Part shown: one piece after another, positions 1 through 64,000 of the stretch
Position numbering within the stretch: the stretch's first letter is position 1
Layout of the letters: the number at the start of each line of letters is the position of its first letter
Origin: a virus
Direction: 5' to 3' (one strand)
DNA: 64,000 bases
IMG/VR virus record: IMGVR_UViG_3300017971_000013
Location: 1 to 64,000 of that record
The notes under the pieces: generated by a model
What the model was told of the DNA's origin: nothing
The model's database searches: none
Seen by the model: the letters and a program-made list of their open reading frames with translations, nothing else
Position numbers and translations under genes: made by a program

Positions 1-2
1 GA

Positions 3-686
3 GAAGGGGAGAATGATGCCCAATGGTCGAATTGGGCCGAGCCTTGTTTTGGCACCTACGTCGATTTCAAAATACCAACTATCGGCGCGATGGTCTGGGT
101 TATGTTTGAAATGGGTAACCCCCGCTTTCCTGTTTACATGGGGACAAATATTGCCACCTCAGATGTACCTGCTGCTGTAGTAGGAGATGACGATGGAACT
201 GGCGTGGACAAAGGCACTTACCCGCCCGGCGGAACTATACTCGGAAATAGAGTACCCGATGCCCAACGGAACGTTGCTTACCCTAATAACAATGTCTGGC
301 GTACACCGGACGGTATTCAAATTGAGGTGGATGACTCTGAAAATGCCAGAAGGATACAAATTTATCACCCCTCTGGTACTTTCGACGAAGTTTACGAAGA
401 TGGTTCCTCTTCAACATTGACATGTGGCAATGTTAGCGATTTCACTAAAGCCGATAGGATTGAATACACCTCTGAAAATAAGACGGTAGAAGTCGGACTT
501 GACAAAGAAGAGGTTGTTGGTAATAACAGCTCTTTTGCCGGTCCTGGTGGTGCGCTTTTAATGGGTATAGAGATGGATGGTCCGACACTCCGATTGACCA
601 TCAACGGTCTATTTGTTAGTATATCTGCGACTGGTACTCTTCTCCTGAACGGCCGAGTCGTACTTCCTTCAGGAGGACCTATCTAA
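3..686 (+). CDS. Baseplate hub/spike protein, gp5/VgrG OB-fold type (5' partial)
   Basis: Frame is open from the window start; WAEP..P.IG..VWVMFEMGNPRFPVYMG OB-fold motif, followed by a beta-repeat region. Confidence 0.8.
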   Translation, partial: EGENDAQWSNWAEPCFGTYVDFKIPTIGAMVWVMFEMGNPRFPVYMGTNIATSDVPAAVVGDDDGTGVDKGTYPPGGTILGNRVPDAQRNVAYPNNNVWRTPDGIQIEVDDSENARRIQIYHPSGTFDEVYEDGSSSTLTCGNVSDFTKADRIEYTSENKTVEVGLDKEEVVGNNSSFAGPGGALLMGIEMDGPTLRLTINGLFVSISATGTLLLNGRVVLPSGGPI

Positions 687-1411
687 TGGCTTTCACTTGT
701 TATGTTACTAGAATTAATGTCCCACCTACTTATGGCATTCTTAGATTCCCTAATGGAATCACGATAGTAGAAGACATAAGCCAGCATACCCCCGATTTAA
801 GGGTCGCTGACGAAATTTTGTTACAGCGATTCTTAAGCGCCATCCCTTTTATTCAGCCCGTCCAAGATTTTCTAGACTTATTCCAGGCCGTAATTGATAC
901 CTTTACAGGTATTCCAGATGCTATTGCAGGAGATCCCACTGATTTCTTGAATGCTTTGGCTACACTTACTACAGGTGTAGCAAGTATGGTAGGTGCGTGG
1001 GCACCTGCTGTCTGGGCGTATTTTATGTATCAAGATATAAGGCGGATGATTTTATCTACTTTATATTTATACAGAGAGCGTATCCAGGGTTTACAGGAGA
1101 CTACTGTAAAGGTTGAGGCAGCCATTGTTGATCCTTATGTAATAAGTGATCCTGCGTTAGAAGCTCAGCTCAATGACTCTTACTTGTGTTACTACGACTT
1201 GGCTTATAATACGGCGTATACAATGGGTGTAGGAGGTTTCCTTACGCCCATTATTGCGTTTATGAACGCATTGCCTACCGGCGTTGTAATGCCAGTTATT
1301 CCAGATTTTAGCGCACAAATCGGTGCCAGCGCGCAGCTTTCTATAGACTTAAGTGCCATAATAAGTATGTTGGATGTGTTAATTGCCGCCTTTGAGGCCC
1401 TACCTGCTTGA
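686..1411 (+). CDS. Hypothetical baseplate-associated protein
   Basis: 241 aa ORF coupled to neighbours in the baseplate operon. Confidence 0.55.
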   Translation: MAFTCYVTRINVPPTYGILRFPNGITIVEDISQHTPDLRVADEILLQRFLSAIPFIQPVQDFLDLFQAVIDTFTGIPDAIAGDPTDFLNALATLTTGVASMVGAWAPAVWAYFMYQDIRRMILSTLYLYRERIQGLQETTVKVEAAIVDPYVISDPALEAQLNDSYLCYYDLAYNTAYTMGVGGFLTPIIAFMNALPTGVVMPVIPDFSAQIGASAQLSIDLSAIISMLDVLIAAFEALPA

Positions 1412-1418
1412 GGTTGTT

Positions 1419-1841
1419 ATGTCAGATCTACCACTTAGAGGTGTGCGTGTTCCTTTTGCAGCAGCTGGAACCTCTGTGAATGCAGGAAGACTTGCGGCTG
1501 TCGAAAGCATAGATGTTATAGACCAAGATGTGCAAAGACTTGTAATGACTGCTTTAGGGAGCAGACCTAGAAGAGAATATTTTGGAACAAAGGTCCCAGA
1601 TCTCCCTTTTGAGAATCTTTTAGACGCACTTCCTCCTGATGTTTTGTTGTCTGTAGAAGAAGCTTTTCAGTTGTGGGAGAGCAGAATAAATCTGAAATCT
1701 TTAACGGCTAGACAAGCGCAGCAGCAAACAGAAGGTAAGATTGATTTGCACTTAGCCTACGGGTTGTCTTCGTTATTTTTACGCGAGATAAGACGTTATG
1801 AGACTGTGGTAACTTTGGGAGAACCTGATAATGTTTTCTAA
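1419..1841 (+). CDS. Baseplate wedge protein, gp25/gpW-like
   Basis: LVMTALGSRPRREYFGT...LWESRI motif; lies between gp5-like and gp6-like genes; ATG 1419 follows GAGG. Confidence 0.8.
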   Translation: MSDLPLRGVRVPFAAAGTSVNAGRLAAVESIDVIDQDVQRLVMTALGSRPRREYFGTKVPDLPFENLLDALPPDVLLSVEEAFQLWESRINLKSLTARQAQQQTEGKIDLHLAYGLSSLFLREIRRYETVVTLGEPDNVF

Positions 1842-3849
1842 TTTGCTAAAAGATTGGTACCGAGGAGACTCCCCTGTAAGAGCTTTTACAAGCTTAGATT
1901 TTCAACAACTGTTTCAGGACATAATTTCTTACGCACAAGAGAACTACCCACAAGAGGTATGGTCAAACTTTTCGCCCGCTAGTTTTGAGGTCATGTTTTC
2001 TGACCTTACTGCTTGGATGGGTGAATACATGCTTCACATGTTGGATGTCAGGGTTAGAGAGACTAACCCTCTTGATATGGTGGAGTATGATAACTTTTTG
2101 CGTTGGGCGCGGATGTTTTCTTTCTTCTTTTCTGGTCCTACACCAGCTAAAGGGGAATTAACACTGACTCTTGATCCAGCTGCTCTTCCGATAACTATAA
2201 ATAAACATCATGTCTTTTCTGCTAATGGTACTCCCTACGGCACGATAAATTTTTATCCTGACTACGCCGATCCTGGTTTAATTATTCCTTCAACGCCCTA
2301 TACAATTGATATTGTTGAAGGTGAGATGTCGCCACAAGCCGGTGAATTGTTAGGTGTGTCTGATGGTACCCCTTTTCAGGAATATCAACTACCTAGAGCA
2401 CCTGTGGTTTCAGCTTCTCTTGAGGTGTTTGTTGGTATTCAGAGATGGACACGAGAAGATAATCTTGGGAATTATACGTCGACATCACAGAATTATTCTG
2501 TGGCCGTTGATTTTCAGGGTAATTTAAGTATTAAATTTGGTGACGGTGTCTATGGTGCTATTCCACCTATCACAGAAAATGTTTTAGCCTTTTATGCGAC
2601 TAGCCTTGGTAGTGTTGGAAATACGGCGGCAGATACTATCACTGGTTTATCTAATGTACCTAATGGTGTCTTATCTTGTACAAACGCTGACGTGTCAGGT
2701 TCTAGACAAACTGGTCTCGATAGTGAATCTTTGATCGACGCTAAGAAGCGTCTGTCTTACTCTCTTGGCTCACAAGAGAGATTGATTACTGTTGAAGACT
2801 TTCGCTTGTTTGTTGAGGCTTATTTTGCTGGAAGTAAGGCGCGTTATTTTGCTGGTGCAGGCCCAAACGAGCCTCGACTTGTGGTCGCTCTCTATGGTTA
2901 CCCTCCTGCGCAACTTACTACTGGACAAAAGAACAATCTTCTGCGCGACATGGCCGATATTAAATACATCGGTGTCTATCCCTTCATAGAAGATGCTTTC
3001 ATTAGAGAGCTTGAATGGGACATTAATCTGTATGTACGAGACAACTTTCGCTCAGAAGATGTGAAGTCGTATGTAGAGGATAAGATTTTGAATCAACTGG
3101 ATACTGGTTGGTTTAATTTCCCATATCTTGAATTTGCTGGTCGTGATTCTGATGATCAACTAGTGTTCAGCCTTACTAATATGTATTCGAATTTTAAGAA
3201 TATGTATGATGCCGGGGTTGAGCGTGTGTTGTTTACAATCTTTCGACCCATCATCAAACATCGTTTTTATGGCGTAGACGAAACGAATAAAGCCCCTATC
3301 GTTTTGAATATTTTAGATGATAACGATATCGGGCGCAGACAATGGGTGATCGTGTTTACCGCTCCTCGTCGTTATACGTTCTTTAAACGAGATGTTGGTA
3401 GAGCTACTTATGTTGGAACAGATACTCTGTATGACAATTCGAAAAGCTGGGTTGGTTCTCTTGCTGGTTTGTCTCTGTATCCTAATGCGGAAATTGGCAT
3501 AGGGCCTTATACCATCGTTAGTAACACGGCTAACTCTGTGACTGTCTCTGCTGCAGACATTGCTACTTATGGTGAACTTCATGTGTGGGCTCGTCCCGAG
3601 ACTCCTTACTATATAGAAACTGAAGAAGCCACAGGCGTGGCATCTGATGGGGGGCCTTACACTAACCTGGATAACACCTTACAGATTGACTTTACCTATA
3701 TTCCTCCTCCTGCCCAGGAGTTTGATATAAACGATAGATTTGAAATCAACTCTTACAATGTTGTAGATGACATAGATCTTGAGAATGATGAGTTTCCTAC
3801 TCTTGATCTTACTAATGTGAATATTACAACTTTTGGCGGTATAGAATAA
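1831..3849 (+). CDS. Baseplate wedge protein, gp6/J-like
   Basis: FTSLDF, SDGTPFQ, IKFGDGVYGAIPP, ES...K, RLITVEDF motifs. Confidence 0.85.
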   Translation: MFSNLLKDWYRGDSPVRAFTSLDFQQLFQDIISYAQENYPQEVWSNFSPASFEVMFSDLTAWMGEYMLHMLDVRVRETNPLDMVEYDNFLRWARMFSFFFSGPTPAKGELTLTLDPAALPITINKHHVFSANGTPYGTINFYPDYADPGLIIPSTPYTIDIVEGEMSPQAGELLGVSDGTPFQEYQLPRAPVVSASLEVFVGIQRWTREDNLGNYTSTSQNYSVAVDFQGNLSIKFGDGVYGAIPPITENVLAFYATSLGSVGNTAADTITGLSNVPNGVLSCTNADVSGSRQTGLDSESLIDAKKRLSYSLGSQERLITVEDFRLFVEAYFAGSKARYFAGAGPNEPRLVVALYGYPPAQLTTGQKNNLLRDMADIKYIGVYPFIEDAFIRELEWDINLYVRDNFRSEDVKSYVEDKILNQLDTGWFNFPYLEFAGRDSDDQLVFSLTNMYSNFKNMYDAGVERVLFTIFRPIIKHRFYGVDETNKAPIVLNILDDNDIGRRQWVIVFTAPRRYTFFKRDVGRATYVGTDTLYDNSKSWVGSLAGLSLYPNAEIGIGPYTIVSNTANSVTVSAADIATYGELHVWARPETPYYIETEEATGVASDGGPYTNLDNTLQIDFTYIPPPAQEFDINDRFEINSYNVVDDIDLENDEFPTLDLTNVNITTFGGIE

Positions 3850-3874
3850 AAACTTTTAAAGATTTCGGCGCATT

Positions 3875-4570
3875 ATGCCGATAGTACATATAGGAGCTAT
3901 GATGCTGGCTGAGGTAATGAATGCTATTGTTGCGAATCCTGGGAAGGTGGTACCTGACGAACAGACTGTCCAAACTGTAGCTCAATGGCCGTTTGTTGTT
4001 GCTACCATTGTGTTTGGTAGCGTCATAGTTACCCTGTTTTGGTTGCTGTATAGACAAATGACTCGCACGTTGGATGAATTTAAAGCCCAGCGTAACGAAG
4101 ATCACAAAAACACACAGCTTGCCTTAGACGAACTAAGGCTCGGGGTAGTAAGTATGTCTAACAAACTCAACGAAAACTCGGAGGTTATAGGTGAGGTTGA
4201 AACATTCATAGAGGAAGCACAGCTCGTATTTAATCCAGAGACAGGGAGGCTTGCTCAGATCATCGACAAATGCGATGGCAATAAGAGCGAGCTTTGTATC
4301 ATGCATGAAGAGGTTAAGAAGCTCTACGAATGGCATGACGTGCGCGGTCAAGACGGCGTTCCCGTTTGGTATGTGAGGCAAAGCTTGGAATCTGCAATAC
4401 AAGAACTGAGCGGGGCTATAAAACAACTAAACACAAATACGATTTCTACTGCTAATTTACTGGGTCAGATACAAAGCGATTTAGGGAACTTCACTCGTAA
4501 CACAAAAGATGATATAGATGAGTTACGTACCGAAGTTAAGAACCTAAAAAGCACTTTAGGAAAGAAGTGA
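3875..4570 (+). CDS. Membrane-anchored coiled-coil protein
   Basis: Single TM segment (WPFVVATIVFGSVIVTLFWLL) followed by heptad-rich helices. Confidence 0.55.
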   Translation: MPIVHIGAMMLAEVMNAIVANPGKVVPDEQTVQTVAQWPFVVATIVFGSVIVTLFWLLYRQMTRTLDEFKAQRNEDHKNTQLALDELRLGVVSMSNKLNENSEVIGEVETFIEEAQLVFNPETGRLAQIIDKCDGNKSELCIMHEEVKKLYEWHDVRGQDGVPVWYVRQSLESAIQELSGAIKQLNTNTISTANLLGQIQSDLGNFTRNTKDDIDELRTEVKNLKSTLGKK

Positions 4571-4571
4571 A

Positions 4572-6671
4572 ATGGCAAATCGAGCACGCTCTGACTTGCG
4601 TGGTCGAGGTATCTTCCTTGAATTAGACTTAGACACCTTCCTTCAAAATCCACCCCCCGGATCCTTCCTAGAAATTCTAATCAAGAGAAGCACCTCGGCC
4701 ATCTCCCTTTTTCATGATGATTCTATCCCTATTATTTTTGGACCGGCGGATGTTGCAACGTTGCCCACTGACAATGTTATACATGACGAAGGTCTAGAAG
4801 AAGCTACCATCTATTATTATCGTGTGTGGCAGCGTTTTAATGATGGAATCATAGGGCCAGATGAAAATTGGGAATCTAACAAAGATTTAATAATCATTGG
4901 ACTTTCGCTAAAAAGATATAGAGATATTGTATATGAGCCTGACTACAAAGATATTCAGGCTCTTGTTACGTTTGGGCCTATTGTTGCTGGTAATGTGTAT
5001 GGCGTCACTGTTCATGGTGCTAATTACACCTATCTGGCCGCGCCTGGCGACACAGAATACGATGTCGTAGATAGTCTAATTCTTTCTTTAGCGGGCGTAC
5101 CAGACATAACGACACAGGATGATGGGGACTCATTTCAAATCTTTGTTGACATGGCTTATCCTAATCCCCGTATTCCTCTTGTCGTATCTGGTATTAACGA
5201 TACCTCTGTGGAATTAGGTTACTACTTTGCGCCGAAATGGTTTCGTGAATTCGTAGCAGACATAGGAAACTCATCCGTTACCCAACGAAAATTTATGGAC
5301 TATATAGGTAATGTGTATGGGTTTTATAGAAACTTAATAAATGTCTTTGGGACTTTCCAAGATAATCAGAAAATTCTCTGGCAGATCGCCTCTGATTTTC
5401 TTGTCTTTTACAGGTTTGATCCAGATAAAGAAGACTTATCCCTTCAAAGGCGCTTGATTAATGACTTGGTTTATCTGTTTCAGAGGAAAGGTAACTGCCG
5501 GACAATTATTCGCGCGGTTAAAATTGTAACCGGCTGGGATGGTTATTGTGAATCAGCAGGCGGTCCTGGTTACCATTCTAGGACGTTTCATACCTATGAC
5601 GGACAATCCTATATACATAAATTTCTTATACCAGGTTCTGCTTTTACTTTTGATGTGCTTGCTCCTGATATTACAGTCAACGGTACCGCTGCAGGTCCAG
5701 GTAACCAAGGCTTAACAGCTTATGCTGTTGGTAATTACTATGATTGGCCTTATAACACTGATTATGACTACTCTTTTTGTATAACTGCTTTTGGTGAATT
5801 TTTTGCCATCACAGATTTAGTTCAAGACACAGCGTTGTTCACAGATACTTTAAATTTTGATGGGGTGTTACCAACAGATAACATGTCTGATGAATTTTTA
5901 AACGGCGCTATGATTTCTAATACCCCGTTAGGTGGTAATCTTCATGATCTTGTGTTTCCTGCAGGTACGTTTATTGTTGGGCAGTTAGCTGGCCTTCAAT
6001 GTATGTTGAATGTCCTAGGTACTCCAGAAGGTCAGGTGTTGTGGAACACAGATGATACTATTCGTGTAGAGTCTGCAGATCCTGCTTTCACAGGCACTGT
6101 TTCACAAATAGGCTTTTCTGCTTTCTACACAAATACTGGTACGTGGGCGACAAGAGATCCTCATCTTGGCCTTACTATCTATCCTGGAAGACATGCGCTG
6201 TTGTTTGATACTAGGGATTTTACTCGGCGCGATACGCGTTTCGAGGAATTTTGGTATCTAATTAATAGGTCGATATTTGAACGGCCTCTGACTTCAACAG
6301 ATGCTATCTATTGGACACAGGGTTATGCAGAAGAATCGGGCCGCACAGATGGGTACTTTGGTACAACCGTAATCAAAGTGAACCCTGCTGATTTGGTTGT
6401 TGTTCCAGGTGCATATGATGATGGTACTTACTGGATAAATCCTAATAGAAATCAAGATATCTCTTACAGGATAGTAGGAACAGATGTGGTGGAGAATGGT
6501 TTTGTTGTTGATTTAGGTAATAAACCACCTATAGGAATCACGTCTAAAATAGACGAGCGTTTTTACATCTTCAACAAAGAGAATCATAGAAAAGATTCGG
6601 TTATCAGAAATTCACTTGATTCTTTCTATTCTAAATTTAGGCATAAAGTACTTATGTATCATGACGCATAA
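4572..6671 (+). CDS. Baseplate/tail protein with P2 gpI-like domain
   Basis: QRRLINDLVYLFQRKGN...VKIVTGWD motif; position after the J-like gene. Confidence 0.7.
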   Translation: MANRARSDLRGRGIFLELDLDTFLQNPPPGSFLEILIKRSTSAISLFHDDSIPIIFGPADVATLPTDNVIHDEGLEEATIYYYRVWQRFNDGIIGPDENWESNKDLIIIGLSLKRYRDIVYEPDYKDIQALVTFGPIVAGNVYGVTVHGANYTYLAAPGDTEYDVVDSLILSLAGVPDITTQDDGDSFQIFVDMAYPNPRIPLVVSGINDTSVELGYYFAPKWFREFVADIGNSSVTQRKFMDYIGNVYGFYRNLINVFGTFQDNQKILWQIASDFLVFYRFDPDKEDLSLQRRLINDLVYLFQRKGNCRTIIRAVKIVTGWDGYCESAGGPGYHSRTFHTYDGQSYIHKFLIPGSAFTFDVLAPDITVNGTAAGPGNQGLTAYAVGNYYDWPYNTDYDYSFCITAFGEFFAITDLVQDTALFTDTLNFDGVLPTDNMSDEFLNGAMISNTPLGGNLHDLVFPAGTFIVGQLAGLQCMLNVLGTPEGQVLWNTDDTIRVESADPAFTGTVSQIGFSAFYTNTGTWATRDPHLGLTIYPGRHALLFDTRDFTRRDTRFEEFWYLINRSIFERPLTSTDAIYWTQGYAEESGRTDGYFGTTVIKVNPADLVVVPGAYDDGTYWINPNRNQDISYRIVGTDVVENGFVVDLGNKPPIGITSKIDERFYIFNKENHRKDSVIRNSLDSFYSKFRHKVLMYHDA

Positions 6672-6680
6672 GAGGTAATC

Positions 6681-6914
6681 ATGTTTGGACAGGCCCTTAC
6701 CGCTGAATTTCATTCTGATGGAACTATCCACAACTTGAATTTTGTGGATATAGAAACCAGAGAATTGGCAAAACCTCTAACTTTCCCAGACAGATACATT
6801 GAAATAGAAAAATGGTCTTTTTCGCCCGGAAATAAGCCCTGCGCGCGGAACGTGGGTTGTACAGCCTTTTCGTATGACGAAGAAACTAAAACCCTTACTG
6901 TGATAGAGGATTAA
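6681..6914 (+). CDS. Hypothetical protein
   Basis: GAGG RBS; within the operon. Confidence 0.55.
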   Translation: MFGQALTAEFHSDGTIHNLNFVDIETRELAKPLTFPDRYIEIEKWSFSPGNKPCARNVGCTAFSYDEETKTLTVIED

Positions 6915-6916
6915 TA

Positions 6917-9900
6917 ATGGCTGAAACTCCTAAACTTCCCGTTGTCGTAATGGATACATACGACAAGACTCTTAATTATGCAGAGGTTACTTTTCAGCGC
7001 GGCCGAGATGTTGGCGACTGGGAACTGAATGAAGCACAGAAGAATATTAGAAATAAGTTGAATAAGGCGCTGAGCCTTACTGATACTAATGCTGTGTTCT
7101 TTCGTCCCGATGGTGCTGTAAATTCTCCGGTACTTGCCTCTGTCAATCCAAACGAATGTTTTGTAAATGCCGGTTGGTATTTGTTAGACGGCCAGCCTTA
7201 TTATCTTGAGGCAAACACGACAGTACCTCTTCCTGCTCCTCCTGGTGTCGCGCCAGACAGACTTGACTACATTTATCTGACGTTGACAGAGGACTCCTTT
7301 GCTAACACGGATGTTGAGCACCCGGAGATTGGAGAAACGGCTATAAGGAGAAAACTTGAAGTTACACCTGGTGTTTCTTCTGGTGTTCTTCCTCCTACTG
7401 GGTCTGGGGGCACGTACGAGGGTTCGACCAGAGACTTTGTTATTGGTGCTGTCATTCGTCCTGTTGGTGATCCTAATGTTACGCAGCCTCAATGTCTGAA
7501 TCTGACTAAAAAAGCTGAAACCAATAATGTCCAGCAACGTCTGGCACTAACTTACTTTTTTGGCATAGAAGGACGTGTGTACTGGGAAGATGGGCAGCTG
7601 TCTCTCAACCTTGCGCCAGCCGCTGGGGAAGATGTTGATTTTGGTATTCCAGGGCAAGTCTTCAATGCAGCCTTAGGTGGTGCACCGGCAATTCCTTTGT
7701 CACCTATTAACATTGCCGATGGGCAATGTTTGGTATGGAATAATCCTGAGCGTTATCAATTCGCAGGCGGTTCTTCTCTGTGGTTAGATTTAACTGCGGA
7801 GAATTTTAATTCTTATGAATTTACTGACGATGGTACAAATCAGAATCTTGATAGTAAATTCATATTGGCTGTAAGGCACGATGATGACCTTGTGTGGGTC
7901 CACAATCATGTTAGGCAGCTGAGCGGCACTGTGCTTAATCTCAGGGATACTAACCAATACAATCCTAGCTTGGCCAGGGTAGGCTCCGGTGCCTTTGCTA
8001 AAACCGCAGATGCGTCCGTTGGTTTTGGTTCAGCGCAGGTTGAGCTTTCTGTGTTGACTGGAACCGACCTCAGAATTTCTGCTGGAGTTCTAGGTAGGAA
8101 GAATAATATTTTATCAATACCAGCAGACATTGATATTGATGTTACTGTCACTCCAGGTATTAATTTTTCAGCCTCTGGAGCGTACTTTGATTCTAATGGT
8201 GATAACTACATTTGGCTGGATTCGACTGACCTAACAGCTACGGGCTTACAGATAGATAATACTTTTGTTGATCGTTCTGCGGCTGTACCGGCGCATCTGT
8301 TTGTTGGTTTTGTACACATAGGTCAGAATGTGGCAAATCCTTTGCTGGAAACTAATACTTTTGTGCGAAATCTTTTGCGCAAATTGAATGCTGACAATCC
8401 CGTGTTAACTGTCAACCCTAATACACTCGTAGGGCCACAGGATGTTGAATCAGACATTTATGGGGATTTCAATTCTCTAGGTGAAGCTCTTGCTTTTTGT
8501 GCATATGCAGGAGAGCAGCAGGCCTCTGGCGCCGGGTTCGAGGCAGGTTTTACTATCAAACTTTTGCCTGGAAGACATAGCCGCCCAGATGTTCTAACAG
8601 AGCCATATAGATTTCATGGGATTAGAAGACTGACCATTGAGGGCTCAGGTGGGAAAGAAGGAACGCAACTGGTTAATCCTTTATTTTCTGCTTCTAACTA
8701 TTGTAGTGGCGTTACATTTAGGGATATTGAATTTTATCATGATGGTGTTCAAGCGTATTCTATGTTTGAATTAGGCAATATGGATGACGCTACGGACACT
8801 GTTGGCACACCTTTGTTTTTCTATGATTGTAAATTCACAGGTGATGCGCTGAACACGTTGTCTATCTTTAATGCTGCATTTCAATTGACAGAACAATTAA
8901 TGCGCATTGAAGCTTATAGGTGTCATTTTAATACTTGTTTAGCTATTTTTACGCTGGCTGCAGGTACAGCTAGCAATCTGAAATTCCATGATTGTATCAT
9001 TACTGTAGGTGGCGTCACTGCTCCTTCACCTTTTGTTCTAGATGCCACACCAAATAGTGGTGCGCCCGACCTTTGTCAGAATGTGGAGTTTGTTCGAAAT
9101 ACAATTACTTTGATTGTTGCTGCAAACACGCCTGTTATTCAAGGGCGAAATGCTAAGAACTTCTTGTTTAAAGATAACAAGGTTGAATTTGCTGGAACTG
9201 GAAATAACACTGGTCCCATTGTTTCTTTTCTTGATACTGCTCCTTTGCTCAGGAGCGAGAACATTGTAATAGATAATAATTATATTATTACCCCTAATCC
9301 TAGTGTTCAACCTCCTCTGAACAGCAGTTTAATTACTATCAATATAAATGTTGGTGGTCTTCCTGACGCAAGCCTATCAACTGCCACAACACATGTTCAT
9401 GTGACTAATAATCATTTTTATCAAGGATCGAATGGTTACTACATTCCATTTGTTACTTTGGTTGGTTTAGATGATTTTTATGTTGCTAACAATAATATTG
9501 ATAAACGTGTAAATCAAAGCACGCTTTCTGCGCCCGGTCTAACGGCTAACATTGGCAGCTGTCAAAGAGGGGAATTTAAAGGTAATCGCTTTCGAGGCTT
9601 GTCAACAGCACCTTTCATTCCTTCTGGGTGCCAAGATATTGCTATTAAAGACACAGAATACACAAATCTCGCCCAATCTTATGAAACTGTTCAATTTGGT
9701 GTCGCAGCCGTTGTTGTCGCTATTTTTTGTGATGGTTTAACTATTGATAACTTTAGAGTTAATGATGCTGAATTAGGTAACGGTACTTTTGGTTTCTTGT
9801 TCTGCAACGATGTTCTTGTTAAGGATTCGTACTTTAGAAACGTTGGTGCGGCTGGCGGCGCTAATCCTATGTGTTCTATGGACACTTGTACCAATTTCAC

Positions 9901-11158
9901 CATTGATGGTTGGTACATGAATAATGCTACTCCTACAGGGGGCGGCTGTGTTTTATTTGGACTAAATACCACTTGCACAGATATTAAGATTAGAAATGTA
10001 ACTATAAATAACTCATCAGGGTTTGATTATGGTGTGAATGTTAATGCCCTTGGTTTAATGACAGATTTATTTTTTCAAAATATTAGATCTTTTGGAACTA
10101 ACTATGGTGCTTTTATGCGTTTTGTGGCACCGGCCGTAGGTATTCATGACAGAATTACTGTGGATTCTTGTTTTGTAGACAACGGTAACGTCGGTAGCGG
10201 TGCCATTGGTGCTGGTATTGTTGTGCAAGATGTTAATAATTTCACACTTACAAATAGCGATATTTTTAGTGATCATGCATGTCTTGTGTTGCACGGTACA
10301 GCTGTAGGAAGTCTACAGGATGCCGTTGTAAAAAATAATAGATTTAAAGGTGTGACTAATGCAGTTGCGACAAATAAAGCAGCTGTACGTGTTTATTCTG
10401 GTGTAGGTTTAACCTCTCAAACTTCCGTGTTTAATCAAGGTCCTGTTGGTGTAGTCATTGCCGGTAACACTATAGGTGGGGAAGCTAATGCTCCTATTGA
10501 TGGTGAAGGCATCATGCTTGCAGGCGTTCGTAATATTGTTGTTGAGAATAATAAAATAGGTCCAACTAATGGCGCTGGTATTTATTGTTCACACAATAAC
10601 GCTGACCCGAAGAGCTTATTAGTGGATAATCCTGAATATGGCGTGGCAGGTGCAGATGTTTGGACCAGAGATTTTGTAGTAAGAGGCAATCTCATTACAG
10701 AGGGTAATTTGGATGCAGACATAAATAACGCTGGCTTATTTGTTCGACATTGCGCCGCTGGTGATATTCATAATAACCATCTTGTTAACTGTACTGATAA
10801 TTCTATAATAGGCACAGCCCCAGATCCTACTGCTGGCCATATTCCCTTCTCTATGGTGATTTATTCGAAATCTGGTGATTCAGGATTACCAGCAGGTAAC
10901 CTTCTCACTAATGATGTTAAATTCATTGATGTGCAAGGCAATAGAGTTACTAATCAATCTGCCGTTTCTAACAATGGAGGAAGAGGTTGTATTTGGGTAG
11001 GTAATTTTACTGGTTTAAATGGAGGAGGAGACTCTTTGGCCTATATTCCTGATGCTGATAGCCAAGGTTGGGAGGGCGGCGGCAACAATGGTGATTCTAA
11101 TCCTTGTAGCTGGTGCACACCGGGAGATCACTCAAATATTTCTTCTTATAGAGGTTAA
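6917..11158 (+). CDS. Tail spike/fibre with right-handed beta-helix (putative depolymerase)
   Basis: N-terminal FQRGRDVGDWELNEAQ baseplate-anchor motif (DUF4815-like); long Asn/Ile/Gly parallel beta-helix repeats. Confidence 0.75.
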   Translation: MAETPKLPVVVMDTYDKTLNYAEVTFQRGRDVGDWELNEAQKNIRNKLNKALSLTDTNAVFFRPDGAVNSPVLASVNPNECFVNAGWYLLDGQPYYLEANTTVPLPAPPGVAPDRLDYIYLTLTEDSFANTDVEHPEIGETAIRRKLEVTPGVSSGVLPPTGSGGTYEGSTRDFVIGAVIRPVGDPNVTQPQCLNLTKKAETNNVQQRLALTYFFGIEGRVYWEDGQLSLNLAPAAGEDVDFGIPGQVFNAALGGAPAIPLSPINIADGQCLVWNNPERYQFAGGSSLWLDLTAENFNSYEFTDDGTNQNLDSKFILAVRHDDDLVWVHNHVRQLSGTVLNLRDTNQYNPSLARVGSGAFAKTADASVGFGSAQVELSVLTGTDLRISAGVLGRKNNILSIPADIDIDVTVTPGINFSASGAYFDSNGDNYIWLDSTDLTATGLQIDNTFVDRSAAVPAHLFVGFVHIGQNVANPLLETNTFVRNLLRKLNADNPVLTVNPNTLVGPQDVESDIYGDFNSLGEALAFCAYAGEQQASGAGFEAGFTIKLLPGRHSRPDVLTEPYRFHGIRRLTIEGSGGKEGTQLVNPLFSASNYCSGVTFRDIEFYHDGVQAYSMFELGNMDDATDTVGTPLFFYDCKFTGDALNTLSIFNAAFQLTEQLMRIEAYRCHFNTCLAIFTLAAGTASNLKFHDCIITVGGVTAPSPFVLDATPNSGAPDLCQNVEFVRNTITLIVAANTPVIQGRNAKNFLFKDNKVEFAGTGNNTGPIVSFLDTAPLLRSENIVIDNNYIITPNPSVQPPLNSSLITININVGGLPDASLSTATTHVHVTNNHFYQGSNGYYIPFVTLVGLDDFYVANNNIDKRVNQSTLSAPGLTANIGSCQRGEFKGNRFRGLSTAPFIPSGCQDIAIKDTEYTNLAQSYETVQFGVAAVVVAIFCDGLTIDNFRVNDAELGNGTFGFLFCNDVLVKDSYFRNVGAAGGANPMCSMDTCTNFTIDGWYMNNATPTGGGCVLFGLNTTCTDIKIRNVTINNSSGFDYGVNVNALGLMTDLFFQNIRSFGTNYGAFMRFVAPAVGIHDRITVDSCFVDNGNVGSGAIGAGIVVQDVNNFTLTNSDIFSDHACLVLHGTAVGSLQDAVVKNNRFKGVTNAVATNKAAVRVYSGVGLTSQTSVFNQGPVGVVIAGNTIGGEANAPIDGEGIMLAGVRNIVVENNKIGPTNGAGIYCSHNNADPKSLLVDNPEYGVAGADVWTRDFVVRGNLITEGNLDADINNAGLFVRHCAAGDIHNNHLVNCTDNSIIGTAPDPTAGHIPFSMVIYSKSGDSGLPAGNLLTNDVKFIDVQGNRVTNQSAVSNNGGRGCIWVGNFTGLNGGGDSLAYIPDADSQGWEGGGNNGDSNPCSWCTPGDHSNISSYRG

Positions 11159-11160
11159 TA

Positions 11161-11538
11161 GTGAATTCTGAAGATCTTGCTAGGATTATTGCTGGTGTAG
11201 CTAGCGGTGACTACTCGCTACTTGTTGCTTTCTTTGTCATGGCCGTGGTTTTTGGCGTAAGAAAGTTTAAGAGCAACATTAATTCCAAAATATGGCCCTG
11301 GGTGTCGATGGTCCTCGGTACACTCACTGTTTTTGCCAGTTCTTTGTGGACTGGATTAGATTGGCTGCCAGCGGCATTGAATGCTGTGTTGGTGGGCGTT
11401 GTAGCTGGAACTTCTTCGTCTGGGTTATGGAGTATGTCTAAACCTGTGGGATCAAAGCTTGCAGAAAAGCTGCAAATCGCACAAGAAAAAGGTAAGATGA
11501 CTTCTCAAGAGGAGGAAAAGCCCCCTGAAAATGAATAG
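11161..11538 (+). CDS. Holin-like membrane protein
   Basis: About 3 TM segments, charged C-terminal tail, at the end of the tail module. Confidence 0.6.
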   Translation: MNSEDLARIIAGVASGDYSLLVAFFVMAVVFGVRKFKSNINSKIWPWVSMVLGTLTVFASSLWTGLDWLPAALNAVLVGVVAGTSSSGLWSMSKPVGSKLAEKLQIAQEKGKMTSQEEEKPPENE

Positions 11539-11547
11539 GAGATTACA

Positions 11548-12102
11548 ATGCCAACTATTACGGTCGAAGACCAATTGACCAATCCTGTGCCGAATGCGGC
11601 CGTTACTGTTGAAGAGCCATATGGTGATGTTGTTGCTTGTGGTAAAACTGACGCAGCCGGGACATTCACCATTTCTGACCTAGACGTAGATGTTGATGGC
11701 GATTATGTCATTCGCTCTACTAAGCTCAGGTACTCTACTTCCTATGACGCAGTCGATGCCGCGACTTTCAACGGCGCAGGACACACGGCTTCTATTACGT
11801 CATTAGAGGCCGACCTAGCTGCCGCTGAAGCAACTCTTATTACTATAGGATTTTCGCTCGCGGCATTTATTGAAGAATTAGGATTGGATACGCCCGCTGC
11901 TTCTTTATTAGTAGTGGATAACCACAGTGGCAATTCGTTTCAGGTCGTACTTGATGAATACCATCCTTACCTAGACTATCATTTCAAACCAACTGCGCGC
12001 CTTGATGTTTATGCTATTTCTAACTTCTGGCGGCGTACAGTTATCCTCGATCCTTCCTATGACGGGCAAAACTTCCTTTCCCTTCCGCCCGTAATTTCCT
12101 AA
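11548..12102 (+). CDS. Carboxypeptidase-regulatory-like beta-sandwich protein (virion-associated?)
   Basis: PVPNAAVTV...GKTDAAGTFTI motif; AGGAG RBS. Confidence 0.55.
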   Translation: MPTITVEDQLTNPVPNAAVTVEEPYGDVVACGKTDAAGTFTISDLDVDVDGDYVIRSTKLRYSTSYDAVDAATFNGAGHTASITSLEADLAAAEATLITIGFSLAAFIEELGLDTPAASLLVVDNHSGNSFQVVLDEYHPYLDYHFKPTARLDVYAISNFWRRTVILDPSYDGQNFLSLPPVIS

Positions 12103-12129
12103 CAATATCAGTCACTTTCGTTGAAAAAC

Positions 12130-12159
12130 TTGACAAAATAGAAAATTTAGGTGTATAAC
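12130..12159 (+). promoter_or_regulatory. Sigma70-type promoter of the replication module
   Basis: TTGACA-18 nt-TATAAC in intergenic DNA. Confidence 0.55.
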
Positions 12160-12386
12160 TCTCCTCAGGAACAATCGCAGGGGTGGCGGGGTGGCGGTTG
12201 TGGAAAACGAAAGAGAAGAAGATAAGATACTGATGTTAACTTCGTTAACTCTTCTAACAACATGATATTAATCTTCGCTTCGCTTGATTAATATGTGTTG
12301 TCATTAACGTGTTTTACATCTCTTCTAAATGAATAAACAAATGAAGAACAAATGAATAAAGTATAAAAGTGTTCTTAAGGAGAGGT

Positions 12387-13793
12387 ATGTCTAGAACTCG
12401 AGACAAACGACGGTTAAGACTGACAAACTTCTTACATGTTCCCACTGACTTAATAGAAGAAGATGAACTGCGTAAGAAACTGTTGTTTTTTAACCCATTA
12501 GCCGCAGCTAACATGTATGGCGGTAACAAGAAGAATGTAGATCCTTACTACTCTTTATTCTATGGTTATGATGAAGATGGTAACTATCTTGTGCCGCGAA
12601 CTATGTTTCCAGAATATCCACGCGATGATTCTTTTGTTCACTACATCATGGACTCTGTAAGGTTGCCACATGGCAACTTTAAACACCCACCTCTTTATCC
12701 TCATCAAAAAGAAGCTTTCAGAGCCTTGGTATCTGCAGATCCAAATCATGGGAAATCTGTCATAAGCGGTTGTGGTTCGGGAAAGACCATAATCGCTTTT
12801 GCATATATGAGATGGATTTCATGTCGTACGATAATTATCGTAGATACAGCTGTGTTGCGTGATCAGTGGATAAACGAACTTGTTACTCATTGTCGTGTAC
12901 ACATGGAGAACATAGGAATTGTTCAGGATAGAAAATTTGAGGTGGGTAAACAATTCCATGTGACTATAGCCATGTTACAGACTCTCAGGAATAGAGCTTT
13001 GACTGACAGGTTCTGGCGTAATTTTGGTCTGACAATCTATGAAGAAGGTCATCAATTTGGTGCAGAGACCTATGCAAAAGTGATGCCGCAATCCTTAGGT
13101 AAAAGATTATTACTAACTGCTACTTACAATAGACAAGATCAGAAAGATAAGGTTTATAGGTTACATGTTGGAGATCCTTGTTATAAGAATCTAGATACCC
13201 CTCATGTTCCTGACATTTGGGTGTACCCAACAGGCCTCTCTTTTATGCGTACTAATCTTGGCGCCCAGATTAGGAGATTCGAACCTTTTGGTAATTTCCA
13301 AAGAGAGAATGTTAAATCTAGAATGGCGCGAAGTCTTCCTCGTAATAAGAGATTAATAGAATTGTTAGATCGGGCATATGTGGCAGGTAGAGAGATTCTG
13401 TTTCTATCTGATAGAATCCAACAGCTTAGGTTTTTGTATGAACACTTTAAATCAAAAGCCTATGATTGTGCGATGATTTTAGGTAAGGCTCATGGTGGGA
13501 TGTCTGCTGAAGAAGCTAAGAATTATCGCATGATATTTGCCATCAAACATATTTGCGACAAAGGCTTCAATAAACGGTCACTAGATATTCTATTTGAAGG
13601 TCTGTTTTATACTTCGCCAAACTCTATACAGCAGAGGTTCGGGCGAATACTTCGTTCTTATGATGGTAAGAAGAAACCAATCGTTGTTCTTTTTGAAGAT
13701 GATGACGAGTTGTTTGTCAAACAGACAAAGAAAATGGTACAAACAGCTAAGAGGTTGTGGCCAGAATTGAAGGTACGACGATTTCAAGGATGA
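12387..13793 (+). CDS. Superfamily 2 DNA helicase (UvsW/XPB-like)
   Basis: GCGSGKT Walker A, EEGH Walker B variant, LTAT, QRFGRILR motif VI. Confidence 0.85.
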   Translation: MSRTRDKRRLRLTNFLHVPTDLIEEDELRKKLLFFNPLAAANMYGGNKKNVDPYYSLFYGYDEDGNYLVPRTMFPEYPRDDSFVHYIMDSVRLPHGNFKHPPLYPHQKEAFRALVSADPNHGKSVISGCGSGKTIIAFAYMRWISCRTIIIVDTAVLRDQWINELVTHCRVHMENIGIVQDRKFEVGKQFHVTIAMLQTLRNRALTDRFWRNFGLTIYEEGHQFGAETYAKVMPQSLGKRLLLTATYNRQDQKDKVYRLHVGDPCYKNLDTPHVPDIWVYPTGLSFMRTNLGAQIRRFEPFGNFQRENVKSRMARSLPRNKRLIELLDRAYVAGREILFLSDRIQQLRFLYEHFKSKAYDCAMILGKAHGGMSAEEAKNYRMIFAIKHICDKGFNKRSLDILFEGLFYTSPNSIQQRFGRILRSYDGKKKPIVVLFEDDDELFVKQTKKMVQTAKRLWPELKVRRFQG

Positions 13794-13796
13794 GAG

Positions 13797-14246
13797 ATGT
13801 CTGTTATTTTCAGGAAATACAATCAAGGTAAGCAAGATTGGACACTAGAAGAGCGACACGGTACCTATTACGACATAAAAGGTTATCATGTTGAACTTCA
13901 TACTTCTAAAACTTTACTTGAGATACTAGGTGGAAGTATTGGCCGTGTGAATAACTGGGAGAAACGTAAAGAACCTCAGGTATCTTTCCCACGTCCTTTG
14001 TTTAAAATCGAGGGGCATGTTGTGCCTATGAAATCTGCTATAAAGCAGAAAAATCGCGTAGGCTATTATCGTTACTACTCTACACCTCAACTTGAGATGA
14101 TTCGTGATATTGTAAAGAGATATCCAGAGATCGTAATGTGTAGAAAAACCAGTAGGTTAGACCAGTTTCTAGCAGAGGTTAGAGACCGATGGTATACTGT
14201 AGATCGTGAAGCTTACGATAAGCAAAAGGAGCAAACAGGTGGGTAG
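13797..14246 (+). CDS. MerR-like HTH DNA-binding protein
   Basis: LLEILGGSIGRVNNWEK...YRYYSTPQL pattern. Confidence 0.55.
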   Translation: MSVIFRKYNQGKQDWTLEERHGTYYDIKGYHVELHTSKTLLEILGGSIGRVNNWEKRKEPQVSFPRPLFKIEGHVVPMKSAIKQKNRVGYYRYYSTPQLEMIRDIVKRYPEIVMCRKTSRLDQFLAEVRDRWYTVDREAYDKQKEQTGG

Positions 14247-14472
14247 GAAGATAGATGAGAATGGTGTTCCGTTAGAATGGATTGTAGATGAACGCGAAGT
14301 AGGCACAACTGTAAACACGACTGGTAAATTGATTAAATCAATAGAAGGTAGGATCGTACTTCTCAAAGAAGCTCTTCAAAAAGAAAAGCGCGAACGTGTA
14401 CTTTTAGAAAATGCTCTAGAGAAGTTTAAGAAACTTCTGGAAGAGGAAGACAATGTCAGACAAAAACATTGA
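14206..14472 (+). CDS. Hypothetical coiled-coil protein (start uncertain)
   Basis: Overlapping operon ORF. Confidence 0.45.
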   Translation: MKLTISKRSKQVGRKIDENGVPLEWIVDEREVGTTVNTTGKLIKSIEGRIVLLKEALQKEKRERVLLENALEKFKKLLEEEDNVRQKH

Positions 14473-14836
14473 AGATCTGTTAATTGATGAAACGTCGATG
14501 GAAGATAGGGTGAAGCTTCTTGAAGAATTGGTGGGTTCTCTACAGGTTACTCAAAAACACATGATGGAGGCACATAACCAAATTGTTAAGAGTTTGGAAG
14601 AGGAATTTGTGCCGGTGTTGCAGAGCGATCATATTTTAATGCAACGAATGTGGGGAGTTCTCAACTCTGTATTAGCTACACTTAAACTTAAGCAGATTGC
14701 TTCTATAGATGAGATTAAGGCTATAGGTCTTAGATATATGCAAAATCTTGTTCAGCGTGGAACGCATACAAAAGATCATGTATCTGACCTTTTGAATGTG
14801 ATTGAAGCTTCTGGGATTTTCAATGCAAAAACTTGA
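14453..14836 (+). CDS. Hypothetical protein
   Basis: Operon ORF with RBS. Confidence 0.55.
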   Translation: MSDKNIEDLLIDETSMEDRVKLLEELVGSLQVTQKHMMEAHNQIVKSLEEEFVPVLQSDHILMQRMWGVLNSVLATLKLKQIASIDEIKAIGLRYMQNLVQRGTHTKDHVSDLLNVIEASGIFNAKT

Positions 14837-15368
14837 TTTCTTACAGAAAAGACTTCGTCGTCATTATGACGAATTAATAGGCCTCATAAAGCATAGAGAG
14901 GAGATTCTTTCTATGTATTATGAGGTTTTTCAACAATTAGATTTGTTAGAATCGGAGATTGCTAAAAAATCTGAACACATTAAAGGCACTGTTAATGAGC
15001 ATATCGGCTTGTTTAAAAGGGGCAAAACTATCATTTTTGATGACCCTGTGCCTGTGTTTGTCATGCGTGCCTTTTCGCAACAGATTGATCTAGAGTCTCT
15101 TGACGAGGAAGCTTACTCTCTGTTAGAAAAGAAGGGTGTGATATCGCACGAGGTGAAGGTAGACAAAGCTAGGCTGAAGAAAGAACATAAGGAGCTTTAC
15201 GAGGAGCATACTGCTCCAGCATTACATATGCAATATGTTGCATGTTCAGCTGCCAACGTTAAATTTCTTGGAGGTAAGAATGGGCCTAAAGGTAAAAAAG
15301 AAGGATCTAAAGATTCCAAAGGGAAAGCTGGTAAAAAAAGGAGACCTAGAAAGAAGGTCGAACGGTGA
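14823..15368 (+). CDS. Hypothetical protein with basic C-terminal tail
   Basis: Operon ORF. Confidence 0.5.
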   Translation: MQKLDFLQKRLRRHYDELIGLIKHREEILSMYYEVFQQLDLLESEIAKKSEHIKGTVNEHIGLFKRGKTIIFDDPVPVFVMRAFSQQIDLESLDEEAYSLLEKKGVISHEVKVDKARLKKEHKELYEEHTAPALHMQYVACSAANVKFLGGKNGPKGKKEGSKDSKGKAGKKRRPRKKVER

Positions 15369-15672
15369 GATTGTTGAAGCTAAGTCTCTCGTTTATGACG
15401 TATCTGATTTATTCCCTCAATTTAAAGGCTTAAACAATGTTCCAGAGCCCATTTTAAATGACCTGCCCAGAGCCACTTTTGGTGCAGAAAGGTCTGTGCA
15501 AACGGCTAAATTCGAATCATTGAAAGTGTTTTGTTCACTTTCCTCTCCTTATCTTCCTACACAAGATAGTAGACAAGAGCTTTTTGAGAATGCAATGGAG
15601 ACTTTAGCAGATGCTATTGCGTCGACTCAAGCCACTTGTATTGAAATGTTGGAGGATGAGGATATCATATGA
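15280..15672 (+). CDS. Hypothetical protein
   Basis: GGAGG RBS before ATG 15280; starts MGLKVKKK. Confidence 0.55.
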   Translation: MGLKVKKKDLKIPKGKLVKKGDLERRSNGEIVEAKSLVYDVSDLFPQFKGLNNVPEPILNDLPRATFGAERSVQTAKFESLKVFCSLSSPYLPTQDSRQELFENAMETLADAIASTQATCIEMLEDEDII

Positions 15673-16214
15673 GACGTTTCACACCTCGCAAGACTAAGCC
15701 GGTTTCGCAAGATCAGTTGTTGATTTGTGATGCTTTACAGCCTGTTGTTCCAGATCATTTGTTACAGCGCGCGGCAGATGCCGTTTTGAAGGTGTTAAAT
15801 GATCCTAGCAATAAAAGCTCTAATTATTCTGTAACAGGTTGTTTGCGCATCTATGATTCAATGTCTCAAAGCGAGGCGTTGACGTCTGGGGAATATACAC
15901 AGGAATGTTACCTTATTGGCATGTATCTTGAGCTGTATCATGTGGCCTTTGATATCTCTTTCACAGGGGCGCATAATTTTATGGTTAGAGATCTTCTGAC
16001 TTATTTGAGTTTGATGGAGGATTTCGATCAAGCCTGTAGAGGTTTAAAGCTTTTCTTTTCTTCACAGTTTAATTGGTTGACTTCAAAATCACCAGCGTTC
16101 TTAAGCAAGAGTCAAAATCTTAAGAAACACATACAACCAAACCTCAGTAAATCCAGTCTAAAAAAGCGCCTCAGGTTACGCCCCGCTGCTCGCACCACCA
16201 TCCGTTCTTTGTAA
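15669..16214 (+). CDS. Hypothetical protein (possible replication initiator by position)
   Basis: Immediately upstream of the DnaC-like and DnaB-like genes. Confidence 0.4.
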   Translation: MRRFTPRKTKPVSQDQLLICDALQPVVPDHLLQRAADAVLKVLNDPSNKSSNYSVTGCLRIYDSMSQSEALTSGEYTQECYLIGMYLELYHVAFDISFTGAHNFMVRDLLTYLSLMEDFDQACRGLKLFFSSQFNWLTSKSPAFLSKSQNLKKHIQPNLSKSSLKKRLRLRPAARTTIRSL

Positions 16215-16229
16215 ATAAAAAGAGGAAAA

Positions 16230-16718
16230 ATGAGGTTCTCCATTAATCAATTAGACCATTTTGGGTTTAATCTAGGTGGGTCTTACCCTATTTCTGATGC
16301 CATCAAAGACAGACTTAAAGCTTATGCAGATGCTGCTATACGTTATGATAGAAACCCTACGCCAGGTCTTGTAATTGTGTCTTTTCATACAGACGCAATT
16401 TTTAACGCTGGAGCACTGGTGTCTGACCTTTTTTTGACAATAAAAGCTGTGCCTTTTACAGAAAAAGTCTACCGCGATGCGAGCCCGGAAATATATGAGG
16501 TTGACTGTTTGGTGGTACATTCAGTCTTATCTGATATGCCCAATTGGATACTTGCAAAACTGACAAACATAATATCAGTCAGAGAAGCGGCTGAAAAGAC
16601 TACTCTGATTCATATACTTGGAAGGGGGGAAGAAAACATTAATGAAAACTTTCTAGCATTTCTTATGGCGAAAAGAGGTAGGTACTTCCACGACATTCTT
16701 ATCATAGAGGATGAGTGA
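16230..16718 (+). CDS. Degenerate DnaC/IstB-like helicase loader
   Basis: DnaC-like spacing (GLVIV...VDCLVV...IISVR...TTLI), but Walker A/B residues are absent; precedes the DnaB-like gene. Confidence 0.45.
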   Translation: MRFSINQLDHFGFNLGGSYPISDAIKDRLKAYADAAIRYDRNPTPGLVIVSFHTDAIFNAGALVSDLFLTIKAVPFTEKVYRDASPEIYEVDCLVVHSVLSDMPNWILAKLTNIISVREAAEKTTLIHILGRGEENINENFLAFLMAKRGRYFHDILIIEDE

Positions 16719-17962
16719 TGCTGCAAGAGACGAGAGCTAGAACTGTAGATTTAGAAAAACTATTACTATCTGCTCTTATTTTTGAGTGCGAAGATGATCG
16801 TCTTTCTCCTGTGTTTGAAAAACTACAGCCAGAGTTCTTTGTAAATCGTGTGCATCAAAAGGTGTATCGGCAGATCTTCGACTCGTATTCTGAATATGGA
16901 ACATTGCCAAGCGGCAATCTCATAAAGAATTCAAATCCTCAATTCGAATTAGAGGATTCTGGCGATGATTTGTTGGCTGTCACCGATTTATTCATAGATG
17001 TTGTGTTGGAGAGAAGGACTGTGGAGTTGTGTGCAAAGGTGCATAAACGCTCAGCTTTTGATACGCACGGCGCAATCGCACAAGCCATTAATGAGTTTGA
17101 AACACTACAGACTATAGCCGGGCCTGCTACAGGACAGGCAGGTGAAATTATGGAGTCTGGAGATGTGGTAACTGTCATTGATAAACATCTTGAGTCATTG
17201 TCAGAGAATGAAGAAGGCGACGTGATTAAAGGTGTGCCCACGCCTTGGCGCTATTTGAATAGGTTGATTTTAGGATGGGGACCTGGGCTACATGCATGGA
17301 TGGGTGAAAAGAAGAACATGAAAACATGGACTTCTTTGTATGGCGCTGTAGAGGCGTGGAAAGATGGATACCCTGTTGTTTATGTCACAAAAGAGATGAC
17401 GAAAGAAAGTGTAGTTTTGAGAGTAGCTTGCCTGATGTCTGGAGTTGATTTTGACTCAGTCAGAAGTGGTAAAGTGACAGACGAAGAATTAAAGGATATA
17501 AAGGCACATCTAACAGCTCTCTCTTCTCAATCTATACCATTCTATGTAGAGAGGATGGACGGTTTTGGCGTTGAGACTGTCACAAGGTTTCGATCTTTAA
17601 TAAAATCTTACGGGGCGAAGTTAGCAATATTTGATGGTGTTTACCTTGCTGGTATGAGAAAATGGGATCTCATTGGTGACATTACAACCATGCTGGCTGA
17701 AGCCGGTAACAAGTTGGATTGTGCCATACTAGCCACCATGCAGATGGAAGAAGACGGAGTTAAATACTCAAAAGCCATTCTTCAGGACTGTGAGACGGCT
17801 ACAGCGATAAAACTAAATCACATGATGCAAGAAGCAGTCGTAGAATTGCTCTTGACTCGCGACGGAACAACTGGTAAATTCCTCATAGACGCAAAACCTG
17901 CGACATCTTTTCGCGAGAAACAGCAGCCAAAGACAATGTCTCGACAGACCTTACCTATTTAA
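16715..17962 (+). CDS. DnaB-like replicative helicase
   Basis: N-terminal E..LL...F....HQKVY domain, GVPTPW..LN, GEKKNMKT, TKEM, DGVY, ATMQ motifs. Confidence 0.85.
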   Translation: MMLQETRARTVDLEKLLLSALIFECEDDRLSPVFEKLQPEFFVNRVHQKVYRQIFDSYSEYGTLPSGNLIKNSNPQFELEDSGDDLLAVTDLFIDVVLERRTVELCAKVHKRSAFDTHGAIAQAINEFETLQTIAGPATGQAGEIMESGDVVTVIDKHLESLSENEEGDVIKGVPTPWRYLNRLILGWGPGLHAWMGEKKNMKTWTSLYGAVEAWKDGYPVVYVTKEMTKESVVLRVACLMSGVDFDSVRSGKVTDEELKDIKAHLTALSSQSIPFYVERMDGFGVETVTRFRSLIKSYGAKLAIFDGVYLAGMRKWDLIGDITTMLAEAGNKLDCAILATMQMEEDGVKYSKAILQDCETATAIKLNHMMQEAVVELLLTRDGTTGKFLIDAKPATSFREKQQPKTMSRQTLPI

Positions 17963-17976
17963 CACAGGACAAGTCT

Positions 17977-20900
17977 ATGCTAGGCCAGCTTCTTTACGAC
18001 CTTTCTACTTCTTCTCCGGCACAACGTAACGATTTCGTGGAGGATTGTGAGCGCCGTTATGGTGTTTATAAAAAAGGATCTTTTTACAGACAAGATATTG
18101 AATTTGTACTTTCGTTTATTGTCGTAGAGTGGCTGAAGAATATTAGAAAAAGGCATCTAACAGCTTGTTTTGTCGGAGATACGTTTGGAGCACCCGCTAC
18201 TTTTTTCAAGAGAACTATGGAAGAAATAGGCGAGGTAAGCCTAGATATCTTTGGTTTCTCTTCAGCTAAAAGAGACAGTTTAAGAGATGTTGTTAGACAT
18301 GCATTACCAACATTCCGGTACACAAGCTGTGATCTTTGGGGTGAAGATTATAACAAGCTTCTAAACTACTTCTCTTCTATAGAGAATCTGGAATCTTTTT
18401 GTTTTTCTGCAGGCATATTTATTGAGCCGAAAAAACATCAGCGCCCGTGGTTCTTTGGAAAAGAAGGTGTGCGTGAGTGCAATCTTCATACCTTGAGCCC
18501 AACGCTTCATGCAGATTTCGTACTTGCATCTTTGGAAATGCTGTTACGTACGGTTAGAGGGCCTCTTGTTCTTTTCACAAGAAAGCCTTTTGAAGACTAC
18601 TTTGAAGATTATCAAGATTTCTTCACAGGCTACGTGAAGAGGTTATTTTTGAAAGTGTTTCATTGTAATGTTGCCAATGGGCAACTTTCGATTTTGATGC
18701 CTAAGCCAAATAATTTCTATGGCAAGGTCCCACCTCTTGTTTCAGCCATACAAACCTATGATAGAAACAAAGACTTTCAAAAAGCTTATGACACTATTCA
18801 ACTGAAACCCAAGGCTAATTTTCTACTAAAAGACGCTTTGGGTGCTTTTAGTAAGTCTATAATAAAGAGAGACTTTTGTGATTATGTAATTTCTCGGCTG
18901 CCTGATTCAAGCGAACACACTATTCGGCTGTTTGAGCAACATGAAAAAGATCCTATTGAGATTCAACAGGAAAAATTCAACGAGCGTTATACTCAGCTTA
19001 AGAAGGTAAGAACACGTAATATTATTAAAGAGTGTGATCGTAAACCACACTATGTTCGCGTGTACCTTTCTCGTAATGCTACTTCGTTGTCTTTTTCGTG
19101 CGGTAAGAGCGCGTATCCTGTGGTTATGAATTGGTTGTCTATGCAGGATAATGTTCGTTTCCCTAATGGACATGCTGTTAACACTTTTGTTATGCAGTTG
19201 AGACTTATTAATATTTACCATGATGAAACTTTTCTAGAGAGATTCGAGGCCGCAATGGTTTCTTATGGAATAGAGACGGTCGTTGATTATGCAGCCGAAA
19301 GGTTCCTTGAGAAATATCGTCGCGCAATGAAGAGAAAGACAGCGCCTTTTGAGCAATGGGTAAGACATACAAAGATTAATGGCGAAGAGACAATCGAGTG
19401 GAAAGAACACCACAAGGAAGATGGCAAGCGCAACGCTGACCCTGCTGTCTATCAGATGTTTAGGCAGCGTTTGAGAGAAGAGTTTCCTGACCCAGGCACA
19501 ACGTGGAAATATCTTTATGATGACGCTGCGCGCATGGCTATGACAGGTTGTGGGTTTGGGGGCCATAAGATGGCGCTCGGAAAAACACGTTTGGCCATTA
19601 TGTTGTGTTATGCGTTTGGTGGTAATCATAACCTGTTTGTTGTCGAAGCTAAGACTGTTAGCGAGTGGATGAAGGAGATCACTAAGCTTGGGCTGGAAGA
19701 CAAGGTTCGTCAGATTACATGCGAAGATGATCTTGATAATCTTTCATTTATTAACATAATTCCGTATACCAGACTCTGGCGCGAGCTGAGACCGGAACAT
19801 GTTCGCTATCGTGTAACTATTCTTTCTTCTGGTGAGGTTATGCCTGTAAGTAAGGATGAGTACGATATGCTCCGCGCTTCTCAGATGTCGAATGGTAAAA
19901 TGTTGCCTAAAAGAGAGCGGCAATTCGATTTTGAAAAGAAGATCCCTTTTAAACACACCTTCTGTGGTTGGTTATCTCGCAGAGGTAATATTTGTGTAGC
20001 GGTTGCAGATGAGGTACACAGAGCCTCTAATGATTCTAGCCAAGGGATTTCGTGGCAACAGTTGAAGGCCAAGCATAAATATGGAATGTCAGGTACTCTT
20101 GTCAGCAATAAGCCAAAAGCAATGCTGAGGCTTGATACCTCTGTTGCTGGGGAATGTACTCCTCTTAATCCTTACAGCTATAAACAACCTTATTATGATG
20201 TAAGTACAAAAGAATATAGCGGCTCTGGGTTTAAGAGGTTTGAAGAGCGGTTTGTCCAGTTTGTAACTGTGTACCAAAATGGTAAGCAGATAACTAAGGA
20301 AATACCTGCAGCAGCAGACAAAGAGGCATGGTGGGATTTGCACGATCCCTTGATTCTTAGGCGACGGCCAGAAGAACCTGAAGTTAATCGTGTCGTTGAT
20401 TTTTCAACCGCAGATGTCCAAGAGGTGATTGTTCGCGCAGACAAGAAGCATGTGTTGTTCTATAAGAAGTGGCTTATGGAATATGGAACATGGTTTTTGG
20501 AGAAATTATCGGGCGGAAAGAAAGCTGCGTTTGCTTCTACCAACCAGATTCTTGGACATCTTTCTAAGCTACGTCTTGTGTCAACTGTGCCAGGTTGCGA
20601 TAAAGTCTCTGGCCAAGATATTGACCCATCGTTTAGGTGGCCAGGAGGCAAGACTAAACTTCAGAATCTTATTCTTGACGATGTTAATAATATGGTTGAG
20701 AAACAAGGTTTGAAGTTCATCATTTTTTCTTCTCACCCGGATTTTTTAAAGGAGATGCACACTTACTTCACTGAAGAATATGGAATTGAGGTAGGTCTTT
20801 TTACAGGTGATATTCCTATCGATAAGAGAATTAAAACCCTGAATCATTTTAGAGATGAAGATACGATGCAGGGTTTATTAATGAGTACAGGTGCGGCGAA

Positions 20901-21279
20901 TACTGCTTACAATATTCCAGAAGCCAGCTATGTTTGGATAGCTGATTGGGACTGGGACCCTGCTAAGCTTATGCAGGCATGGCATAGAATTCTGAGAAAT
21001 GGGCAACAGTTAGAGCATCCTGTCGTGAAAATCGCTATTGTAGAGGGTACAATACAGCAATATATGAGCCAATGGGGCAAGATTAAATTAGAATCTTCGG
21101 CCGATTTGATTGATAAGCAAGATTTTGAGTTTGACCCACAAACGTGGGTAGCTTTGACTGATTTTCTCATTGCAATGATGCAGCGTGAAGGAATTCCTGG
21201 TTTTGAATCTTTTCCTGTTTCTGACAGGATTAAGAAAGCCATGGATAATAGAGAGCCGGTATTCTCGGAGGCTATGTAA
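17977..21279 (+). CDS. SNF2-family helicase with large N-terminal extension
   Basis: MALGKT, DEVH, MSGT, FSS, WDP...QAWHRILR motifs. Confidence 0.85.
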   Translation: MLGQLLYDLSTSSPAQRNDFVEDCERRYGVYKKGSFYRQDIEFVLSFIVVEWLKNIRKRHLTACFVGDTFGAPATFFKRTMEEIGEVSLDIFGFSSAKRDSLRDVVRHALPTFRYTSCDLWGEDYNKLLNYFSSIENLESFCFSAGIFIEPKKHQRPWFFGKEGVRECNLHTLSPTLHADFVLASLEMLLRTVRGPLVLFTRKPFEDYFEDYQDFFTGYVKRLFLKVFHCNVANGQLSILMPKPNNFYGKVPPLVSAIQTYDRNKDFQKAYDTIQLKPKANFLLKDALGAFSKSIIKRDFCDYVISRLPDSSEHTIRLFEQHEKDPIEIQQEKFNERYTQLKKVRTRNIIKECDRKPHYVRVYLSRNATSLSFSCGKSAYPVVMNWLSMQDNVRFPNGHAVNTFVMQLRLINIYHDETFLERFEAAMVSYGIETVVDYAAERFLEKYRRAMKRKTAPFEQWVRHTKINGEETIEWKEHHKEDGKRNADPAVYQMFRQRLREEFPDPGTTWKYLYDDAARMAMTGCGFGGHKMALGKTRLAIMLCYAFGGNHNLFVVEAKTVSEWMKEITKLGLEDKVRQITCEDDLDNLSFINIIPYTRLWRELRPEHVRYRVTILSSGEVMPVSKDEYDMLRASQMSNGKMLPKRERQFDFEKKIPFKHTFCGWLSRRGNICVAVADEVHRASNDSSQGISWQQLKAKHKYGMSGTLVSNKPKAMLRLDTSVAGECTPLNPYSYKQPYYDVSTKEYSGSGFKRFEERFVQFVTVYQNGKQITKEIPAAADKEAWWDLHDPLILRRRPEEPEVNRVVDFSTADVQEVIVRADKKHVLFYKKWLMEYGTWFLEKLSGGKKAAFASTNQILGHLSKLRLVSTVPGCDKVSGQDIDPSFRWPGGKTKLQNLILDDVNNMVEKQGLKFIIFSSHPDFLKEMHTYFTEEYGIEVGLFTGDIPIDKRIKTLNHFRDEDTMQGLLMSTGAANTAYNIPEASYVWIADWDWDPAKLMQAWHRILRNGQQLEHPVVKIAIVEGTIQQYMSQWGKIKLESSADLIDKQDFEFDPQTWVALTDFLIAMMQREGIPGFESFPVSDRIKKAMDNREPVFSEAM

Positions 21280-22337
21280 TGAGTAACCTACCTTTTATCA
21301 TTCAAGGCGATTACATCCGATTCACTCCAAAGGTACATAAATACACTAAAGGTGAATTCACTTTTAAGGCCAATACGCGCGGCAATAAGATTATTGTCGG
21401 CAAGGTTAACGATTACCTGAAATGCCCTAACTGTGATTCACTTCTGTATGTGTCTTTTGAGGTAGATTCTGTAGCAGAAGCAAATGACTGTTTAGAGTTC
21501 ATCAGGTCAAATCTTAGATTGCCAGGAATCAAATCTTTAGCCTCAGGAAGGTTTGTATCTTTTTCTTCTAAACGGCATTTAGATGACCCAGAATGTCCTT
21601 ACAGGACAATCTCTCAAGATGTTAAAGTAGATGCAGATGATATTTTTAACTGGGTTGTTTCTGACCCTGTTGAAGCAATATGTATGTTTATCTATCGAAT
21701 CTGGGTAGAGGTAGAAGACACCTACATGAGTGCAGAAAAGGGAAAGGTTCTGGATATTATGCGGCAGCTTAAGATTTTTATAGATAAAACAGAGCTGCCA
21801 GATTATCTGCAAATGAATTACTTACATACGTGGCGATCTCTTTATAGGGTGCCTGTATGGGAAACCTTGAAAGATACAACAAACTTGTACAGCAGATGTG
21901 CCAGTTATTGGGAAGATAAAAAGACAGAAGGTCCTTTCAAACTTGTACTCACACACTCTAAAGCTATGAAAGCTTTGTTCCTTGATTTGTCTGGAGCAGC
22001 TAAGCTTGTAGAAGAAGGACGTCCTAAATCAGAAGCAGAAAAGGTAGCCTCCGCTCTCAGGTATGCTTTTCCTGAGTTCATAACAACGATGCCCATTATT
22101 CTAAATGTTTTTAGGTCGCTATCTCTAGAGATACTTCAAGAGGTTATGCTTTATATTTTTGAACCTTTTACTCATAGTGAAGGTGAACCTTGCCAAGAGA
22201 CAACGTTAGAAGATGAAATCATAGAAAAAGAATCTGTAGAGGAAATAAAAGATAGCGATTCTATTGAAGATTTCATCCATAATGCGTTGAGCAACTCTGA
22301 GGTTACTGCAGAATGGAAGACTTCTATGAGTTCTTAA
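21279..22337 (+). CDS. Hypothetical Zn-binding protein
   Basis: CPNC...H....CPY motif. Confidence 0.55.
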   Translation: MSNLPFIIQGDYIRFTPKVHKYTKGEFTFKANTRGNKIIVGKVNDYLKCPNCDSLLYVSFEVDSVAEANDCLEFIRSNLRLPGIKSLASGRFVSFSSKRHLDDPECPYRTISQDVKVDADDIFNWVVSDPVEAICMFIYRIWVEVEDTYMSAEKGKVLDIMRQLKIFIDKTELPDYLQMNYLHTWRSLYRVPVWETLKDTTNLYSRCASYWEDKKTEGPFKLVLTHSKAMKALFLDLSGAAKLVEEGRPKSEAEKVASALRYAFPEFITTMPIILNVFRSLSLEILQEVMLYIFEPFTHSEGEPCQETTLEDEIIEKESVEEIKDSDSIEDFIHNALSNSEVTAEWKTSMSS

Positions 22338-23188
22338 TGGATGCATATGGGTATGGGCCTGTTACTGTTATAGGTGACAGGCTCAGATCCTTATGTCCTT
22401 TTCATGAAGAAGAAGAACCTTCCTTCTTCCTGGACCTTGATAAACTTTATTACCGCTGTTATGGCTGCAAAGCTAACGGGCCTCTTTTAAAGCTGCTTAG
22501 AGTAGTCTTTAATATGAATGCTGTTGAGGCTGAACAGATATCGCAGCGGTTTCAGATAAATAGAGAGATTCGGGCGACTACTACTGTAGAGGAGAAAGTT
22601 TGGCACAGACAGCCTTTTATGTCTTACTTGCCTGAAGCAATGGTAGCACGTGGTTTTGAGGAATCTTTTCTTTTAGAGAATTCAATAGGCTATGATCCTT
22701 TTCATTATAGAACGGTGTTCATGGTTTATTCACCTGATGATAGGTTGGTGGGTCATTATTATAGAACAGACAATGATTCGCCTATAGATGCTCCTAGGTA
22801 TTTTGGGTATTTCAATGTTCATGATAAGGTTTACTGCCCTTCCCGTGTGTGGGAAGGAAATTCTCTTTTAGTAGAGGGGCCTGTAGATGCTTTAGGCGCA
22901 TTAAGCAGACTTAATGAATTTGATGAATACAATTCTGTGTGTTCTATCTTTGGGCTTGGTTTTGCCGATAATCAAGCTGAAGTGTTTGCTAAATACTTTA
23001 ATAAGATAGGTATAATGCTGGATAATGACCGGGCAGCAAAAAGAGAGCTGCCAGATATCCACAATAAATTAGTAACAGCAGGAATTAGAGATATAGAAAT
23101 CATAAAATATACTGGTGAGGATCCTGGATCATTGGATTTTTGTGATATCTCATACTGCAAACCATGGGAGATAATATGGGATCGTTGA
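22313..23188 (+). CDS. DNA primase (CHC2 Zn finger + TOPRIM)
   Basis: CPFH...PSF...CYGC, VEGPVDAL, DND. Confidence 0.85.
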   Translation: MEDFYEFLMDAYGYGPVTVIGDRLRSLCPFHEEEEPSFFLDLDKLYYRCYGCKANGPLLKLLRVVFNMNAVEAEQISQRFQINREIRATTTVEEKVWHRQPFMSYLPEAMVARGFEESFLLENSIGYDPFHYRTVFMVYSPDDRLVGHYYRTDNDSPIDAPRYFGYFNVHDKVYCPSRVWEGNSLLVEGPVDALGALSRLNEFDEYNSVCSIFGLGFADNQAEVFAKYFNKIGIMLDNDRAAKRELPDIHNKLVTAGIRDIEIIKYTGEDPGSLDFCDISYCKPWEIIWDR

Positions 23189-24456
23189 AGCTAAGCACAG
23201 GTAAACGAGGTAAGAACGGTAAGAAGAAAAAAAGGTCGGTTCAAGTTATTACACGTGGTGTAAGACGCCGCGCAGAAGGTAGTAAAGCAAGGAAGAAATC
23301 CAGGATAGCAAAGCCAACACAAAAGCAGACAAGGCACGTAGAGAAGACACGCACCGATAGAAAAAAGAAAGAAGATGTGGATGTTGGCTTGACTCCGAGT
23401 TACTCCAGAGGGGCAGCAGCAATCAGGCGTCTGAAAGAAGCAAGGGAAAGACAACAGGCAGCGTCTCGTTTTAGAAAACAAATTGTGCGTGTTAATCAGC
23501 CAGAGACAGGTCATTTCCTTGGTAGTTTTTCTAGGGGCATGACTCCTATTTTGACAGCGGCGCATTATGTTAAGATGCCAAAAGACTATCAAGGTTATTG
23601 GTTTTGCTCAGAGGTAGACTGCGGCATGTGTCGTCATACTCCTCTGAAGCAAACTAACCAGGTGCTCTTTGAGTGGTGGTCACACAGCCGTTATCATATG
23701 ATTGAAACCGGCGGAGATTCTAGGCCAAAATTTGAGAATTGTACTTTAGAAGAAGACGGCGACTGCTACTTTTGTAACTCAGGAAATAAAGCAAAAGAAA
23801 CTGGCATTCGTTGGCTACCCCTGTCGTCCAAGTGGGCACAAAGCATTTTGGCTTTGCATGAGAAGAGCCGGGTGTATTGTTATGAATGTGCGCGCCATGG
23901 TGATTTGAATGTGGTAAGAACTATTGGCTACATTTGTCCTTTGTGTGAAGAGGAAGCCACAGGTTATCACCCTAAAGTCAATGATTCTTACCGTTGCCCA
24001 CATTGCGATTTTGTTTCACTTCCTTTTGAAATTGTTGAATGTCCAGAATGTGGTGACGATACACGGCGTGTTTCTTTGAATGATTACCGTGTCCAAATTA
24101 GTAAATCAGGTTCGGGCCAAGGTGTTTCTTATAACTTTGAGCGCGTCGGCAACCCTAAGGAATTTAACTATCCTGTTAGATGTAGTTCTAAGACAAAGGA
24201 TGGTAAATACTGTCGTGGTTATGTGCATGCAAACTCTGAGACCGTCGAAGAGTTAGAATGTCCAGAATGCGGAGAGGTTATTGTAGAGGAAGGTGGGGCA
24301 AAGCCTATTGACTGGGATGCCGTTATTCAATCCAGAATGATGTCTGAGCAAGAGGTATTGAATCGTTTGGTACCTCGTGGACATAGAGATCCAAGTGCTG
24401 GCGCCACAAGATACGCCAACGAACAGGGACTATCTGACGATCCAGAGCCATTCTAA
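23176..24456 (+). CDS. Zn-ribbon-rich putative ssDNA-binding protein (gp32-like)
   Basis: H..C...C..C, ISKSGSGQGVSYNF, acidic DDPEPF tail; lies between primase and polymerase. Confidence 0.55.
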   Translation: MGSLKLSTGKRGKNGKKKKRSVQVITRGVRRRAEGSKARKKSRIAKPTQKQTRHVEKTRTDRKKKEDVDVGLTPSYSRGAAAIRRLKEARERQQAASRFRKQIVRVNQPETGHFLGSFSRGMTPILTAAHYVKMPKDYQGYWFCSEVDCGMCRHTPLKQTNQVLFEWWSHSRYHMIETGGDSRPKFENCTLEEDGDCYFCNSGNKAKETGIRWLPLSSKWAQSILALHEKSRVYCYECARHGDLNVVRTIGYICPLCEEEATGYHPKVNDSYRCPHCDFVSLPFEIVECPECGDDTRRVSLNDYRVQISKSGSGQGVSYNFERVGNPKEFNYPVRCSSKTKDGKYCRGYVHANSETVEELECPECGEVIVEEGGAKPIDWDAVIQSRMMSEQEVLNRLVPRGHRDPSAGATRYANEQGLSDDPEPF

Positions 24457-26651
24457 TGACACGTAGTTTTACCGGGCCGTATGATTTTGCATCTGAATAT
24501 GATGACTTCATCATTCCAGAGGATTTCGACTATTGGTATATTGATACCGAAGAAGAGATGGAGGAATTAGCAGTCTACCTCAAGGAAGAGCGTGTAGATC
24601 TTCTCTCTTTTGATGTTGAAACCATAAAGAACGATGACTATGTAGTGGAGAACTACAAAGGTAAGAAGAAGAAGGTCGGCAAAGATATGTGTCCGCACAG
24701 GCACCCATCGGCTTCTATTATCTGTGCAAGTCTTGCATGGCGTAACTCTTGTGGAGAAGTAGAAGGCGCTTTGATAGATGGTGCTATAAGCAGCGAAGCT
24801 ATTGAAGCGATGGAATTGGTGATGAATACACCAATAGCTAAGCTGGCACAGAATGCGACTTACGATATTATATGGCTCGGTAACTACGATGTTAAAGTGT
24901 CAGGACCCGTTTATGATACGATGGGCATGGATTTCTACTTTGACGAAGAAGGTAGAAAGAATAGACATGGTTTAGAGGTAATGATGGGAGACCATTTTGG
25001 TCTCAAAAAGAAAACATTTAAACAAACTTTCACATTACCTCCTGAGCCAGGGAGAAAGACAGGTAAATTACAGACTTTGGATGATGTGTATTTTGAAGAT
25101 CAAGATAAACTCTTTAAATACTCGTTGTCTGATCCTATAGCTACTTTGTTTCTGTTTGAATTTTTGAAAGAAAAACTTGAGCGTATTCCATGGACAGAAG
25201 AACTGTCTTATATGGATTTGTTCGATATGTTAGAGCCTGACTTAGTTACAGCGGGTCTTCAGATGGAAACAAATGGAATGTTACCAGACTTAGCTGTTTT
25301 AGATGAGAAGGGGGACATGATAAATGAGGCATATGAAAATGCCTTAGATTCTTTTTTAGAGTGGGCTGGTTGTGATGTGAATCCAAACTCCCCTGTTCAA
25401 ATGTATGCTTTGTTTTTTGGAAGAGCTGGACATATAACAGAAATATCGGCGAAAAAGATTCCTGTCATAGGTAGAGGTTGGCCGATACTAACTAAAGATC
25501 AAGCACCTACTAAATGTTTTTCTGATAAGACAGGTAAACTATCCACTGGTGTAGATACGATGGAGATTTATAAACAATTAGATCTCTTAGATGAGCATGA
25601 AAAAGAAGGTATAGATCATTTTTTAAATGTGAAGAAATACGACAAGGCCCAGTCAAATTATGGATGGGGTCTCATATCTTATGTCAATCCTGAGACAAAT
25701 AGGGCACATCCTAATATTAGAAGGTTTGCCGCTGTTACACATAGATATGCTGCCAAGAAACCAGCCTTGTTGACTATTCCTAATCCGGGCAAAGATCCTT
25801 TTAAGCTTAGAGAGGTTTGGGTAGCTTCTCCAGGTTATAAGCTAATTGTAGGTGATGAGGATCAGTTTGAGATTAAGATTATGGCCGAGGCAAGCGGCGA
25901 CTATCAATTTAAAAAAGACGTCACTGAGGGATTAGATTTACATGGCTTGCAAGCTTTGAATCTTGCTAAACATGGCAGATTTCCTCATATAGATATAGAT
26001 GATTATCCTAGGTCGGTAGAAGGACTGAAGAAATTCAAGGAAGACTTTCCTAAAGAACGTGGAGATGGAAAGACAGCTAACTTTGCTACCATGTATGGGC
26101 AGAGTCCTTTCACTTTGGCCCGAGATGCCAATATGACTGTAGAGGAAGCAAAGGAAACACAGGCTGCTGTTTTTTCTATGTATCCTAGTTTAAATGACCT
26201 CTTCGAATACGTTAGAGAACATGTTGTACAATATGGGCATATTCGAAATATTTTTAATGTCATTAGGCGTCTTCCTAATGGTCTTCTGGAGCCTCCTTCT
26301 AGATATGATAGGTCACCGGAGGCGAAGAAACTCTGGAGTAAAATTAGAGGAGCGCAACGAGAAGCTGTAAACTACATGGCTCAATCATCGGCGGCTTTTA
26401 TAATTAAATGTTGTCTGGTGACCATTGTTCAAGATGAGTATCTTGCGTCTATAGGCTACCGGTTACTATTGCAGGTGCATGATGAAATTGTAGGAGAAGC
26501 GCCGGAGCAATACGCAGAACAAGCTGCAGAAAGGATAGCCCATATCCTAGAGAATCCTTTTGAGATGTTTCCTGAGCTTGATCAATTTGCACTTGATGTT
26601 CCTCTTACTGCGGATGTGAAGATTTGTGACAATTGGGCTCAAGCGAAGTGA
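24456..26651 (+). CDS. polA: DNA polymerase family A (3'-5' exonuclease + polymerase)
   Basis: DVET ExoI, QNATYD ExoII, YSLSD ExoIII, motif B KTANFATMYG, motif C QVHDE. Confidence 0.92.
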   Translation: MTRSFTGPYDFASEYDDFIIPEDFDYWYIDTEEEMEELAVYLKEERVDLLSFDVETIKNDDYVVENYKGKKKKVGKDMCPHRHPSASIICASLAWRNSCGEVEGALIDGAISSEAIEAMELVMNTPIAKLAQNATYDIIWLGNYDVKVSGPVYDTMGMDFYFDEEGRKNRHGLEVMMGDHFGLKKKTFKQTFTLPPEPGRKTGKLQTLDDVYFEDQDKLFKYSLSDPIATLFLFEFLKEKLERIPWTEELSYMDLFDMLEPDLVTAGLQMETNGMLPDLAVLDEKGDMINEAYENALDSFLEWAGCDVNPNSPVQMYALFFGRAGHITEISAKKIPVIGRGWPILTKDQAPTKCFSDKTGKLSTGVDTMEIYKQLDLLDEHEKEGIDHFLNVKKYDKAQSNYGWGLISYVNPETNRAHPNIRRFAAVTHRYAAKKPALLTIPNPGKDPFKLREVWVASPGYKLIVGDEDQFEIKIMAEASGDYQFKKDVTEGLDLHGLQALNLAKHGRFPHIDIDDYPRSVEGLKKFKEDFPKERGDGKTANFATMYGQSPFTLARDANMTVEEAKETQAAVFSMYPSLNDLFEYVREHVVQYGHIRNIFNVIRRLPNGLLEPPSRYDRSPEAKKLWSKIRGAQREAVNYMAQSSAAFIIKCCLVTIVQDEYLASIGYRLLLQVHDEIVGEAPEQYAEQAAERIAHILENPFEMFPELDQFALDVPLTADVKICDNWAQAK

Positions 26652-26659
26652 GGTAAAAG

Positions 26660-27958
26660 ATGCCTGATAGAGAGGTGGAAGCTATCGTCAAGAAGATGAA
26701 TAAATCTCTTGGCGGTAAAGGAGCTATAATGTTTGGCCGTGATATAGACGACACGGACAAATACAGACTACCCTCAGGTTCATTAACGGTAGATATTGTC
26801 TCAGGAGGAGGCATACCAACTTCTGGTATGACAGAGTTGTTTGGGCCTGAGTCTTCTTGCAAGACAGCTCTTTCTTTCTCTGCTGCAGCCTACACACAAG
26901 CTTTGGGCGGTAGAATTTTGTTTGCGGCTGGAGAAGGGTTTGGAAAACAATGGGCTAGAAGGAATGGTGTTTACGTGCCTTTTGCTGAAGCAGAGGTAGA
27001 CAACCTAGAAGAGCTATCCAATGCTTTGGCGGCCGTTGATTCACTTGAGAAATGTTTGAAGTACCACCAATATCGTGAATCCTTGACGTTAGATGATGAC
27101 TACGATTTTGATGAGCAATTAGAGATAATACAAGACCTCAAGGAAGAGGAAGATGTACAATCTATTCAGGATTATCTGGCAGGGTTTAAAGACTTTCTTA
27201 GAGGCGATATTCTTGTTGCTTATCATAAGTATGGTGACGGTTTGCTCGGTGCTGTTCATGAGCTTATGTGGACTGGGAAATTCGATTTGGTAATTGTTGA
27301 TTCTATCTCTGTTTTAAAACCAGAGGCTATTCTAGAAAAGAAAGGCGTTGGTGATAAAGAGGTTGGTTCCCATGCGCAGATGGTGAATCAATTTGTAGAT
27401 AGAAATTATGCCATTTGGAATATGAACCAAGATCTACGTATGGGTTTGATTGTTATAAACCAGGCAGCAGAGCGTTGGGGTAACCCTGTGAAAATGTTGG
27501 GGAATATAAAAGAAAGGTCAGGTGCTTTTGGTATGAAGCACGGAAAGATCCTTTCTTTGTTTGCTCGACGAAGTGAAACTTTTGAAGATCCTAATAAAGA
27601 GGCATATGCTATAGGCTCTACAATTGCCAGAACTAAACAAAAGGTTTCGGCAGCAGCCTTGCGTAAAGGACCTATCAAATTCTTTACTGCAGACGGCAGT
27701 TTTGAAGGTAGGAATGTTTATGCTGGACTGCTAGATCATTCTTATGAGGTTATGTTTTGGTCAATTTATTCTGGGCTAATAAAAAAGAAAGGCGCGTGGC
27801 TAGAGGTTCTCATTGAAGGTGAGTTTGAGGGAATGAAATTCAATGGCGATAAGAAATGTCAGGCTGCCTTGGATGACAATAATGAACTGAGAGATGCACT
27901 AGAAGAAGAGGTTTACATATGGGCAGAGAAAATGAAACAAAGTATCTACAAAAACTAG
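26660..27958 (+). CDS. recA: RecA/UvsX recombinase with acidic insertion
   Basis: PSGSLTVD...GGGIP...ELFGPESSCKT, IVDSI, INQ, GLIKKKGAW. Confidence 0.88.
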   Translation: MPDREVEAIVKKMNKSLGGKGAIMFGRDIDDTDKYRLPSGSLTVDIVSGGGIPTSGMTELFGPESSCKTALSFSAAAYTQALGGRILFAAGEGFGKQWARRNGVYVPFAEAEVDNLEELSNALAAVDSLEKCLKYHQYRESLTLDDDYDFDEQLEIIQDLKEEEDVQSIQDYLAGFKDFLRGDILVAYHKYGDGLLGAVHELMWTGKFDLVIVDSISVLKPEAILEKKGVGDKEVGSHAQMVNQFVDRNYAIWNMNQDLRMGLIVINQAAERWGNPVKMLGNIKERSGAFGMKHGKILSLFARRSETFEDPNKEAYAIGSTIARTKQKVSAAALRKGPIKFFTADGSFEGRNVYAGLLDHSYEVMFWSIYSGLIKKKGAWLEVLIEGEFEGMKFNGDKKCQAALDDNNELRDALEEEVYIWAEKMKQSIYKN

Positions 27959-28045
27959 AGCACCTGGCGTTAGATGGACTATCTTTCTTTTTTAAAGGTA
28001 CGTGGTCTGTCTTTTTTGCTATCCATGGTGTGGTGAGAAATACAC

Positions 28046-28387
28046 ATGACAACTATTGCAAGGCGAAGACGTTTGTTGAAGCGTGCGTACGACAAAGAGA
28101 AGCAGGACGCGACGTTTATTTCTGGTAAGACTCAACCTGGTTCTGGCAATATAGAGCTATATGAAGAAGATGCGATAAGTGATGTTTTTCTTTTACAATC
28201 AAAACTTTCTGAGCAGAAATCGTATAGCTTGCGATTGAAAGATTTGAAGAAACTGTTGGAACATGCTAGTCAACAAGGTCGCGTCCCGTTGTTTCGACTT
28301 CAATTACAAGATGTCGATGTGTTAATGGTCTTTGGTCCCTATCAAGATTCCGTTAGAGATGCACTTATTGAAGAGTATGGAGGGTGA
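28046..28387 (+). CDS. Hjc-like PD-(D/E)xK resolvase/nuclease
   Basis: QPGSGN...D....LLQSK...SYSL pattern. Confidence 0.55.
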   Translation: MTTIARRRRLLKRAYDKEKQDATFISGKTQPGSGNIELYEEDAISDVFLLQSKLSEQKSYSLRLKDLKKLLEHASQQGRVPLFRLQLQDVDVLMVFGPYQDSVRDALIEEYGG

Positions 28388-28420
28388 AAACTTGCCACTT
28401 GGCAACGTTAGGTGTAATGT
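28388..28420 (+). promoter_or_regulatory. parB promoter overlapped by a 22-bp palindrome
   Basis: TTGCCA-17 nt-TAATGT; AAACTTGCCACTTGGCAACGTT covers the -35 box. Confidence 0.6.
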
Positions 28421-28483
28421 AGCAACATACTACGGACGGTATTTAGAACAAGGACTGTGAAAAACATTCTTACAGGAGAGGTT

Positions 28484-29626
28484 ATGTCAGAACCTATTTT
28501 GGTGCCCGTTAAAAATATCAAGGTCGTATCTAATGTGCGAAAAGAGATTGGTGATCTTACTGAATTGATGGATTCTATCAAACAGGTTGGTTTACTCCAG
28601 CCTATTGGCGTTTCTAAAAAGGGAAAAGGTTATACCCTTGAGTTTGGTAATCGTCGCTTGGCTGCGTATAAAGAGCTTGGTGAGAAGAAGATCCCTGTAA
28701 TTGTTGTCAAGGCTGGCAAGAAGAAGACAGACCGTGTCGTGAAGCAAGTCATTGAGAATATGCAGCGCACGGATATGACTGGTATCGATGAAGCTAGGGC
28801 CATCAGGGATTTGATGGAGAATACTGGTTGGACACAGGAGAAGGTTGCAAAAGCTCTGGGTCTATCTAAGTTTGTTGTCAACAAAAGACTGGCTCTACTT
28901 AAGAAACTACCAGAAGATGTACAGGAAGCTGTTAGGGATAGGAAAATTTCATTATCTCACGCAAAGGCCATCGCAAGCGCAGACTTAGAACCTACTGAGC
29001 AGATTGCTTTGTTGGGCGTTGCAAAGGAGCTGTCTGGCAATGAGTTCGAGGCGTTCGTCAAAGAGGGCACTTCTTCTGGGGGGTTTCCGCAAGCGAGCGG
29101 GAAGATCCAGTACGAAGAAATTGAGCGCCCTCGTCTGTGCAAGTTCTCCGATTTCAAGAAAAGACTCAAGGCTCTCGACAAGGAAAAAAGAGAGCATGAA
29201 AAAGGGATCGCCAGACTAACTAAGAAACTAGAGAAAGAGAAATCAAAGAAGCGTAAGGTTGACCAGGAGAAGATCTCTGAATTCCGTAAAGAGATCAATC
29301 AGTCGAAGCGTGAGCTTGAGGTTCTCTCTAGAATTGAAGAGTGGGCGGAAGGTTGCTTTATTATGAAGATGGTCAAGCGACCTATTCAAGAGAATAAGAG
29401 CGACAATGAAAAAACAAAACCTCGCAAAAACAGGGTGGAAGAAAAGGCTCCAGCTAAGAAGAAGAAAGCTAGCAAAGGAGCAGGAGATGGGAAAGCTTCC
29501 AGAACTAAGAAGACTTCCTCGAAAAAGCAAAGTACAAAGCGTGCATCAGCCAGCGGTAAAGGGAATAGCAAGAAAACAACGAAGAGGTCTGGTAAGAAAC
29601 TAGGTCTCAAGAAGAGTAAGAAATGA
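28484..29626 (+). CDS. parB: ParB/Spo0J-family CTPase with HTH and Lys-rich C-terminal tail
   Basis: SIKQVGLLQPI, FGNRRLAA arginine patch, IENMQRTDM, WTQEKVAKALGLS HTH, ISLSHA. Confidence 0.9.
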   Translation: MSEPILVPVKNIKVVSNVRKEIGDLTELMDSIKQVGLLQPIGVSKKGKGYTLEFGNRRLAAYKELGEKKIPVIVVKAGKKKTDRVVKQVIENMQRTDMTGIDEARAIRDLMENTGWTQEKVAKALGLSKFVVNKRLALLKKLPEDVQEAVRDRKISLSHAKAIASADLEPTEQIALLGVAKELSGNEFEAFVKEGTSSGGFPQASGKIQYEEIERPRLCKFSDFKKRLKALDKEKREHEKGIARLTKKLEKEKSKKRKVDQEKISEFRKEINQSKRELEVLSRIEEWAEGCFIMKMVKRPIQENKSDNEKTKPRKNRVEEKAPAKKKKASKGAGDGKASRTKKTSSKKQSTKRASASGKGNSKKTTKRSGKKLGLKKSKK

Positions 29627-30489
29627 CCATTGTACTTTCCCGTTCCCGCCTTCTGAAAAGACGAAAACTATCTCCTGTCTCTTTAGAAGGTAATATTTCT
29701 GTTCCGCAAAACTTTGAAGAACGTTTAGAGAAACTTAACTCTAAGATTTTACCAAGCACTGTGGAGGCGAAGGAACGGGTAGCAAACAAACTTCATTCCG
29801 CTCTTAAAAGAGAATGCTTGAGGGAAGCTGAGAAGCGTGAAGCCAATAGGCAATTCTTACATAAAAAACTTGGCATTAAGAATTCAGGTTTTCATGCTTC
29901 TCAGTTTCACTCTTGTGTTCGCCGCATCTATTTTGATCTAACTCTAGATAGAAGTGAATTCGAGGAAGATGAATCGGCTTTGTTTTTCTCTATTCCAGAG
30001 GATGTTCAGAATAGAATCTTTGGTACAGGGGATTTTATACATGACAGACTTCAGAGGTATTTAAAGAATGCTTTTGGGGAAGATGTCAGCATTGAATTTC
30101 CTGTGGTATCAGCAAAGACTAATTCTTACGGACGTATTGATGGCGTACTAGTTATTGATGGTATTCTGTATATAATTGAAATTAAGAGTATGCGAGAGAA
30201 TGCTTTTATTCAATGTATTACAGGGCCTCTAGCTAAATTTAAGCGCCAAGGCTGTGTTTATGCTGAATTCTTAAATATTAAACAAGCTATTTTTATTCTA
30301 GAGAATAAGAACAATCAAGAGTGGAAGATCTTTGTTGAGACATACTCGGATGATGACTTCGAAGTTATTAGACAAGACAAGGAGACGGTTAACGTTGCCA
30401 TGCGGCAAGGTAAGCCGCCCATCAGACATAAACTATGTACGGCAAAGATGCCTTTAGATTTTTGTCCGTACTCATCGATCTGTTGGTAG
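29623..30489 (+). CDS. Cas4-like PD-(D/E)xK exonuclease
   Basis: SCVR, GDFIH, GRIDG, EIKS, Q..VY, C-terminal C...CPY...C. Confidence 0.8.
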   Translation: MTIVLSRSRLLKRRKLSPVSLEGNISVPQNFEERLEKLNSKILPSTVEAKERVANKLHSALKRECLREAEKREANRQFLHKKLGIKNSGFHASQFHSCVRRIYFDLTLDRSEFEEDESALFFSIPEDVQNRIFGTGDFIHDRLQRYLKNAFGEDVSIEFPVVSAKTNSYGRIDGVLVIDGILYIIEIKSMRENAFIQCITGPLAKFKRQGCVYAEFLNIKQAIFILENKNNQEWKIFVETYSDDDFEVIRQDKETVNVAMRQGKPPIRHKLCTAKMPLDFCPYSSICW

Positions 30490-30494
30490 GGACA

Positions 30495-30887
30495 ATGTTG
30501 AATGATGAGTTAGAGAAATTGAAGGTGGAGATGAAAGACAAAGAAAAAGAAAAACCATCTCCTTCTTTTGTGTCCCCCTCGCCACCAGGCATTCCCTACA
30601 AAGAATTTCCTGTTGCGGCGAATACTTCTATACAAGCACTAGCTTCGGCTATTGTTCAAGAATTGAGAAAAGGCACAAACCTTGTGCTGAGTTCTTTGTC
30701 TTCTGTGCCAACACATACCGCAATGAAAGCGGTGATCCGTGTGAATCAGATGTTGGCGCGAGAAGATATGTATGTTACTTGTAAGCCATTATTTAGAACA
30801 CGGTTGGACAAAGAGAAGAGATCCAACGACGTAATGCTGATCAGGCTATTTCTTCAATCCAGAGTTAACCCTTATGTCGAGCCATAA
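30495..30887 (+). CDS. SpoVS-like (Alba-fold) protein
   Basis: VAANTSIQALASAIVQEL...AMKAV...CKPLF aligns by eye with the SpoVS pattern. Confidence 0.6.
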   Translation: MLNDELEKLKVEMKDKEKEKPSPSFVSPSPPGIPYKEFPVAANTSIQALASAIVQELRKGTNLVLSSLSSVPTHTAMKAVIRVNQMLAREDMYVTCKPLFRTRLDKEKRSNDVMLIRLFLQSRVNPYVEP

Positions 30888-31398
30888 GTTTTTCTTTGGT
30901 ATAGATCCAGGCTACTCGTCGGGAGCAGTGTGTCTCCTATCCCACCACAATGAGATCTTATTCCTCAGCGATCTTCCTACTACCTCGCTCTCTAAGAAGA
31001 CAAAAGGCAAACTAAAGAAAGAAACGCACCTGGATTTCGAAGGGTTAGCTGAAATGTTTCTTTCATTGTTTGAGTCTCAGCCCCTCCTATTAACTCATTG
31101 TCTCGTTGTAATTGAAGATGTTCATGCCATGTCTAAACAAGGGGTATCTTCGACTTTCAAATTTGGCAAGGGATCAGGAGCCCTGCTCGCGGCCTGTAGG
31201 ATGTTGAAATTATCTGTGCTTAAAGTGTCTCCTCAGAGATGGAAAAAGCAGGTGATTACTATACCAGATGATATACCTAAGAAGAAGGCGTCACTTTTTG
31301 TGGCGCGCAATATGTGGGGTAAAAAATACTTTCCCCTAGAAAAAGATCACAATAAAGCTGAAGCGGCTTTACTCGCTTACTATGGGATCCTATTATGA
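30874..31398 (+). CDS. RuvC-like Holliday junction resolvase
   Basis: GIDPG, IEDVHAM..QGVSSTFKFG, P..WKK, DHNKAEAALLA. Confidence 0.85.
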   Translation: MSSHKFFFGIDPGYSSGAVCLLSHHNEILFLSDLPTTSLSKKTKGKLKKETHLDFEGLAEMFLSLFESQPLLLTHCLVVIEDVHAMSKQGVSSTFKFGKGSGALLAACRMLKLSVLKVSPQRWKKQVITIPDDIPKKKASLFVARNMWGKKYFPLEKDHNKAEAALLAYYGILL

Positions 31399-31784
31399 GT
31401 GACGATTTTTTCAAAGGTAAGAAGACTATCTCTCCTGAGTTTGCGGCTGCTCGTGCTGATATCGCTCTACAGCAGATTCCACCAGAGACTGTGAAACAAC
31501 AGATGCGGCGCAATAAGGTGATTAAATCAGCCGTTGTGGACTTGTTGTGTAATCGTGTGCAACCAAACACGAAGGATGGCATTCTCTTCGCATACTTTGA
31601 TGAGTTTGAAGACTTAAAGAAGGATCCTAGATTTAAGCCTCTTAGCAGCTATATCGATAAATTGGTTAGAAGAGATAAGAATGGGATGGCTATTGGATAT
31701 GTCAGACCTATTCTAGCAAATGAAGCGGGCATCATCAGATTGAGTCCGACTGAAGGGAAGATTGTGGTTCTCAAGGAGAAGTGA
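31395..31784 (+). CDS. Hypothetical protein
   Basis: Coupled operon ORF. Confidence 0.55.
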   Translation: MSDDFFKGKKTISPEFAAARADIALQQIPPETVKQQMRRNKVIKSAVVDLLCNRVQPNTKDGILFAYFDEFEDLKKDPRFKPLSSYIDKLVRRDKNGMAIGYVRPILANEAGIIRLSPTEGKIVVLKEK

Positions 31785-32542
31785 TGAAGATTGTGAAAGA
31801 GAATGCGATATTCAAATCCATTCAAGGGGAAGGATCTCGTATCGGTGAACCAGCCTACTTTCTTAGATTATGGGGCTGTTCTTTAGGTTGTGATTGGTGC
31901 GACACTAAAGAATCTTGGGTCGATGAAGATAATTATATTGAGGTTGATCCTTATCAGTTAGCTGAAGACTTAAAAGATGCGATGAATGATGTGCCTAGGT
32001 TGGTGATAACTGGAGGAGAACCTTTTGATCAGATTGAAGATTTAATTTCGCTAATCTACAAGATTAATCAGATGGCTTCAAGACGAACTTTTCTGGAACG
32101 GCCATTAATCTCAGTAGAGACAGCATCAAGATTCTTCAGTCCTTACAAGTCTGAAGTGAAAAGCAGAATAGCTAGTGAGAAAGAAAAGGGTAGGCACGGT
32201 TTTTCTACGTTCGAGATGCCGTATTACCCTAATCTTATTACTTTTTCTCCAAAATTATGGGCATTTACATCAGACGACATCAAATGTCACCTGCAAGAAT
32301 TGTACGATTTAGGTTCCTATTGCTTGGAGAAAGAGGTAAAGATTGTTGTTTTTGATGATGCAGATCTTAGACGAGCTGAAAATCTTCTCGATTATGTGAG
32401 TTCAAACTTTGGTTTTCCAGAACACCGGTTGATTATTCAAATTGGCAGCGATTTAGACGAAGAACAAGAAAAGTGTCTGCTTGAAGCCGATGCGAAATAT
32501 AGGCGGTTACCTCAATTGCAGACCTTGTGGGGCATAATGTGA
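31781..32542 (+). CDS. queE: 7-carboxy-7-deazaguanine synthase (radical SAM)
   Basis: SIQGEG...FLRLWGCSLGCDWCDT, ITGGEP, ET, SPK, PQLQ. Confidence 0.9.
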   Translation: MMKIVKENAIFKSIQGEGSRIGEPAYFLRLWGCSLGCDWCDTKESWVDEDNYIEVDPYQLAEDLKDAMNDVPRLVITGGEPFDQIEDLISLIYKINQMASRRTFLERPLISVETASRFFSPYKSEVKSRIASEKEKGRHGFSTFEMPYYPNLITFSPKLWAFTSDDIKCHLQELYDLGSYCLEKEVKIVVFDDADLRRAENLLDYVSSNFGFPEHRLIIQIGSDLDEEQEKCLLEADAKYRRLPQLQTLWGIM

Positions 32543-32564
32543 TGCAGTTTTCGGAGTTGATAAA

Positions 32565-33086
32565 ATGTCGCAACTAGAGGAAGTGACGAAGCTACTTGTC
32601 GAATCTCTCATAGAGAAGTATCAGTTGACGATAGAAGAGCAGGCATCTTTAGATCTTAAAGAGACTTCGCGCCGAGTGGCGCATGCCTTTGAAGAAATGC
32701 TGAGCGGCTACGAACTCAATAATGGGAATGGTGCTTACACTACATTCCCAGTTAGAGAGACAGAAGATCATAATGCGGTGTGCGCAAAAGGCATATCTTT
32801 TTCGAGTGTTTGTTCCCACCATCTTCTTCCTTTTATAGGTGAGATGGAAATTTACTATGTTCCTAGCAGTCGAGTTATTGGGTTGAGTAAGCTTTCTCGT
32901 ATTGTTAGAAAGTATTCTCAAAGACTACAATTACAAGAGAATCTGACGAATCAAGTGGCTGATGCCATTGTAGAGATACTGGAACCCAAGGCTTTATCTG
33001 TTACTTCTAAATGCGTACATTCGTGCGTAGCATGCAGAGGTGTGTCAGATCCTAACATGGTAATTGAAGTCGCTGTTTCTAGGTAG
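32565..33086 (+). CDS. folE: GTP cyclohydrolase I
   Basis: CSHHLLPF, IGLSKLSR, RLQLQE, HSCVACRGV; C-terminus short. Confidence 0.9.
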   Translation: MSQLEEVTKLLVESLIEKYQLTIEEQASLDLKETSRRVAHAFEEMLSGYELNNGNGAYTTFPVRETEDHNAVCAKGISFSSVCSHHLLPFIGEMEIYYVPSSRVIGLSKLSRIVRKYSQRLQLQENLTNQVADAIVEILEPKALSVTSKCVHSCVACRGVSDPNMVIEVAVSR

Positions 33087-33100
33087 AAACGCCAAAAAAG

Positions 33101-33270
33101 GTGTCATTTTTTTGACACTTGGCCTCTTGTGACACCTTGTCACATTAGAGCGGACTAGGCCACGCCTAAAACCGCTCTCAAACGGCCGTAAATGCCCGAA
33201 AATGCTCGACAAATGGTAATTGTGGTCAATTGTCTCCACCTCGGAACGTGAATCGTGACACCTTGTCACG
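33101..33270. promoter_or_regulatory. Putative enhancer (UAS) palindromes for the sigma54 promoter
   Basis: GTGACACCTTGTCAC at 33129 and 33255; GTGTCA-T6-TGACAC at 33101. Confidence 0.5.
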
Positions 33271-33301
33271 TTCTAACAGCAAACAAGACAGAAAAAACTT
33301 G

Positions 33302-33348
33302 TAACTTGTTGAAATCATTCACTTTTCAAAACTGGCATGCATCCTGCA
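33302..33348 (+). promoter_or_regulatory. IHF-like site plus sigma54 (-24/-12) promoter
   Basis: TAACTTGTTGAAA (reverse TTTCAA-N4-TTA), then CTGGCATGCATCCTGCA with exact GG-N10-GC spacing. Confidence 0.65.
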
Positions 33349-33448
33349 CTACCTATTAATCCGCCTAGGTGTATGCACCTTAGGCGAGCTTTTCTCCCCA
33401 TAGCGCGGGAAAGAAAAAAGTGGCGAATTTCAGCATACTAAAAAACGG

Positions 33449-33501
33449 GCGGTATTCAGAGCATGGGATTGATTCCTGTGTTTTGGGTACCGCTTTTTTT
33501 T
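33449..33501 (+). terminator. Intrinsic terminator (~20-bp G.U-rich stem)
   Basis: GCGGTATTCAGAGCATGGGA / TCCTGTGTTTTGGGTACCGC followed by T8. Confidence 0.75.
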
Positions 33502-33619
33502 GTGTTTGTGCTGTGCGCTACTCGTTGACAAAAGGAGAGTGTCGTATTCTGGTATCCCAGAAAGGCCATGCATTGATTACCCGTCCCGTGTGTCTAACCA
33601 GGATGGGTTTTCTTTTTGG

Positions 33620-34080
33620 TACGGGGATTTCAGGGGCGTTCCGGCTAACAGCTGTTGAGCGCAAGGAAAGTGCTGCTTGCTACGAAATGAAGGTGGAAAC
33701 ACCGAAACAGACCCTTACGCTGTGGAGTCCTTTAAACGGGATGTTGAAGCGGCATAACTCGCACGGTGAGATGCGAGGGTAAAGCAGAGTAGCCATTTTG
33801 GCAGGGACCATACGGGGTTCCTTGCGAGGGCTTTCCTTAGGGCGACATTCCGACATAAGAGCAAAGCGAAACACTCTTTTTTGAGGGAAAAAGTTTGGCC
33901 GGATTTATCCGGTTCTCTCAAAGGTGGGTCCTATCCTAGCAATTCTAGGGAGGTTAAAAACAAATACCGAAAGACGACACTCTCACCCTAGCCGTATTGG
34001 GTGTCGCGATTAGGGGTTAGGACCAATCGAGATAAAAGAATGGACGGCCCGAAAAGAACGGTGTTTCACAGGGGTTCGAA
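33620..34080 (+). ncRNA. Candidate large structured ncRNA (family unassigned, boundaries approximate)
   Basis: Many hairpins and long-range pairings; no credible protein ORF; higher GC than flanks. Confidence 0.55.
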
Positions 34081-34081
34081 A

Positions 34082-34143
34082 GCAACGGTCTGGTGACAAG
34101 GTGTATTCCCCATACACTTTTTAGGTTCGATTCCTAACGTTGC
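34082..34143 (+). ncRNA. tRNA-like mini-element
   Basis: GCAACG/CGTTGC acceptor-like stem, GTC-TGGT-GAC mini D-arm, GGTGTAT/ATACACT arm, TTAGG-TTCGATT-CCTAA T-arm. Confidence 0.6.
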
Positions 34144-34187
34144 AACTTAGCAACGTTAAAATTCAACACACAAAAAGGGAGGGTATC

Positions 34188-34505
34188 ATGTATATTGTGG
34201 TTTCTCATTGTGGTTATTCGTGGTCGTTTGTTCGTATGAACGAAGAGGAGGCTAGAAAAGAGTATCGAAACGTCGATAGGGAATACAGAGACTACAAGAG
34301 GGCACAAAGAAGGGCTGAGAATCTCACTGCTAAAATGCAGTGGGCCGAAGACTCCCCATCAAAAGAGAAGACAAGGAAAACCGGTACAAAAACTAGGTCT
34401 AGAACCAGGTCCGGTAAGGTTCGTATCTCCTTTAAGAGAGGAGGAAAAAGGAAGAAACTGAGAGTTGTCAGCAAAGGTACAACAGCAAGCTGCGGTTTGT
34501 GGTAA
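34188..34505 (+). CDS. Hypothetical basic protein
   Basis: GGGAGG RBS. Confidence 0.55.
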   Translation: MYIVVSHCGYSWSFVRMNEEEARKEYRNVDREYRDYKRAQRRAENLTAKMQWAEDSPSKEKTRKTGTKTRSRTRSGKVRISFKRGGKRKKLRVVSKGTTASCGLW

Positions 34506-34515
34506 GGAGGAAACA

Positions 34516-34710
34516 ATGGGCATAGAAGACTATAAAGACGAAGTAGCAAACGTAGACGTGATTATCGAGACTCACAGGCGCGATAAGAAGTGCCCTTTGT
34601 GGCGAGGGTGTTGTCACAACGGTAGCTGGAAAGAGTGTATGGATTTAGATGAGGAAACTAAAGATTTCACGATGAAACACTCTAGTGGATGTGCCTATCT
34701 TAGATCTTAG
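34516..34710 (+). CDS. Hypothetical Cys-rich protein
   Basis: AAGGAGG RBS. Confidence 0.55.
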   Translation: MGIEDYKDEVANVDVIIETHRRDKKCPLWRGCCHNGSWKECMDLDEETKDFTMKHSSGCAYLRS

Positions 34711-34724
34711 GTATTGTGGAGACG

Positions 34725-34775
34725 ACGAGTAGGCTGAAAGCAGCTGTTAGTGGGGTGCAATTCCCTGCTACTCGT
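34725..34775 (+). repeat. 51-nt structured direct repeat, copy 1 (tRNA-like minihelix)
   Basis: ACGAGTA-GGCTGAAAGCAGCT-..GTGGGG TGCAATT CCCTGC-TACTCGT. Confidence 0.75.
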
Positions 34776-34813
34776 ATTCCGTTCGACAACTCTTAATAAA
34801 AAAAGGAGCTATT

Positions 34814-35191
34814 ATGAGCCACAAGAAACAGTATGTTGTTCTTAATTCGGACGAGATTGCGGTTACTTTGTACTTTAGATTGACCACTGTGGTTGGAAAT
34901 GTAAATGAGATGATGGAGGCCGTCAGAGATGGGGTGTTTGACTATGAGTTTAAAACTATCCTTGCCGCTGGGAATATTCCTGCTGTGGTGTTTGAGGGAG
35001 ATAACGGGACGATGGTTTTTGAGTTGTGTGGTTCGAATGGCTACAGCGAAAGGTTCCAGATTGTAGAGGCTATGGTCAGAGGGTTGTGGAGTCTTCACAT
35101 CGGCGGGAACTTTAAGATGGACTTTTCAGCCTTTGAAACTAGCAGCGAGCGTGTTACGAAGCATGTGTTGTGTAATAGACGAGTAGGCTGA
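34814..35191 (+). CDS. Hypothetical protein flanked by direct repeats
   Basis: AGGAG RBS. Confidence 0.6.
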   Translation: MSHKKQYVVLNSDEIAVTLYFRLTTVVGNVNEMMEAVRDGVFDYEFKTILAAGNIPAVVFEGDNGTMVFELCGSNGYSERFQIVEAMVRGLWSLHIGGNFKMDFSAFETSSERVTKHVLCNRRVG

Positions 35192-35229
35192 AAGCAGCCG
35201 TCAACGGGGTGCAATTCCCCGTTACTCGT
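35179..35229 (+). repeat. 51-nt structured direct repeat, copy 2
   Basis: ACGAGTA-GGCTGAAAGCAGCC-..ACGGGG TGCAATT CCCCGT-TACTCGT; compensatory changes relative to copy 1. Confidence 0.75.
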
Positions 35230-35267
35230 GTTACGTGCAATTCCGCGCGTATTTTGGAGGTAAAGAA

Positions 35268-35471
35268 ATGCTACTTAAAGAAGAGCGCAAGCAATTGATG
35301 CAAGAAGGAGAAGTCATCCTGGCAAAGATGGAAAAGGCCAGCGCCGCCGGCCATCTTGGTAAAGTGCTGGCATACGCACAGCTGTTCGATGAGGTTATGG
35401 ATAAACTCAAATCCTTTGAACTAATCGAGACCGCCTTGAAGGCGGGGATTGGAGTGGTCAAACATGGATAA
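35268..35471 (+). CDS. Hypothetical protein
   Basis: GGAGG RBS. Confidence 0.55.
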   Translation: MLLKEERKQLMQEGEVILAKMEKASAAGHLGKVLAYAQLFDEVMDKLKSFELIETALKAGIGVVKHG

Positions 35472-35751
35472 TCATATCAAAAATGCAGTCGAAGAATGGA
35501 CTATTGATGATTGGGAAGAGTTCATTATTCTAGGGTCTGAAAGGTTCACTAGGACGTTAGAGCTTAAGCGAGCTATCAAGTTTTTAGATGCTGTCACTGA
35601 AGCGCTGGGTGCTTATCGCGCACATTATGTTAAGGTGCTAGCCGGTCGTCATTGTCAGTGCTGCGGCCAAGCTGTCAATTACGGTAATATCTGTACGTTC
35701 TGTGAGAACAACTGCTATAACACACATTGCATAAAGAAAGAGGGGACATGA
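35464..35751 (+). CDS. Hypothetical Zn-finger protein
   Basis: CQCCG...CTFC. Confidence 0.55.
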   Translation: MDNHIKNAVEEWTIDDWEEFIILGSERFTRTLELKRAIKFLDAVTEALGAYRAHYVKVLAGRHCQCCGQAVNYGNICTFCENNCYNTHCIKKEGT

Positions 35752-35987
35752 GCTTTCTGAGTAAAAAGATCATCCTTCACGAAAAGACCGTCGTGGAGCG
35801 TCTCGGCTTGGCGTATGATGACAAGGTTCACTGGAAGTGGAGCATGAGCATGGCCCCTTTCGATGGAGCCTGGTTGATGCCTAACGGCAGTAAGCTCTAC
35901 AGGTACTCTAAGAGGACCTGGAAGGTCGGTGGGTACAGCGAGTGGAACTTCAAGCAAGATCTTGCATTGATTGAAGGGAGGTGTTAA
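35748..35987 (+). CDS. Hypothetical protein
   Basis: GAGGGG RBS; coupled to the upstream gene. Confidence 0.5.
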   Translation: MSFLSKKIILHEKTVVERLGLAYDDKVHWKWSMSMAPFDGAWLMPNGSKLYRYSKRTWKVGGYSEWNFKQDLALIEGRC

Positions 35988-36016
35988 ATTCATGGGCTCC
36001 TAACAGGAGCCTGAAA

Positions 36017-36099
36017 GCGGGCGTGGTGGAATGGTAGACACAAGAGACTTAAAATCTCTCGGCCGAAAGGCCATGCGGGTTCAAGTCCCGCCGCCCGTA
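36017..36099 (+). tRNA. tRNA-Leu (anticodon UAA), CCA not encoded
   Basis: GCGGGCG/CGCCCGT acceptor, AGAGA-CTTAAAA-TCTCT anticodon arm, long variable arm, GGTTCAAGTCC T-arm. Confidence 0.95.
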
Positions 36100-36140
36100 C
36101 TTCTGAGGAAATGGTCCTCATGTTTGCCCACGGAGGGAGT

Positions 36141-36629
36141 ATGAAACTGAAGGTTAAAAAGAGGAGGAAAAGAAGACCAAAGAAGATACTAATGAAATGG
36201 AATGACATTCTAGATGACTTTGAAGAGCCGAGTGAATGGCTCGATTTGATTTGTGAAGGCTGCTTAAGGTGGGAGACGATGTTAAGAGCAGTGTCTATCA
36301 TTCACACTCCTACTCCTAAGGTGGTTAAAGAATATACCGCCATGGAAGAAGAAGAGTTGCGTAATGATAGAATTGTATTGTTCTTATCAGAGATTCTCGC
36401 AGCAGCAGTACGTCATGATTACGAACCAGAGACATTTGACGAATTATGTACTGTGTTCTCTGTAGGTATTAAGCACGAGGTTGATTACTGCCAACCTTTT
36501 AAAGATGCTTGGTACATGAAGCAGACCACAGTGGCTAAGGAGAGGTGGCAAGACTTACGTGGTTTTCATACCTCTCCTATGTTTTGGTTCGATTTGTACA
36601 GATCTATAATTCTGTACCTTACTAATTAA
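36141..36629 (+). CDS. Hypothetical protein
   Basis: GGAGGGAG RBS; starts MKLKVKKRRK. Confidence 0.6.
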   Translation: MKLKVKKRRKRRPKKILMKWNDILDDFEEPSEWLDLICEGCLRWETMLRAVSIIHTPTPKVVKEYTAMEEEELRNDRIVLFLSEILAAAVRHDYEPETFDELCTVFSVGIKHEVDYCQPFKDAWYMKQTTVAKERWQDLRGFHTSPMFWFDLYRSIILYLTN

Positions 36630-36630
36630 C

Positions 36631-36683
36631 TTGACAGTTCAGGTCAATGAGCTTATTGTTCAATGTTGCCAGGTGGCAACGTT
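36631..36683 (+). promoter_or_regulatory. Sigma70 promoter with a 22-bp palindrome over the start site
   Basis: TTGACA-17 nt-TATTGT, then AATGTTGCCAGGTGGCAACGTT. Confidence 0.7.
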
Positions 36684-36702
36684 TAACTTTGGAGGTAAAG
36701 AG

Positions 36703-37494
36703 ATGGGGAAGAAACGAGTTAGAAAGCGCAGGAAAGCAGCTGTCAATACTTGGTTGCCTGCTATGGTGGTTGAATACCCATCATCAGTCTATTTTCAAAT
36801 TAATAGATTGGTGAGAGGGGCCATTCCTCCTGAAAGAGGTAACCCTGTGAAGACAGATGCTTTACGAAAGGCCGCATTGGATACGTTTTTGTCCAGTCTT
36901 GAGGCTGGTAAAACTATCCGCGAAGCTTTTCCTGTGAAGCTTTCTAAGCCTACAGAGAAGATACAATTCCTTGTGAAGGAATTGACTGATGCTATAGAGG
37001 AGAGCATTGAGCTAAGGGATAACTGGAAGCAGCAGTTTGCTGCTCAGGAATATCCTATGCTTTCCGCTAAGCAGGTTAAGGCCCTTACAGGGAAGTATGT
37101 GTATCTTCTAGACGTTGATGATGATACATTCTACGCTTCTAAGATTATCAACGTCGTTAACGGCATCGATATCGTTGCCCAATGTTTGGACACGTATGGC
37201 TCTCCTCTTAAAGAGGAAGTTATTCGGGCGCCTTATTGGGCGGTATTCGAATGGACCCCTGACGACTACTTTGACGTAATTGGTGTGTCTTTGGATGACT
37301 GTCTTGACTATGAGTTGAAACTCAGGGTCAAGGAAGATCCTCCTAAGCGTGCGCATTCCGCTGTCCTTCAATCTTGGGAGAGCAAAAAAGCCCCTATCTC
37401 CACCCTTTCAAAACCTACCAAAAAGGCTTCAAAGAAGAAGTCTCTCACCGCAAAGCCTAGAAAGAGGCTTTCCCTCAAGAAGAGGAGTAAATAG
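36703..37494 (+). CDS. Hypothetical protein with basic termini
   Basis: GGAGG RBS. Confidence 0.6.
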   Translation: MGKKRVRKRRKAAVNTWLPAMVVEYPSSVYFQINRLVRGAIPPERGNPVKTDALRKAALDTFLSSLEAGKTIREAFPVKLSKPTEKIQFLVKELTDAIEESIELRDNWKQQFAAQEYPMLSAKQVKALTGKYVYLLDVDDDTFYASKIINVVNGIDIVAQCLDTYGSPLKEEVIRAPYWAVFEWTPDDYFDVIGVSLDDCLDYELKLRVKEDPPKRAHSAVLQSWESKKAPISTLSKPTKKASKKKSLTAKPRKRLSLKKRSK

Positions 37495-38010
37495 ATGGAT
37501 GAAAAACAACGCAAGCTTTTGGAGACAGAGAATACCGTTCGAGAAAACCATACTTTTGGTAAGCTTGAAGCGGCTATTTGTGCTGCCATCCAAAGAGGCA
37601 CTAAATCTGCAGTAGAGGTTCAGATCGATGCGAATGAGCGCATGAAATGGGTGGCTAATACACTCAACGATCTGACTAATGCTGTAAACGCTCTCACCGC
37701 TGTTACAGTTGGTGGTGCTCCTGTCGCAGAGAAGCGAGCTGCGTTAGCCCTTAAACAGGAACCAGACAAGAAGAACACGTTTGTTGCTAATCGCCTAGAG
37801 GATCTACTCAAGAAGTATGATCTCTGGGATTGTAAGGAACAACATTGTGGTTTCTGTGGTAAGACTCCAGAAAAGTCTGAAGAGATGGAATTGCTTTGTT
37901 GGGAAACGAGATTGAATGACATTCTCGAAGCCAAGAAAGCAAAGACTGAAGAAGCTAAGCCTAAGAAGGCTAAGAAGAAGTTTCGCATCTCTAAGAAGAA
38001 GACTAAATGA
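37495..38010 (+). CDS. Hypothetical protein
   Basis: Coupled ORF; CGFC motif; basic tail. Confidence 0.55.
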   Translation: MDEKQRKLLETENTVRENHTFGKLEAAICAAIQRGTKSAVEVQIDANERMKWVANTLNDLTNAVNALTAVTVGGAPVAEKRAALALKQEPDKKNTFVANRLEDLLKKYDLWDCKEQHCGFCGKTPEKSEEMELLCWETRLNDILEAKKAKTEEAKPKKAKKKFRISKKKTK

Positions 38011-38477
38011 TGGGGTTGTCAGCCGACTATTACCGGCTGAGACTGGAACTGTTTATTGATATGTTACAATACCAGTCAGCCTGGGACATTCTGACTGAGG
38101 GTAAACAAAAGCTAACTGCTCTGAAAGGGAGGGTGAAGGTACGAAAAGGAAGTAACTCTAAAGCACGGTCTGTTTGGATAAAACGAGCCGAAGCCGAGGA
38201 ATCAGAGCTACCTTGGTATAGAGTGCTTTTCTTACGTGGTAAACCTGTGTCTATGGTGTCTTTCTTCAACACTGTTGAAAAACTAAAGGCGCCGACATGG
38301 TTTTATTTGGTATCAGGTGGTGTGCTACTCGGTGCTAAGTATGGTTACATGCAACTCTTACTTGATTATCCTGAATTACTTGAATTGGTACTTAGAGATA
38401 TGGGGTTTGTTTTAGAATCCTATAATTCTGTATCTTACAAGCAGGTTAAAGAAGAGTTCATGAAAGGCATACGATGA
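38007..38477 (+). CDS. Hypothetical protein
   Basis: Coupled ORF. Confidence 0.5.
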   Translation: MMGLSADYYRLRLELFIDMLQYQSAWDILTEGKQKLTALKGRVKVRKGSNSKARSVWIKRAEAEESELPWYRVLFLRGKPVSMVSFFNTVEKLKAPTWFYLVSGGVLLGAKYGYMQLLLDYPELLELVLRDMGFVLESYNSVSYKQVKEEFMKGIR

Positions 38478-38710
38478 GAAAACGCCCACCTGGTACTAAT
38501 CGTTATGTCTCTGCTAACTACGTAGAAGCGCAGATTAGCTTAGAGACGGTCGAGTTAAAGACTCGTTATCGCAACAAAGATCGTGCTTCTCTCAGTGACT
38601 TGTGCGGAAAGCTTGTCTTGAGAGACTTTATGGATTATTGTTGCGAAGGTTCTACCAGCGAGGAACATATGTTTCTCGAAACTGTCATATCGTATTTTAA
38701 AGGAGAGTAA
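38474..38710 (+). CDS. Hypothetical protein
   Basis: Coupled ORF. Confidence 0.5.
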   Translation: MRKRPPGTNRYVSANYVEAQISLETVELKTRYRNKDRASLSDLCGKLVLRDFMDYCCEGSTSEEHMFLETVISYFKGE

Positions 38711-38714
38711 AGAA

Positions 38715-39818
38715 ATGGCCAATTACGCAAAGATGAGCATTCCTCAGCTGAAGAAAGTCGCCGCTGGTCTTGGTATCAATACGCCACCTCGTGGCCGTAC
38801 CAAGCTTGTGAAGGCAATTGAAGCTGCCGAGAAGTCTTCAAAGAAGGCCCCTAAGAAGGCTGCCCCTAAAAAGAAGGCCCCTAAGAAGACTTCTAAGAAG
38901 GCTGCTCCTGTTGTCGAAACAACAGAAGTTGACTTCGAAGCTCTTGAGGAGATGGCCAAGATGGCTGTCGATGGTAATGTGCTTTTGGGTAAGCGCATTA
39001 AGGACCTTGAGAAGGAAGTCGCCGCGCTGAAGGCTGAACTTTTCGATGAAGAAGAGTCAGAGGAAGAGCCGGAAGAAGAGGTAGAGGGCGAGGAAGTCTC
39101 ACTTGAGATGCTTCAGGGCATGTCTGGTAAGGAGATTCGTTTGCTGCTTAAGGACTCTGGCGCTGAGAATTTGCCTCGTAACGCATCCAAGGAAACTTGG
39201 GTTGGTAAGGCAGTGGATTTCTTTGAACTCGAAGCTGAGGAAGAGGAGGAAGAGGAAGTGTCCGAGGCCACCCCTGAAGAGGTCCTTGAGATGGACATCA
39301 AGGAATTGAAGGACTTCATTAGGGAGCAAGAGCTCGATATTTCTCTCCGTGGTCGTCAGAAGTTGGAAACCTTGCAGGACAAGGTTTTCGATGAACTGGG
39401 ATGGGAATTTCCAGAGGAAGAAGAAGAGCCGGAAGAGGAAGAAGTCGAAGAAGATGATGTACCTGACTTCTCGAAGATGAACAAGAAAAAGCTTCTTGCC
39501 TTCATCGAGGATGAAGAGATCGAATTCGACGATGATCCTAGCGAGTATTCGGTGAAGGATATTCGTGAGGCGCTCACTGAGATGTACTCTGAGGAAGAGC
39601 CCGAGGAAGAGGAAGAAGAGGACGAGTTCGAACTGTCGTTCGATATGGATGACATTAAGACCGCCTCTAAGAAGGAACTCAAGAAGATGTTTGCAGAAGT
39701 GAACGGAATCTGTGAGGACCTCGAGGTTGAAGGTATTACTTTCAAGCCTCAGAGTACGGTTAAGATGAACCGTGGCATGCTTATGGCTGCCATCGAGGAG
39801 CTGACTGAGGGAAACTAG
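38715..39818 (+). CDS. Acidic protein with ~5 HeH/Rho-N-like repeats and an H1-like KKAP segment
   Basis: Repeated M(S/D/N)xxxLK..a...gI helices separated by poly-Glu; KKAPKKAAPKKKAPKK; GC3-rich codons. Confidence 0.65.
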   Translation: MANYAKMSIPQLKKVAAGLGINTPPRGRTKLVKAIEAAEKSSKKAPKKAAPKKKAPKKTSKKAAPVVETTEVDFEALEEMAKMAVDGNVLLGKRIKDLEKEVAALKAELFDEEESEEEPEEEVEGEEVSLEMLQGMSGKEIRLLLKDSGAENLPRNASKETWVGKAVDFFELEAEEEEEEEVSEATPEEVLEMDIKELKDFIREQELDISLRGRQKLETLQDKVFDELGWEFPEEEEEPEEEEVEEDDVPDFSKMNKKKLLAFIEDEEIEFDDDPSEYSVKDIREALTEMYSEEEPEEEEEEDEFELSFDMDDIKTASKKELKKMFAEVNGICEDLEVEGITFKPQSTVKMNRGMLMAAIEELTEGN

Positions 39819-39820
39819 GA

Positions 39821-40006
39821 GTGAGGGAACGGGCTCCCGGCCCGGACCCAAAACTTCTAAAATCCTTCTTGGCTACTCGCCCGGAGTGGATAGAAGATAC
39901 CTGTCTTGAAGCTTCGGGCGAAGCAGCTTGTCTTGAATGTCCAAAAGAAGTCGTCTGGGCTTGTACCAGATACTACATGTCTTTTGCGGAGGTAAACGAG
40001 CAATGA
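39821..40006 (+). CDS. Hypothetical Cys-rich protein
   Basis: Coupled ORF. Confidence 0.45.
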   Translation: MRERAPGPDPKLLKSFLATRPEWIEDTCLEASGEAACLECPKEVVWACTRYYMSFAEVNEQ

Positions 40007-40530
40007 GTGAGCAACAGCAGAATGTGAGCATCGAGTCGAAATGGAATGAACTGGTCACGTTCGTGCGTGAGCGCATGGACGAGATGGGACAGAGGATAGA
40101 AGCAGTTGAGGCGATGGTGGAGGATATCCGACAGAATCCACCCGTCGAAATCGCCGATGTCATCGAAGACAACATCAAGGCACTTGCAACCGAGGCCGCT
40201 AACGAAGCGGCAGAGGTTAAAGTAGGTGATATGTGCGAGATGTTCATGTCAGAGATTCAGTCTCTGACGAACATGGTTCAGAGCCAAAGTGATCGCCTGG
40301 CCTATATCGTTATGGAAGGAGAAGAGCCTTCCGAGGAAGAGCCGGTGCTCGAAAGCTTCGAGCAAGGTATGTTTGTGGCAGTAGAAGAGGTGGTTTATAC
40401 TCTTGTTACTGTTATGGATGAGGGCGCTACGGCCGTTGGTTTGGCAGTCGAAGATCCAACTATTCCACCGATTCGTGTGACGCTGGATTCTGATTTCGAG
40501 GTTGTTGAACCAGTTGAAGACGACGAATAA
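40003..40530 (+). CDS. Hypothetical acidic protein
   Basis: GGAGG RBS. Confidence 0.55.
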   Translation: MSEQQQNVSIESKWNELVTFVRERMDEMGQRIEAVEAMVEDIRQNPPVEIADVIEDNIKALATEAANEAAEVKVGDMCEMFMSEIQSLTNMVQSQSDRLAYIVMEGEEPSEEEPVLESFEQGMFVAVEEVVYTLVTVMDEGATAVGLAVEDPTIPPIRVTLDSDFEVVEPVEDDE

Positions 40531-40598
40531 ATTCTAACTCTTAACCGTTGCCTATCGACTAACATTGCCGGTAGGCAACATTAAGCGTTTGAGTTTTG

Positions 40599-40632
40599 AA
40601 CCCGTATGGCATTGTGCTGTGCGGGTTTTTTT
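40599..40632 (+). terminator. Intrinsic terminator
   Basis: AACCCGTATGGC...GCTGTGCGGGTT followed by a T run. Confidence 0.7.
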
Positions 40633-40656
40633 GTGCCTAACTGCTAGGAGGTAAAA

Positions 40657-40995
40657 ATGAAGCTAAGATTCAAGAAGAAAGGCGGAGTTAAGAAGACTCG
40701 TAGAACTGTGAAGAAAGAGAATCCTACAATTGCGTTGATTAATAAGATGAAGGAGATTACCACCATGGAGGTGGGGGGCACGATCTTCAAGTTCATGATT
40801 GAGGAATATAAGAACAAATGGTACTTTAAGATAAAGCCGATGTTCCGGGCGAATGATGGCACGTTGGTGTACAAAAAAGGAGGGCTTGTAATGGCCCTTC
40901 CTAAGAACGCCAATGCGATGGAGGAGTTGCGCGATACCATCGATATTTGTGTTTCTATCTTTGATGCCGCCGATGAGAATGGAATTTTCGGATGA
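40657..40995 (+). CDS. PC4/YdbC-like ssDNA-binding protein
   Basis: EEYKNKWYFKIKPMFRANDGTLVYKKGGL resembles the PC4 signature. Confidence 0.55.
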   Translation: MKLRFKKKGGVKKTRRTVKKENPTIALINKMKEITTMEVGGTIFKFMIEEYKNKWYFKIKPMFRANDGTLVYKKGGLVMALPKNANAMEELRDTIDICVSIFDAADENGIFG

Positions 40996-41225
40996 AGTAT
41001 AAATATATTGATGTTGAGCGCTTTCCAGCGTTGCCCGATGGGGCAACCGATATTTCTATCACTCTCTATAACTTTGAAAGGAAAGTTATTGGCGGAGCGG
41101 CTAGATTGGTGTGTGGTATGCTGACAGCCTGGTTCGACACTGGGTTGGGCGTTGTCACACTGTCTGGTCGGGAGGCACATGAGTTTATTGATGATTGCTT
41201 GGAGGTGGCTAACAGTGAGCCCTGA
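40992..41225 (+). CDS. Hypothetical protein
   Basis: Coupled ORF. Confidence 0.5.
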   Translation: MKYKYIDVERFPALPDGATDISITLYNFERKVIGGAARLVCGMLTAWFDTGLGVVTLSGREAHEFIDDCLEVANSEP

Positions 41226-41586
41226 AACAGTGTATTCTCTGCTTGCTCAGGTGTTCGAGATCCATTACGGCTTTGAGGAGGCCGTGGTTAAGAGATACTC
41301 GGATGTCACGGGCGAAGCAAAGTTTGATGTGGAGGAGGCGCCCGAGCATTCCTACTTTCCATACCGAAACAGATACTCTATCACATACATAAGTCCCTAT
41401 GAAATACCTGGAGTGTACATATCGACGGTAGGGTTTGTGTTCGGGTATCTTGTTTCTGTCTTTCGTAAGGAAAACCAGTGGGTGGTGATGGATAAGCAAA
41501 TGCTTAATCCTACTTACTACCATTTTTCTACGGCGATCGCGGCGGCACAGAAGGCCATAGAAGTGGCTTTAGAAAGGAAGATATGA
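41215..41586 (+). CDS. Hypothetical protein
   Basis: GGAGG RBS before GTG. Confidence 0.5.
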   Translation: MSPETVYSLLAQVFEIHYGFEEAVVKRYSDVTGEAKFDVEEAPEHSYFPYRNRYSITYISPYEIPGVYISTVGFVFGYLVSVFRKENQWVVMDKQMLNPTYYHFSTAIAAAQKAIEVALERKI

Positions 41587-42029
41587 GCATCGAGGAATAT
41601 AAAGACGAAGTCTCCAAGGTTCTGATTAAAGTGAATTATGGTCGTGCTGAGGCTTATTTCCAATGGCAGGATTCAGTTGGTAACTGTGATGCGATTTTGA
41701 TGACTCTCTTTGAGAGTGACTCAGAGGAGATGTTCCTTGAGGAGAAACTCCGGTGGGAGTTCAATGATGACGGCACCTTACTTCGTCTGTTTGTTGGCAC
41801 AGAAGAAGTTCTCAGAGACAGAGCCCCTTATTTGAAGTTCGTATTGTATGGTGGATCGAAGCCGCGTGATTTGATCTTAGATGATTTCACACGAATCTTT
41901 GAATATGGGCTAGAGTATCACTTGGAGCCGATTTTTCTAGAATGTGGTTGTGGTTGCGAGATGCGACAGTATGGTTTCTGTCATTTCGACGTGGAGCGTG
42001 CTACAGCGGGAACTAACAGAGTAAGCTGA
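41583..42029 (+). CDS. Hypothetical protein
   Basis: Coupled ORF. Confidence 0.5.
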   Translation: MSIEEYKDEVSKVLIKVNYGRAEAYFQWQDSVGNCDAILMTLFESDSEEMFLEEKLRWEFNDDGTLLRLFVGTEEVLRDRAPYLKFVLYGGSKPRDLILDDFTRIFEYGLEYHLEPIFLECGCGCEMRQYGFCHFDVERATAGTNRVS

Positions 42030-42213
42030 GCACGAGCAAGGAATCGTCGGGAGTTCGATAAAGCTCATCAATGGCTGGAAGTTCTTTGTTCACCTTTTCA
42101 ACAGACTTGACTGTCGAATCGGTGAGAGGTAGACTTGGCTCGTGACCTGTAAGGTTTAGCTCCGCCTTACAGGCTGCCAATACTTTACCTCCAAAGAAGA
42201 CTTGGCATAAGTT

Positions 42214-42251
42214 AAGCCCCTTGCATTGATTTGCAGGGGGCTTTTCTTTTT
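42214..42251 (+). terminator. Intrinsic terminator
   Basis: AAGCCCCTTGCA...TGCAGGGGGCTT followed by a T-rich tail. Confidence 0.7.
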
Positions 42252-42322
42252 GCCTTCAAAAGTGTTAATATTGCCACTTAGCAACGTTTAGGTGTCAATC
42301 TTATTACTTTTGGAGCGTAATA

Positions 42323-44425
42323 ATGACTAGGTACTTTTTTGCAGGAGGGGACTCTAAGCCCGCAATTAAGTGTATGCTCGCATGTGACGTCAAAAATATT
42401 CTGTTTAGCTTCTTCTATATACAGAAAAAGCGGCAGAAGAATTTTGATGCCCTTGTAAGTCAGCTGACAGAACTCAAGGAAAAAGGTGGTTATACTTTTA
42501 TCTTAGATTCTGGTGGCTTTACTTATAAAGATGTAGCGGGCCGAGGGTTTCAAACTGTTAGAAGTGAAGCAGGCGCTGTACGGACAAAGAAGCTAGATCC
42601 ATATGCGTATTTAGAGGAATACACCAAATTTCTTATACAATATGGACACTTGTTTGATGTCTGTGCAGAGTTTGAACCGGACGAAGTGTTCGGCGGCGTA
42701 GATATTGTAGATGAGAACAGAGAGAAGATGCTAGCCACCTTCGAGAAGCACGGTGTAGAGGTTAACCTCATGCCTGTGTTTGATTCTTTCATAAGGGATC
42801 TAGATACGTGGGAAGAGTGGTGTGAAGATTCTAGATACAAGCATCTTGGTTTTGTGGGAAATGATATACGTCTTGCTTCTCGTCTTGTAAATAAGGCGCA
42901 TAGACACGGCAAAAAAGTACATGGTTTCGCGCAGACTAAGATTGAGGATCTTCAAAGAGCTAAGTTTGATACTGTGGATTCTACAGGATGGATTTCTGGG
43001 CAGAAATATGGAGAGGTGTTCATATTTCAACGTGGTAAATGGACCAGACTAAACGCTACCCAAAAGAATAAGCGCAAGCTTTATAAGAACTATTTCAAGG
43101 CAATTGGGATAGATTGGGACCTCATCAATAGAGATGATCCCAATGAGTTACTTAAAGCCTCATGTTTGTCCTGGAAGCGTTTGTTTGATCACTTTGAGGC
43201 TAGGTCTATATTAGAGACAGCCAGTACCACCTCCTTAAAGAGAGCAGCACCAACAAAGCCTGTTCGTGGGGTGTTGATGCAGTTAGCTGAGCTTGGTGTA
43301 GACAAAAAACCACGGGAGCGTAATGTCCCAAAGAAGACAATCAAAGTGGGGGGTAAGATACGGCTTATGTCGACGAAAGCGACAGCGTTCGACGCACAGA
43401 AGATCATTGCACGGGCGTTGGAGTTGTCGGAACTCCCTGTCGAGGAAGCCTGGGAAAAAGCCTTTGGGCGAGATGAGCAAGAAATAACTGTTGATGAGCA
43501 AGAGATGAACGCGTTGTTTAAGCCTAAAAGAGCCAGAGGGTTTAGCCCAGAATGGTATGCGTTGCTAGACCAACAACGTCAGGTAGAAGAGGCATTAGAA
43601 AAAGTCTCGGCAGACAATGAAAAAAGAAATAATAACTGGGACAAGTTCCTGGTGACTGAGCCTCTTATGTCCGAAAACGAGGTAATTTCGCAGGGTTCCA
43701 TTTTAGGTGACACTACAGACTACACAAATATTAAACAAATTCAGGGAAATACCGCAGAAATGGCGGATGGATCGCACGTTGCTAAAGACAACGTTGTTAA
43801 TAGCAACAGAGAAACTTTAGACAGTCAAAACGACCCTACAAAGCTCACATCATCGACGATTCGTAAAAAATTGTCCGTCCATGCGTGTCATACGTGCGCA
43901 GTTTCTACCGATTGCTCTTATTATCAACCTGGCTACTTGTGTTATTACAAACCAGCATTTCAAACGTTGCAAAGTCGCAATGTTAAAGATGTGATGCAGG
44001 CGTTAGAGTATATAACGGACAAGAACCTAGAGAGAACGATGCGCGCGTTTTTGATGGAAGAGATACAGATGGGGGGTCAAGTAGACCCTCAAGCATCAAA
44101 TGTGTCTCAGTTAGCTTTCGGGCAGTTAGAGAAGCTAGCTTCACTGAAACATGCAACCAGACCCGAATCTTTCAAGGTAACACTCGAAGGACAAGGTGAG
44201 TCAGCGTCTATCTTGACCCAACTTTTATCGGGCGCAAAACAGCCCGAAGAGCCAAAACAGTTAGAAGCGCAAGAGACTAATATGATAGATGTGACACCTA
44301 AGAAGAAAGAGAGAATAGAAGAACGCGCGATAAGAGAGTCAAAACAGCAAGGTAACAGACAAGATGAATATGACATTACTGAATTAGCTACGATACAGAA
44401 AATGTTTGTTCCTGATCAACAGTAG
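42323..44425 (+). CDS. DpdA/TGT-like transglycosylase fused to a C-terminal Cys4 + helical domain
   Basis: ILDSGGFT, LMPVF, VHGFAQT, TVDSTGW...KYG TGT-fold motifs; C-terminal CHTC..C..C. Confidence 0.7.
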   Translation: MTRYFFAGGDSKPAIKCMLACDVKNILFSFFYIQKKRQKNFDALVSQLTELKEKGGYTFILDSGGFTYKDVAGRGFQTVRSEAGAVRTKKLDPYAYLEEYTKFLIQYGHLFDVCAEFEPDEVFGGVDIVDENREKMLATFEKHGVEVNLMPVFDSFIRDLDTWEEWCEDSRYKHLGFVGNDIRLASRLVNKAHRHGKKVHGFAQTKIEDLQRAKFDTVDSTGWISGQKYGEVFIFQRGKWTRLNATQKNKRKLYKNYFKAIGIDWDLINRDDPNELLKASCLSWKRLFDHFEARSILETASTTSLKRAAPTKPVRGVLMQLAELGVDKKPRERNVPKKTIKVGGKIRLMSTKATAFDAQKIIARALELSELPVEEAWEKAFGRDEQEITVDEQEMNALFKPKRARGFSPEWYALLDQQRQVEEALEKVSADNEKRNNNWDKFLVTEPLMSENEVISQGSILGDTTDYTNIKQIQGNTAEMADGSHVAKDNVVNSNRETLDSQNDPTKLTSSTIRKKLSVHACHTCAVSTDCSYYQPGYLCYYKPAFQTLQSRNVKDVMQALEYITDKNLERTMRAFLMEEIQMGGQVDPQASNVSQLAFGQLEKLASLKHATRPESFKVTLEGQGESASILTQLLSGAKQPEEPKQLEAQETNMIDVTPKKKERIEERAIRESKQQGNRQDEYDITELATIQKMFVPDQQ

Positions 44426-44570
44426 CTTGATCGGCGCAAATCACTGTTGTAATATTGATCTTTACGTAAGAGAGGTAACACCTAAAAAAAACTTTGTTGT
44501 AAAAGAAGGTGAACCATGAACAACGAGGGTTAAACCCCTCAAGGATCGGTCTTTTCAGGACCTAGACCAT

Positions 44571-44612
44571 TACCCCGATTGAGTGTCAAAAACTTGGTCG
44601 GGGTATTTTTTT
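44571..44612 (+). terminator. Intrinsic terminator
   Basis: TACCCCGATTGAGT / ACTTGGTCGGGGTA followed by T7. Confidence 0.7.
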
Positions 44613-44659
44613 GCCTAACATTGCACTATTGCAACATCAAAACAAAAGGAGGAGACAAA

Positions 44660-44881
44660 ATGAACGTCACACTATACGTAACAGAAGAGACAAAGAAAGA
44701 CATGGAGTATCTTAAGAAGTATCACAACTTCAAACCAAGTAAACTACTACAGGAGGTAACAACGCTCATCATGGAGAAAACTGAGATCTGTGCTGGTTGT
44801 CCAGCTCGAGCCGATGAAACGTGCGCGGTGTGTAAGTATAACTCTGTGACTATTATAGTAGAGAAACACTTAAAGAGATGA
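44660..44881 (+). CDS. Small RHH-like/Cys-rich protein
   Basis: AGGAGG RBS; MNVTLYVTEE...PSKLLQE. Confidence 0.5.
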   Translation: MNVTLYVTEETKKDMEYLKKYHNFKPSKLLQEVTTLIMEKTEICAGCPARADETCAVCKYNSVTIIVEKHLKR

Positions 44882-44914
44882 CGCTCCCCCGGAGACACCT
44901 CAACGTCTTGTGGC

Positions 44915-45076
44915 GTGGTCTGTAACTACTGTTATGAGAGTATAACAGGCATTCCTTACATAGATGTTGAGGTGGAAGATATTGTCTATTGTGAGTCTTG
45001 TGCAGCTAAATTAGGAGGAACATATAATCTGGGGGTAATAGTCAACGGTCACGTGCAATCTAACGTCGGTGAATAA
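44915..45076 (+). CDS. Small Zn-finger protein (absent from the ORF track)
   Basis: VVCNYC...YCESC; in frame with the upstream gene across a TGA. Confidence 0.4.
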   Translation: MVCNYCYESITGIPYIDVEVEDIVYCESCAAKLGGTYNLGVIVNGHVQSNVGE

Positions 45077-45637
45077 GAGGAGGGCAATCTAAAAGTATCC
45101 AGCGGGAATGAGATGAAAGAAAGTCCCCTCCGGCAGGAGGGTTAGGGTGTCGTTGTATTACCCTAAGAGAGAGAGACACACACACATACATAAGAGCATA
45201 CAAGGAGGACAAGAGAGACAGAGTGACCCGATACCCACCGCATAAGACCTATTGTTTAGAGCATTCTTCACATAGAGGTGGAGTTACTCACATGAGTGGC
45301 AGTCCTCAGAAGTGTAAAGTGGAGTACCTAGGGGCCAGGTGGGGACTATACGTTATGAGCATATGCCCATAACCTAGTGTCTGCCATTCCACTTTTGTTC
45401 ATCTACAACGTGTAAATGGCACCTAGGTGTACCCTAGACCCCCCCTGAGACCAACCTCAGTCCCCCTCACGCCCAGTAAAGTGATCAGTCAGTGAAAAGG
45501 GTCAGTCTTTGGGGGAGTGTATGGGGAGTTCAGTGTCGGGGCAGTGAGTTGGGAGTGAGTATTAAGTGAGTTCTTAACGAGAGTGAGTAGCCGAGAGCCC
45601 TCCTGCAGTGAGTGAGTCAGTGAGTTTCTTCTGTGCG

Positions 45638-45957
45638 ATAAAGTGACACTCCACCAACCACCTCTTATCTCCAAACATTGCCACTTGGCAACCTCAAAAA
45701 GTCCACGTTCATACATTATAAAGTGATATCTTCAGACATCCTCTGTCAGGCAGCGACCATTTCCTACCTTAGCTGTCATTTTCCACTCAAAAAGTCTCGG
45801 CGTGAACGTTATAAAGTGCATGTGTACCTACTATAAAGTGTATACAGAGCACCAATAAAGTGATGTCTCGCAGCAGTTGGTAGTACAGAGCTATGCGAAA
45901 TAAAGTGTTGCGGCGAAAGAGATAAAGTGTGGGCCAAAGTCTCATAGGAAATAAGTG
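45638..45957 (+). repeat. ATAAAGTG direct repeats (iteron-like)
   Basis: Copies at 45638, 45718, 45811, 45833, 45855, 45900, 45922; several spaced 22 bp apart. Confidence 0.75.
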
Positions 45958-46012
45958 ACGCAGCTGCCGGAGCGGACGGACGAGGTCAGTGGTGTCCATA
46001 TTCGGCCATTGA

Positions 46013-46121
46013 CCACATATGGCGATTGAGGTGTCCATATATGGTGATCACCGCATATGGTGAATCCGACCCTTCTATCCATATATGGCGATTCACCCCA
46101 AAATTCGACCATATCTGGCGA
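46013..46121. repeat. CCATATATGGYGA palindrome cluster
   Basis: Five exact or near copies at 46013, 46035, 46051, 46079, 46109; two more at 47694 and 47750. Confidence 0.75.
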
Positions 46122-46490
46122 ATATCCTTTTAAACCCTTGAAACCATGGGTGAAATTCGATCCATCTCTGAAACCCCTCATTTCGGGACACGAAAGCTCT
46201 ATATAATGATAAGGGCGACTGTGGCAAAATGTATACACTGTATATTCAGAGCAACACTTGGTTTGAGCGAGCAACCATGCGGACATGAGCAAATACGTCC
46301 TATACCTACATGTCATACTGTATACATTTTGCTACAGGGTGTTGTGTTGACACCTTGCCATTTGGCAACGTCTGTTCTGTACAGGTTGTACTTTTTTCAA
46401 CCTTTTTACACTCTGTAACATATTGTAATTATGTACAAAACAGCCACAGGCCGAAATTCGACCCAAAAAAACGACACAAAAAAGCGATGG

Positions 46491-46507
46491 TTGGTATCGA
46501 ACCTGCA
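46491..46507 (+). promoter_or_regulatory. Sigma54 (-24/-12) promoter
   Basis: TTGGTATCGAACCTGCA, exact GG-N10-GC spacing, upstream of a hairpin-rich leader. Confidence 0.55.
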
Positions 46508-46593
46508 ATTTAACCTTTGTGTTCGCGGGGGCGAACAAGGGAAGCAAGCCCTACTTGCTAAGGTCCCTTAGGGGACCAAACAGCGGAGCTATC

Positions 46594-46830
46594 ATGGAAT
46601 TGCTAGCTATCATCATGTTTTCGTTCCTTGGTCTGTTCGTTTCTTCTGTTGTAATTCAGAGCAACCTTGCCGTTGTCGTCGCGGCGACTAATCGTAAGAA
46701 CTATCTCGATTTCTGCGAGAATGTAGATAGCGAGCTGAAAGCTATTCATAGACAAATGTACGTAGACGAGATTGTCGCTGAAAGCGACATTTACGCGGCT
46801 GTTGATTGTTTGGGTCTGAGACTACGCTAA
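46594..46830 (+). CDS. Small membrane protein
   Basis: GGAG RBS; N-terminal TM segment. Confidence 0.55.
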   Translation: MELLAIIMFSFLGLFVSSVVIQSNLAVVVAATNRKNYLDFCENVDSELKAIHRQMYVDEIVAESDIYAAVDCLGLRLR

Positions 46831-46867
46831 AACGGTTTTAGGGCGGTTCGATTCCGCCCTTAGCGTA
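46823..46867 (+). ncRNA. tRNA-like minihelix
   Basis: TACGCTA/TAGCGTA stem stacked on AGGGCGG-TTCGATT-CCGCCCT T-arm. Confidence 0.55.
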
Positions 46868-46936
46868 TACCTCTCAATATGGGGTTGAGAGGAAACACAA
46901 CGGCGCTGAATAGGCGCCATATCAGGAGCTAATATC

Positions 46937-47269
46937 ATGCCCACTAAGAACACTAAAAACACAAAAACGATGATTGACCGACTTCGTGCATTGGCCGTAA
47001 ACGGCGACCTGTTCATCCCCTTGGATAGCAAGGGTGAGAAGGTGCTTGAAGCTATCACCTTGAATCAGCTGTTGCAGGCTAGCGCAGGAATCGAACCGTG
47101 TCACGTTGAAGCGGTCTGGCGCTTAGAAGGTAAGGGTGGTTCGTGGTTGTATGAGCGTCGTTTCAAGGGCGGACCACAGATGAAGCGTATCAAACTGCGG
47201 ACACCTATCGAAGGTGTCGTTGTTTCCTTCCCTTCTGGCGATGATACAGAAGACACCGATCTCTGGTAG
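46937..47269 (+). CDS. Hypothetical protein
   Basis: AGGAG RBS. Confidence 0.55.
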   Translation: MPTKNTKNTKTMIDRLRALAVNGDLFIPLDSKGEKVLEAITLNQLLQASAGIEPCHVEAVWRLEGKGGSWLYERRFKGGPQMKRIKLRTPIEGVVVSFPSGDDTEDTDLW

Positions 47270-47352
47270 CCTCTACAGAGACCACACCTGGCGCGCGTTT
47301 GTGTTGGTTGTGGTCTCGATAGAGCCTATCACACACAAAGGGAGAGAAGAAC

Positions 47353-47565
47353 ATGAGACTATCATCTTGCATGACATGTGAAGAAACCACGTGCGCAAAT
47401 TGCGCGCGGTTAGCTGTATATAGAGCACGGGTAACCAGAAGGGCGAGGGCTGGGCGACCAGGAAAGGTGGGTCACATCTACGGGTATGCAGCCAGACATA
47501 GCCTCACAGACTGGCGTAACGATGGCAACAGGTCGACTGCGTTTTTGAAGCACGCGGCAGCATAG
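47353..47565 (+). CDS. Hypothetical Cys/Arg-rich protein
   Basis: GGAG RBS; CxxC..CxxC. Confidence 0.45.
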   Translation: MRLSSCMTCEETTCANCARLAVYRARVTRRARAGRPGKVGHIYGYAARHSLTDWRNDGNRSTAFLKHAAA

Positions 47566-47582
47566 CCAACCAACGCGTGTTC

Positions 47583-47612
47583 AAGCCCTCTAGGAAACTA
47601 GGGGGTTTTTTT
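47583..47612 (+). terminator. Intrinsic terminator
   Basis: GCCCTCTAG-GAAA-CTAGGGGGT followed by a T run. Confidence 0.8.
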
Positions 47613-48007
47613 GTACCCACCGTAGACCGTCAATCCCCTGACACTAAGCCACCTTGGCGCGCCACTATGACACAACGTCGGGCGCATGACTGCTCACCAT
47701 ATATGGACAACGCCGGAAACCCGCATGGTTACTAGGGTTACGGGTCAACTCGCCATATATGGCGACCCACCCCCTTAACGGAAGGGTGTCAAAATTTTGA
47801 CGCTCCAGGACAGATTTTAAATATTAGAAATTGATAGAAGTATATACTGCACATTAGGTTAATATTGCCATTAGACAATGTTAAAAAAAAAATAGAAAAA
47901 ATAAAAAAGAAGTGTAAAACTATAATTCTTTACAAACTGTACAAAATTGACAACACAGGAGAGAGCCTGTATAAACGGAGAGAGAGAGAGAGAGAGAGGA
48001 GGGAGAG

Positions 48008-48289
48008 ATGAAGGAAGCAAGACTAGCAGCAAAAGAACTAGTCGTCGATAAGCTGGTTACGTCTCTTAGAGATATAATCATCGAGCACTTTGAATGCATG
48101 GAAGATAACTTCTCTTCACCAGCACCAGGGAAGGTATTATTGCTGACCGAAGAAGAGCAAAAGATCTTAATTGACATAGTAAAACCTTGGGTATCTAACC
48201 AGAACATGTTTTGTTCTTTAGAGAAGGAAGAACTAGCAAGAATTCAGAAACTAGAAAGAGACCTATTGAAGAAAATAGAGACTCTTTAA
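48008..48289 (+). CDS. Hypothetical protein
   Basis: Purine-rich RBS. Confidence 0.5.
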   Translation: MKEARLAAKELVVDKLVTSLRDIIIEHFECMEDNFSSPAPGKVLLLTEEEQKILIDIVKPWVSNQNMFCSLEKEELARIQKLERDLLKKIETL

Positions 48290-48514
48290 CACAGGAAACA
48301 TTGCGGTATCGCAAGCTATACTAAAGAAGGAAGAAGAGGTCACTATGAAGAGAGTACTTAAAGGAGAAAGATACAAGAAACAAAAGATGACAGAAACAGA
48401 GATAATTAAAGCCCGTGTAAACTGCTTAACTTGTGACACGCTTAGACGTTTATCTATAAAAGAAATAAACTTCATTTGTTATGTTTCAGGATAAATAAAG
48501 ACCCAAGGACAAAA

Positions 48515-48958
48515 ATGAAGAAACTACTTAGACCAGGAAAAATAGAAACAATCTATCTAGAAGACTGCAGAGAATGTGGAGCTTTATATGTTTACGAGAA
48601 AGAAGACATAGACTATACAGATAGACCTGGGTATTTGTTTATTGTTTGTCCTTTCTGTGGTGTACAAAGCTTTCATTCAGATAAGAACCTAGTTCTTAAA
48701 CATGAGGTTAATCTGAGAATATGGTTAAGGGGGTTAAATGAGAAACAGAAAAAAGAATTTGCTAAATATTTAGGGCTTGAGATTTCTTATAAGAAAAGGT
48801 GGGATAAAAGACAGTTAGAAGATGAATTAGTGAACGCTACTCAACTTAGAGATGAGATAGTAAAAGGAAGAAAATTAAAGGGCTGGGATGAGCAATTCTT
48901 TCACTTTGACGGAGATAAACTGACAGTAATAGAGGTAGAAGATGAACTACATAGTTGA
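48515..48958 (+). CDS. Zn-ribbon protein
   Basis: CRECG...CPFCG. Confidence 0.55.
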   Translation: MKKLLRPGKIETIYLEDCRECGALYVYEKEDIDYTDRPGYLFIVCPFCGVQSFHSDKNLVLKHEVNLRIWLRGLNEKQKKEFAKYLGLEISYKKRWDKRQLEDELVNATQLRDEIVKGRKLKGWDEQFFHFDGDKLTVIEVEDELHS

Positions 48959-49133
48959 ACATGGTGACGAATTCGAAGGAAGATTGTATATAGGCAGGTG
49001 TTCTTGTGGATGTAGAAAGATTTCTTTTGTGATCTGTATAAACTAGATATGGGAGGTATATTTGCTCTTGTGTGCCAAAAGAAAGAGAAATAATGAATAA
49101 AGGTGATAGGTATTTCTGTTTAAAGGAGCTGTA

Positions 49134-49469
49134 ATGATTACCATACTAGAACAAGGATCGGCCGAATTAAAAACTTTTAAGGTCACATGTACTTCTTGTA
49201 ATTGTAAATTTCTTTATCAATCGAATGATCTAATTAGAAGAAGAACATCTCCTGATCTTGTCAAAGACTCTGTGATCTTTTGTCCTGAATGCCGTACATG
49301 TATTCCTCACTTTAACGAAAACGAACTAGCACATCCACATACAGATGTAATAGAACACCTTTGTCTGACCTGTGAACATCTTAACCATGACGATATGTTT
49401 TGTGGAGTAATGTCTAGAAATTGTAATGTTTGGATTGTAGGAGCTTGTGCTGGTTACGAAGAACATTAA
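49134..49469 (+). CDS. Zn-ribbon protein
   Basis: CTSC...CPEC...CLTC. Confidence 0.55.
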   Translation: MITILEQGSAELKTFKVTCTSCNCKFLYQSNDLIRRRTSPDLVKDSVIFCPECRTCIPHFNENELAHPHTDVIEHLCLTCEHLNHDDMFCGVMSRNCNVWIVGACAGYEEH

Positions 49470-49534
49470 ATTGACATTATTTTTAGGTAATGTTACAAAA
49501 TGTATAGAACGTACAGAGAAGGAAAGGAGATAGA

Positions 49535-49792
49535 TTGAAGAGGATTAAACAAGCAAATCCTAGACTGAGAAGAAAGAACTATGACCTAAAACAAGAATTA
49601 AAGAGCTACAAAAATGCATTAAATAACCTACATTACATAATGAAACTACTTTTAATAGAACATGGAGGTTCTTTTGAATTTTCTTCAGAAAGAAACCAAG
49701 GGATAAACGACAAACATTTAGTCACTAAGAAGGCAGAAACAGAGGGTAATCATGTTATCTATCTTGTAGGATCAGATTTAAATGAAAATTAA
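49535..49792 (+). CDS. Hypothetical protein
   Basis: AGGAG RBS, TTG start. Confidence 0.5.
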   Translation: MKRIKQANPRLRRKNYDLKQELKSYKNALNNLHYIMKLLLIEHGGSFEFSSERNQGINDKHLVTKKAETEGNHVIYLVGSDLNEN

Positions 49793-50048
49793 AGATTTTC
49801 TAGAAGGAAAAAGAATCGACAAATTAACACTGAATAATAATGTGTTAAAACTGACGACAGAGAAAGGAACTGTGACAATAACGCCGCGCGACAATCAAGG
49901 AAATCTTACAGGAGCCTATTTAGATCTCTTCTTTGAAGAAAGAACCTGTCCTTCTTGTGACTCAACTAATGTCGTAATAAAACCTAGTAAATATGAGCAA
50001 AATAAGAAAACATTATATTGTTTCAACTGTGGACTAGGGTGTGTGTAA
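49782..50048 (+). CDS. Zn-ribbon protein
   Basis: CPSC...CFNC. Confidence 0.5.
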   Translation: MKIKDFLEGKRIDKLTLNNNVLKLTTEKGTVTITPRDNQGNLTGAYLDLFFEERTCPSCDSTNVVIKPSKYEQNKKTLYCFNCGLGCV

Positions 50049-50668
50049 TGGGTTTTCGGTTTAAACAAGACTATTTTAATTATCTAGAAGAAAGAATAGA
50101 AGGGTTAGAACGAGCAAATAACAGCCTAAAAGAAGACATAAGGAAGACTATGACTGCAAATAGAATATGTAAAACATGTAAGCATTGGAATGAGCATGAG
50201 AATATTTCTAATGGAGAATGTGGCGTTTATGGAAGTACAACTACTAAAAGCCATACTTGTGAAAAATATGAAGCAGGCAGTCTGTTTTACCAAGAAGAAA
50301 TACAACGTCTGAATGGTATCGTCATCGAACAGAAACAAGAACTAAAACAAGCTAAAAAGGAGATATCTTCAGCTATAGAAGATAAAGGCAACTTTAGAAA
50401 GTTAGCAGAAGAACGATTAGAAGAGATAAACCTTTTAAAGAGAACAGAGGAAATTACAGATAGAGTATGTTGTGTGATTGGAGAGGTGTTTTATCTGTTA
50501 GATGACGAAGAGAATTCACGTTTAAATGTCTCTCCTATGGAACTAGAAGATGTCTTCTGGGAGGCATTCAAGAGCTTTCAATCGGAAGAAGAAAGCATCT
50601 ATAATCTATCTAGAGAATTCTACGGTGCGCTAGTTAGGAGACCTATAGAATGGGTGACAGACAAATAA
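50048..50668 (+). CDS. Hypothetical coiled-coil/Cys protein
   Basis: Coupled ORF. Confidence 0.5.
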   Translation: MGFRFKQDYFNYLEERIEGLERANNSLKEDIRKTMTANRICKTCKHWNEHENISNGECGVYGSTTTKSHTCEKYEAGSLFYQEEIQRLNGIVIEQKQELKQAKKEISSAIEDKGNFRKLAEERLEEINLLKRTEEITDRVCCVIGEVFYLLDDEENSRLNVSPMELEDVFWEAFKSFQSEEESIYNLSREFYGALVRRPIEWVTDK

Positions 50669-51015
50669 ATAAAGAACTACGGTATTTTCTACAAAAAGAG
50701 CTTCCAGGTTGTGTATTAACTGTTAAGGATGAAATATATGGAGAAGACTGTAAATCAACTGCCTTTAAATTAGAGTTTGCAGGCTTTCACGCCGAAAACT
50801 ATATTTCAGACTTTGCAATGGTAACATCAGCTTTTCCTGATATAGCCGTTGAAAATATCATTAAAGAGCTCGTAAGAGAGATCAAACATTTAGTACTCAA
50901 ACACTTTGGAATGGTATGTATACCAAGAGATGTGTTTGATGCAACCATTAAGTATCTAGGATATAATCCTTTTGGCGCTTCTTATGGAGAAGAGAAAAAG
51001 AATGAATACACCTAA
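50650..51015 (+). CDS. Hypothetical protein
   Basis: AGGAG RBS. Confidence 0.5.
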   Translation: MGDRQINKELRYFLQKELPGCVLTVKDEIYGEDCKSTAFKLEFAGFHAENYISDFAMVTSAFPDIAVENIIKELVREIKHLVLKHFGMVCIPRDVFDATIKYLGYNPFGASYGEEKKNEYT

Positions 51016-51256
51016 GGTTTCGCAGCTTTATCGTATCGGTATTGTTGAGATGGAAGATGGTTCTGTAGGTCTGTGTGGAGAGCTGATAGACAAGAACAAG
51101 AACATAACTCTTTTTGCTATTTCTTCTCAACAACTAGCGGCGATGAATGAACTTCAAATGAAAGCGCAAGAGCTTAGAGGGGAGATTGAAGGTCACGTAA
51201 CCATTGCTGTTTCTGAAGAAATTGATGAAGATGTGACTAACAAATTGTTGAATTAG
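51002..51256 (+). CDS. Hypothetical protein
   Basis: Coupled ORF. Confidence 0.5.
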   Translation: MNTPKVSQLYRIGIVEMEDGSVGLCGELIDKNKNITLFAISSQQLAAMNELQMKAQELRGEIEGHVTIAVSEEIDEDVTNKLLN

Positions 51257-51332
51257 AGAGTGTACATAACGTAGAAATGTGGTAAAATACTGAGGTTTCT
51301 GAAACTGTTGTTTTCTTCAGAAAGGTTGCCAC

Positions 51333-51515
51333 ATGACAACATCTAGTACTGAGGCCTTCAAAAGAGCATTAACTAATCTAAACTCTTTTGCGGCTAAAAT
51401 GGTTGGTCTAGGGTATCCAATACCTCCTAATGTGAATCAGAATGATCCGGAGGTTCAGACGTTATTACAGAGATGTAAAGAAAAATGGGGCGCGCCCAGA
51501 AAGAAGATAGAATGA
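51333..51515 (+). CDS. Hypothetical protein
   Basis: Start codon lies inside a 22-bp palindrome. Confidence 0.45.
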   Translation: MTTSSTEAFKRALTNLNSFAAKMVGLGYPIPPNVNQNDPEVQTLLQRCKEKWGAPRKKIE

Positions 51516-51751
51516 ATAAGCTAGCTTTTAGACTTACTGTCGTTTCGATTCTTATTCTTTGTGTGATTTGTCTTCTTAAAATGGCATTCTATCAACCTAC
51601 TTATGAATATGGCATAGATCCTACACAAGACTGCGAGGCCGTTAAAAAAGGTGAGGGTTACGCACCTTGTATGAATAATTTGTCACGGCAGGGTTGGGAG
51701 CCTATAGATACGGTAGGAGGACAATACGTTATTTATAGGAGAGCCAAATGA
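51512..51751 (+). CDS. DUF4177-like protein with N-terminal TM segment
   Basis: YEY...MNNLSRQGWE...YRR. Confidence 0.5.
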   Translation: MNKLAFRLTVVSILILCVICLLKMAFYQPTYEYGIDPTQDCEAVKKGEGYAPCMNNLSRQGWEPIDTVGGQYVIYRRAK

Positions 51752-52068
51752 CCGAAGATGAATATTTTTTCCCCACCAAACCTATAAACCTAGGGAACGC
51801 CTGTAGTACTGGTGATAATGGAATTTCTATAGACAAGAAAGATCTTACACTTTATGCAAATTGTAATTTCTGTACAATGAAGCGCGAGGCGACGAAAATG
51901 TTCGGTTTCTTTGTAGCAGAAGACATCATGCGTATATGTGAAGACTGTGTCTTAGCCGCAATATCCAACTCACTAGCTGTTCCTGAACTTGAGCAAAGAC
52001 TTCAAAGATTAGAAGAATACCTACGGGCCAATGAGCCTTATAGGTATAAACATTTTGATGAAGGATAG
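51748..52068 (+). CDS. ClpX-type C4 Zn-finger protein
   Basis: CNFC...RICEDCV. Confidence 0.5.
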   Translation: MTEDEYFFPTKPINLGNACSTGDNGISIDKKDLTLYANCNFCTMKREATKMFGFFVAEDIMRICEDCVLAAISNSLAVPELEQRLQRLEEYLRANEPYRYKHFDEG

Positions 52069-52070
52069 TA

Positions 52071-52313
52071 ATGTTCAGACATAATAGAATACAACCTATC
52101 TTCACTAGATGTGAGAGGTGCGGAACGTCTTTAGACGAACCTAATGCAACAGAAACTTCTCCTTTTTGTTTAAGATGTCGGCGTCTCAACAGAAAAGAAG
52201 CACACATGGATAAAAAGAATAAATGCGCATGTGGTAGCCCAAAATCTAAGAAAGCCAAACAATGTAGGCAATGCTTTTATCACAGAAAGAAATCCAAACC
52301 TTTTGATTTGTGA
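52071..52313 (+). CDS. Zn-finger protein
   Basis: Multiple CxxC motifs. Confidence 0.5.
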   Translation: MFRHNRIQPIFTRCERCGTSLDEPNATETSPFCLRCRRLNRKEAHMDKKNKCACGSPKSKKAKQCRQCFYHRKKSKPFDL

Positions 52314-52319
52314 GGAACT

Positions 52320-52538
52320 ATGCTACGAAGAATTTTAGGATATACTGCGGCGGTTGTTTTTGGAGGAGCAACACTTCTAGCGGTCGCTTTCTTTGTTATG
52401 GTGTGCATAGCGGCAACTATGTCATATCTGGCTTTTATAGGTCTGGTGAAAAGCGCAGAAGCAAAGCAATGGAGCGACGCATTAGCGGCACTAGGGATGG
52501 TGTTTGGGTTACCACTGGGATATCTCTTTGGGTACTAA
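52320..52538 (+). CDS. Small membrane protein
   Basis: GAGG RBS; hydrophobic. Confidence 0.5.
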   Translation: MLRRILGYTAAVVFGGATLLAVAFFVMVCIAATMSYLAFIGLVKSAEAKQWSDALAALGMVFGLPLGYLFGY

Positions 52539-52543
52539 CCATC

Positions 52544-52888
52544 ATGGTTATTGTAGATTTTAAATATTTAGAGCGTCTTATAAGAGAAGAGGCCACAAAA
52601 CTTCGGCGTTTACTGCCAAAAAATAGGTGGTACCTGCTCTGTCCTTACTATGATGCAGAGGAAGGTAAGCTAATAGCTTCGTTTGAAGGTCAATTGGCTT
52701 ATAAGACACTTGTTACTTTCGAATGCAAAAAAGACTCGGACTTCGACACTTGTGCCGTTGTTGTTGAGATAGAAAAAGGAGGCAGGTGGCTGAAATTAGC
52801 CAATAAAGAACTCAAATTCATTAATAACAGAGACATAGAGAGGGTAAGACATTGGCTACATTCGATCTTAAAGGAGATCACAACTTAA
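52544..52888 (+). CDS. Hypothetical protein
   Basis: Operon ORF. Confidence 0.45.
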   Translation: MVIVDFKYLERLIREEATKLRRLLPKNRWYLLCPYYDAEEGKLIASFEGQLAYKTLVTFECKKDSDFDTCAVVVEIEKGGRWLKLANKELKFINNRDIERVRHWLHSILKEITT

Positions 52889-53262
52889 GTAGTAATTACA
52901 CTTTTGAGGTCTTCTTTAAAAATGACATGTATGAACATTTTCGTGCAGGTAACATGAAAGGCACTGTAGGTGATGCAATTGTGATTGCCTATAGAAGCAT
53001 TCAAACGTTTAAAAATATTTCAGACACGCATTTTAAGATTATTGTTAGAAAAAGAATGTGTAAAGGCTGCACACAATGTGGAAAGACACGTGATACCTCG
53101 GTGATGCGAGGAGATATTGTAGCCACTGTAATTTTTCAATATCCAGACAGAGAGCTGGAAGAACTTCAGAAGATTTTTGTGGGAGATATTACATATGTCG
53201 AAGAAAAAGGTACAGAAGATCAGTGCGACAATTCTGAGGCTGGAGCTTGCGGACACGCTTAA
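52852..53262 (+). CDS. Hypothetical protein
   Basis: Operon ORF. Confidence 0.45.
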   Translation: MATFDLKGDHNLSSNYTFEVFFKNDMYEHFRAGNMKGTVGDAIVIAYRSIQTFKNISDTHFKIIVRKRMCKGCTQCGKTRDTSVMRGDIVATVIFQYPDRELEELQKIFVGDITYVEEKGTEDQCDNSEAGACGHA

Positions 53263-53422
53263 TGAAATTGCCTACAATCATGTAAGGTATATCATCGAGA
53301 GAAGCGGAAAAGAGATAGCGGCTATTGTACCTATGGAGGATTTTGAAAGACTCCAGAGAGAAGGGGCCGATGAAGAAACTAGTGATGGTGGAGGAAAGAC
53401 TAGAAAACCTGGTGGATCTTAA
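53195..53422 (+). CDS. Phd/YefM-family antitoxin-like protein
   Basis: ISATILR..LADTLNE.....YIIERSGKEIAAIVPMEDFERL matches the Phd/YefM pattern. Confidence 0.7.
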   Translation: MSKKKVQKISATILRLELADTLNEIAYNHVRYIIERSGKEIAAIVPMEDFERLQREGADEETSDGGGKTRKPGGS

Positions 53423-53594
53423 TCAACTAGAGAAACAAATTTGCGCACTTGTTGCCGCAAAATATGAAATAGATGTCAGTAGGGCATCTGTACGTATAGC
53501 ACCAGAGAGAGGTTGGACAACTGGTTACAAATTGTCTGACTTTTACATACAGGTACGCGCGGAAAGAATAACTGATACTTCTCAGGAGAAATAA
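53370..53594 (+). CDS. Hypothetical protein
   Basis: Overlapping ORF. Confidence 0.45.
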   Translation: MKKLVMVEERLENLVDLNQLEKQICALVAAKYEIDVSRASVRIAPERGWTTGYKLSDFYIQVRAERITDTSQEK

Positions 53595-53595
53595 A

Positions 53596-53883
53596 ATGGC
53601 AACGGTGTCTGAGACAATTCGAGGCGTCATCGAAGGTGAAGGTTTAGAGGTTGCAGATTTGTATTCTTCTAACGTGACCGATGGAAAACATTGGAGACTA
53701 CTGTTAAATAATGATGAATTTAAGGTACGACCCCCTATGAGAATGTTGTTGAATGATAAAGTACGCCAGGCCCTAGACTCTGAGGGTTACGTGGTCTTTA
53801 ATAACAAAGTGGAGATAAAAGCGTATACAAGAGACGAGGTTGTAAATAATTACGCGGCCTTTTCTTATTACATAGAGGACTAG
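53596..53883 (+). CDS. Hypothetical protein
   Basis: AGGAG RBS. Confidence 0.55.
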   Translation: MATVSETIRGVIEGEGLEVADLYSSNVTDGKHWRLLLNNDEFKVRPPMRMLLNDKVRQALDSEGYVVFNNKVEIKAYTRDEVVNNYAAFSYYIED

Positions 53884-53884
53884 A

Positions 53885-54220
53885 ATGACTATCAGCAAAG
53901 AGAATTGGAAAACTTGGGTGCCAATAGCTCTTACTGTTTTGTCTATGCTAGGAGGCGCCTTTGGTACGATGATATCATGGATTCATGGTGTAGACATGCG
54001 GCTAGAGGTAATTGAACGTGAGATAAAGAACATAGAACCAAACTTCGAGCCTTATAAAATAGCTGTAGAACACAAAGAAAAAATTAAAATGAGGAAATTT
54101 TGCCATTCAACGCCTTCTGGTAAACGTTGTACAACGGAGGTTTGTGTAGATAAAGATGGAACCATGGAGTGTTCAGCTGTTCCAGACCTTAAAGAAGATG
54201 AGAAGAGAGCGGCACCTTAA
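53885..54220 (+). CDS. Membrane protein with N-terminal TM segment
   Basis: WVPIALTVLSMLGGAFGTMISW. Confidence 0.5.
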   Translation: MTISKENWKTWVPIALTVLSMLGGAFGTMISWIHGVDMRLEVIEREIKNIEPNFEPYKIAVEHKEKIKMRKFCHSTPSGKRCTTEVCVDKDGTMECSAVPDLKEDEKRAAP

Positions 54221-54740
54221 GAAAAAGCAAATGAAGGACATCATGACAAAAGCCCTGGAAGATTTAGAGCCGGTTGAAATTGTGGCGATGACAAAAGCAC
54301 TTAGAGATGTGTATGCGGTTGCAAGAGATCAGGTGTTACCAGGTGTGCATCACGTTGATGTCGTAGTAAGATTAAAAGGCACAGTTAAAGTTGCCGATGC
54401 GCAACTTTACACACCAACAGCTGAAATCTCTTTTATGAAGATCTTGGCGCAAATGTTACATAATATTGGATACAACGAAGCGGCGATGGCGCTACGTAAA
54501 ATGTTTGTAGATCAATTTATGACAGCGGCAGAGATGTTAATAAAAGAAAAAAACCCTAAGAAAATAGAGGATGAGATAGAAGCGCTATCCACAGCTTTTG
54601 AAATGGTCAAACAACGTCTAAGAGACGTCCTACCTAAGAAACTTCGACATGGAGCCGTTTCACCTCAGCTCACCGTGGAAACCTGGGCTCCAGAAGATCC
54701 ATTGTATTCAAAAATAAAAAAGATCTTTGGGAGGTGTTAA
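54198..54740 (+). CDS. Hypothetical protein
   Basis: Operon ORF. Confidence 0.5.
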   Translation: MRRERHLKKKQMKDIMTKALEDLEPVEIVAMTKALRDVYAVARDQVLPGVHHVDVVVRLKGTVKVADAQLYTPTAEISFMKILAQMLHNIGYNEAAMALRKMFVDQFMTAAEMLIKEKNPKKIEDEIEALSTAFEMVKQRLRDVLPKKLRHGAVSPQLTVETWAPEDPLYSKIKKIFGRC

Positions 54741-54982
54741 TGCTGCGTGAAGTAATTCAGGTATGGAAATGTTCCAAATGTGAATATTACGCATTTGGGG
54801 ATGTTATTTCTTCTAAGAAACACAGAGAGGTTGTTGTAAATCGTTTAGGAGCAAAAAAGGTGCGGGTATACACAGAAAATCTGTGTGACGGGGAGATGAA
54901 GAAAAAAGGTAAAGGTTTTGGTTGTTATGATTTAGATCCTGGTAAGGGCGCAGCTAGAAGCTGTAGTCATAGAGGAGAATAA
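54734..54982 (+). CDS. Hypothetical protein
   Basis: GGAGG RBS. Confidence 0.5.
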   Translation: MLMLREVIQVWKCSKCEYYAFGDVISSKKHREVVVNRLGAKKVRVYTENLCDGEMKKKGKGFGCYDLDPGKGAARSCSHRGE

Positions 54983-54984
54983 GA

Positions 54985-56100
54985 ATGAAGGAGATATATT
55001 TACGCATATTTACATGTGATTTTTGTTCGTGTATTTTTGGGATAGAATGGTCAAAGACAGATTCCCCTTGTGCAATAATCTGTCCGGTCTGCACAGAATA
55101 TGTGTGGGAAGAAAACGACGAGGACGATATGGATCATCTTTCAGATACACAAGTTGAAGAAGCTGTAAGTTATAATAAAAAACAAAGTTATTCACCTAGT
55201 ACTTGGATGGAAATTCAAGAAATGGTAGTTTGTCACGCTGATGGACTCGTTGGGCCAGATACTGTTCAGCACGTAGCATTTTGGCAATATAGACAAGATA
55301 TAGGATTGACTATAGATGGAAAAGTAGGGCCAGCTACCCTAAAAGAAATGGGTATTGAATACATTCCTGATGATGAATATGACATTAGAAACATGGTTAA
55401 AACCTACCCACATAGGTGTTTTGGTATAGATGTTTCTGACTATCAAGGTGATCTTTCTGCGGAAGATTTTCAACTTATGAAAGATGCGGGAGTAGTCTTT
55501 GTCATTTTTAAGGCTACTGAAGGTAGAACTTGGAAATCAAAATATTTTCATAACAATATTGTGAGAGCAAAAGGTGTCGGTCTTTTTGTATCTGCTTATC
55601 ATTTGACGCGTTTGACAGACTCTGCCGTTACTGAGGTGATGAACCCAGAAGGAGGAGCAGAGAACTTTGTTAATTTTATAGGTGATAAATGGTCACTGCT
55701 TGATTTTACTTGTTGGAACGATTTGGAATACAAACAGGTAGAACAGATGGTTAATTTGTGCAGCGCAGCTGAAGCAAATGATTGGTTGATGCGGTGGATG
55801 GTACGATTCAAAGAAATGGTTAGCCATAAAATTGAATTTTACCTGTCTCATAGAACAGCAAAGCTGTTTAGTTCGTATTGTGAACCTTTTAATACAACAG
55901 AAGGGTGGTGGGCGTATTACGATTCTGCTACTTGGGGAGATCCACCAAAAATGTATCCTCCTAATTGGAATAAATGGATGTTTAGGCAGATAACAGGCTC
56001 GGGTAAGGTTCCTGGCATTCATGGGGATTGTGACATAAACTATTTTGCCGGAGATACACAAGACTTTTTGGACTTTATAACCAATGAGCAAAGAGGATAG
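54985..56100 (+). CDS. Endolysin: peptidoglycan-binding domain + GH25 muramidase
   Basis: ADGLVGPDT and IDGKVGPATL repeats; GIDVSDYQG, KATEG, DLE, G.VPGI.G.CDIN. Confidence 0.85.
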   Translation: MKEIYLRIFTCDFCSCIFGIEWSKTDSPCAIICPVCTEYVWEENDEDDMDHLSDTQVEEAVSYNKKQSYSPSTWMEIQEMVVCHADGLVGPDTVQHVAFWQYRQDIGLTIDGKVGPATLKEMGIEYIPDDEYDIRNMVKTYPHRCFGIDVSDYQGDLSAEDFQLMKDAGVVFVIFKATEGRTWKSKYFHNNIVRAKGVGLFVSAYHLTRLTDSAVTEVMNPEGGAENFVNFIGDKWSLLDFTCWNDLEYKQVEQMVNLCSAAEANDWLMRWMVRFKEMVSHKIEFYLSHRTAKLFSSYCEPFNTTEGWWAYYDSATWGDPPKMYPPNWNKWMFRQITGSGKVPGIHGDCDINYFAGDTQDFLDFITNEQRG

Positions 56101-56356
56101 TTCTATGTTCACAGCCCTGTTGGTGTTGTTTGTTGATATAGAGCGTCAAGTGCCTAAAGTATCTCTTTCTATGTTAACTAACGATTTTATTAACAGGGTT
56201 AAATCTTATATCGAATATGAACTTAGGGAATTAATGAAATTCTTTGGGTTCATATTTCGATATGAGCTACGGGTCTTACCGTGTGTTAGCTTATGTGATG
56301 TGGTTTTAAGCATACCAGATGAAGACATAGCTAAAATGAAGGAGTATAAATGGTAG
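56084..56356 (+). CDS. Hypothetical protein
   Basis: Operon ORF. Confidence 0.45.
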   Translation: MSKEDSSMFTALLVLFVDIERQVPKVSLSMLTNDFINRVKSYIEYELRELMKFFGFIFRYELRVLPCVSLCDVVLSIPDEDIAKMKEYKW

Positions 56357-57072
56357 ACGTTATTGTAGAGAGACCTCATGTGGAAATAATAAGCCCACCA
56401 ATGATTTTTAAATATAATAAAATGATGGTGGAGATTTGCGCGAGAAACTGTTATAAATCAGAAGAAGGCAGACTCTTCAAACATTCAGATAGATTCTTAA
56501 AGAGCGTAATTCAGACAAGAGGACACGTTTCTGTAGCGGATCATGCGCACATTACTGTGCGTTTCTTTATTGATAGAGCTTGCTCTCACCAACTTGTTCG
56601 TCATAGAATTGCTGCGTATTCTCAAGAATCACAACGTTATTGTAACTACGGAAAGAATAACGCGTTGAGGGTTGTTGGCGAGCCAGACATATTCAATGAA
56701 GGCGATGATCTCAAACAACTTTGGATAGAAAAGAGAAGAGAAGACTACGAAGAGTACTTGTTGTATCTTAAAAGAGGGGTAAAGCCAGAGGCAGCGAGAA
56801 CTTGTTTACCTAACGCTACAAAAACAGAGATATGTTCTACTTTTGATTTGACTGAGTGGCGCCATATCTTTAAAATTCGAGCACTGAGTTCTGCTGCACA
56901 ATGGCAGATTCGAGCTGTGATGCAGAGGACTTTGATTTATTTTGATACTCTGTTACCAGCTTTTTTTAGCGATCAAATGAGACAGCTTAGAGAATCAAAA
57001 GACGGATTGGCTGTATTTGATAGGGCAGATCTGAAGAAATTTCCGTGGGAACAACATGGCATAGAATGGTAA
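56350..57072 (+). CDS. thyX: FAD-dependent thymidylate synthase
   Basis: ARNCY, GHVS..DH, HQLVRHR...SQESQRY, AQWQIR. Confidence 0.92.
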   Translation: MVDVIVERPHVEIISPPMIFKYNKMMVEICARNCYKSEEGRLFKHSDRFLKSVIQTRGHVSVADHAHITVRFFIDRACSHQLVRHRIAAYSQESQRYCNYGKNNALRVVGEPDIFNEGDDLKQLWIEKRREDYEEYLLYLKRGVKPEAARTCLPNATKTEICSTFDLTEWRHIFKIRALSSAAQWQIRAVMQRTLIYFDTLLPAFFSDQMRQLRESKDGLAVFDRADLKKFPWEQHGIEW

Positions 57073-57076
57073 GAAC

Positions 57077-57364
57077 ATGGTACAAACGTGCTCTAAACAC
57101 CAATTCACACATAATTGTGTGATTACTTTTGACGGTAATTTTGAGGCGTGTCCACTATGCAGCGCACTTGCTGAGGTGGAGGAATATAAACCTGTTTACG
57201 ACAGATTTAAAGACCTTTTTATTACTCAGACTAAGATGGACAAAGCTTTTACTATTATGGCAACTGCTATGGTAGATGCTTCTTCTGTTTTAGAGGCTGA
57301 GGTGGAGCGTGTAACCAATGACCTGGGAGTCCTTGTTAATGAAAGAAAAAATCAATCACCCTGA
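57077..57364 (+). CDS. Hypothetical protein
   Basis: Operon ORF. Confidence 0.5.
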   Translation: MVQTCSKHQFTHNCVITFDGNFEACPLCSALAEVEEYKPVYDRFKDLFITQTKMDKAFTIMATAMVDASSVLEAEVERVTNDLGVLVNERKNQSP

Positions 57365-57566
57365 CTACTATAACGCCGCTGCCTTGGAGACAATAGATGC
57401 TATTGAAGGTCTAGGGTGCGAACCTGGTTTTAGTATTGGGTCTGTAATTAAATACATAACAAGGTACCAACATAAAGGTTCGCCTCTTACAGATCTTAGA
57501 AAAGCCAAGTGGTATATTGACAGACTTATTCAATACGAAGAGAAGAAATTAGAAGACAAGCGTTAA
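57339..57566 (+). CDS. DUF3310 (T7 gp1.7-like) protein
   Basis: INHPDYY...ETIDAI...IKYITRY..K....DLRKAKWY. Confidence 0.85.
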   Translation: MKEKINHPDYYNAAALETIDAIEGLGCEPGFSIGSVIKYITRYQHKGSPLTDLRKAKWYIDRLIQYEEKKLEDKR

Positions 57567-57596
57567 CGTTGCCATTGTGCAACTTTAGGAGTTTTC

Positions 57597-57845
57597 ATGT
57601 CTAACTCTAGAGAAGAAGAAAAACTGCCGCCTGAATGTGCGGATGGTGTCCTAGATATCAAAGCGTATGATGCAGCTATCAATAACCCAGACAGGAAAGC
57701 TTATTGGAATCCAGAAGGCAAAAAAAGATGTACATGGTGTTTAAACGTTGTAGAGCAGCTGGCAGATGAGAGGTACTGCGAAACGTGCAGGCGTATGTAC
57801 ATTTTTAAACTCAAATCAGAATTCAAGGATACTTCAGAAGCATGA
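57597..57845 (+). CDS. Hypothetical Zn-finger protein
   Basis: AGGAG RBS; CTWC...CETC. Confidence 0.5.
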   Translation: MSNSREEEKLPPECADGVLDIKAYDAAINNPDRKAYWNPEGKKRCTWCLNVVEQLADERYCETCRRMYIFKLKSEFKDTSEA

Positions 57846-58165
57846 ACATTTATGCTTATTCTGTACCAGGCGCAACAATCTTTGTTTCCACCCTACAGAA
57901 AGCGAGGCTCAGGGCAGAGGAGGTGGCCACAAGAGGCGCTACGGCGGTCGTTCTTAAGTTTGATTTTCCATCTTTGAGCAAAGATCTTGTTGTTAAATTA
58001 TGTAATAGCGGTGTTGACGCTGTTCCTTTTGTGAAACTTGAGGAATGGAAACCTCTTTATTACAAATCTAATGACAAGATGGTTTTTGACTCTGTGGTTC
58101 GAAGAGACCTAGGTATACATAAAGCTAAAGAAGAATCGGAAGAAGAGGAGGAGGAAGAGGTATGA
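57842..58165 (+). CDS. Hypothetical protein
   Basis: Coupled ORF. Confidence 0.5.
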   Translation: MNIYAYSVPGATIFVSTLQKARLRAEEVATRGATAVVLKFDFPSLSKDLVVKLCNSGVDAVPFVKLEEWKPLYYKSNDKMVFDSVVRRDLGIHKAKEESEEEEEEEV

Positions 58166-58395
58166 AACTATTTTTGTTTTTGGTGACATTTTGCGCGTTG
58201 ATGTTTAGCGGTTGTCCAAATGACAACTGTGAGGTTGCCTCAACACGTTGTGAAGGGAATGTTGCTCAGGTTTGCAACGCTGATAAGAACTGGCAAGATT
58301 TTCTTAGTTGTGACGAAATGGAAGGCGATTGGGTTTGTGGTCAGGTTCCAGAAACTAAAGATTTCACGTGTTTGCAAGAGGAAGGTTCTGATTAA
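58162..58395 (+). CDS. Cys-rich lipoprotein
   Basis: Signal peptide with FSGC lipobox; C....TRCEGN....C....W.....C repeat. Confidence 0.65.
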   Translation: MKLFLFLVTFCALMFSGCPNDNCEVASTRCEGNVAQVCNADKNWQDFLSCDEMEGDWVCGQVPETKDFTCLQEEGSD

Positions 58396-58766
58396 TGCCT
58401 ACTATCAAATTCAAGACTTTTACATATGTTCCAGATCAATTGGAGGAAGAGGTCGGTCAAGATCAGTATTTTTCTGAACGATTACAGCAGGTTCTGAAGG
58501 ATGGTAATCGTTTGGTCACATTTAGCACACCAACTTACACAACAGGTGCGGTACGTTTCTCTGTTGTTTACTTGGAGCCTACAACTGAAGAGCTTGCGCA
58601 GGTTGAACAGCAGAAAGAGGCAATGGCGCAAGCACAGGCTGCCCAGGCAGAAGCATCAAAGCAGAATAATGTATCCAATGAACTCGCTATGGAGCTTTTA
58701 AGGTCTCAAAAGCGTGAAATTGAGATGCAAAGGTCAGAAATCGACAGGCTGAAAGGGAGTAGCTGA
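58395..58766 (+). CDS. Hypothetical protein
   Basis: Coupled ORF. Confidence 0.5.
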   Translation: MPTIKFKTFTYVPDQLEEEVGQDQYFSERLQQVLKDGNRLVTFSTPTYTTGAVRFSVVYLEPTTEELAQVEQQKEAMAQAQAAQAEASKQNNVSNELAMELLRSQKREIEMQRSEIDRLKGSS

Positions 58767-59365
58767 TGTTGCCGATCACATCTGAAGATGTAAAAAACTT
58801 CTGGGCCTATATGAGCAATCATTATGGTACAGATATTGTTACAAAAGACGATAGTTGGTTTATAGAGATCTTAGCTTTTGCCATGGATACTTTAGGTATT
58901 GTGGATAAAGAAAAATTCATGAATCATTTTACGACAACTATCGGTATGAACATCTATGTGCCTTTTGAAATTGGCACAATGGAAGAAGGTGCACCTTCTT
59001 TGTTGTCTCAGATGGCTACATGTGTTCATGAGCATATGCATGTTAAGCAACATTTAGTAGAACCGGCTTTGTTTGAATTGAAATATCTTTTTGATTCTGT
59101 ACACAGGGCTGCATACGAGGCCAAAGCATACGCTGCCAACATGGAAATGCACTGGTGGTATAACGGGAAGCTTTTAGACACAGAAAAGCTGGCGAATAAA
59201 CTCAAAGGCTATGCTGTTGATGAGGCGGATATTCAGGTAACAAAAAAGACCTTGGATATGCTTAGTGTTACTATTTCTAGAGGAGGTGTTGTTACTAAGC
59301 CTATGCGTGTGGCCATGAAATGGTTGAAGAAAAGATTTCCAGATCATGTGCCGGGGACACCATGA
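58766..59365 (+). CDS. HExxH metallopeptidase-like protein
   Basis: VHEHMHVKQ...YEAKAY. Confidence 0.6.
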   Translation: MLPITSEDVKNFWAYMSNHYGTDIVTKDDSWFIEILAFAMDTLGIVDKEKFMNHFTTTIGMNIYVPFEIGTMEEGAPSLLSQMATCVHEHMHVKQHLVEPALFELKYLFDSVHRAAYEAKAYAANMEMHWWYNGKLLDTEKLANKLKGYAVDEADIQVTKKTLDMLSVTISRGGVVTKPMRVAMKWLKKRFPDHVPGTP

Positions 59366-59796
59366 CAGAAATTATTTTTGAGATGTTAGAGAACTACCCA
59401 AGTGATTGTCCCATACCAAAATATGAATCAGATTGTGCCAGCGGCATGGACGTAAGAGCAGCAAACTCTTATTTATTGTGGCCAGGAAAAACAGCCCTGA
59501 TAAAAACAGGCTTGAAAGTAGAAATACCAAAAGGGTTTGAGTTACAGGTGCGTCCTAGGTCAGGTCTAGCTTTAAAACATGGAATAACGGTTTTAAACGC
59601 ACCAGGGACAATTGATCAAGATTACAGGGATGAGATTGGAGTTCTTCTTATTAACCACGGAGGGGACACTTTCACTATTGAGAGAGGAGACAGGATAGCT
59701 CAGCTTGTTTTATCTAGGGTAGAGAAAGCCATACCCAAGGTAGGTGTTGTGAAAGAAACTTCTAGAAAAGGCGGTTTCGGCAGCACTGGGGTGTAA
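59362..59796 (+). CDS. dut: dUTPase (trimeric)
   Basis: ASGMD, RPRSGLA, GTIDQDYR, DRIAQ, RKGGFGSTG. Confidence 0.95.
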   Translation: MTEIIFEMLENYPSDCPIPKYESDCASGMDVRAANSYLLWPGKTALIKTGLKVEIPKGFELQVRPRSGLALKHGITVLNAPGTIDQDYRDEIGVLLINHGGDTFTIERGDRIAQLVLSRVEKAIPKVGVVKETSRKGGFGSTGV

Positions 59797-59804
59797 GAGG
59801 ACTG

Positions 59805-59843
59805 AAGACCCCGCTTGCATTTTTGTAGGCGGGGTTTTCTTTT
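59805..59843 (+). terminator. Intrinsic terminator
   Basis: AAGACCCCGCTTGCA...TGTAGGCGGGGTTTT followed by a T-rich tail. Confidence 0.75.
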
Positions 59844-59864
59844 AACATTGCAAGGTGGCAACTT

Positions 59865-60299
59865 ATGGAAGTAACTATAGCTAAGAATTTTCATTTTGAA
59901 GCAGCTCATAGGCTAAAAGACCATTTTGGTAAATGTGAATTTATTCATGGTCATTCTTACAAATTAGAGCTTTTTCTTACTGGTTCTGTAGATCCAGACA
60001 CAGGTGTTGTGCTGGATTTTCTTTTGTTTGATAGGTTGTACTATCATAAATGTGAGGCATTGGCTATAGCTGATTTTGACCACGCCTTTATTATACAAGA
60101 AGAAGATCCTGTGAATGTAAAAATATATGCTCGTGTGATTGAGATTGGGTCTCCTCCTACTGTTGAGAATCTTGTGTTGATCTTCAAAAATATTATTGTC
60201 GATGCTTTGTCAAAAGATAAAGAATCTTATGGAAATATATGCGGCGGAAAGCTTATTTTATGGGAAACTGAAAGATCGCGCGCAGAGGTATCATTTTAA
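59865..60299 (+). CDS. queD: 6-carboxytetrahydropterin synthase
   Basis: FEAAHRL, C..IHGHSY, FDH, PTVENL, WET. Confidence 0.92.
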   Translation: MEVTIAKNFHFEAAHRLKDHFGKCEFIHGHSYKLELFLTGSVDPDTGVVLDFLLFDRLYYHKCEALAIADFDHAFIIQEEDPVNVKIYARVIEIGSPPTVENLVLIFKNIIVDALSKDKESYGNICGGKLILWETERSRAEVSF

Positions 60300-60315
60300 A
60301 GTAGGGGGGATTGCA

Positions 60316-60717
60316 ATGTCAGGTAAATTTTTGTATGATGCACTAGAAGCAGTGCTTAATAACACTGTATCAGGAGGAAATGCGCCCCATTTAGATCTTT
60401 TTTGGGCAACTTTTCCTCAGGTGCTTTTTATGCCTATAGATTCTTCACGCCAAACTTTTTCCCTCCTATCTACGGTAGCTCCAGCACCAGATGCGGATGT
60501 CCCGCAATTAGAAGAGACATTTATAGAGCAACCTGTCAAGACCCTCATGCTAGAGGACATTAAATTCCTTTACTTGAGGGCTTTGCATCTTCTGGTTGTG
60601 GATTCTTCTTTTCTTGAAAAATATAAAGATACAATGCGGATGCCTAAATTGCTTGAATTTATGGTGTCTTTGGGGTTGTTTAAGACAGGGAGGAGGCAAT
60701 GCCGGGTAAACAGGTGA
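60316..60717 (+). CDS. Hypothetical protein
   Basis: Operon ORF. Confidence 0.5.
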   Translation: MSGKFLYDALEAVLNNTVSGGNAPHLDLFWATFPQVLFMPIDSSRQTFSLLSTVAPAPDADVPQLEETFIEQPVKTLMLEDIKFLYLRALHLLVVDSSFLEKYKDTMRMPKLLEFMVSLGLFKTGRRQCRVNR

Positions 60718-60845
60718 AGAATTGGAAACAATACCATGCGTTGAGACGTAAAGGGCTTTCAAAAACATCTTCGGCGAAGATAGCTAACGCGCGCAGCCGT
60801 AGAAGAAAACATGGTGGAAGCTGCTCAAAAGCTAAACGGAGATAA
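60699..60845 (+). CDS. Small basic protein (absent from the ORF track)
   Basis: AGGAGG RBS; MPGKQVKNWKQYHALRRKGLSKTSSAKIANA... Confidence 0.6.
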   Translation: MPGKQVKNWKQYHALRRKGLSKTSSAKIANARSRRRKHGGSCSKAKRR

Positions 60846-60847
60846 TA

Positions 60848-61249
60848 ATGAGTATAACGCGTGATGCAAGCAATACTCTGTACTATGCTGCAAAAGCAAC
60901 TCGTGTGTTTGCTGATGAAACTGTGCCTGAAGCAATAGATGCTATCACTGGAGCTTTGGGCGTAGACACTAAGAACTGTTCTACTTACACTATTTCGGTG
61001 AGGGCGTGGCCACCTGCTGCAGGTATTACTTTCAATGTTATTTGTGTCGGTATGATGACCGGCAAAGATAGACTTGCAACGTATAAATTTTGGTCTCGTT
61101 GTAGAAATTCTTCTTTTTTGGGTATTGGTGACCCAACTTTTACTGAATCTTTGAATGTCGAGAATTTTGAACGTGTATATGCGGCGATTACAGGCATCAT
61201 TGGTCTTAATCCCGGAGAATATATAGTGAAGATTGAAAGAGCAATCTAA
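60848..61249 (+). CDS. Hypothetical (virion-associated?) protein
   Basis: Coupled ORF. Confidence 0.5.
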   Translation: MSITRDASNTLYYAAKATRVFADETVPEAIDAITGALGVDTKNCSTYTISVRAWPPAAGITFNVICVGMMTGKDRLATYKFWSRCRNSSFLGIGDPTFTESLNVENFERVYAAITGIIGLNPGEYIVKIERAI

Positions 61250-61261
61250 TAAGGGGATGCC

Positions 61262-63022
61262 ATGCCGTTAAGTACAAATAACATTTCTATTCCAGATGGA
61301 GGCGCTGGCGGACCTACTACTGCAAATTTAGTTACTTGCGACACTACAAACTTCAATAACAACCTCAGCGCGGCCGATGTCAATGTCCAGTTGGCCTTAG
61401 AGACTTTGGACGATATGGTGGCAGGCGGCGCGGTTGAGGTACAAGATGAAGGTGTTGTAGTCGTACCAGCAGCGCAGGTGATCAATTTTATTGGTGCCGA
61501 TGTGTTAGCTGTACAGAATGGCGGAAACCCGAATCAGGTTGACGTCTATATTCCTGCAATTACTTTTCAACCTTTCTATAATCAATCTAATCCGTCAGGT
61601 AATGCGGTAGTACCGAACATACCTACATCAAATAGAAACATAGCAGATCCAGCGCCTGCTAATAATTTTGATATAGGTTCATGGGTGCCAGGTTCCGTAC
61701 ACCCAGCTTCAAATGATGGCACTACAGGTTACGCACATGCAGATCCTTGTAGTTTCATTGATTTAACAACTACGGTTGAGGTTACTGTTTATGATGCAGA
61801 TGACGTAACTCCTCTGGCTAATTACATAACGCCTGCTATAACAGGCAATATTGTGCTTCCTTCAGGGGCAATAACGGTCACAATTTCTAACTGGGCACCT
61901 GATTCAACTCAATGGCAAGCAAATATTGATGTTGATTTAAATCTTCCTCTGTTAATAGCAAATGGAGGTAGATACTCTGTTGAAATTGTGCATCATAATG
62001 CAGGTACAGATTACACAAAAACACAAGGCCCGTTATTTTATGATGCAGAAGCGTTTGCTGCTGTGTTGGCAGGTGTAACGATAGCTGAGACTCCTGGTTT
62101 CGTAGTAACTAGGTTTATTTCAGGTGTTGAATATTATGACACGGGGTCAGATTTTACTATTGACATAGCTGACATTGATTACACCAACTCAGATTCTTAC
62201 ATAGCTGCGGATTTGATCGAATGTAATGGTGTTGAATACGGATTACCCACATTAACACCTGGAAGTGTTGATCTTACGGGCTGGGCAGGCGCGTGGGATG
62301 TCAATAACATGACTTACAATAATACGGTCTGGGAAATTACAGCCGTAAACTTCTTCACAGCTACAACTACCGCCAATGTATCTTCCAGAACTTTAGATTG
62401 GATAAATGGCGCGTGGGTAAATTCTGCAAACGCATCAATTCTTATTGATACGCATACAGATGTTTCTACTAGGTTGATTGAGCGTTTCTATGATGAGCAA
62501 TGGCGTTGCCCTGTAACAGGCAACTTTGATTTGCCAGGACAAAGATCGTGGGATTCTACCATAGATGTTTTGGCTACGGACGCTGTTTTTTACAACGGCG
62601 GATGCGAGAGAAATGTAACTGATTTTACTATCTATGATCCAAATGCAGCCTCACAGCCAGATTATTCAGGGGCTTTTATGGATCCTATCGTGTATCTCTA
62701 TAGAGAATTCATGCACGATGGGGCAGCTTCTTCTGGGTTCACATTAAATATAGCGGGCACCTATACGTCCCTAGAGATGAAACTGGCGGCCGCTTGGGAT
62801 GGAACACCTGGAGGGGGTACTGTTTGGGTAGATATGTTAGCGGCGTATAATGCTGCGCAATGGAATAATGGGAATCCATTAGCAGGTACTGGTAGCTGGA
62901 CAGGTGCCGCTCATTATACCTTCGGTTCGAATAACATTGTTAACACTGGAGACACACTCTACCTCCGTATAGGTTTTTCAGCTGGAGAAAGAATCACCGC
63001 TCTCAGTGTGACTTTTGATTAA
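61262..63022 (+). CDS. Putative virion structural protein
   Basis: Thr/Asn/Gly-rich, Lys-poor beta protein; NVQLALETLD and INFIG motifs seen in fibre proteins. Confidence 0.55.
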   Translation: MPLSTNNISIPDGGAGGPTTANLVTCDTTNFNNNLSAADVNVQLALETLDDMVAGGAVEVQDEGVVVVPAAQVINFIGADVLAVQNGGNPNQVDVYIPAITFQPFYNQSNPSGNAVVPNIPTSNRNIADPAPANNFDIGSWVPGSVHPASNDGTTGYAHADPCSFIDLTTTVEVTVYDADDVTPLANYITPAITGNIVLPSGAITVTISNWAPDSTQWQANIDVDLNLPLLIANGGRYSVEIVHHNAGTDYTKTQGPLFYDAEAFAAVLAGVTIAETPGFVVTRFISGVEYYDTGSDFTIDIADIDYTNSDSYIAADLIECNGVEYGLPTLTPGSVDLTGWAGAWDVNNMTYNNTVWEITAVNFFTATTTANVSSRTLDWINGAWVNSANASILIDTHTDVSTRLIERFYDEQWRCPVTGNFDLPGQRSWDSTIDVLATDAVFYNGGCERNVTDFTIYDPNAASQPDYSGAFMDPIVYLYREFMHDGAASSGFTLNIAGTYTSLEMKLAAAWDGTPGGGTVWVDMLAAYNAAQWNNGNPLAGTGSWTGAAHYTFGSNNIVNTGDTLYLRIGFSAGERITALSVTFD

Positions 63023-63061
63023 ACGTTGCCATGTGACAACTTTAAATATCTGGAGGCCATC

Positions 63062-63241
63062 ATGGCAGTATTTTCTGAACCTATAAGGTTTACGGGTAAT
63101 GTGGAAGATGGAACAGGGACCATAAGCTTAGCTGTAAATGATACAATGGTTACTGTGAAAAGCATGTCTAAAAGAGAGGTACAGCAGCTGTATGCTGAGC
63201 TAGACCTTTTCCTCAAGACTCAAGATGAGGAGGAGGAATAA
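63062..63241 (+). CDS. Hypothetical protein
   Basis: GGAGG RBS. Confidence 0.5.
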   Translation: MAVFSEPIRFTGNVEDGTGTISLAVNDTMVTVKSMSKREVQQLYAELDLFLKTQDEEEE

Positions 63242-64000
63242 TGCCTTTCTCTGACGAGGAAATTCGCGTAAAATCTGATAAACTTTCTTTGCAGATTTCA
63301 GGAGGCGCGGATCAGGCTCCAGGAAAAAAGTTCTGGTATAATGAGGAGCATCCTTGGTCTCCTATTGTTGTACCTGATAACATTTGGTCTGATTTTGCTA
63401 CAATACCTCCAGCTACAACGCCAGCTCAGGCAGATGCAAATGCTATAGCTAATCCCACTATTATTGAAAGGTTGGAAACCAGGTTAACTAACAATCCAAC
63501 TAGCAATAATAGGCAATATGAAGCTAGACAAACTTATGGTGATCGGACCAGTGATATTTATGTCAACTGGATCCAGCCTGCTCTCGTTAGAGATAGCGGT
63601 GCGCCCTCAAACGGATACATCATCCGACTGTATAATGGTGATCCCTCTGGAGGCGGTGTAGAGTTACCAACTACTTGGAATGGTGGTCCAGATGGTGCCC
63701 CCTCTTGGGAATGGAATTACTCTACTGGTGTTTTAAAGGTTTCTACTGATCAATCTGCAAACTATGGTGCTATAGATGCTGGCGCCGGTTTATGGGTTCA
63801 GGGTTTCAGATATATCGGGCCTACAGGAGGAGGTGCTTCCACTGTTGCAAGCACACCTAAAAGACTTGGCGCAATTGATATAGATGGCGCAGTTAACCTA
63901 GTAAATACAGATTATGTTTTGTACACTGTTCCAGCAGGGTCTTATGCATTATCTGCCTTTGTTGTTGTGTGTAACAGAAACGCGGCGTTGGCAACAACTG
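63241..64000 (+). CDS. Putative virion structural protein (3' partial)
   Basis: GGAGG RBS; MPFSDEEIRVKSDK... open to the window end. Confidence 0.6.
   Translation, partial: MPFSDEEIRVKSDKLSLQISGGADQAPGKKFWYNEEHPWSPIVVPDNIWSDFATIPPATTPAQADANAIANPTIIERLETRLTNNPTSNNRQYEARQTYGDRTSDIYVNWIQPALVRDSGAPSNGYIIRLYNGDPSGGGVELPTTWNGGPDGAPSWEWNYSTGVLKVSTDQSANYGAIDAGAGLWVQGFRYIGPTGGGASTVASTPKRLGAIDIDGAVNLVNTDYVLYTVPAGSYALSAFVVVCNRNAALATT

Follow-up and report, generated by a model that had tools for sequence, protein, structure and literature searches.

The parB gene considered here occupies positions 28484 to 29626 on the plus strand of the window (the whole 64-kb stretch of viral DNA that was analysed) and encodes 380 amino acids followed by a stop codon. 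The first start codon of its open reading frame is GTG 28457, an alternative to the likely start at ATG 28484, which is preceded at a distance of 5 nt by a Shine-Dalgarno sequence, AGGAG (28474-28478, plus strand), read from the sequence; position 28388 is merely the base following the upstream stop codon. The 96-nt parB leader holds a 24-bp palindrome, AAAACTTGCCACTTGGCAACGTTA (28387-28410), whose core TTGCCActTGGCAA (28392-28405) begins 5 nt past the upstream stop codon, its last base being 79 nt ahead of the ATG. Downstream, a gene for a Cas4-like PD-(D/E)XK exonuclease (29623-30489, plus strand) starts at an ATG overlapping the parB stop codon (ATGA), so that the two genes are probably translationally coupled. 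The other neighbours named in the earlier note, a UvsX/RecA-like gene and two Holliday-junction resolvase genes, are also present. That note further placed the palindrome over the -35 box of parB's own promoter, a suggestion that, like the autoregulation built on it, found no support: TTGCCA in the palindrome resembles TTGACA, but there is no acceptable -10 box at 16-18 nt, and a consensus scan gave no plus-strand promoter upstream of parB. Possibly parB shares a transcript with the resolvase gene that precedes it.

The first 200 residues of the protein (28484-29083, plus strand) are recognised as a canonical ParB by Pfam, NCBIfam, PHROG and PDB searches alike, with the N-terminal, CTP-binding domain and the ParB HTH both evident from profile matches, alignment and AlphaFold2 modelling. 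Pfam locates ParB_N (PF02195) at residues 24-94 (E 3.5e-10) and HTH_ParB (PF17762) at residues 97-194 (E 1e-19), while the TIGR00180 model for the ParB/Spo0J/RepB family gives 113 bits, its cut-off being 58. Matches in the PDB to ParB, Spo0J and Noc have E values of 1e-16 to 1e-21, the best being Myxococcus ParB (7BNK, E 1.3e-21). The AlphaFold2 model is confident in the N-terminal half, pLDDT values being 83-96 in the HTH region. The earlier description of intact ParB motifs is correct for GNRR (residues 55-58), ENMQR (residues 91-95) and the HTH, and the CTP-binding residues R19, R57, R58, E91, N92 and R95 are kept, each in an invariant column of our alignment A1. It does not extend to the catalytic pair, the Box I Gln and the GERR Glu, whose roles in CTP hydrolysis have been defined for Myxococcus ParB (10.1101/2021.05.05.442810): both are Asn in the phage protein (N17 and N56). 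Normal CTP turnover is therefore uncertain; KorB (GARRYR), without that Glu, still hydrolyses CTP (PMC11790492).

The remainder of the protein is less orthodox. AlphaFold2 predicts two long helices, 221-254 and 261-297 (29144-29374, plus strand), forming a helical hairpin or coiled coil in the place of the canonical C-terminal dimerisation domain (PF23552), which is present in most homologues and for which the phage ParB gave no match. Disorder is predicted for residues 298-380, and residues 306-380 (29399-29623, plus strand) constitute a polybasic tail containing 25 Lys, 5 Arg and 11 Ser, with a net charge of +25 and a pI of 11.2. These predicted helices and the tail correspond to the coiled coil and the Lys/Ser-rich tail of about 75 residues that had been noticed at the outset. 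The label 'H1-like' attached to the tail is apt as regards composition and not as regards homology, none to H1 being found by Pfam or ESM Atlas: the C-terminal half and tail yielded no Pfam match, and ESM Atlas returned generic helical matches only. At the other end, the protein begins only four residues before Box I, and a regular expression for the ParA-activating peptide [LFI]G[KR]G[LFI], the ParA-binding motif as defined in PMC12704722, did not find it in the sequence.

The record from which the window derives is complete, with a terminal repeat, and its 103,595 bp (103.6 kb) represent a tailed phage with the gene content of a virulent myovirus, namely its own polymerase, helicases, primase, nucleotide metabolism and DNA modification. 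No ParA had been seen in the 64 kb, and a check of the rest of the genome for ParA or TubZ had been proposed. The absence extends to the complete record, in which neither ParA (PF13614, PF01656) nor tubulin/TubZ (PF00091) was matched, positive controls working, and in which the deviant Walker A motif KGGxGK[ST] does not occur. Integrase and plasmid-replication signals were likewise not found in the complete genome, and the ParM search gave nothing readable, its positive control staying silent. Since both ParA and the ParA-activating peptide are missing, the output of the system should not be plasmid-type partition, and the non-partition role put forward in the earlier note is the most economical reading of a ParA-less complete genome, a ParB lacking the ParA-binding peptide and the parS-type palindromes described below. 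The phage protein is accordingly placed, by its sequence, in the ParB/Spo0J/RepB family, as a member that does without ParA. A plasmid-like prophage partitioned in the ordinary way, by means of a host ParA, would explain the classical layout of a ParB with repeated parS-type sites, as well as a site type known from RepAB plasmids. We nevertheless regard it as highly improbable given the missing motor, integrase, plasmid-replication signal and activating peptide, the dispersal rather than clustering of the sites, and the virulent-myovirus gene content.

The leader palindrome belongs to a set of about 31 copies of TAAC-R-TTGCCA-nn-TGGCAA-Y-GTTA, which recur roughly once per 3.3 kb throughout the 103.6-kb chromosome. 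Its existence at parB is beyond question, there being 13 copies of TTGCCActTGGCAA with at most one mismatch in the window against 0.18 expected. In a scan with a position weight matrix (PWM), 31 sites equalled the highest score seen in 20 shuffles or came just short of it, the leader site having the third best score (33.4). The AA and TT flanks are conserved in the sites though they were not searched for, and no other palindrome is enriched in the phage genome. Non-coding DNA, 6.8% of the genome, holds twelve of the 31 sites, which lie just ahead of genes, most of these intergenic copies being 18-45 nt before start codons. At least 17 lie inside coding sequence at a distance from gene starts, and since they occur in all three reading frames and in unrelated proteins an origin as a protein motif was rejected.

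Other readings of the repeat were also discarded. Changes in one half-site are never compensated in the other: just two of eight single-arm changes are G-U-compatible, compensatory changes number zero among the two-mismatch sites, and the flanking R and Y positions lack covariation, all contrary to an RNA or DNA hairpin. A sigma-70 promoter using the left arm as its -35 box was dismissed because a 21-site profile shows no conserved -10 box downstream, and the site at 59848, with an ATG 3 nt past its core, cannot be upstream of a normal leader. For a promoter of a phage single-subunit RNA polymerase, the PF00940 search gave no match but is uninformative, its control being silent too. We conclude that the lattice is genuine and operates at the level of DNA.

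Within the window, intragenic 14-bp cores are found at 417-430, 4761-4774 and 22190-22203, in a 1413-aa gene (7713-7726), in a helicase gene (12663-12676, an exact core), in a DnaB-like gene (16904-16917), in a gene for an 1100-aa helicase (18671-18684), at the end of the Cas4-like gene (30395-30408) and in the DpdA-like gene (43967-43980). Intergenic examples comprise 34140-34153; the exact core at 36666-36679, with a start codon 24 nt downstream; a weaker site at 40565-40578, followed by a terminator-like hairpin; and 63026-63039, with a stop codon 4 nt upstream. Two sites are positioned between a terminator-like hairpin and a gene, DpdA-like in one case (42271-42284) and QueD-like in the other (59848-59861, the ATG being at 59865). 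Exact cores at 45678-45691 and 46355-46368 lie in a region of doubtful small ORFs; a weaker site is at 47865-47878 and another site, at 51326-51339, marks a gene boundary. Finally, the site at 57569-57582 is directly 3' of a DUF3310 gene (57318-57566), and a small zinc-ribbon-like ORF follows it at a distance of 15 nt.

Comparison with known centromeres places the palindrome among those of plasmid partition systems. The parS consensus of repABC systems is GTTNNCNGCNGNNAAC, the parS of pAMI4 being GTTGACAGCTGTCAAC (PMC9040568), and the 16-bp phage core GTTGCCAnnTGGCAAC matches this consensus at 12 of its 14 specified positions, the central GC being variable in the phage sites. Among the matches listed, 10 of 120 exact copies of GTTGCCAnnTGGCAAC in bacterial genomes lie inside a ParB/RepB-family gene or no more than 211 nt away, five of the six multi-copy clusters flank parB, and two clusters occupy the gap between a RepA-type parA and parB. 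The bacterial systems with the identical 16-mer are mainly alphaproteobacterial. As far as such matches define it, the palindrome is of the parS type used by bacterial ParB/RepB systems. The phage genome contains no canonical parS, Noc-binding site or KorB operator.

Because the same 16-mer adjoins bacterial ParB/RepB genes, the phage ParB is the likely reader of the lattice, and we hold this with fair confidence. When all six frames of the phage genome were searched, its HTH alone matched HTH_3 or sigma-70 region 4 and no KorA-like HTH protein came to light, and a scan of about 75 phage proteins showed no other recognised DNA-binding factor. The bacterial ParBs adjoining the identical palindrome are just 25-30% or so identical to the phage protein and differ from it in the recognition helix (SRSWLSRLL vs SKFVVNKRL).

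The palindrome is also present in phages lacking ParB. Three complete genomes (G006, G008 and G012) have four to six copies beside an XRE-type HTH gene, in an array directly upstream of that gene and 3' of a DUF3310 gene, and two others (G011 and G014) have a single copy, 11 nt past another XRE gene. The present phage has a DUF3310 homologue (38-42% identity), after which the site at 57569 immediately follows; the small ORF beyond that site has no homology to the XRE gene of G008. The occurrence of the palindrome in ParB-less phages makes either a borrowed host ParB or a reader that is not a ParB possible.

In the former case the lattice would be read by a host or resident-plasmid ParB/RepB, instead of or alongside the phage ParB. 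Such a phage would be exploiting host partition or organisation, or interfering with it, and its own ParB would serve as competitor, mixed-clamp partner or decoy. We consider this rather unlikely: several bacteria, mostly Alphaproteobacteria, do have the identical 16-mer as the centromere of a RepA/ParB-type system, and the clusters or single copies in ParB-less phages resemble the use of orphan parS, but the phage itself encodes a ParB whose HTH is intact, the leader of that very gene holds one of the best sites, and 31 dispersed sites are unlike a plasmid centromere. In the latter case the palindromes would be operators or regulatory sites of another phage DNA-binding protein, and ParB would bind elsewhere or non-specifically in the service of replication or recombination, a role that fits its neighbours, UvsX, the two resolvases and the Cas4-like nuclease. 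The arrays upstream of the XRE-type gene in G006, G008 and G012, the DUF3310-adjacent site at 57569, the position of most intergenic sites 18-45 nt before start codons and the presence of some 100 ORFs without annotation are all compatible with such a factor. Against these stand the absence of any XRE, HTH_3 or sigma-factor signal outside ParB, the intragenic location of at least 17 sites, unusual for a promoter-bound factor, and the demonstrable identity of the palindrome as a ParB-family site type, so that this explanation too appears unlikely.

Relatives of the phage ParB itself offer few parallels. The closest homologue among 5.8 billion proteins is 43% identical, over the N-terminal half only, and the palindrome was absent from all 80 of the IMG/VR ParB loci searched; a query with the RecA-like protein found no relatives. 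One distantly related phage, G001, has 14 genes in common with the present one, including a ParB at 39% identity, but bears no palindrome lattice, and its ParB has a different recognition helix. Two candidate lattices in such loci were set aside, GCTTCCnnGGAAGC in G001 (4 copies), where the flanks are unconserved and which we judged unconvincing, and CAACGCnGCGTTG in locus L016 (3 copies), which is marginal. Nor do palindrome families mark ParB phages in general, since repeated palindromes occurred in 3 of 33 ParB loci vs 12 of 58 control loci.

A connection of a different kind is suggested by DNA modification. The phage encodes FolE, QueE, QueD and a 700-aa DpdA-like protein, i.e. a 7-deazaguanine module, with queE-folE 2.2 kb downstream of parB and lattice sites directly ahead of the DpdA-like and QueD genes. 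ParB could be an accessory factor of this modification, helping the DpdA-like transglycosylase to act on double-stranded phage DNA, a role that could be combined with lattice loading. Published precedents are DpdB (PMC10164549) and the ParB on which 5mYOX depends, an activator of phage thymine dioxygenases (PMC13229309), both having the ParB fold and being encoded, as here, near DNA hypermodification genes. ParB is also near FolE in G001, G002 and G003, 18 of 80 viral FolE loci contain a ParB-fold gene vs 1 of 80 dUTPase loci, and Mycobacterium phage PenguinLover67 has a ParB-like gene that overlaps its DpdA gene. However, most of the FolE-linked ParB-fold proteins are short and consist of the N-domain only, and hence belong to another subfamily, while ParBs of the canonical type accompany FolE in 3 of 82 vs 0 of 80 cases, a difference that is not significant. 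The synteny with G001 reflects shared ancestry and is not independent evidence. Moreover, both DpdB and the 5mYOX-associated ParB are without the ParB HTH, and DpdB carries a DGQQR motif together with an SspE-like C-domain; the phage protein has GNRR instead of the DGQQR/DGQHR of DpdB/DndB-type proteins, a canonical ParB HTH, and a dpdA gene 12.7 kb from its own. A modification helper is consequently a quite improbable description of this ParB.

The best explanation of these observations, to which we attach moderate confidence, is that the phage has a ParA-independent ParB whose most likely cognate sites are the approximately 31 palindromes of the lattice, one of them in its own leader. Site binding, CTP use, sliding and biological output are steps that we infer from the similarities set out above. 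A ParB dimer would recognise the 16-bp core through its HTH, use the conserved Arg, GxRR and ENxxR residues to bind CTP, and close into a clamp, which would then leave the site and slide. With a sliding clamp and so many loading sites, the whole phage genome could be filled. The C-terminal helical hairpin may stand in for the usual dimerisation domain, and the +25 tail may add non-specific DNA binding or bridging. More likely than partition, the outcome would be that replicating phage DNA is organised, compacted or marked, or that transcription is controlled in the manner of KorB. A bolder version, which we offer as speculative and on balance doubtful, holds that a centromere about every 3 kb, a long-lived ParB clamp without a motor and a polybasic tail together produce a self-marked, condensed phage nucleoid that can be told apart from host DNA. 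Such a nucleoid might, for example, direct the DpdA 7-deazaguanine transglycosylase or be shielded from nucleases such as the coupled Cas4-like enzyme, its purpose being self-recognition rather than segregation or gene control.

Of the characterised systems, KorB of the IncP plasmid RK2, with its 12 OB operators (PMC11790492), is analogous in several respects to the favoured arrangement of phage ParB and lattice: both are ParB-family proteins with palindromes throughout the replicon, and the CTP-clamp loading and role beyond partition seen for KorB are proposed, by analogy, for the phage. The GERR Glu is replaced in each (GARR in KorB, GNRR in the phage protein), and a long flexible region precedes the C-terminal dimerisation module in KorB, as is predicted for the phage ParB. 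KorB differs in having a partner ParA (IncC), an N-terminal IncC-binding peptide and a clamp-locking KorA, none of which was found in the phage, as well as in its operator, TTTAGCSGCTAAA, and in not condensing DNA in vitro (PMC11790492). The phage protein, for its part, has the helical hairpin and polybasic tail and belongs to a tailed phage. RepB/ParB of repABC and related RepA-ParB plasmids (PMC9040568) share with the phage the 16-bp palindrome type GTTG.CA..TG.CAAC, but those systems have RepA/ParA and one to few clustered sites and serve partition, whereas the phage sites are dispersed, about 31 in number, and unconserved in the central GC. The RepB model TIGR03454 gave the phage ParB 49.6 bits against a cut-off of 201.5, and RepA/ParA is missing.

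Noc of the Bacillota is, like the phage ParB, independent of ParA and has many sites dispersed over the chromosome (candidate sites in the phage). Its model, TIGR04285, is the best in NCBIfam for the phage protein, although the score of 122 bits is below the cut-off of 315. The site sequence is different, none of the Noc type occurring in the phage genome, and as the phage ParB starts four residues before Box I the N-terminal membrane-targeting helix of Noc is missing. BisD of ICEclc (PMC12409273) and VirB of Shigella (PMC10770331) are also ParB-like clamps on mobile elements without a partition motor, their function being gene regulation; they have few sites, at specific promoters, and different C-terminal parts, and they are not phage proteins.

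A survey has shown that phages and other mobile elements commonly carry lone ParB proteins (PMC12704722). The present phage provides a testable pair, a ParB with an unusual C-terminus (hairpin and +25 tail) and a defined 24-bp candidate site repeated 31 times. To our knowledge, no function has been assigned to the canonical, HTH-bearing lone ParBs of virulent phages. Should the pairing hold, ParB-CTP clamps would coat or mark a whole viral chromosome, and plasmid centromeres, the orphan parS of ParB-less phages and phage genome organisation would become linked. The feature of the sites that is new, from sequence comparison, is the fit of the phage 16-bp core to the repABC parS consensus in all but the central GC.

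The phage genome bears a genome-wide lattice of predicted parS sites of the RepB/ParB type. Allowing at most one mismatch, the window contains 13 copies of the palindrome TTGCCAnnTGGCAA, where 0.18 would be expected, and the whole genome contains 21. Flanks lying outside the search pattern are also conserved (AA at -4/-3, TT at +16/+17), yielding the consensus TAAC-R-TTGCCA-nn-TGGCAA-Y-GTTA, and a PWM scan of the genome, its threshold set from 20 shuffles, located 31 sites. No other palindrome is enriched in the genome. Twelve of the 31 sites are fully intergenic, though the non-coding share of the genome is only 6.8%, and these typically begin 3-23 nt past a stop codon and finish 15-45 nt ahead of the next start. 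The others fall within unrelated genes, in all three frames, and no compensating arm changes were found among the lattice palindromes. Together, the intergenic excess, the use of every frame and the uncompensated arms argue that selection acts on the palindrome as a double-stranded DNA site to which a symmetric protein binds; the arms exclude its being read as an RNA hairpin.

The record (103,595 bp, the window being the first 64 kb) has a 123-bp terminal repeat, is rated 100% complete and carries nearly all its genes on one strand. Alongside structural genes for baseplate, sheath and portal, it encodes helicases, DnaB, a primase, DNA polymerase I, a UvsX-like recombinase, two Holliday-junction resolvases and a Cas4-like nuclease, as well as ThyX, a dUTPase and a GH25 lysin. 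A search of the genome for an integrase found none, and the polymerase is around 25% identical to the nearest one. The phage looks like a virulent myovirus, very far from cultured phages.

The parB frame is open from a GTG at 28457, and the ATG at 28484 has AGGAG 5 nt upstream; 28388, where the earlier note began the gene, is simply the base following the upstream stop codon. At 33.4 bits, the palindrome copy ahead of parB ranks third among the 31. An operator on the gene's own promoter had been proposed: the palindrome is present, no promoter was found at it, and the operator role is accordingly a putative one. On one side of parB lies a small PD-(D/E)XK-type Holliday-junction resolvase-like gene (phrog_2002, 28046-28387) and on the other a SpoVS-like gene (30531-30887), followed by a resolvase-like gene of a different kind, RuvC-like (phrog_1770, 30874-31398).

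The 380-residue product has Pfam ParB_N (residues 24-94) and HTH_ParB (97-194) domains and scores above the TIGR00180 cut-off and under those of Noc, RepB and PRTRC. Its closest relatives of solved structure are Myxococcus ParB, Spo0J, Noc and Caulobacter ParB; KorB is a distant match. An AlphaFold2 model, built on an 18-sequence alignment, is confident in the N-terminal half (pLDDT 80-96) and predicts a disordered linker (204-218), two long helices (221-254 and 261-297) and a disordered end. The final 75 residues include 25 Lys, 5 Arg and 11 Ser (pI 11.2), a basicity unmatched among the 57 viral ParBs recovered, where the next-highest Lys+Arg fraction over the last 60 residues is 0.27. The canonical C-terminal domain PF23552, which most homologues have, was not found in the protein.

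Residues R19, R57, R58, E91, N92 and R95, which bind CTP, are invariant in an alignment of ParB homologues, where Asn replaces both the Box I Gln and the Glu of GERR in the phage protein, substitutions common in phage ParBs. The catalytic residues of Myxococcus ParB are Q52 and E93, and its alanine variants at these positions bind CTP with scant hydrolysis, close without parS and spread much more widely (10.1101/2021.05.05.442810). KorB, with GARRYR, nevertheless hydrolyses 60-90 CTP per dimer per hour, so that hydrolysis by the phage ParB would not be predictable from its Asn pair.

The LG(R/K)GL peptide at the N-terminus of chromosomal ParB homologues is missing from the phage protein, which begins four residues ahead of Box I. 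Six-frame searches of the whole genome, each backed by a positive control, found neither a ParA-type ATPase nor a tubulin, and the genome contains no deviant Walker A motif. This answers the question, raised by the earlier note, of a ParA or TubZ elsewhere in the genome. The protein is a real, ParA-less ParB of canonical type whose C-terminus, a helical hairpin and a polybasic tail, is unusual, a variation on the ParA-independent theme known from KorB, Noc, BisD and VirB. The ParA-less part of the system first proposed thus holds; as to its non-partition role, we infer an output in organisation or marking, or else in regulation.

The best indication of what reads the lattice comes from bacteria. 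The 16-bp phage core GTTGCCAnnTGGCAAC fits, apart from the central GC, the repABC replicon parS consensus GTTNNCNGCNGNNAAC, the pAMI4 site being GTTGACAGCTGTCAAC (PMC9040568). When one genome per bacterial species was searched for exact copies, at least 120 stretches matched. In 10 of the 120 listed, a ParB/RepB-family gene contains the palindrome or is no more than 211 nt away from it, and five of the six multi-copy stretches flank parB. In Novosphingobium (L308) and Croceibacterium (L343), a RepA-type parA is separated from parB by a gap filled with two or three copies, and the gene beside the palindrome at L289 is a true RepB. By rough estimate, taking each genome to have one to three ParB genes, chance adjacencies among 120 matches would number well under one. 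An adjacency so far above chance argues that the palindrome is a genuine ParB-family centromere type, and this makes it more likely that the lattice is read by the ParB of the phage itself, which we consider reasonably probable. These bacterial ParBs share only about 25-30% identity with the phage ParB and differ from it in recognition helix, so they offer support by kind, not proof.

Within the phage, six-frame searches with HTH_3 and sigma-70 region 4 matched the ParB HTH and nothing else, no other recognisable DNA-binding factor appeared among around 75 proteins scanned, and the genome contains no canonical parS or Noc-binding site. Pairing of ParB with the lattice is likely but unproven. 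No close homologue of the protein was found, and the palindrome is absent from all 80 viral ParB loci. Repeated palindromes are no commoner around phage ParB genes than around dUTPase genes. At another viral ParB locus (L056), four dispersed copies of ATTCCGCGCGGAAT (1501, 3390, 7180 and 12046), resembling the Noc-binding site, suggest a lattice in a different phage. A distant relative, G001 (IMG/VR 3300037493_003022, 113 kb; loci L023, L089-L094, L167), shares 14 genes, among them, in the same order, capsid-like (42%), portal, terminase, sheath, ParB, QueE, FolE and DpdA. Its ParB is 39% identical in the N-terminal half only, the recognition helix and C-terminal half being unlike, and the lattice was not found in it.

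Complete phages lacking a ParB-fold gene nevertheless carry the palindrome, as a search of viral sequences for the flanked site revealed. Three have four to six copies of GTTGCCAnnTGGCAAC in a gap of around 330 bp between a DUF3310 gene and an XRE-type HTH gene (G008, L276:8300-8600; G006, L277:5780-6110; G012, L278:7940-8270), together with GGTTGC-n6-GCAACC variants and an AT-rich run; such an array could serve as an orphan centromere, as an origin or as a set of operators. Two others have one perfect 30-bp palindrome, CTTAAAAGTTGCCAATTGGCAACTTTTAAG, 11 nt past the stop of a 71-aa XRE-type gene (G011, L279:3494-3535; G014, L280:7789-7830). These palindromes may be orphan centromeres borrowing a host or plasmid ParB, or XRE operators, and on either reading two rivals to the phage ParB are kept alive: a host ParB/RepB, and an unrecognised phage factor. 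For the latter, the phage has its own DUF3310 homologue (57318-57566), 38-42% identical to that beside the G008 array, with lattice site 57569 directly after. Past this site lies an 82-aa, zinc-ribbon-like CxxC...CxxC ORF with no family match, the whole stretch spanning 57318-57845.

A minor rival, compatible with ParB reading the lattice, makes ParB a helper of DpdA. The phage has a 7-deazaguanine DNA-modification set comprising a QueE-like radical SAM protein, FolE, a 700-aa DpdA/TGT-like protein and a QueD-like protein (31784-33086, 42323-44425 and 59865-60299), and the proteins scanned include no recognised QueC. Of 80 viral FolE loci (L101-L180), 18 have a ParB-fold gene within 10 kb, compared with one of 80 dUTPase controls (L183-L262), and in Mycobacterium phage PenguinLover67 (L181) the ParB-like gene 1 overlaps the DpdA gene, heading a QueC-QueD-QueE-FolE operon. 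ParB-fold proteins have been tied to DNA-modifying enzymes elsewhere (PMC10164549, PMC13229309, PMC12783734). However, the FolE-linked proteins are mostly short, N-domain-only 'ParB-like nuclease domain' forms of another subfamily, and the association with FolE does not reach significance for canonical ParBs. Terminator-like G+C-rich hairpins with T runs (42200-42270 and 59800-59847) end directly before lattice sites 42271 and 59848, which stand just ahead of the DpdA-like and QueD-like start codons; if these genes are not expressed by read-through, their promoter must overlap the palindrome.

Follow-up and report, generated by a model that had tools for sequence, protein, structure and literature searches.

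The present study asks what occupies a stretch of about 1.1 kb without open reading frames (33087-34187) in the genome of an uncultured phage, and whether the block enclosed in it (33620-34080) is, as an initial annotation proposed, a structured RNA of about 460 nt with several domains. The viral record is 103,595 bp long and has direct terminal repeats; its first 64 kb are the window, i.e. the whole stretch of DNA analysed here, to which positions refer unless stated otherwise. All long ORFs of the phage lie on the + strand, and on its 5′ side the gap is preceded by genes for a DnaB-type helicase, a family-A DNA polymerase, a RecA-like protein and a RuvC-like resolvase, as well as by those for QueE and FolE (Table 1). 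The QueE-like protein and FolE, taken together with the ORF at 42323-44425, would point to 7-deazaguanine as a modification in the DNA of the phage; that ORF had been read initially as a DpdA/TGT-like fusion, and a Pfam search gave no match for it. A second ORF-free stretch lies outside the window (genome positions 83593-83884, 292 nt), with a GC content of 0.50 against a genome mean of 0.427.

Table 1. Features of the ORF-less gap and its surroundings (window coordinates).
Feature	Position	Strand	Basis or remark
ParB-like protein	28457-29626		encoded by phage
QueE-like radical-SAM protein	31781-32542	+	upstream of gap
GTP cyclohydrolase I (FolE)	32565-33086	+	directly upstream of gap
Palindrome GTGACACCTTGTCAC, two copies	33129-33143, 33255-33269		about 205 and 80 bp upstream of promoter motif
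Sigma-54-type -24/-12 promoter motif CTGGCATGCATCCTGCA, GG-N10-GC	33332-33348	+	predicted start near 33360
5′ unit: 5′ hairpin, second hairpin, 20-pair hairpin (33448-33494), eight U	33359-33502	+	terminator scan; z = -6.0
Candidate RNA domain, better bounded	33535-33984	+	z = -4.8 on +, -2.3 on - (boundaries chosen after folding)
Block of the initial annotation	33620-34080	+	boundaries as first annotated
Multi-branch sub-domain closed by AAGGAAAG/CUUUCCUU	33663-33840	+	fold; z = -3.6
Long hairpin (33877-33925) and CCUAG hairpin	33873-33953	+	fold; z = -3.5
Linker, no excess structure	33985-34081	+	z = -0.07
tRNA-like cloverleaf, 62 nt	34082-34143	+	3′ boundary of non-coding unit; conserved in L002
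Degenerate copy of 20-bp palindrome, core TTGCCAnnTGGCAA	34137-34156		overlaps 3′ acceptor strand
First downstream ORF, 105 aa	34188-34505	+	strong Shine-Dalgarno; ends gap
tRNA-Leu(UAA)	36017-36100		after small ORFs; ARAGORN; Rfam at gathering

A search with the polymerase (polA) among 5.8 billion proteins returned a single relative, P0122 (57% identical), which sits on the JGI contig L002, the sole relative found in the metagenome scan. There was no DNA match to the phage among 50,697 phage GenBank records, and polA was at most 26% identical to anything in that collection. IMG/VR, scanned with FolE, polA, P0122 and an alignment of polA as well as with patterns for the tRNA-like element and for polA motif A, yielded no relatives, and a scan of genome contigs gave four matches, none of them a relative. 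On these searches the phage is an orphan, and the comparison below rests on two lineages and one homologous locus. In L002, QueE (18614-19378) and FolE (19386-19964) are followed by a gap that extends to a gene at 21116. The order QueE-FolE-gap is thus common to both phages, with a gap of 1102 nt here versus 1151 nt in L002, and the proteins flanking it are 33-44% identical between the two.

The block is non-coding, as originally described. No ORF or conserved peptide is common to the two gaps, at a divergence at which the flanking proteins still align, and a 120-aa ORF at 33420-33782 had no match in a PHROG search. One match on the minus strand, at E = 0.001 when composition was left uncorrected, was put down to composition. 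A frame at 33716-33757 ending in ...FKRDVEAA-stop was considered as a tmRNA-like tag and rejected, L002 having no tag-like frame and the sequence no match to a tmRNA model; neither ARAGORN nor Rfam reported a tmRNA. The block is also GC-rich, as had been observed: its GC content is 0.50 versus 0.427 for the genome, and that of the gap body is 0.497. A cmscan against Rfam 15 gave no match over the gap, in keeping with the original statement that no family can be assigned: at gathering thresholds the only match in the whole window was the tRNA-Leu at 36017, and at E up to 10 the region 32900-34400 gave two unrelated weak matches, both outside the block. GOLLD (RF01998), ROOL (RF03087), Y RNA and introns had no match in the gap at E up to 10, and the Rfam scan of the L002 gap gave nothing relevant.

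Immediately 3′ of the block is a tRNA-like cloverleaf, and the earlier remark that the block lies in a tRNA neighbourhood holds in the sense that it adjoins tRNA-like elements. The cloverleaf consists of a 6-bp acceptor, a 3-bp D-like stem with a UGGU loop, a 9-bp stem with a 5-nt loop and a T arm with the canonical loop UUCGAUU, and it has neither a variable region nor the 8/9 linker. The loop of the third arm is UCCCC here and AUUGC in L002, in place of a 7-nt anticodon loop. Neither ARAGORN nor Rfam (RF00005) calls a tRNA at this position; the element is not a tRNA but a tRNA mimic. R1, a covariance model derived solely from the window copy, finds L002 20950-21007 (58 nt) with 27 bits and E = 1.3e-5, which is its best non-self match in 86 kb on both strands. 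In the alignment guided by R1, pairing holds in all 43 cells, and of the 23 pairs 10 are changed on both sides, compared with 0-1 in slid controls, and none is broken. Weaker matches to R1 occur at 46808-46864 (E = 0.008), 34727-34773 (E = 2.7) and 35181-35227 (E = 3.5), between or after small genes, a placement that would fit a punctuation role; R1 also picks up the true tRNA-Leu (36018), at E = 0.008. In L002 the element tops an outer stem of about 17 bp (AAGCUUCCA.../...UGGAAGCUU, within 20925-21030) that is followed by a U run, and the non-coding RNA of that phage may terminate right after the tRNA mimic. The tRNA-like pattern also detected recurrent elements in unrelated viral contigs of IMG/VR (L018, L020, L041, L062, L068 and L077, and also L045, L067 and L039); these possess D-like and T arms, and ARAGORN calls no tRNA in them.

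The 3′ acceptor strand of the window's mimic is overlapped by a palindrome whose hairpin competes with the acceptor stem and wins in the minimum free energy (MFE) fold once the 3′ flank is included. The palindrome core TTGCCAnnTGGCAA has 33 copies in the genome (up to 2 mismatches) and none in L002. It usually extends to AACRTTGCCAnnTGGCAACNTT; many copies precede a start codon by 20-45 nt, and others are located inside genes (examples are at 12663, 28392, 36666, 45678 and 46355 in the window and at 66351, 72823 and 90696 beyond it). Because the phage encodes a ParB-like protein, these copies may be ParB/Noc-type binding sites or operators.

On the 5′ side the gap carries a motif of the sigma-54 type. 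The sequence TGGCATGCATCCTGCA (33333-33348) follows the pattern TGGCAC-N5-TTGCW, in which exactly 10 nt separate GG from GC, with two deviations, both of which are shared by L002, where the counterpart of CTGGCATGCATCCTGCA, CTGGCATGAATCCTGCA (20353-20369), is syntenic and identical at 15 of 16 bases inside otherwise unalignable DNA. The -24/-12 pattern has one match per sequence, in the 103.6-kb genome as in L002. Since 0.64 matches per genome are expected by chance, the motif gains weight only by its conservation. At the promoter motif GC skew flips from negative to positive in both phages. Transcription from it would start near the position given in Table 1 and would need host sigma-54 and an enhancer-binding ATPase; no gene for an enhancer-binding protein (PF00158) was found in the phage genome. 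The palindrome GTGACACCTTGTCAC, with two exact copies versus 0.1 expected by chance, represents a pair of candidate enhancer-binding-protein sites, a function that we infer from the sequence. An exact 12-mer, GACAAATGGTAA, is shared by the window (33208-33219) and L002 (20259-20270), about 125 and 95 nt, respectively, before the promoter GG, and may be a protein-binding site.

The promoter motif is directly followed by a 5′ unit with a terminator-like end, and the unit is therefore possibly a separate product, a candidate sigma-54-dependent phage sRNA or attenuator of about 145 nt. The terminator-like segment (33448-33502) could halt most sigma-54 transcripts at about that length, before the block is reached, in which case the body would depend on read-through. 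L002 has no equivalent terminator, and structural alignment of the 5′ parts of the two gaps scored 77 versus 73-109 in controls.

Within the block, the local hairpins listed in the initial annotation exist as placed, namely GGTG-GAAA-CACC at 33692-33703, CTCGCA/TGCGAG at 33758/33772, GCAGGGACC/GGTTCCTTGC at 33801/33816, the long hairpin at 33880-33922 and CCTAG/CTAGG at 33935/33945. Local hairpins are in excess (z = 2.9; 32 versus 19±4.6), a level matched by one of the ten coding controls. The long-range complements that had been proposed also exist (33720-33726/34065-34071, 33927-33933/34018-34024 and 33962-33969/34059-34066), but their number is at chance level: the block has 34 long-range helices of at least 7 bp, dinucleotide shuffling gives 28.6±5.3, and 6 of the 25 shuffled sequences reach the observed number. 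The fold envisaged for the whole, with several domains in about 460 nt, long-range pairs and a pseudoknot, is likewise at chance level and has no counterpart in L002. For 33620-34080 the MFE z-score is -1.1 (+ strand) and -0.2 (- strand), and for 33600-34150 it is -0.98 and -0.73. The many G.U pairs had been taken as a sign of structure at the RNA level; this argument fails, because shuffles of the + strand are likewise low in energy and its low energy thus reflects composition. Sliding 150-nt windows within the block have z-scores of -2.3 to +1.3, which is ordinary against the local background (the surrounding 12 kb, mostly coding, with mean z -1.1, sd 1.5 and 20% of windows below -2.5).

The boundaries of the block as first annotated are off, its 3′ fifth (33985-34081) having no excess structure and the strongest helix beginning upstream of the block. 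This helix (33535-33555/33964-33984, with 21-nt arms that are 86% complementary and include 11 perfect bp) is the strongest of the long-range helices, is contained in all MFE folds and closes a better bounded candidate domain, the z-scores of which are optimistic since the boundaries were chosen after folding. Of the two sub-domains in Table 1, the one at 33663-33840 holds the GGUG-GAAA-CACC, CUCGC and GCAGGGACC hairpins. There are no repeats or iterons inside the block, and no other copy, repeat or MITE of it was found within the phage genome.

The body of the gap contrasts with its edges when the two phages are compared. Best local alignments of the body were not above shuffles, the chained local alignment of the two gaps scored 176 versus 171±8 in shuffles, and a MAFFT alignment of the gaps missed even the tRNA-like element. 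A sequence-structure aligner of the LocARNA type, written for this analysis, scored the tRNA-like pair at 105 versus 75 for the reversed control and found no shared fold between 33500-34081 and L002 20383-20950, which scored 254 versus 260-319 in five reversed or coding controls. Covariance model R2 (33873-33953) had no match in the L002 gap body and model R3 (33663-33840) no counterpart in the L002 gap, where its best match had E of about 8. The same type of model finds the tRNA-like element at E = 1.3e-5, so that the method can detect conserved structure at such divergence, although with two lineages only the absence of conservation is weakly powered. Nor was there covariation in the body, as far as one homologous locus allows. 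For the L002 gap body z is -0.7; hairpins are not in excess there, and its GC content is 0.545 versus 0.504 for the L002 genome. One seemingly shared hairpin with the loop GAAAGUGC (33661-33679 and L002 20778-20800) did not hold up: pairings next to it were inconsistent, and its alignment score fell within that of shuffles. The architecture claimed at the outset stands unproven; given the present evidence its conservation is unlikely, and the particular fold of the body is not under detectable conservation.

The size of the gap, the promoter motif and the 3′ cloverleaf are all conserved in L002, which makes it likely that the block is transcribed as a non-coding RNA, of no known family. The conserved elements at either end speak in favour of the gap being a unit of transcription whose RNA is left untranslated. 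We tentatively favour, with somewhat less than even confidence, the reading that the block belongs to a transcript driven by sigma-54, of which it forms the untranslated, fast-evolving body, and that host tRNA-processing enzymes cut this transcript at the tRNA mimic. The RNA would run from the predicted start up to the cloverleaf, a distance of about 0.72 kb here and about 0.57 kb in L002. Host RNase P on the 5′ side and RNase Z or E on the 3′ side would cut at the mimic, and cleavage would separate the non-coding RNA from the mRNAs of the small genes downstream, like tRNA-like punctuation elsewhere. With its local hairpins and the helix 33535/33984, the body would be a leader, precursor or spacer rather than an ornate RNA of the ribonucleoprotein type.

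An alternative explanation could be a structured RNA of a new family, comprising about 33535-33984 and perhaps acting jointly with the 3′ tRNA mimic, that would need its fold for its function and would be too diverged from its L002 counterpart for two-sequence methods. This would account for the lower z-score of that domain on the + strand than on the - strand (-4.8 versus -2.3), for the z-scores of the two sub-domains (-3.6 and -3.5) and the excess of local hairpins (z = 2.9), for the presence of GNRA-type loops, for a gap body that in each phage is richer in GC than the genome and for a gap kept at about 1.1 kb in both of these tightly packed genomes. It is nonetheless unlikely, given domain boundaries that were set after folding, sliding z-scores that are ordinary, an L002 body with neither a low z-score nor a hairpin excess, a real pair that aligns below all five controls, models R2 and R3 that find nothing in the L002 gap, and the absence of an Rfam match at E up to 10. 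A decayed gene remnant or a neutral, functionless spacer would be consistent with a body unconserved between the two phages and with the weak thermodynamic signal across the block as first delimited. We consider it quite improbable, however, since the gap length is kept in two otherwise densely coding genomes, both bodies are richer in GC than their genomes, contrary to what is typical of intergenic phage DNA in decay, and the gap is bracketed by conserved functional elements.

It is also conceivable that the locus acts as DNA, either as a segment that would invert or recombine between the 21-bp inverted repeats at 33535 and 33984 or as a region that binds protein or is associated with replication, next to the replication module. 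The inverted repeats enclose 408 bp, the gap follows genes for helicase, polA, RecA, ParB and RuvC, and a palindrome family is spread across the genome. Such a role is nevertheless very improbable: chance is estimated to give about 0.1 perfect 11-bp complements in 1.1 kb, L002 has no equivalent repeat pair, no recombinase was identified next to 33535-33984, and the block has neither internal repeats or iterons nor another copy in the genome.

The transcript that we tentatively favour would have partial parallels in known systems. Like GOLLD and ROOL, the block is a non-coding phage stretch of several hundred nt adjoining tRNA or tRNA-like genes, but those RNAs are defined by conserved blocks and covarying helices, neither of which is seen here against L002. 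Phage T4 produces two stable RNAs, species 1 and 2, of 120-140 nt from its tRNA region, which are processed by tRNA-maturation enzymes; these too are phage non-coding RNAs beside tRNA genes, although by description their size and promoter type differ. MALAT1 and MEN-beta with their mascRNA-type elements (RF01684) and the t-elements of plant mitochondria offer the same arrangement: a compact tRNA look-alike, bearing acceptor and T arms, comes directly after a long stretch of non-coding sequence, and cuts by tRNA-processing enzymes at this point could set the RNA ends. Those systems are eukaryotic or organellar, whereas the present element is from a bacteriophage, and with RF01684 the L002 element scores 15.7 bits (gathering score 42.5) and the window element has no match. 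A stronger form of the parallel, in which the locus encodes a phage long non-coding RNA under host sigma-54 and enhancer control, with its 3′ end made by RNase P at the tRNA mimic as a counterpart of MALAT1-mascRNA, and in which 33535-33984 is a new, fast-evolving structured class with a role in infection, seems to us decidedly unlikely.

The combination of a non-coding RNA, a tRNA-like module and a sigma-54-type promoter is also found in the YrlA Y RNAs, which belong to the sigma-54/RtcR-controlled rsr-yrlBA-rtcBA operon and occur in phages as well (PMC4201824, PMC7790460). Some YrlA RNAs are made RNase P substrates by a 7-bp acceptor stem (PMC4201824). The topology of YrlA, however, in which an acceptor-like stem is closed by a loop (PMC4201824), differs from that of the present element, which ends at the acceptor stem. 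The phage has no Ro/TROVE or RtcB gene, in addition to the lack of a Y RNA match in the gap noted above.

For the claim of an ornate 460-nt RNA the present analysis is mainly corrective, and the features that bear evidence are the flanking promoter motif and the tRNA mimic. If the transcript is real, it would be unusual in that a lytic-type phage links a non-coding RNA to the sigma-54/enhancer system of its host, and its tRNA mimic would define RNA ends, providing a testable model for the punctuation of long transcripts in uncultured phages.
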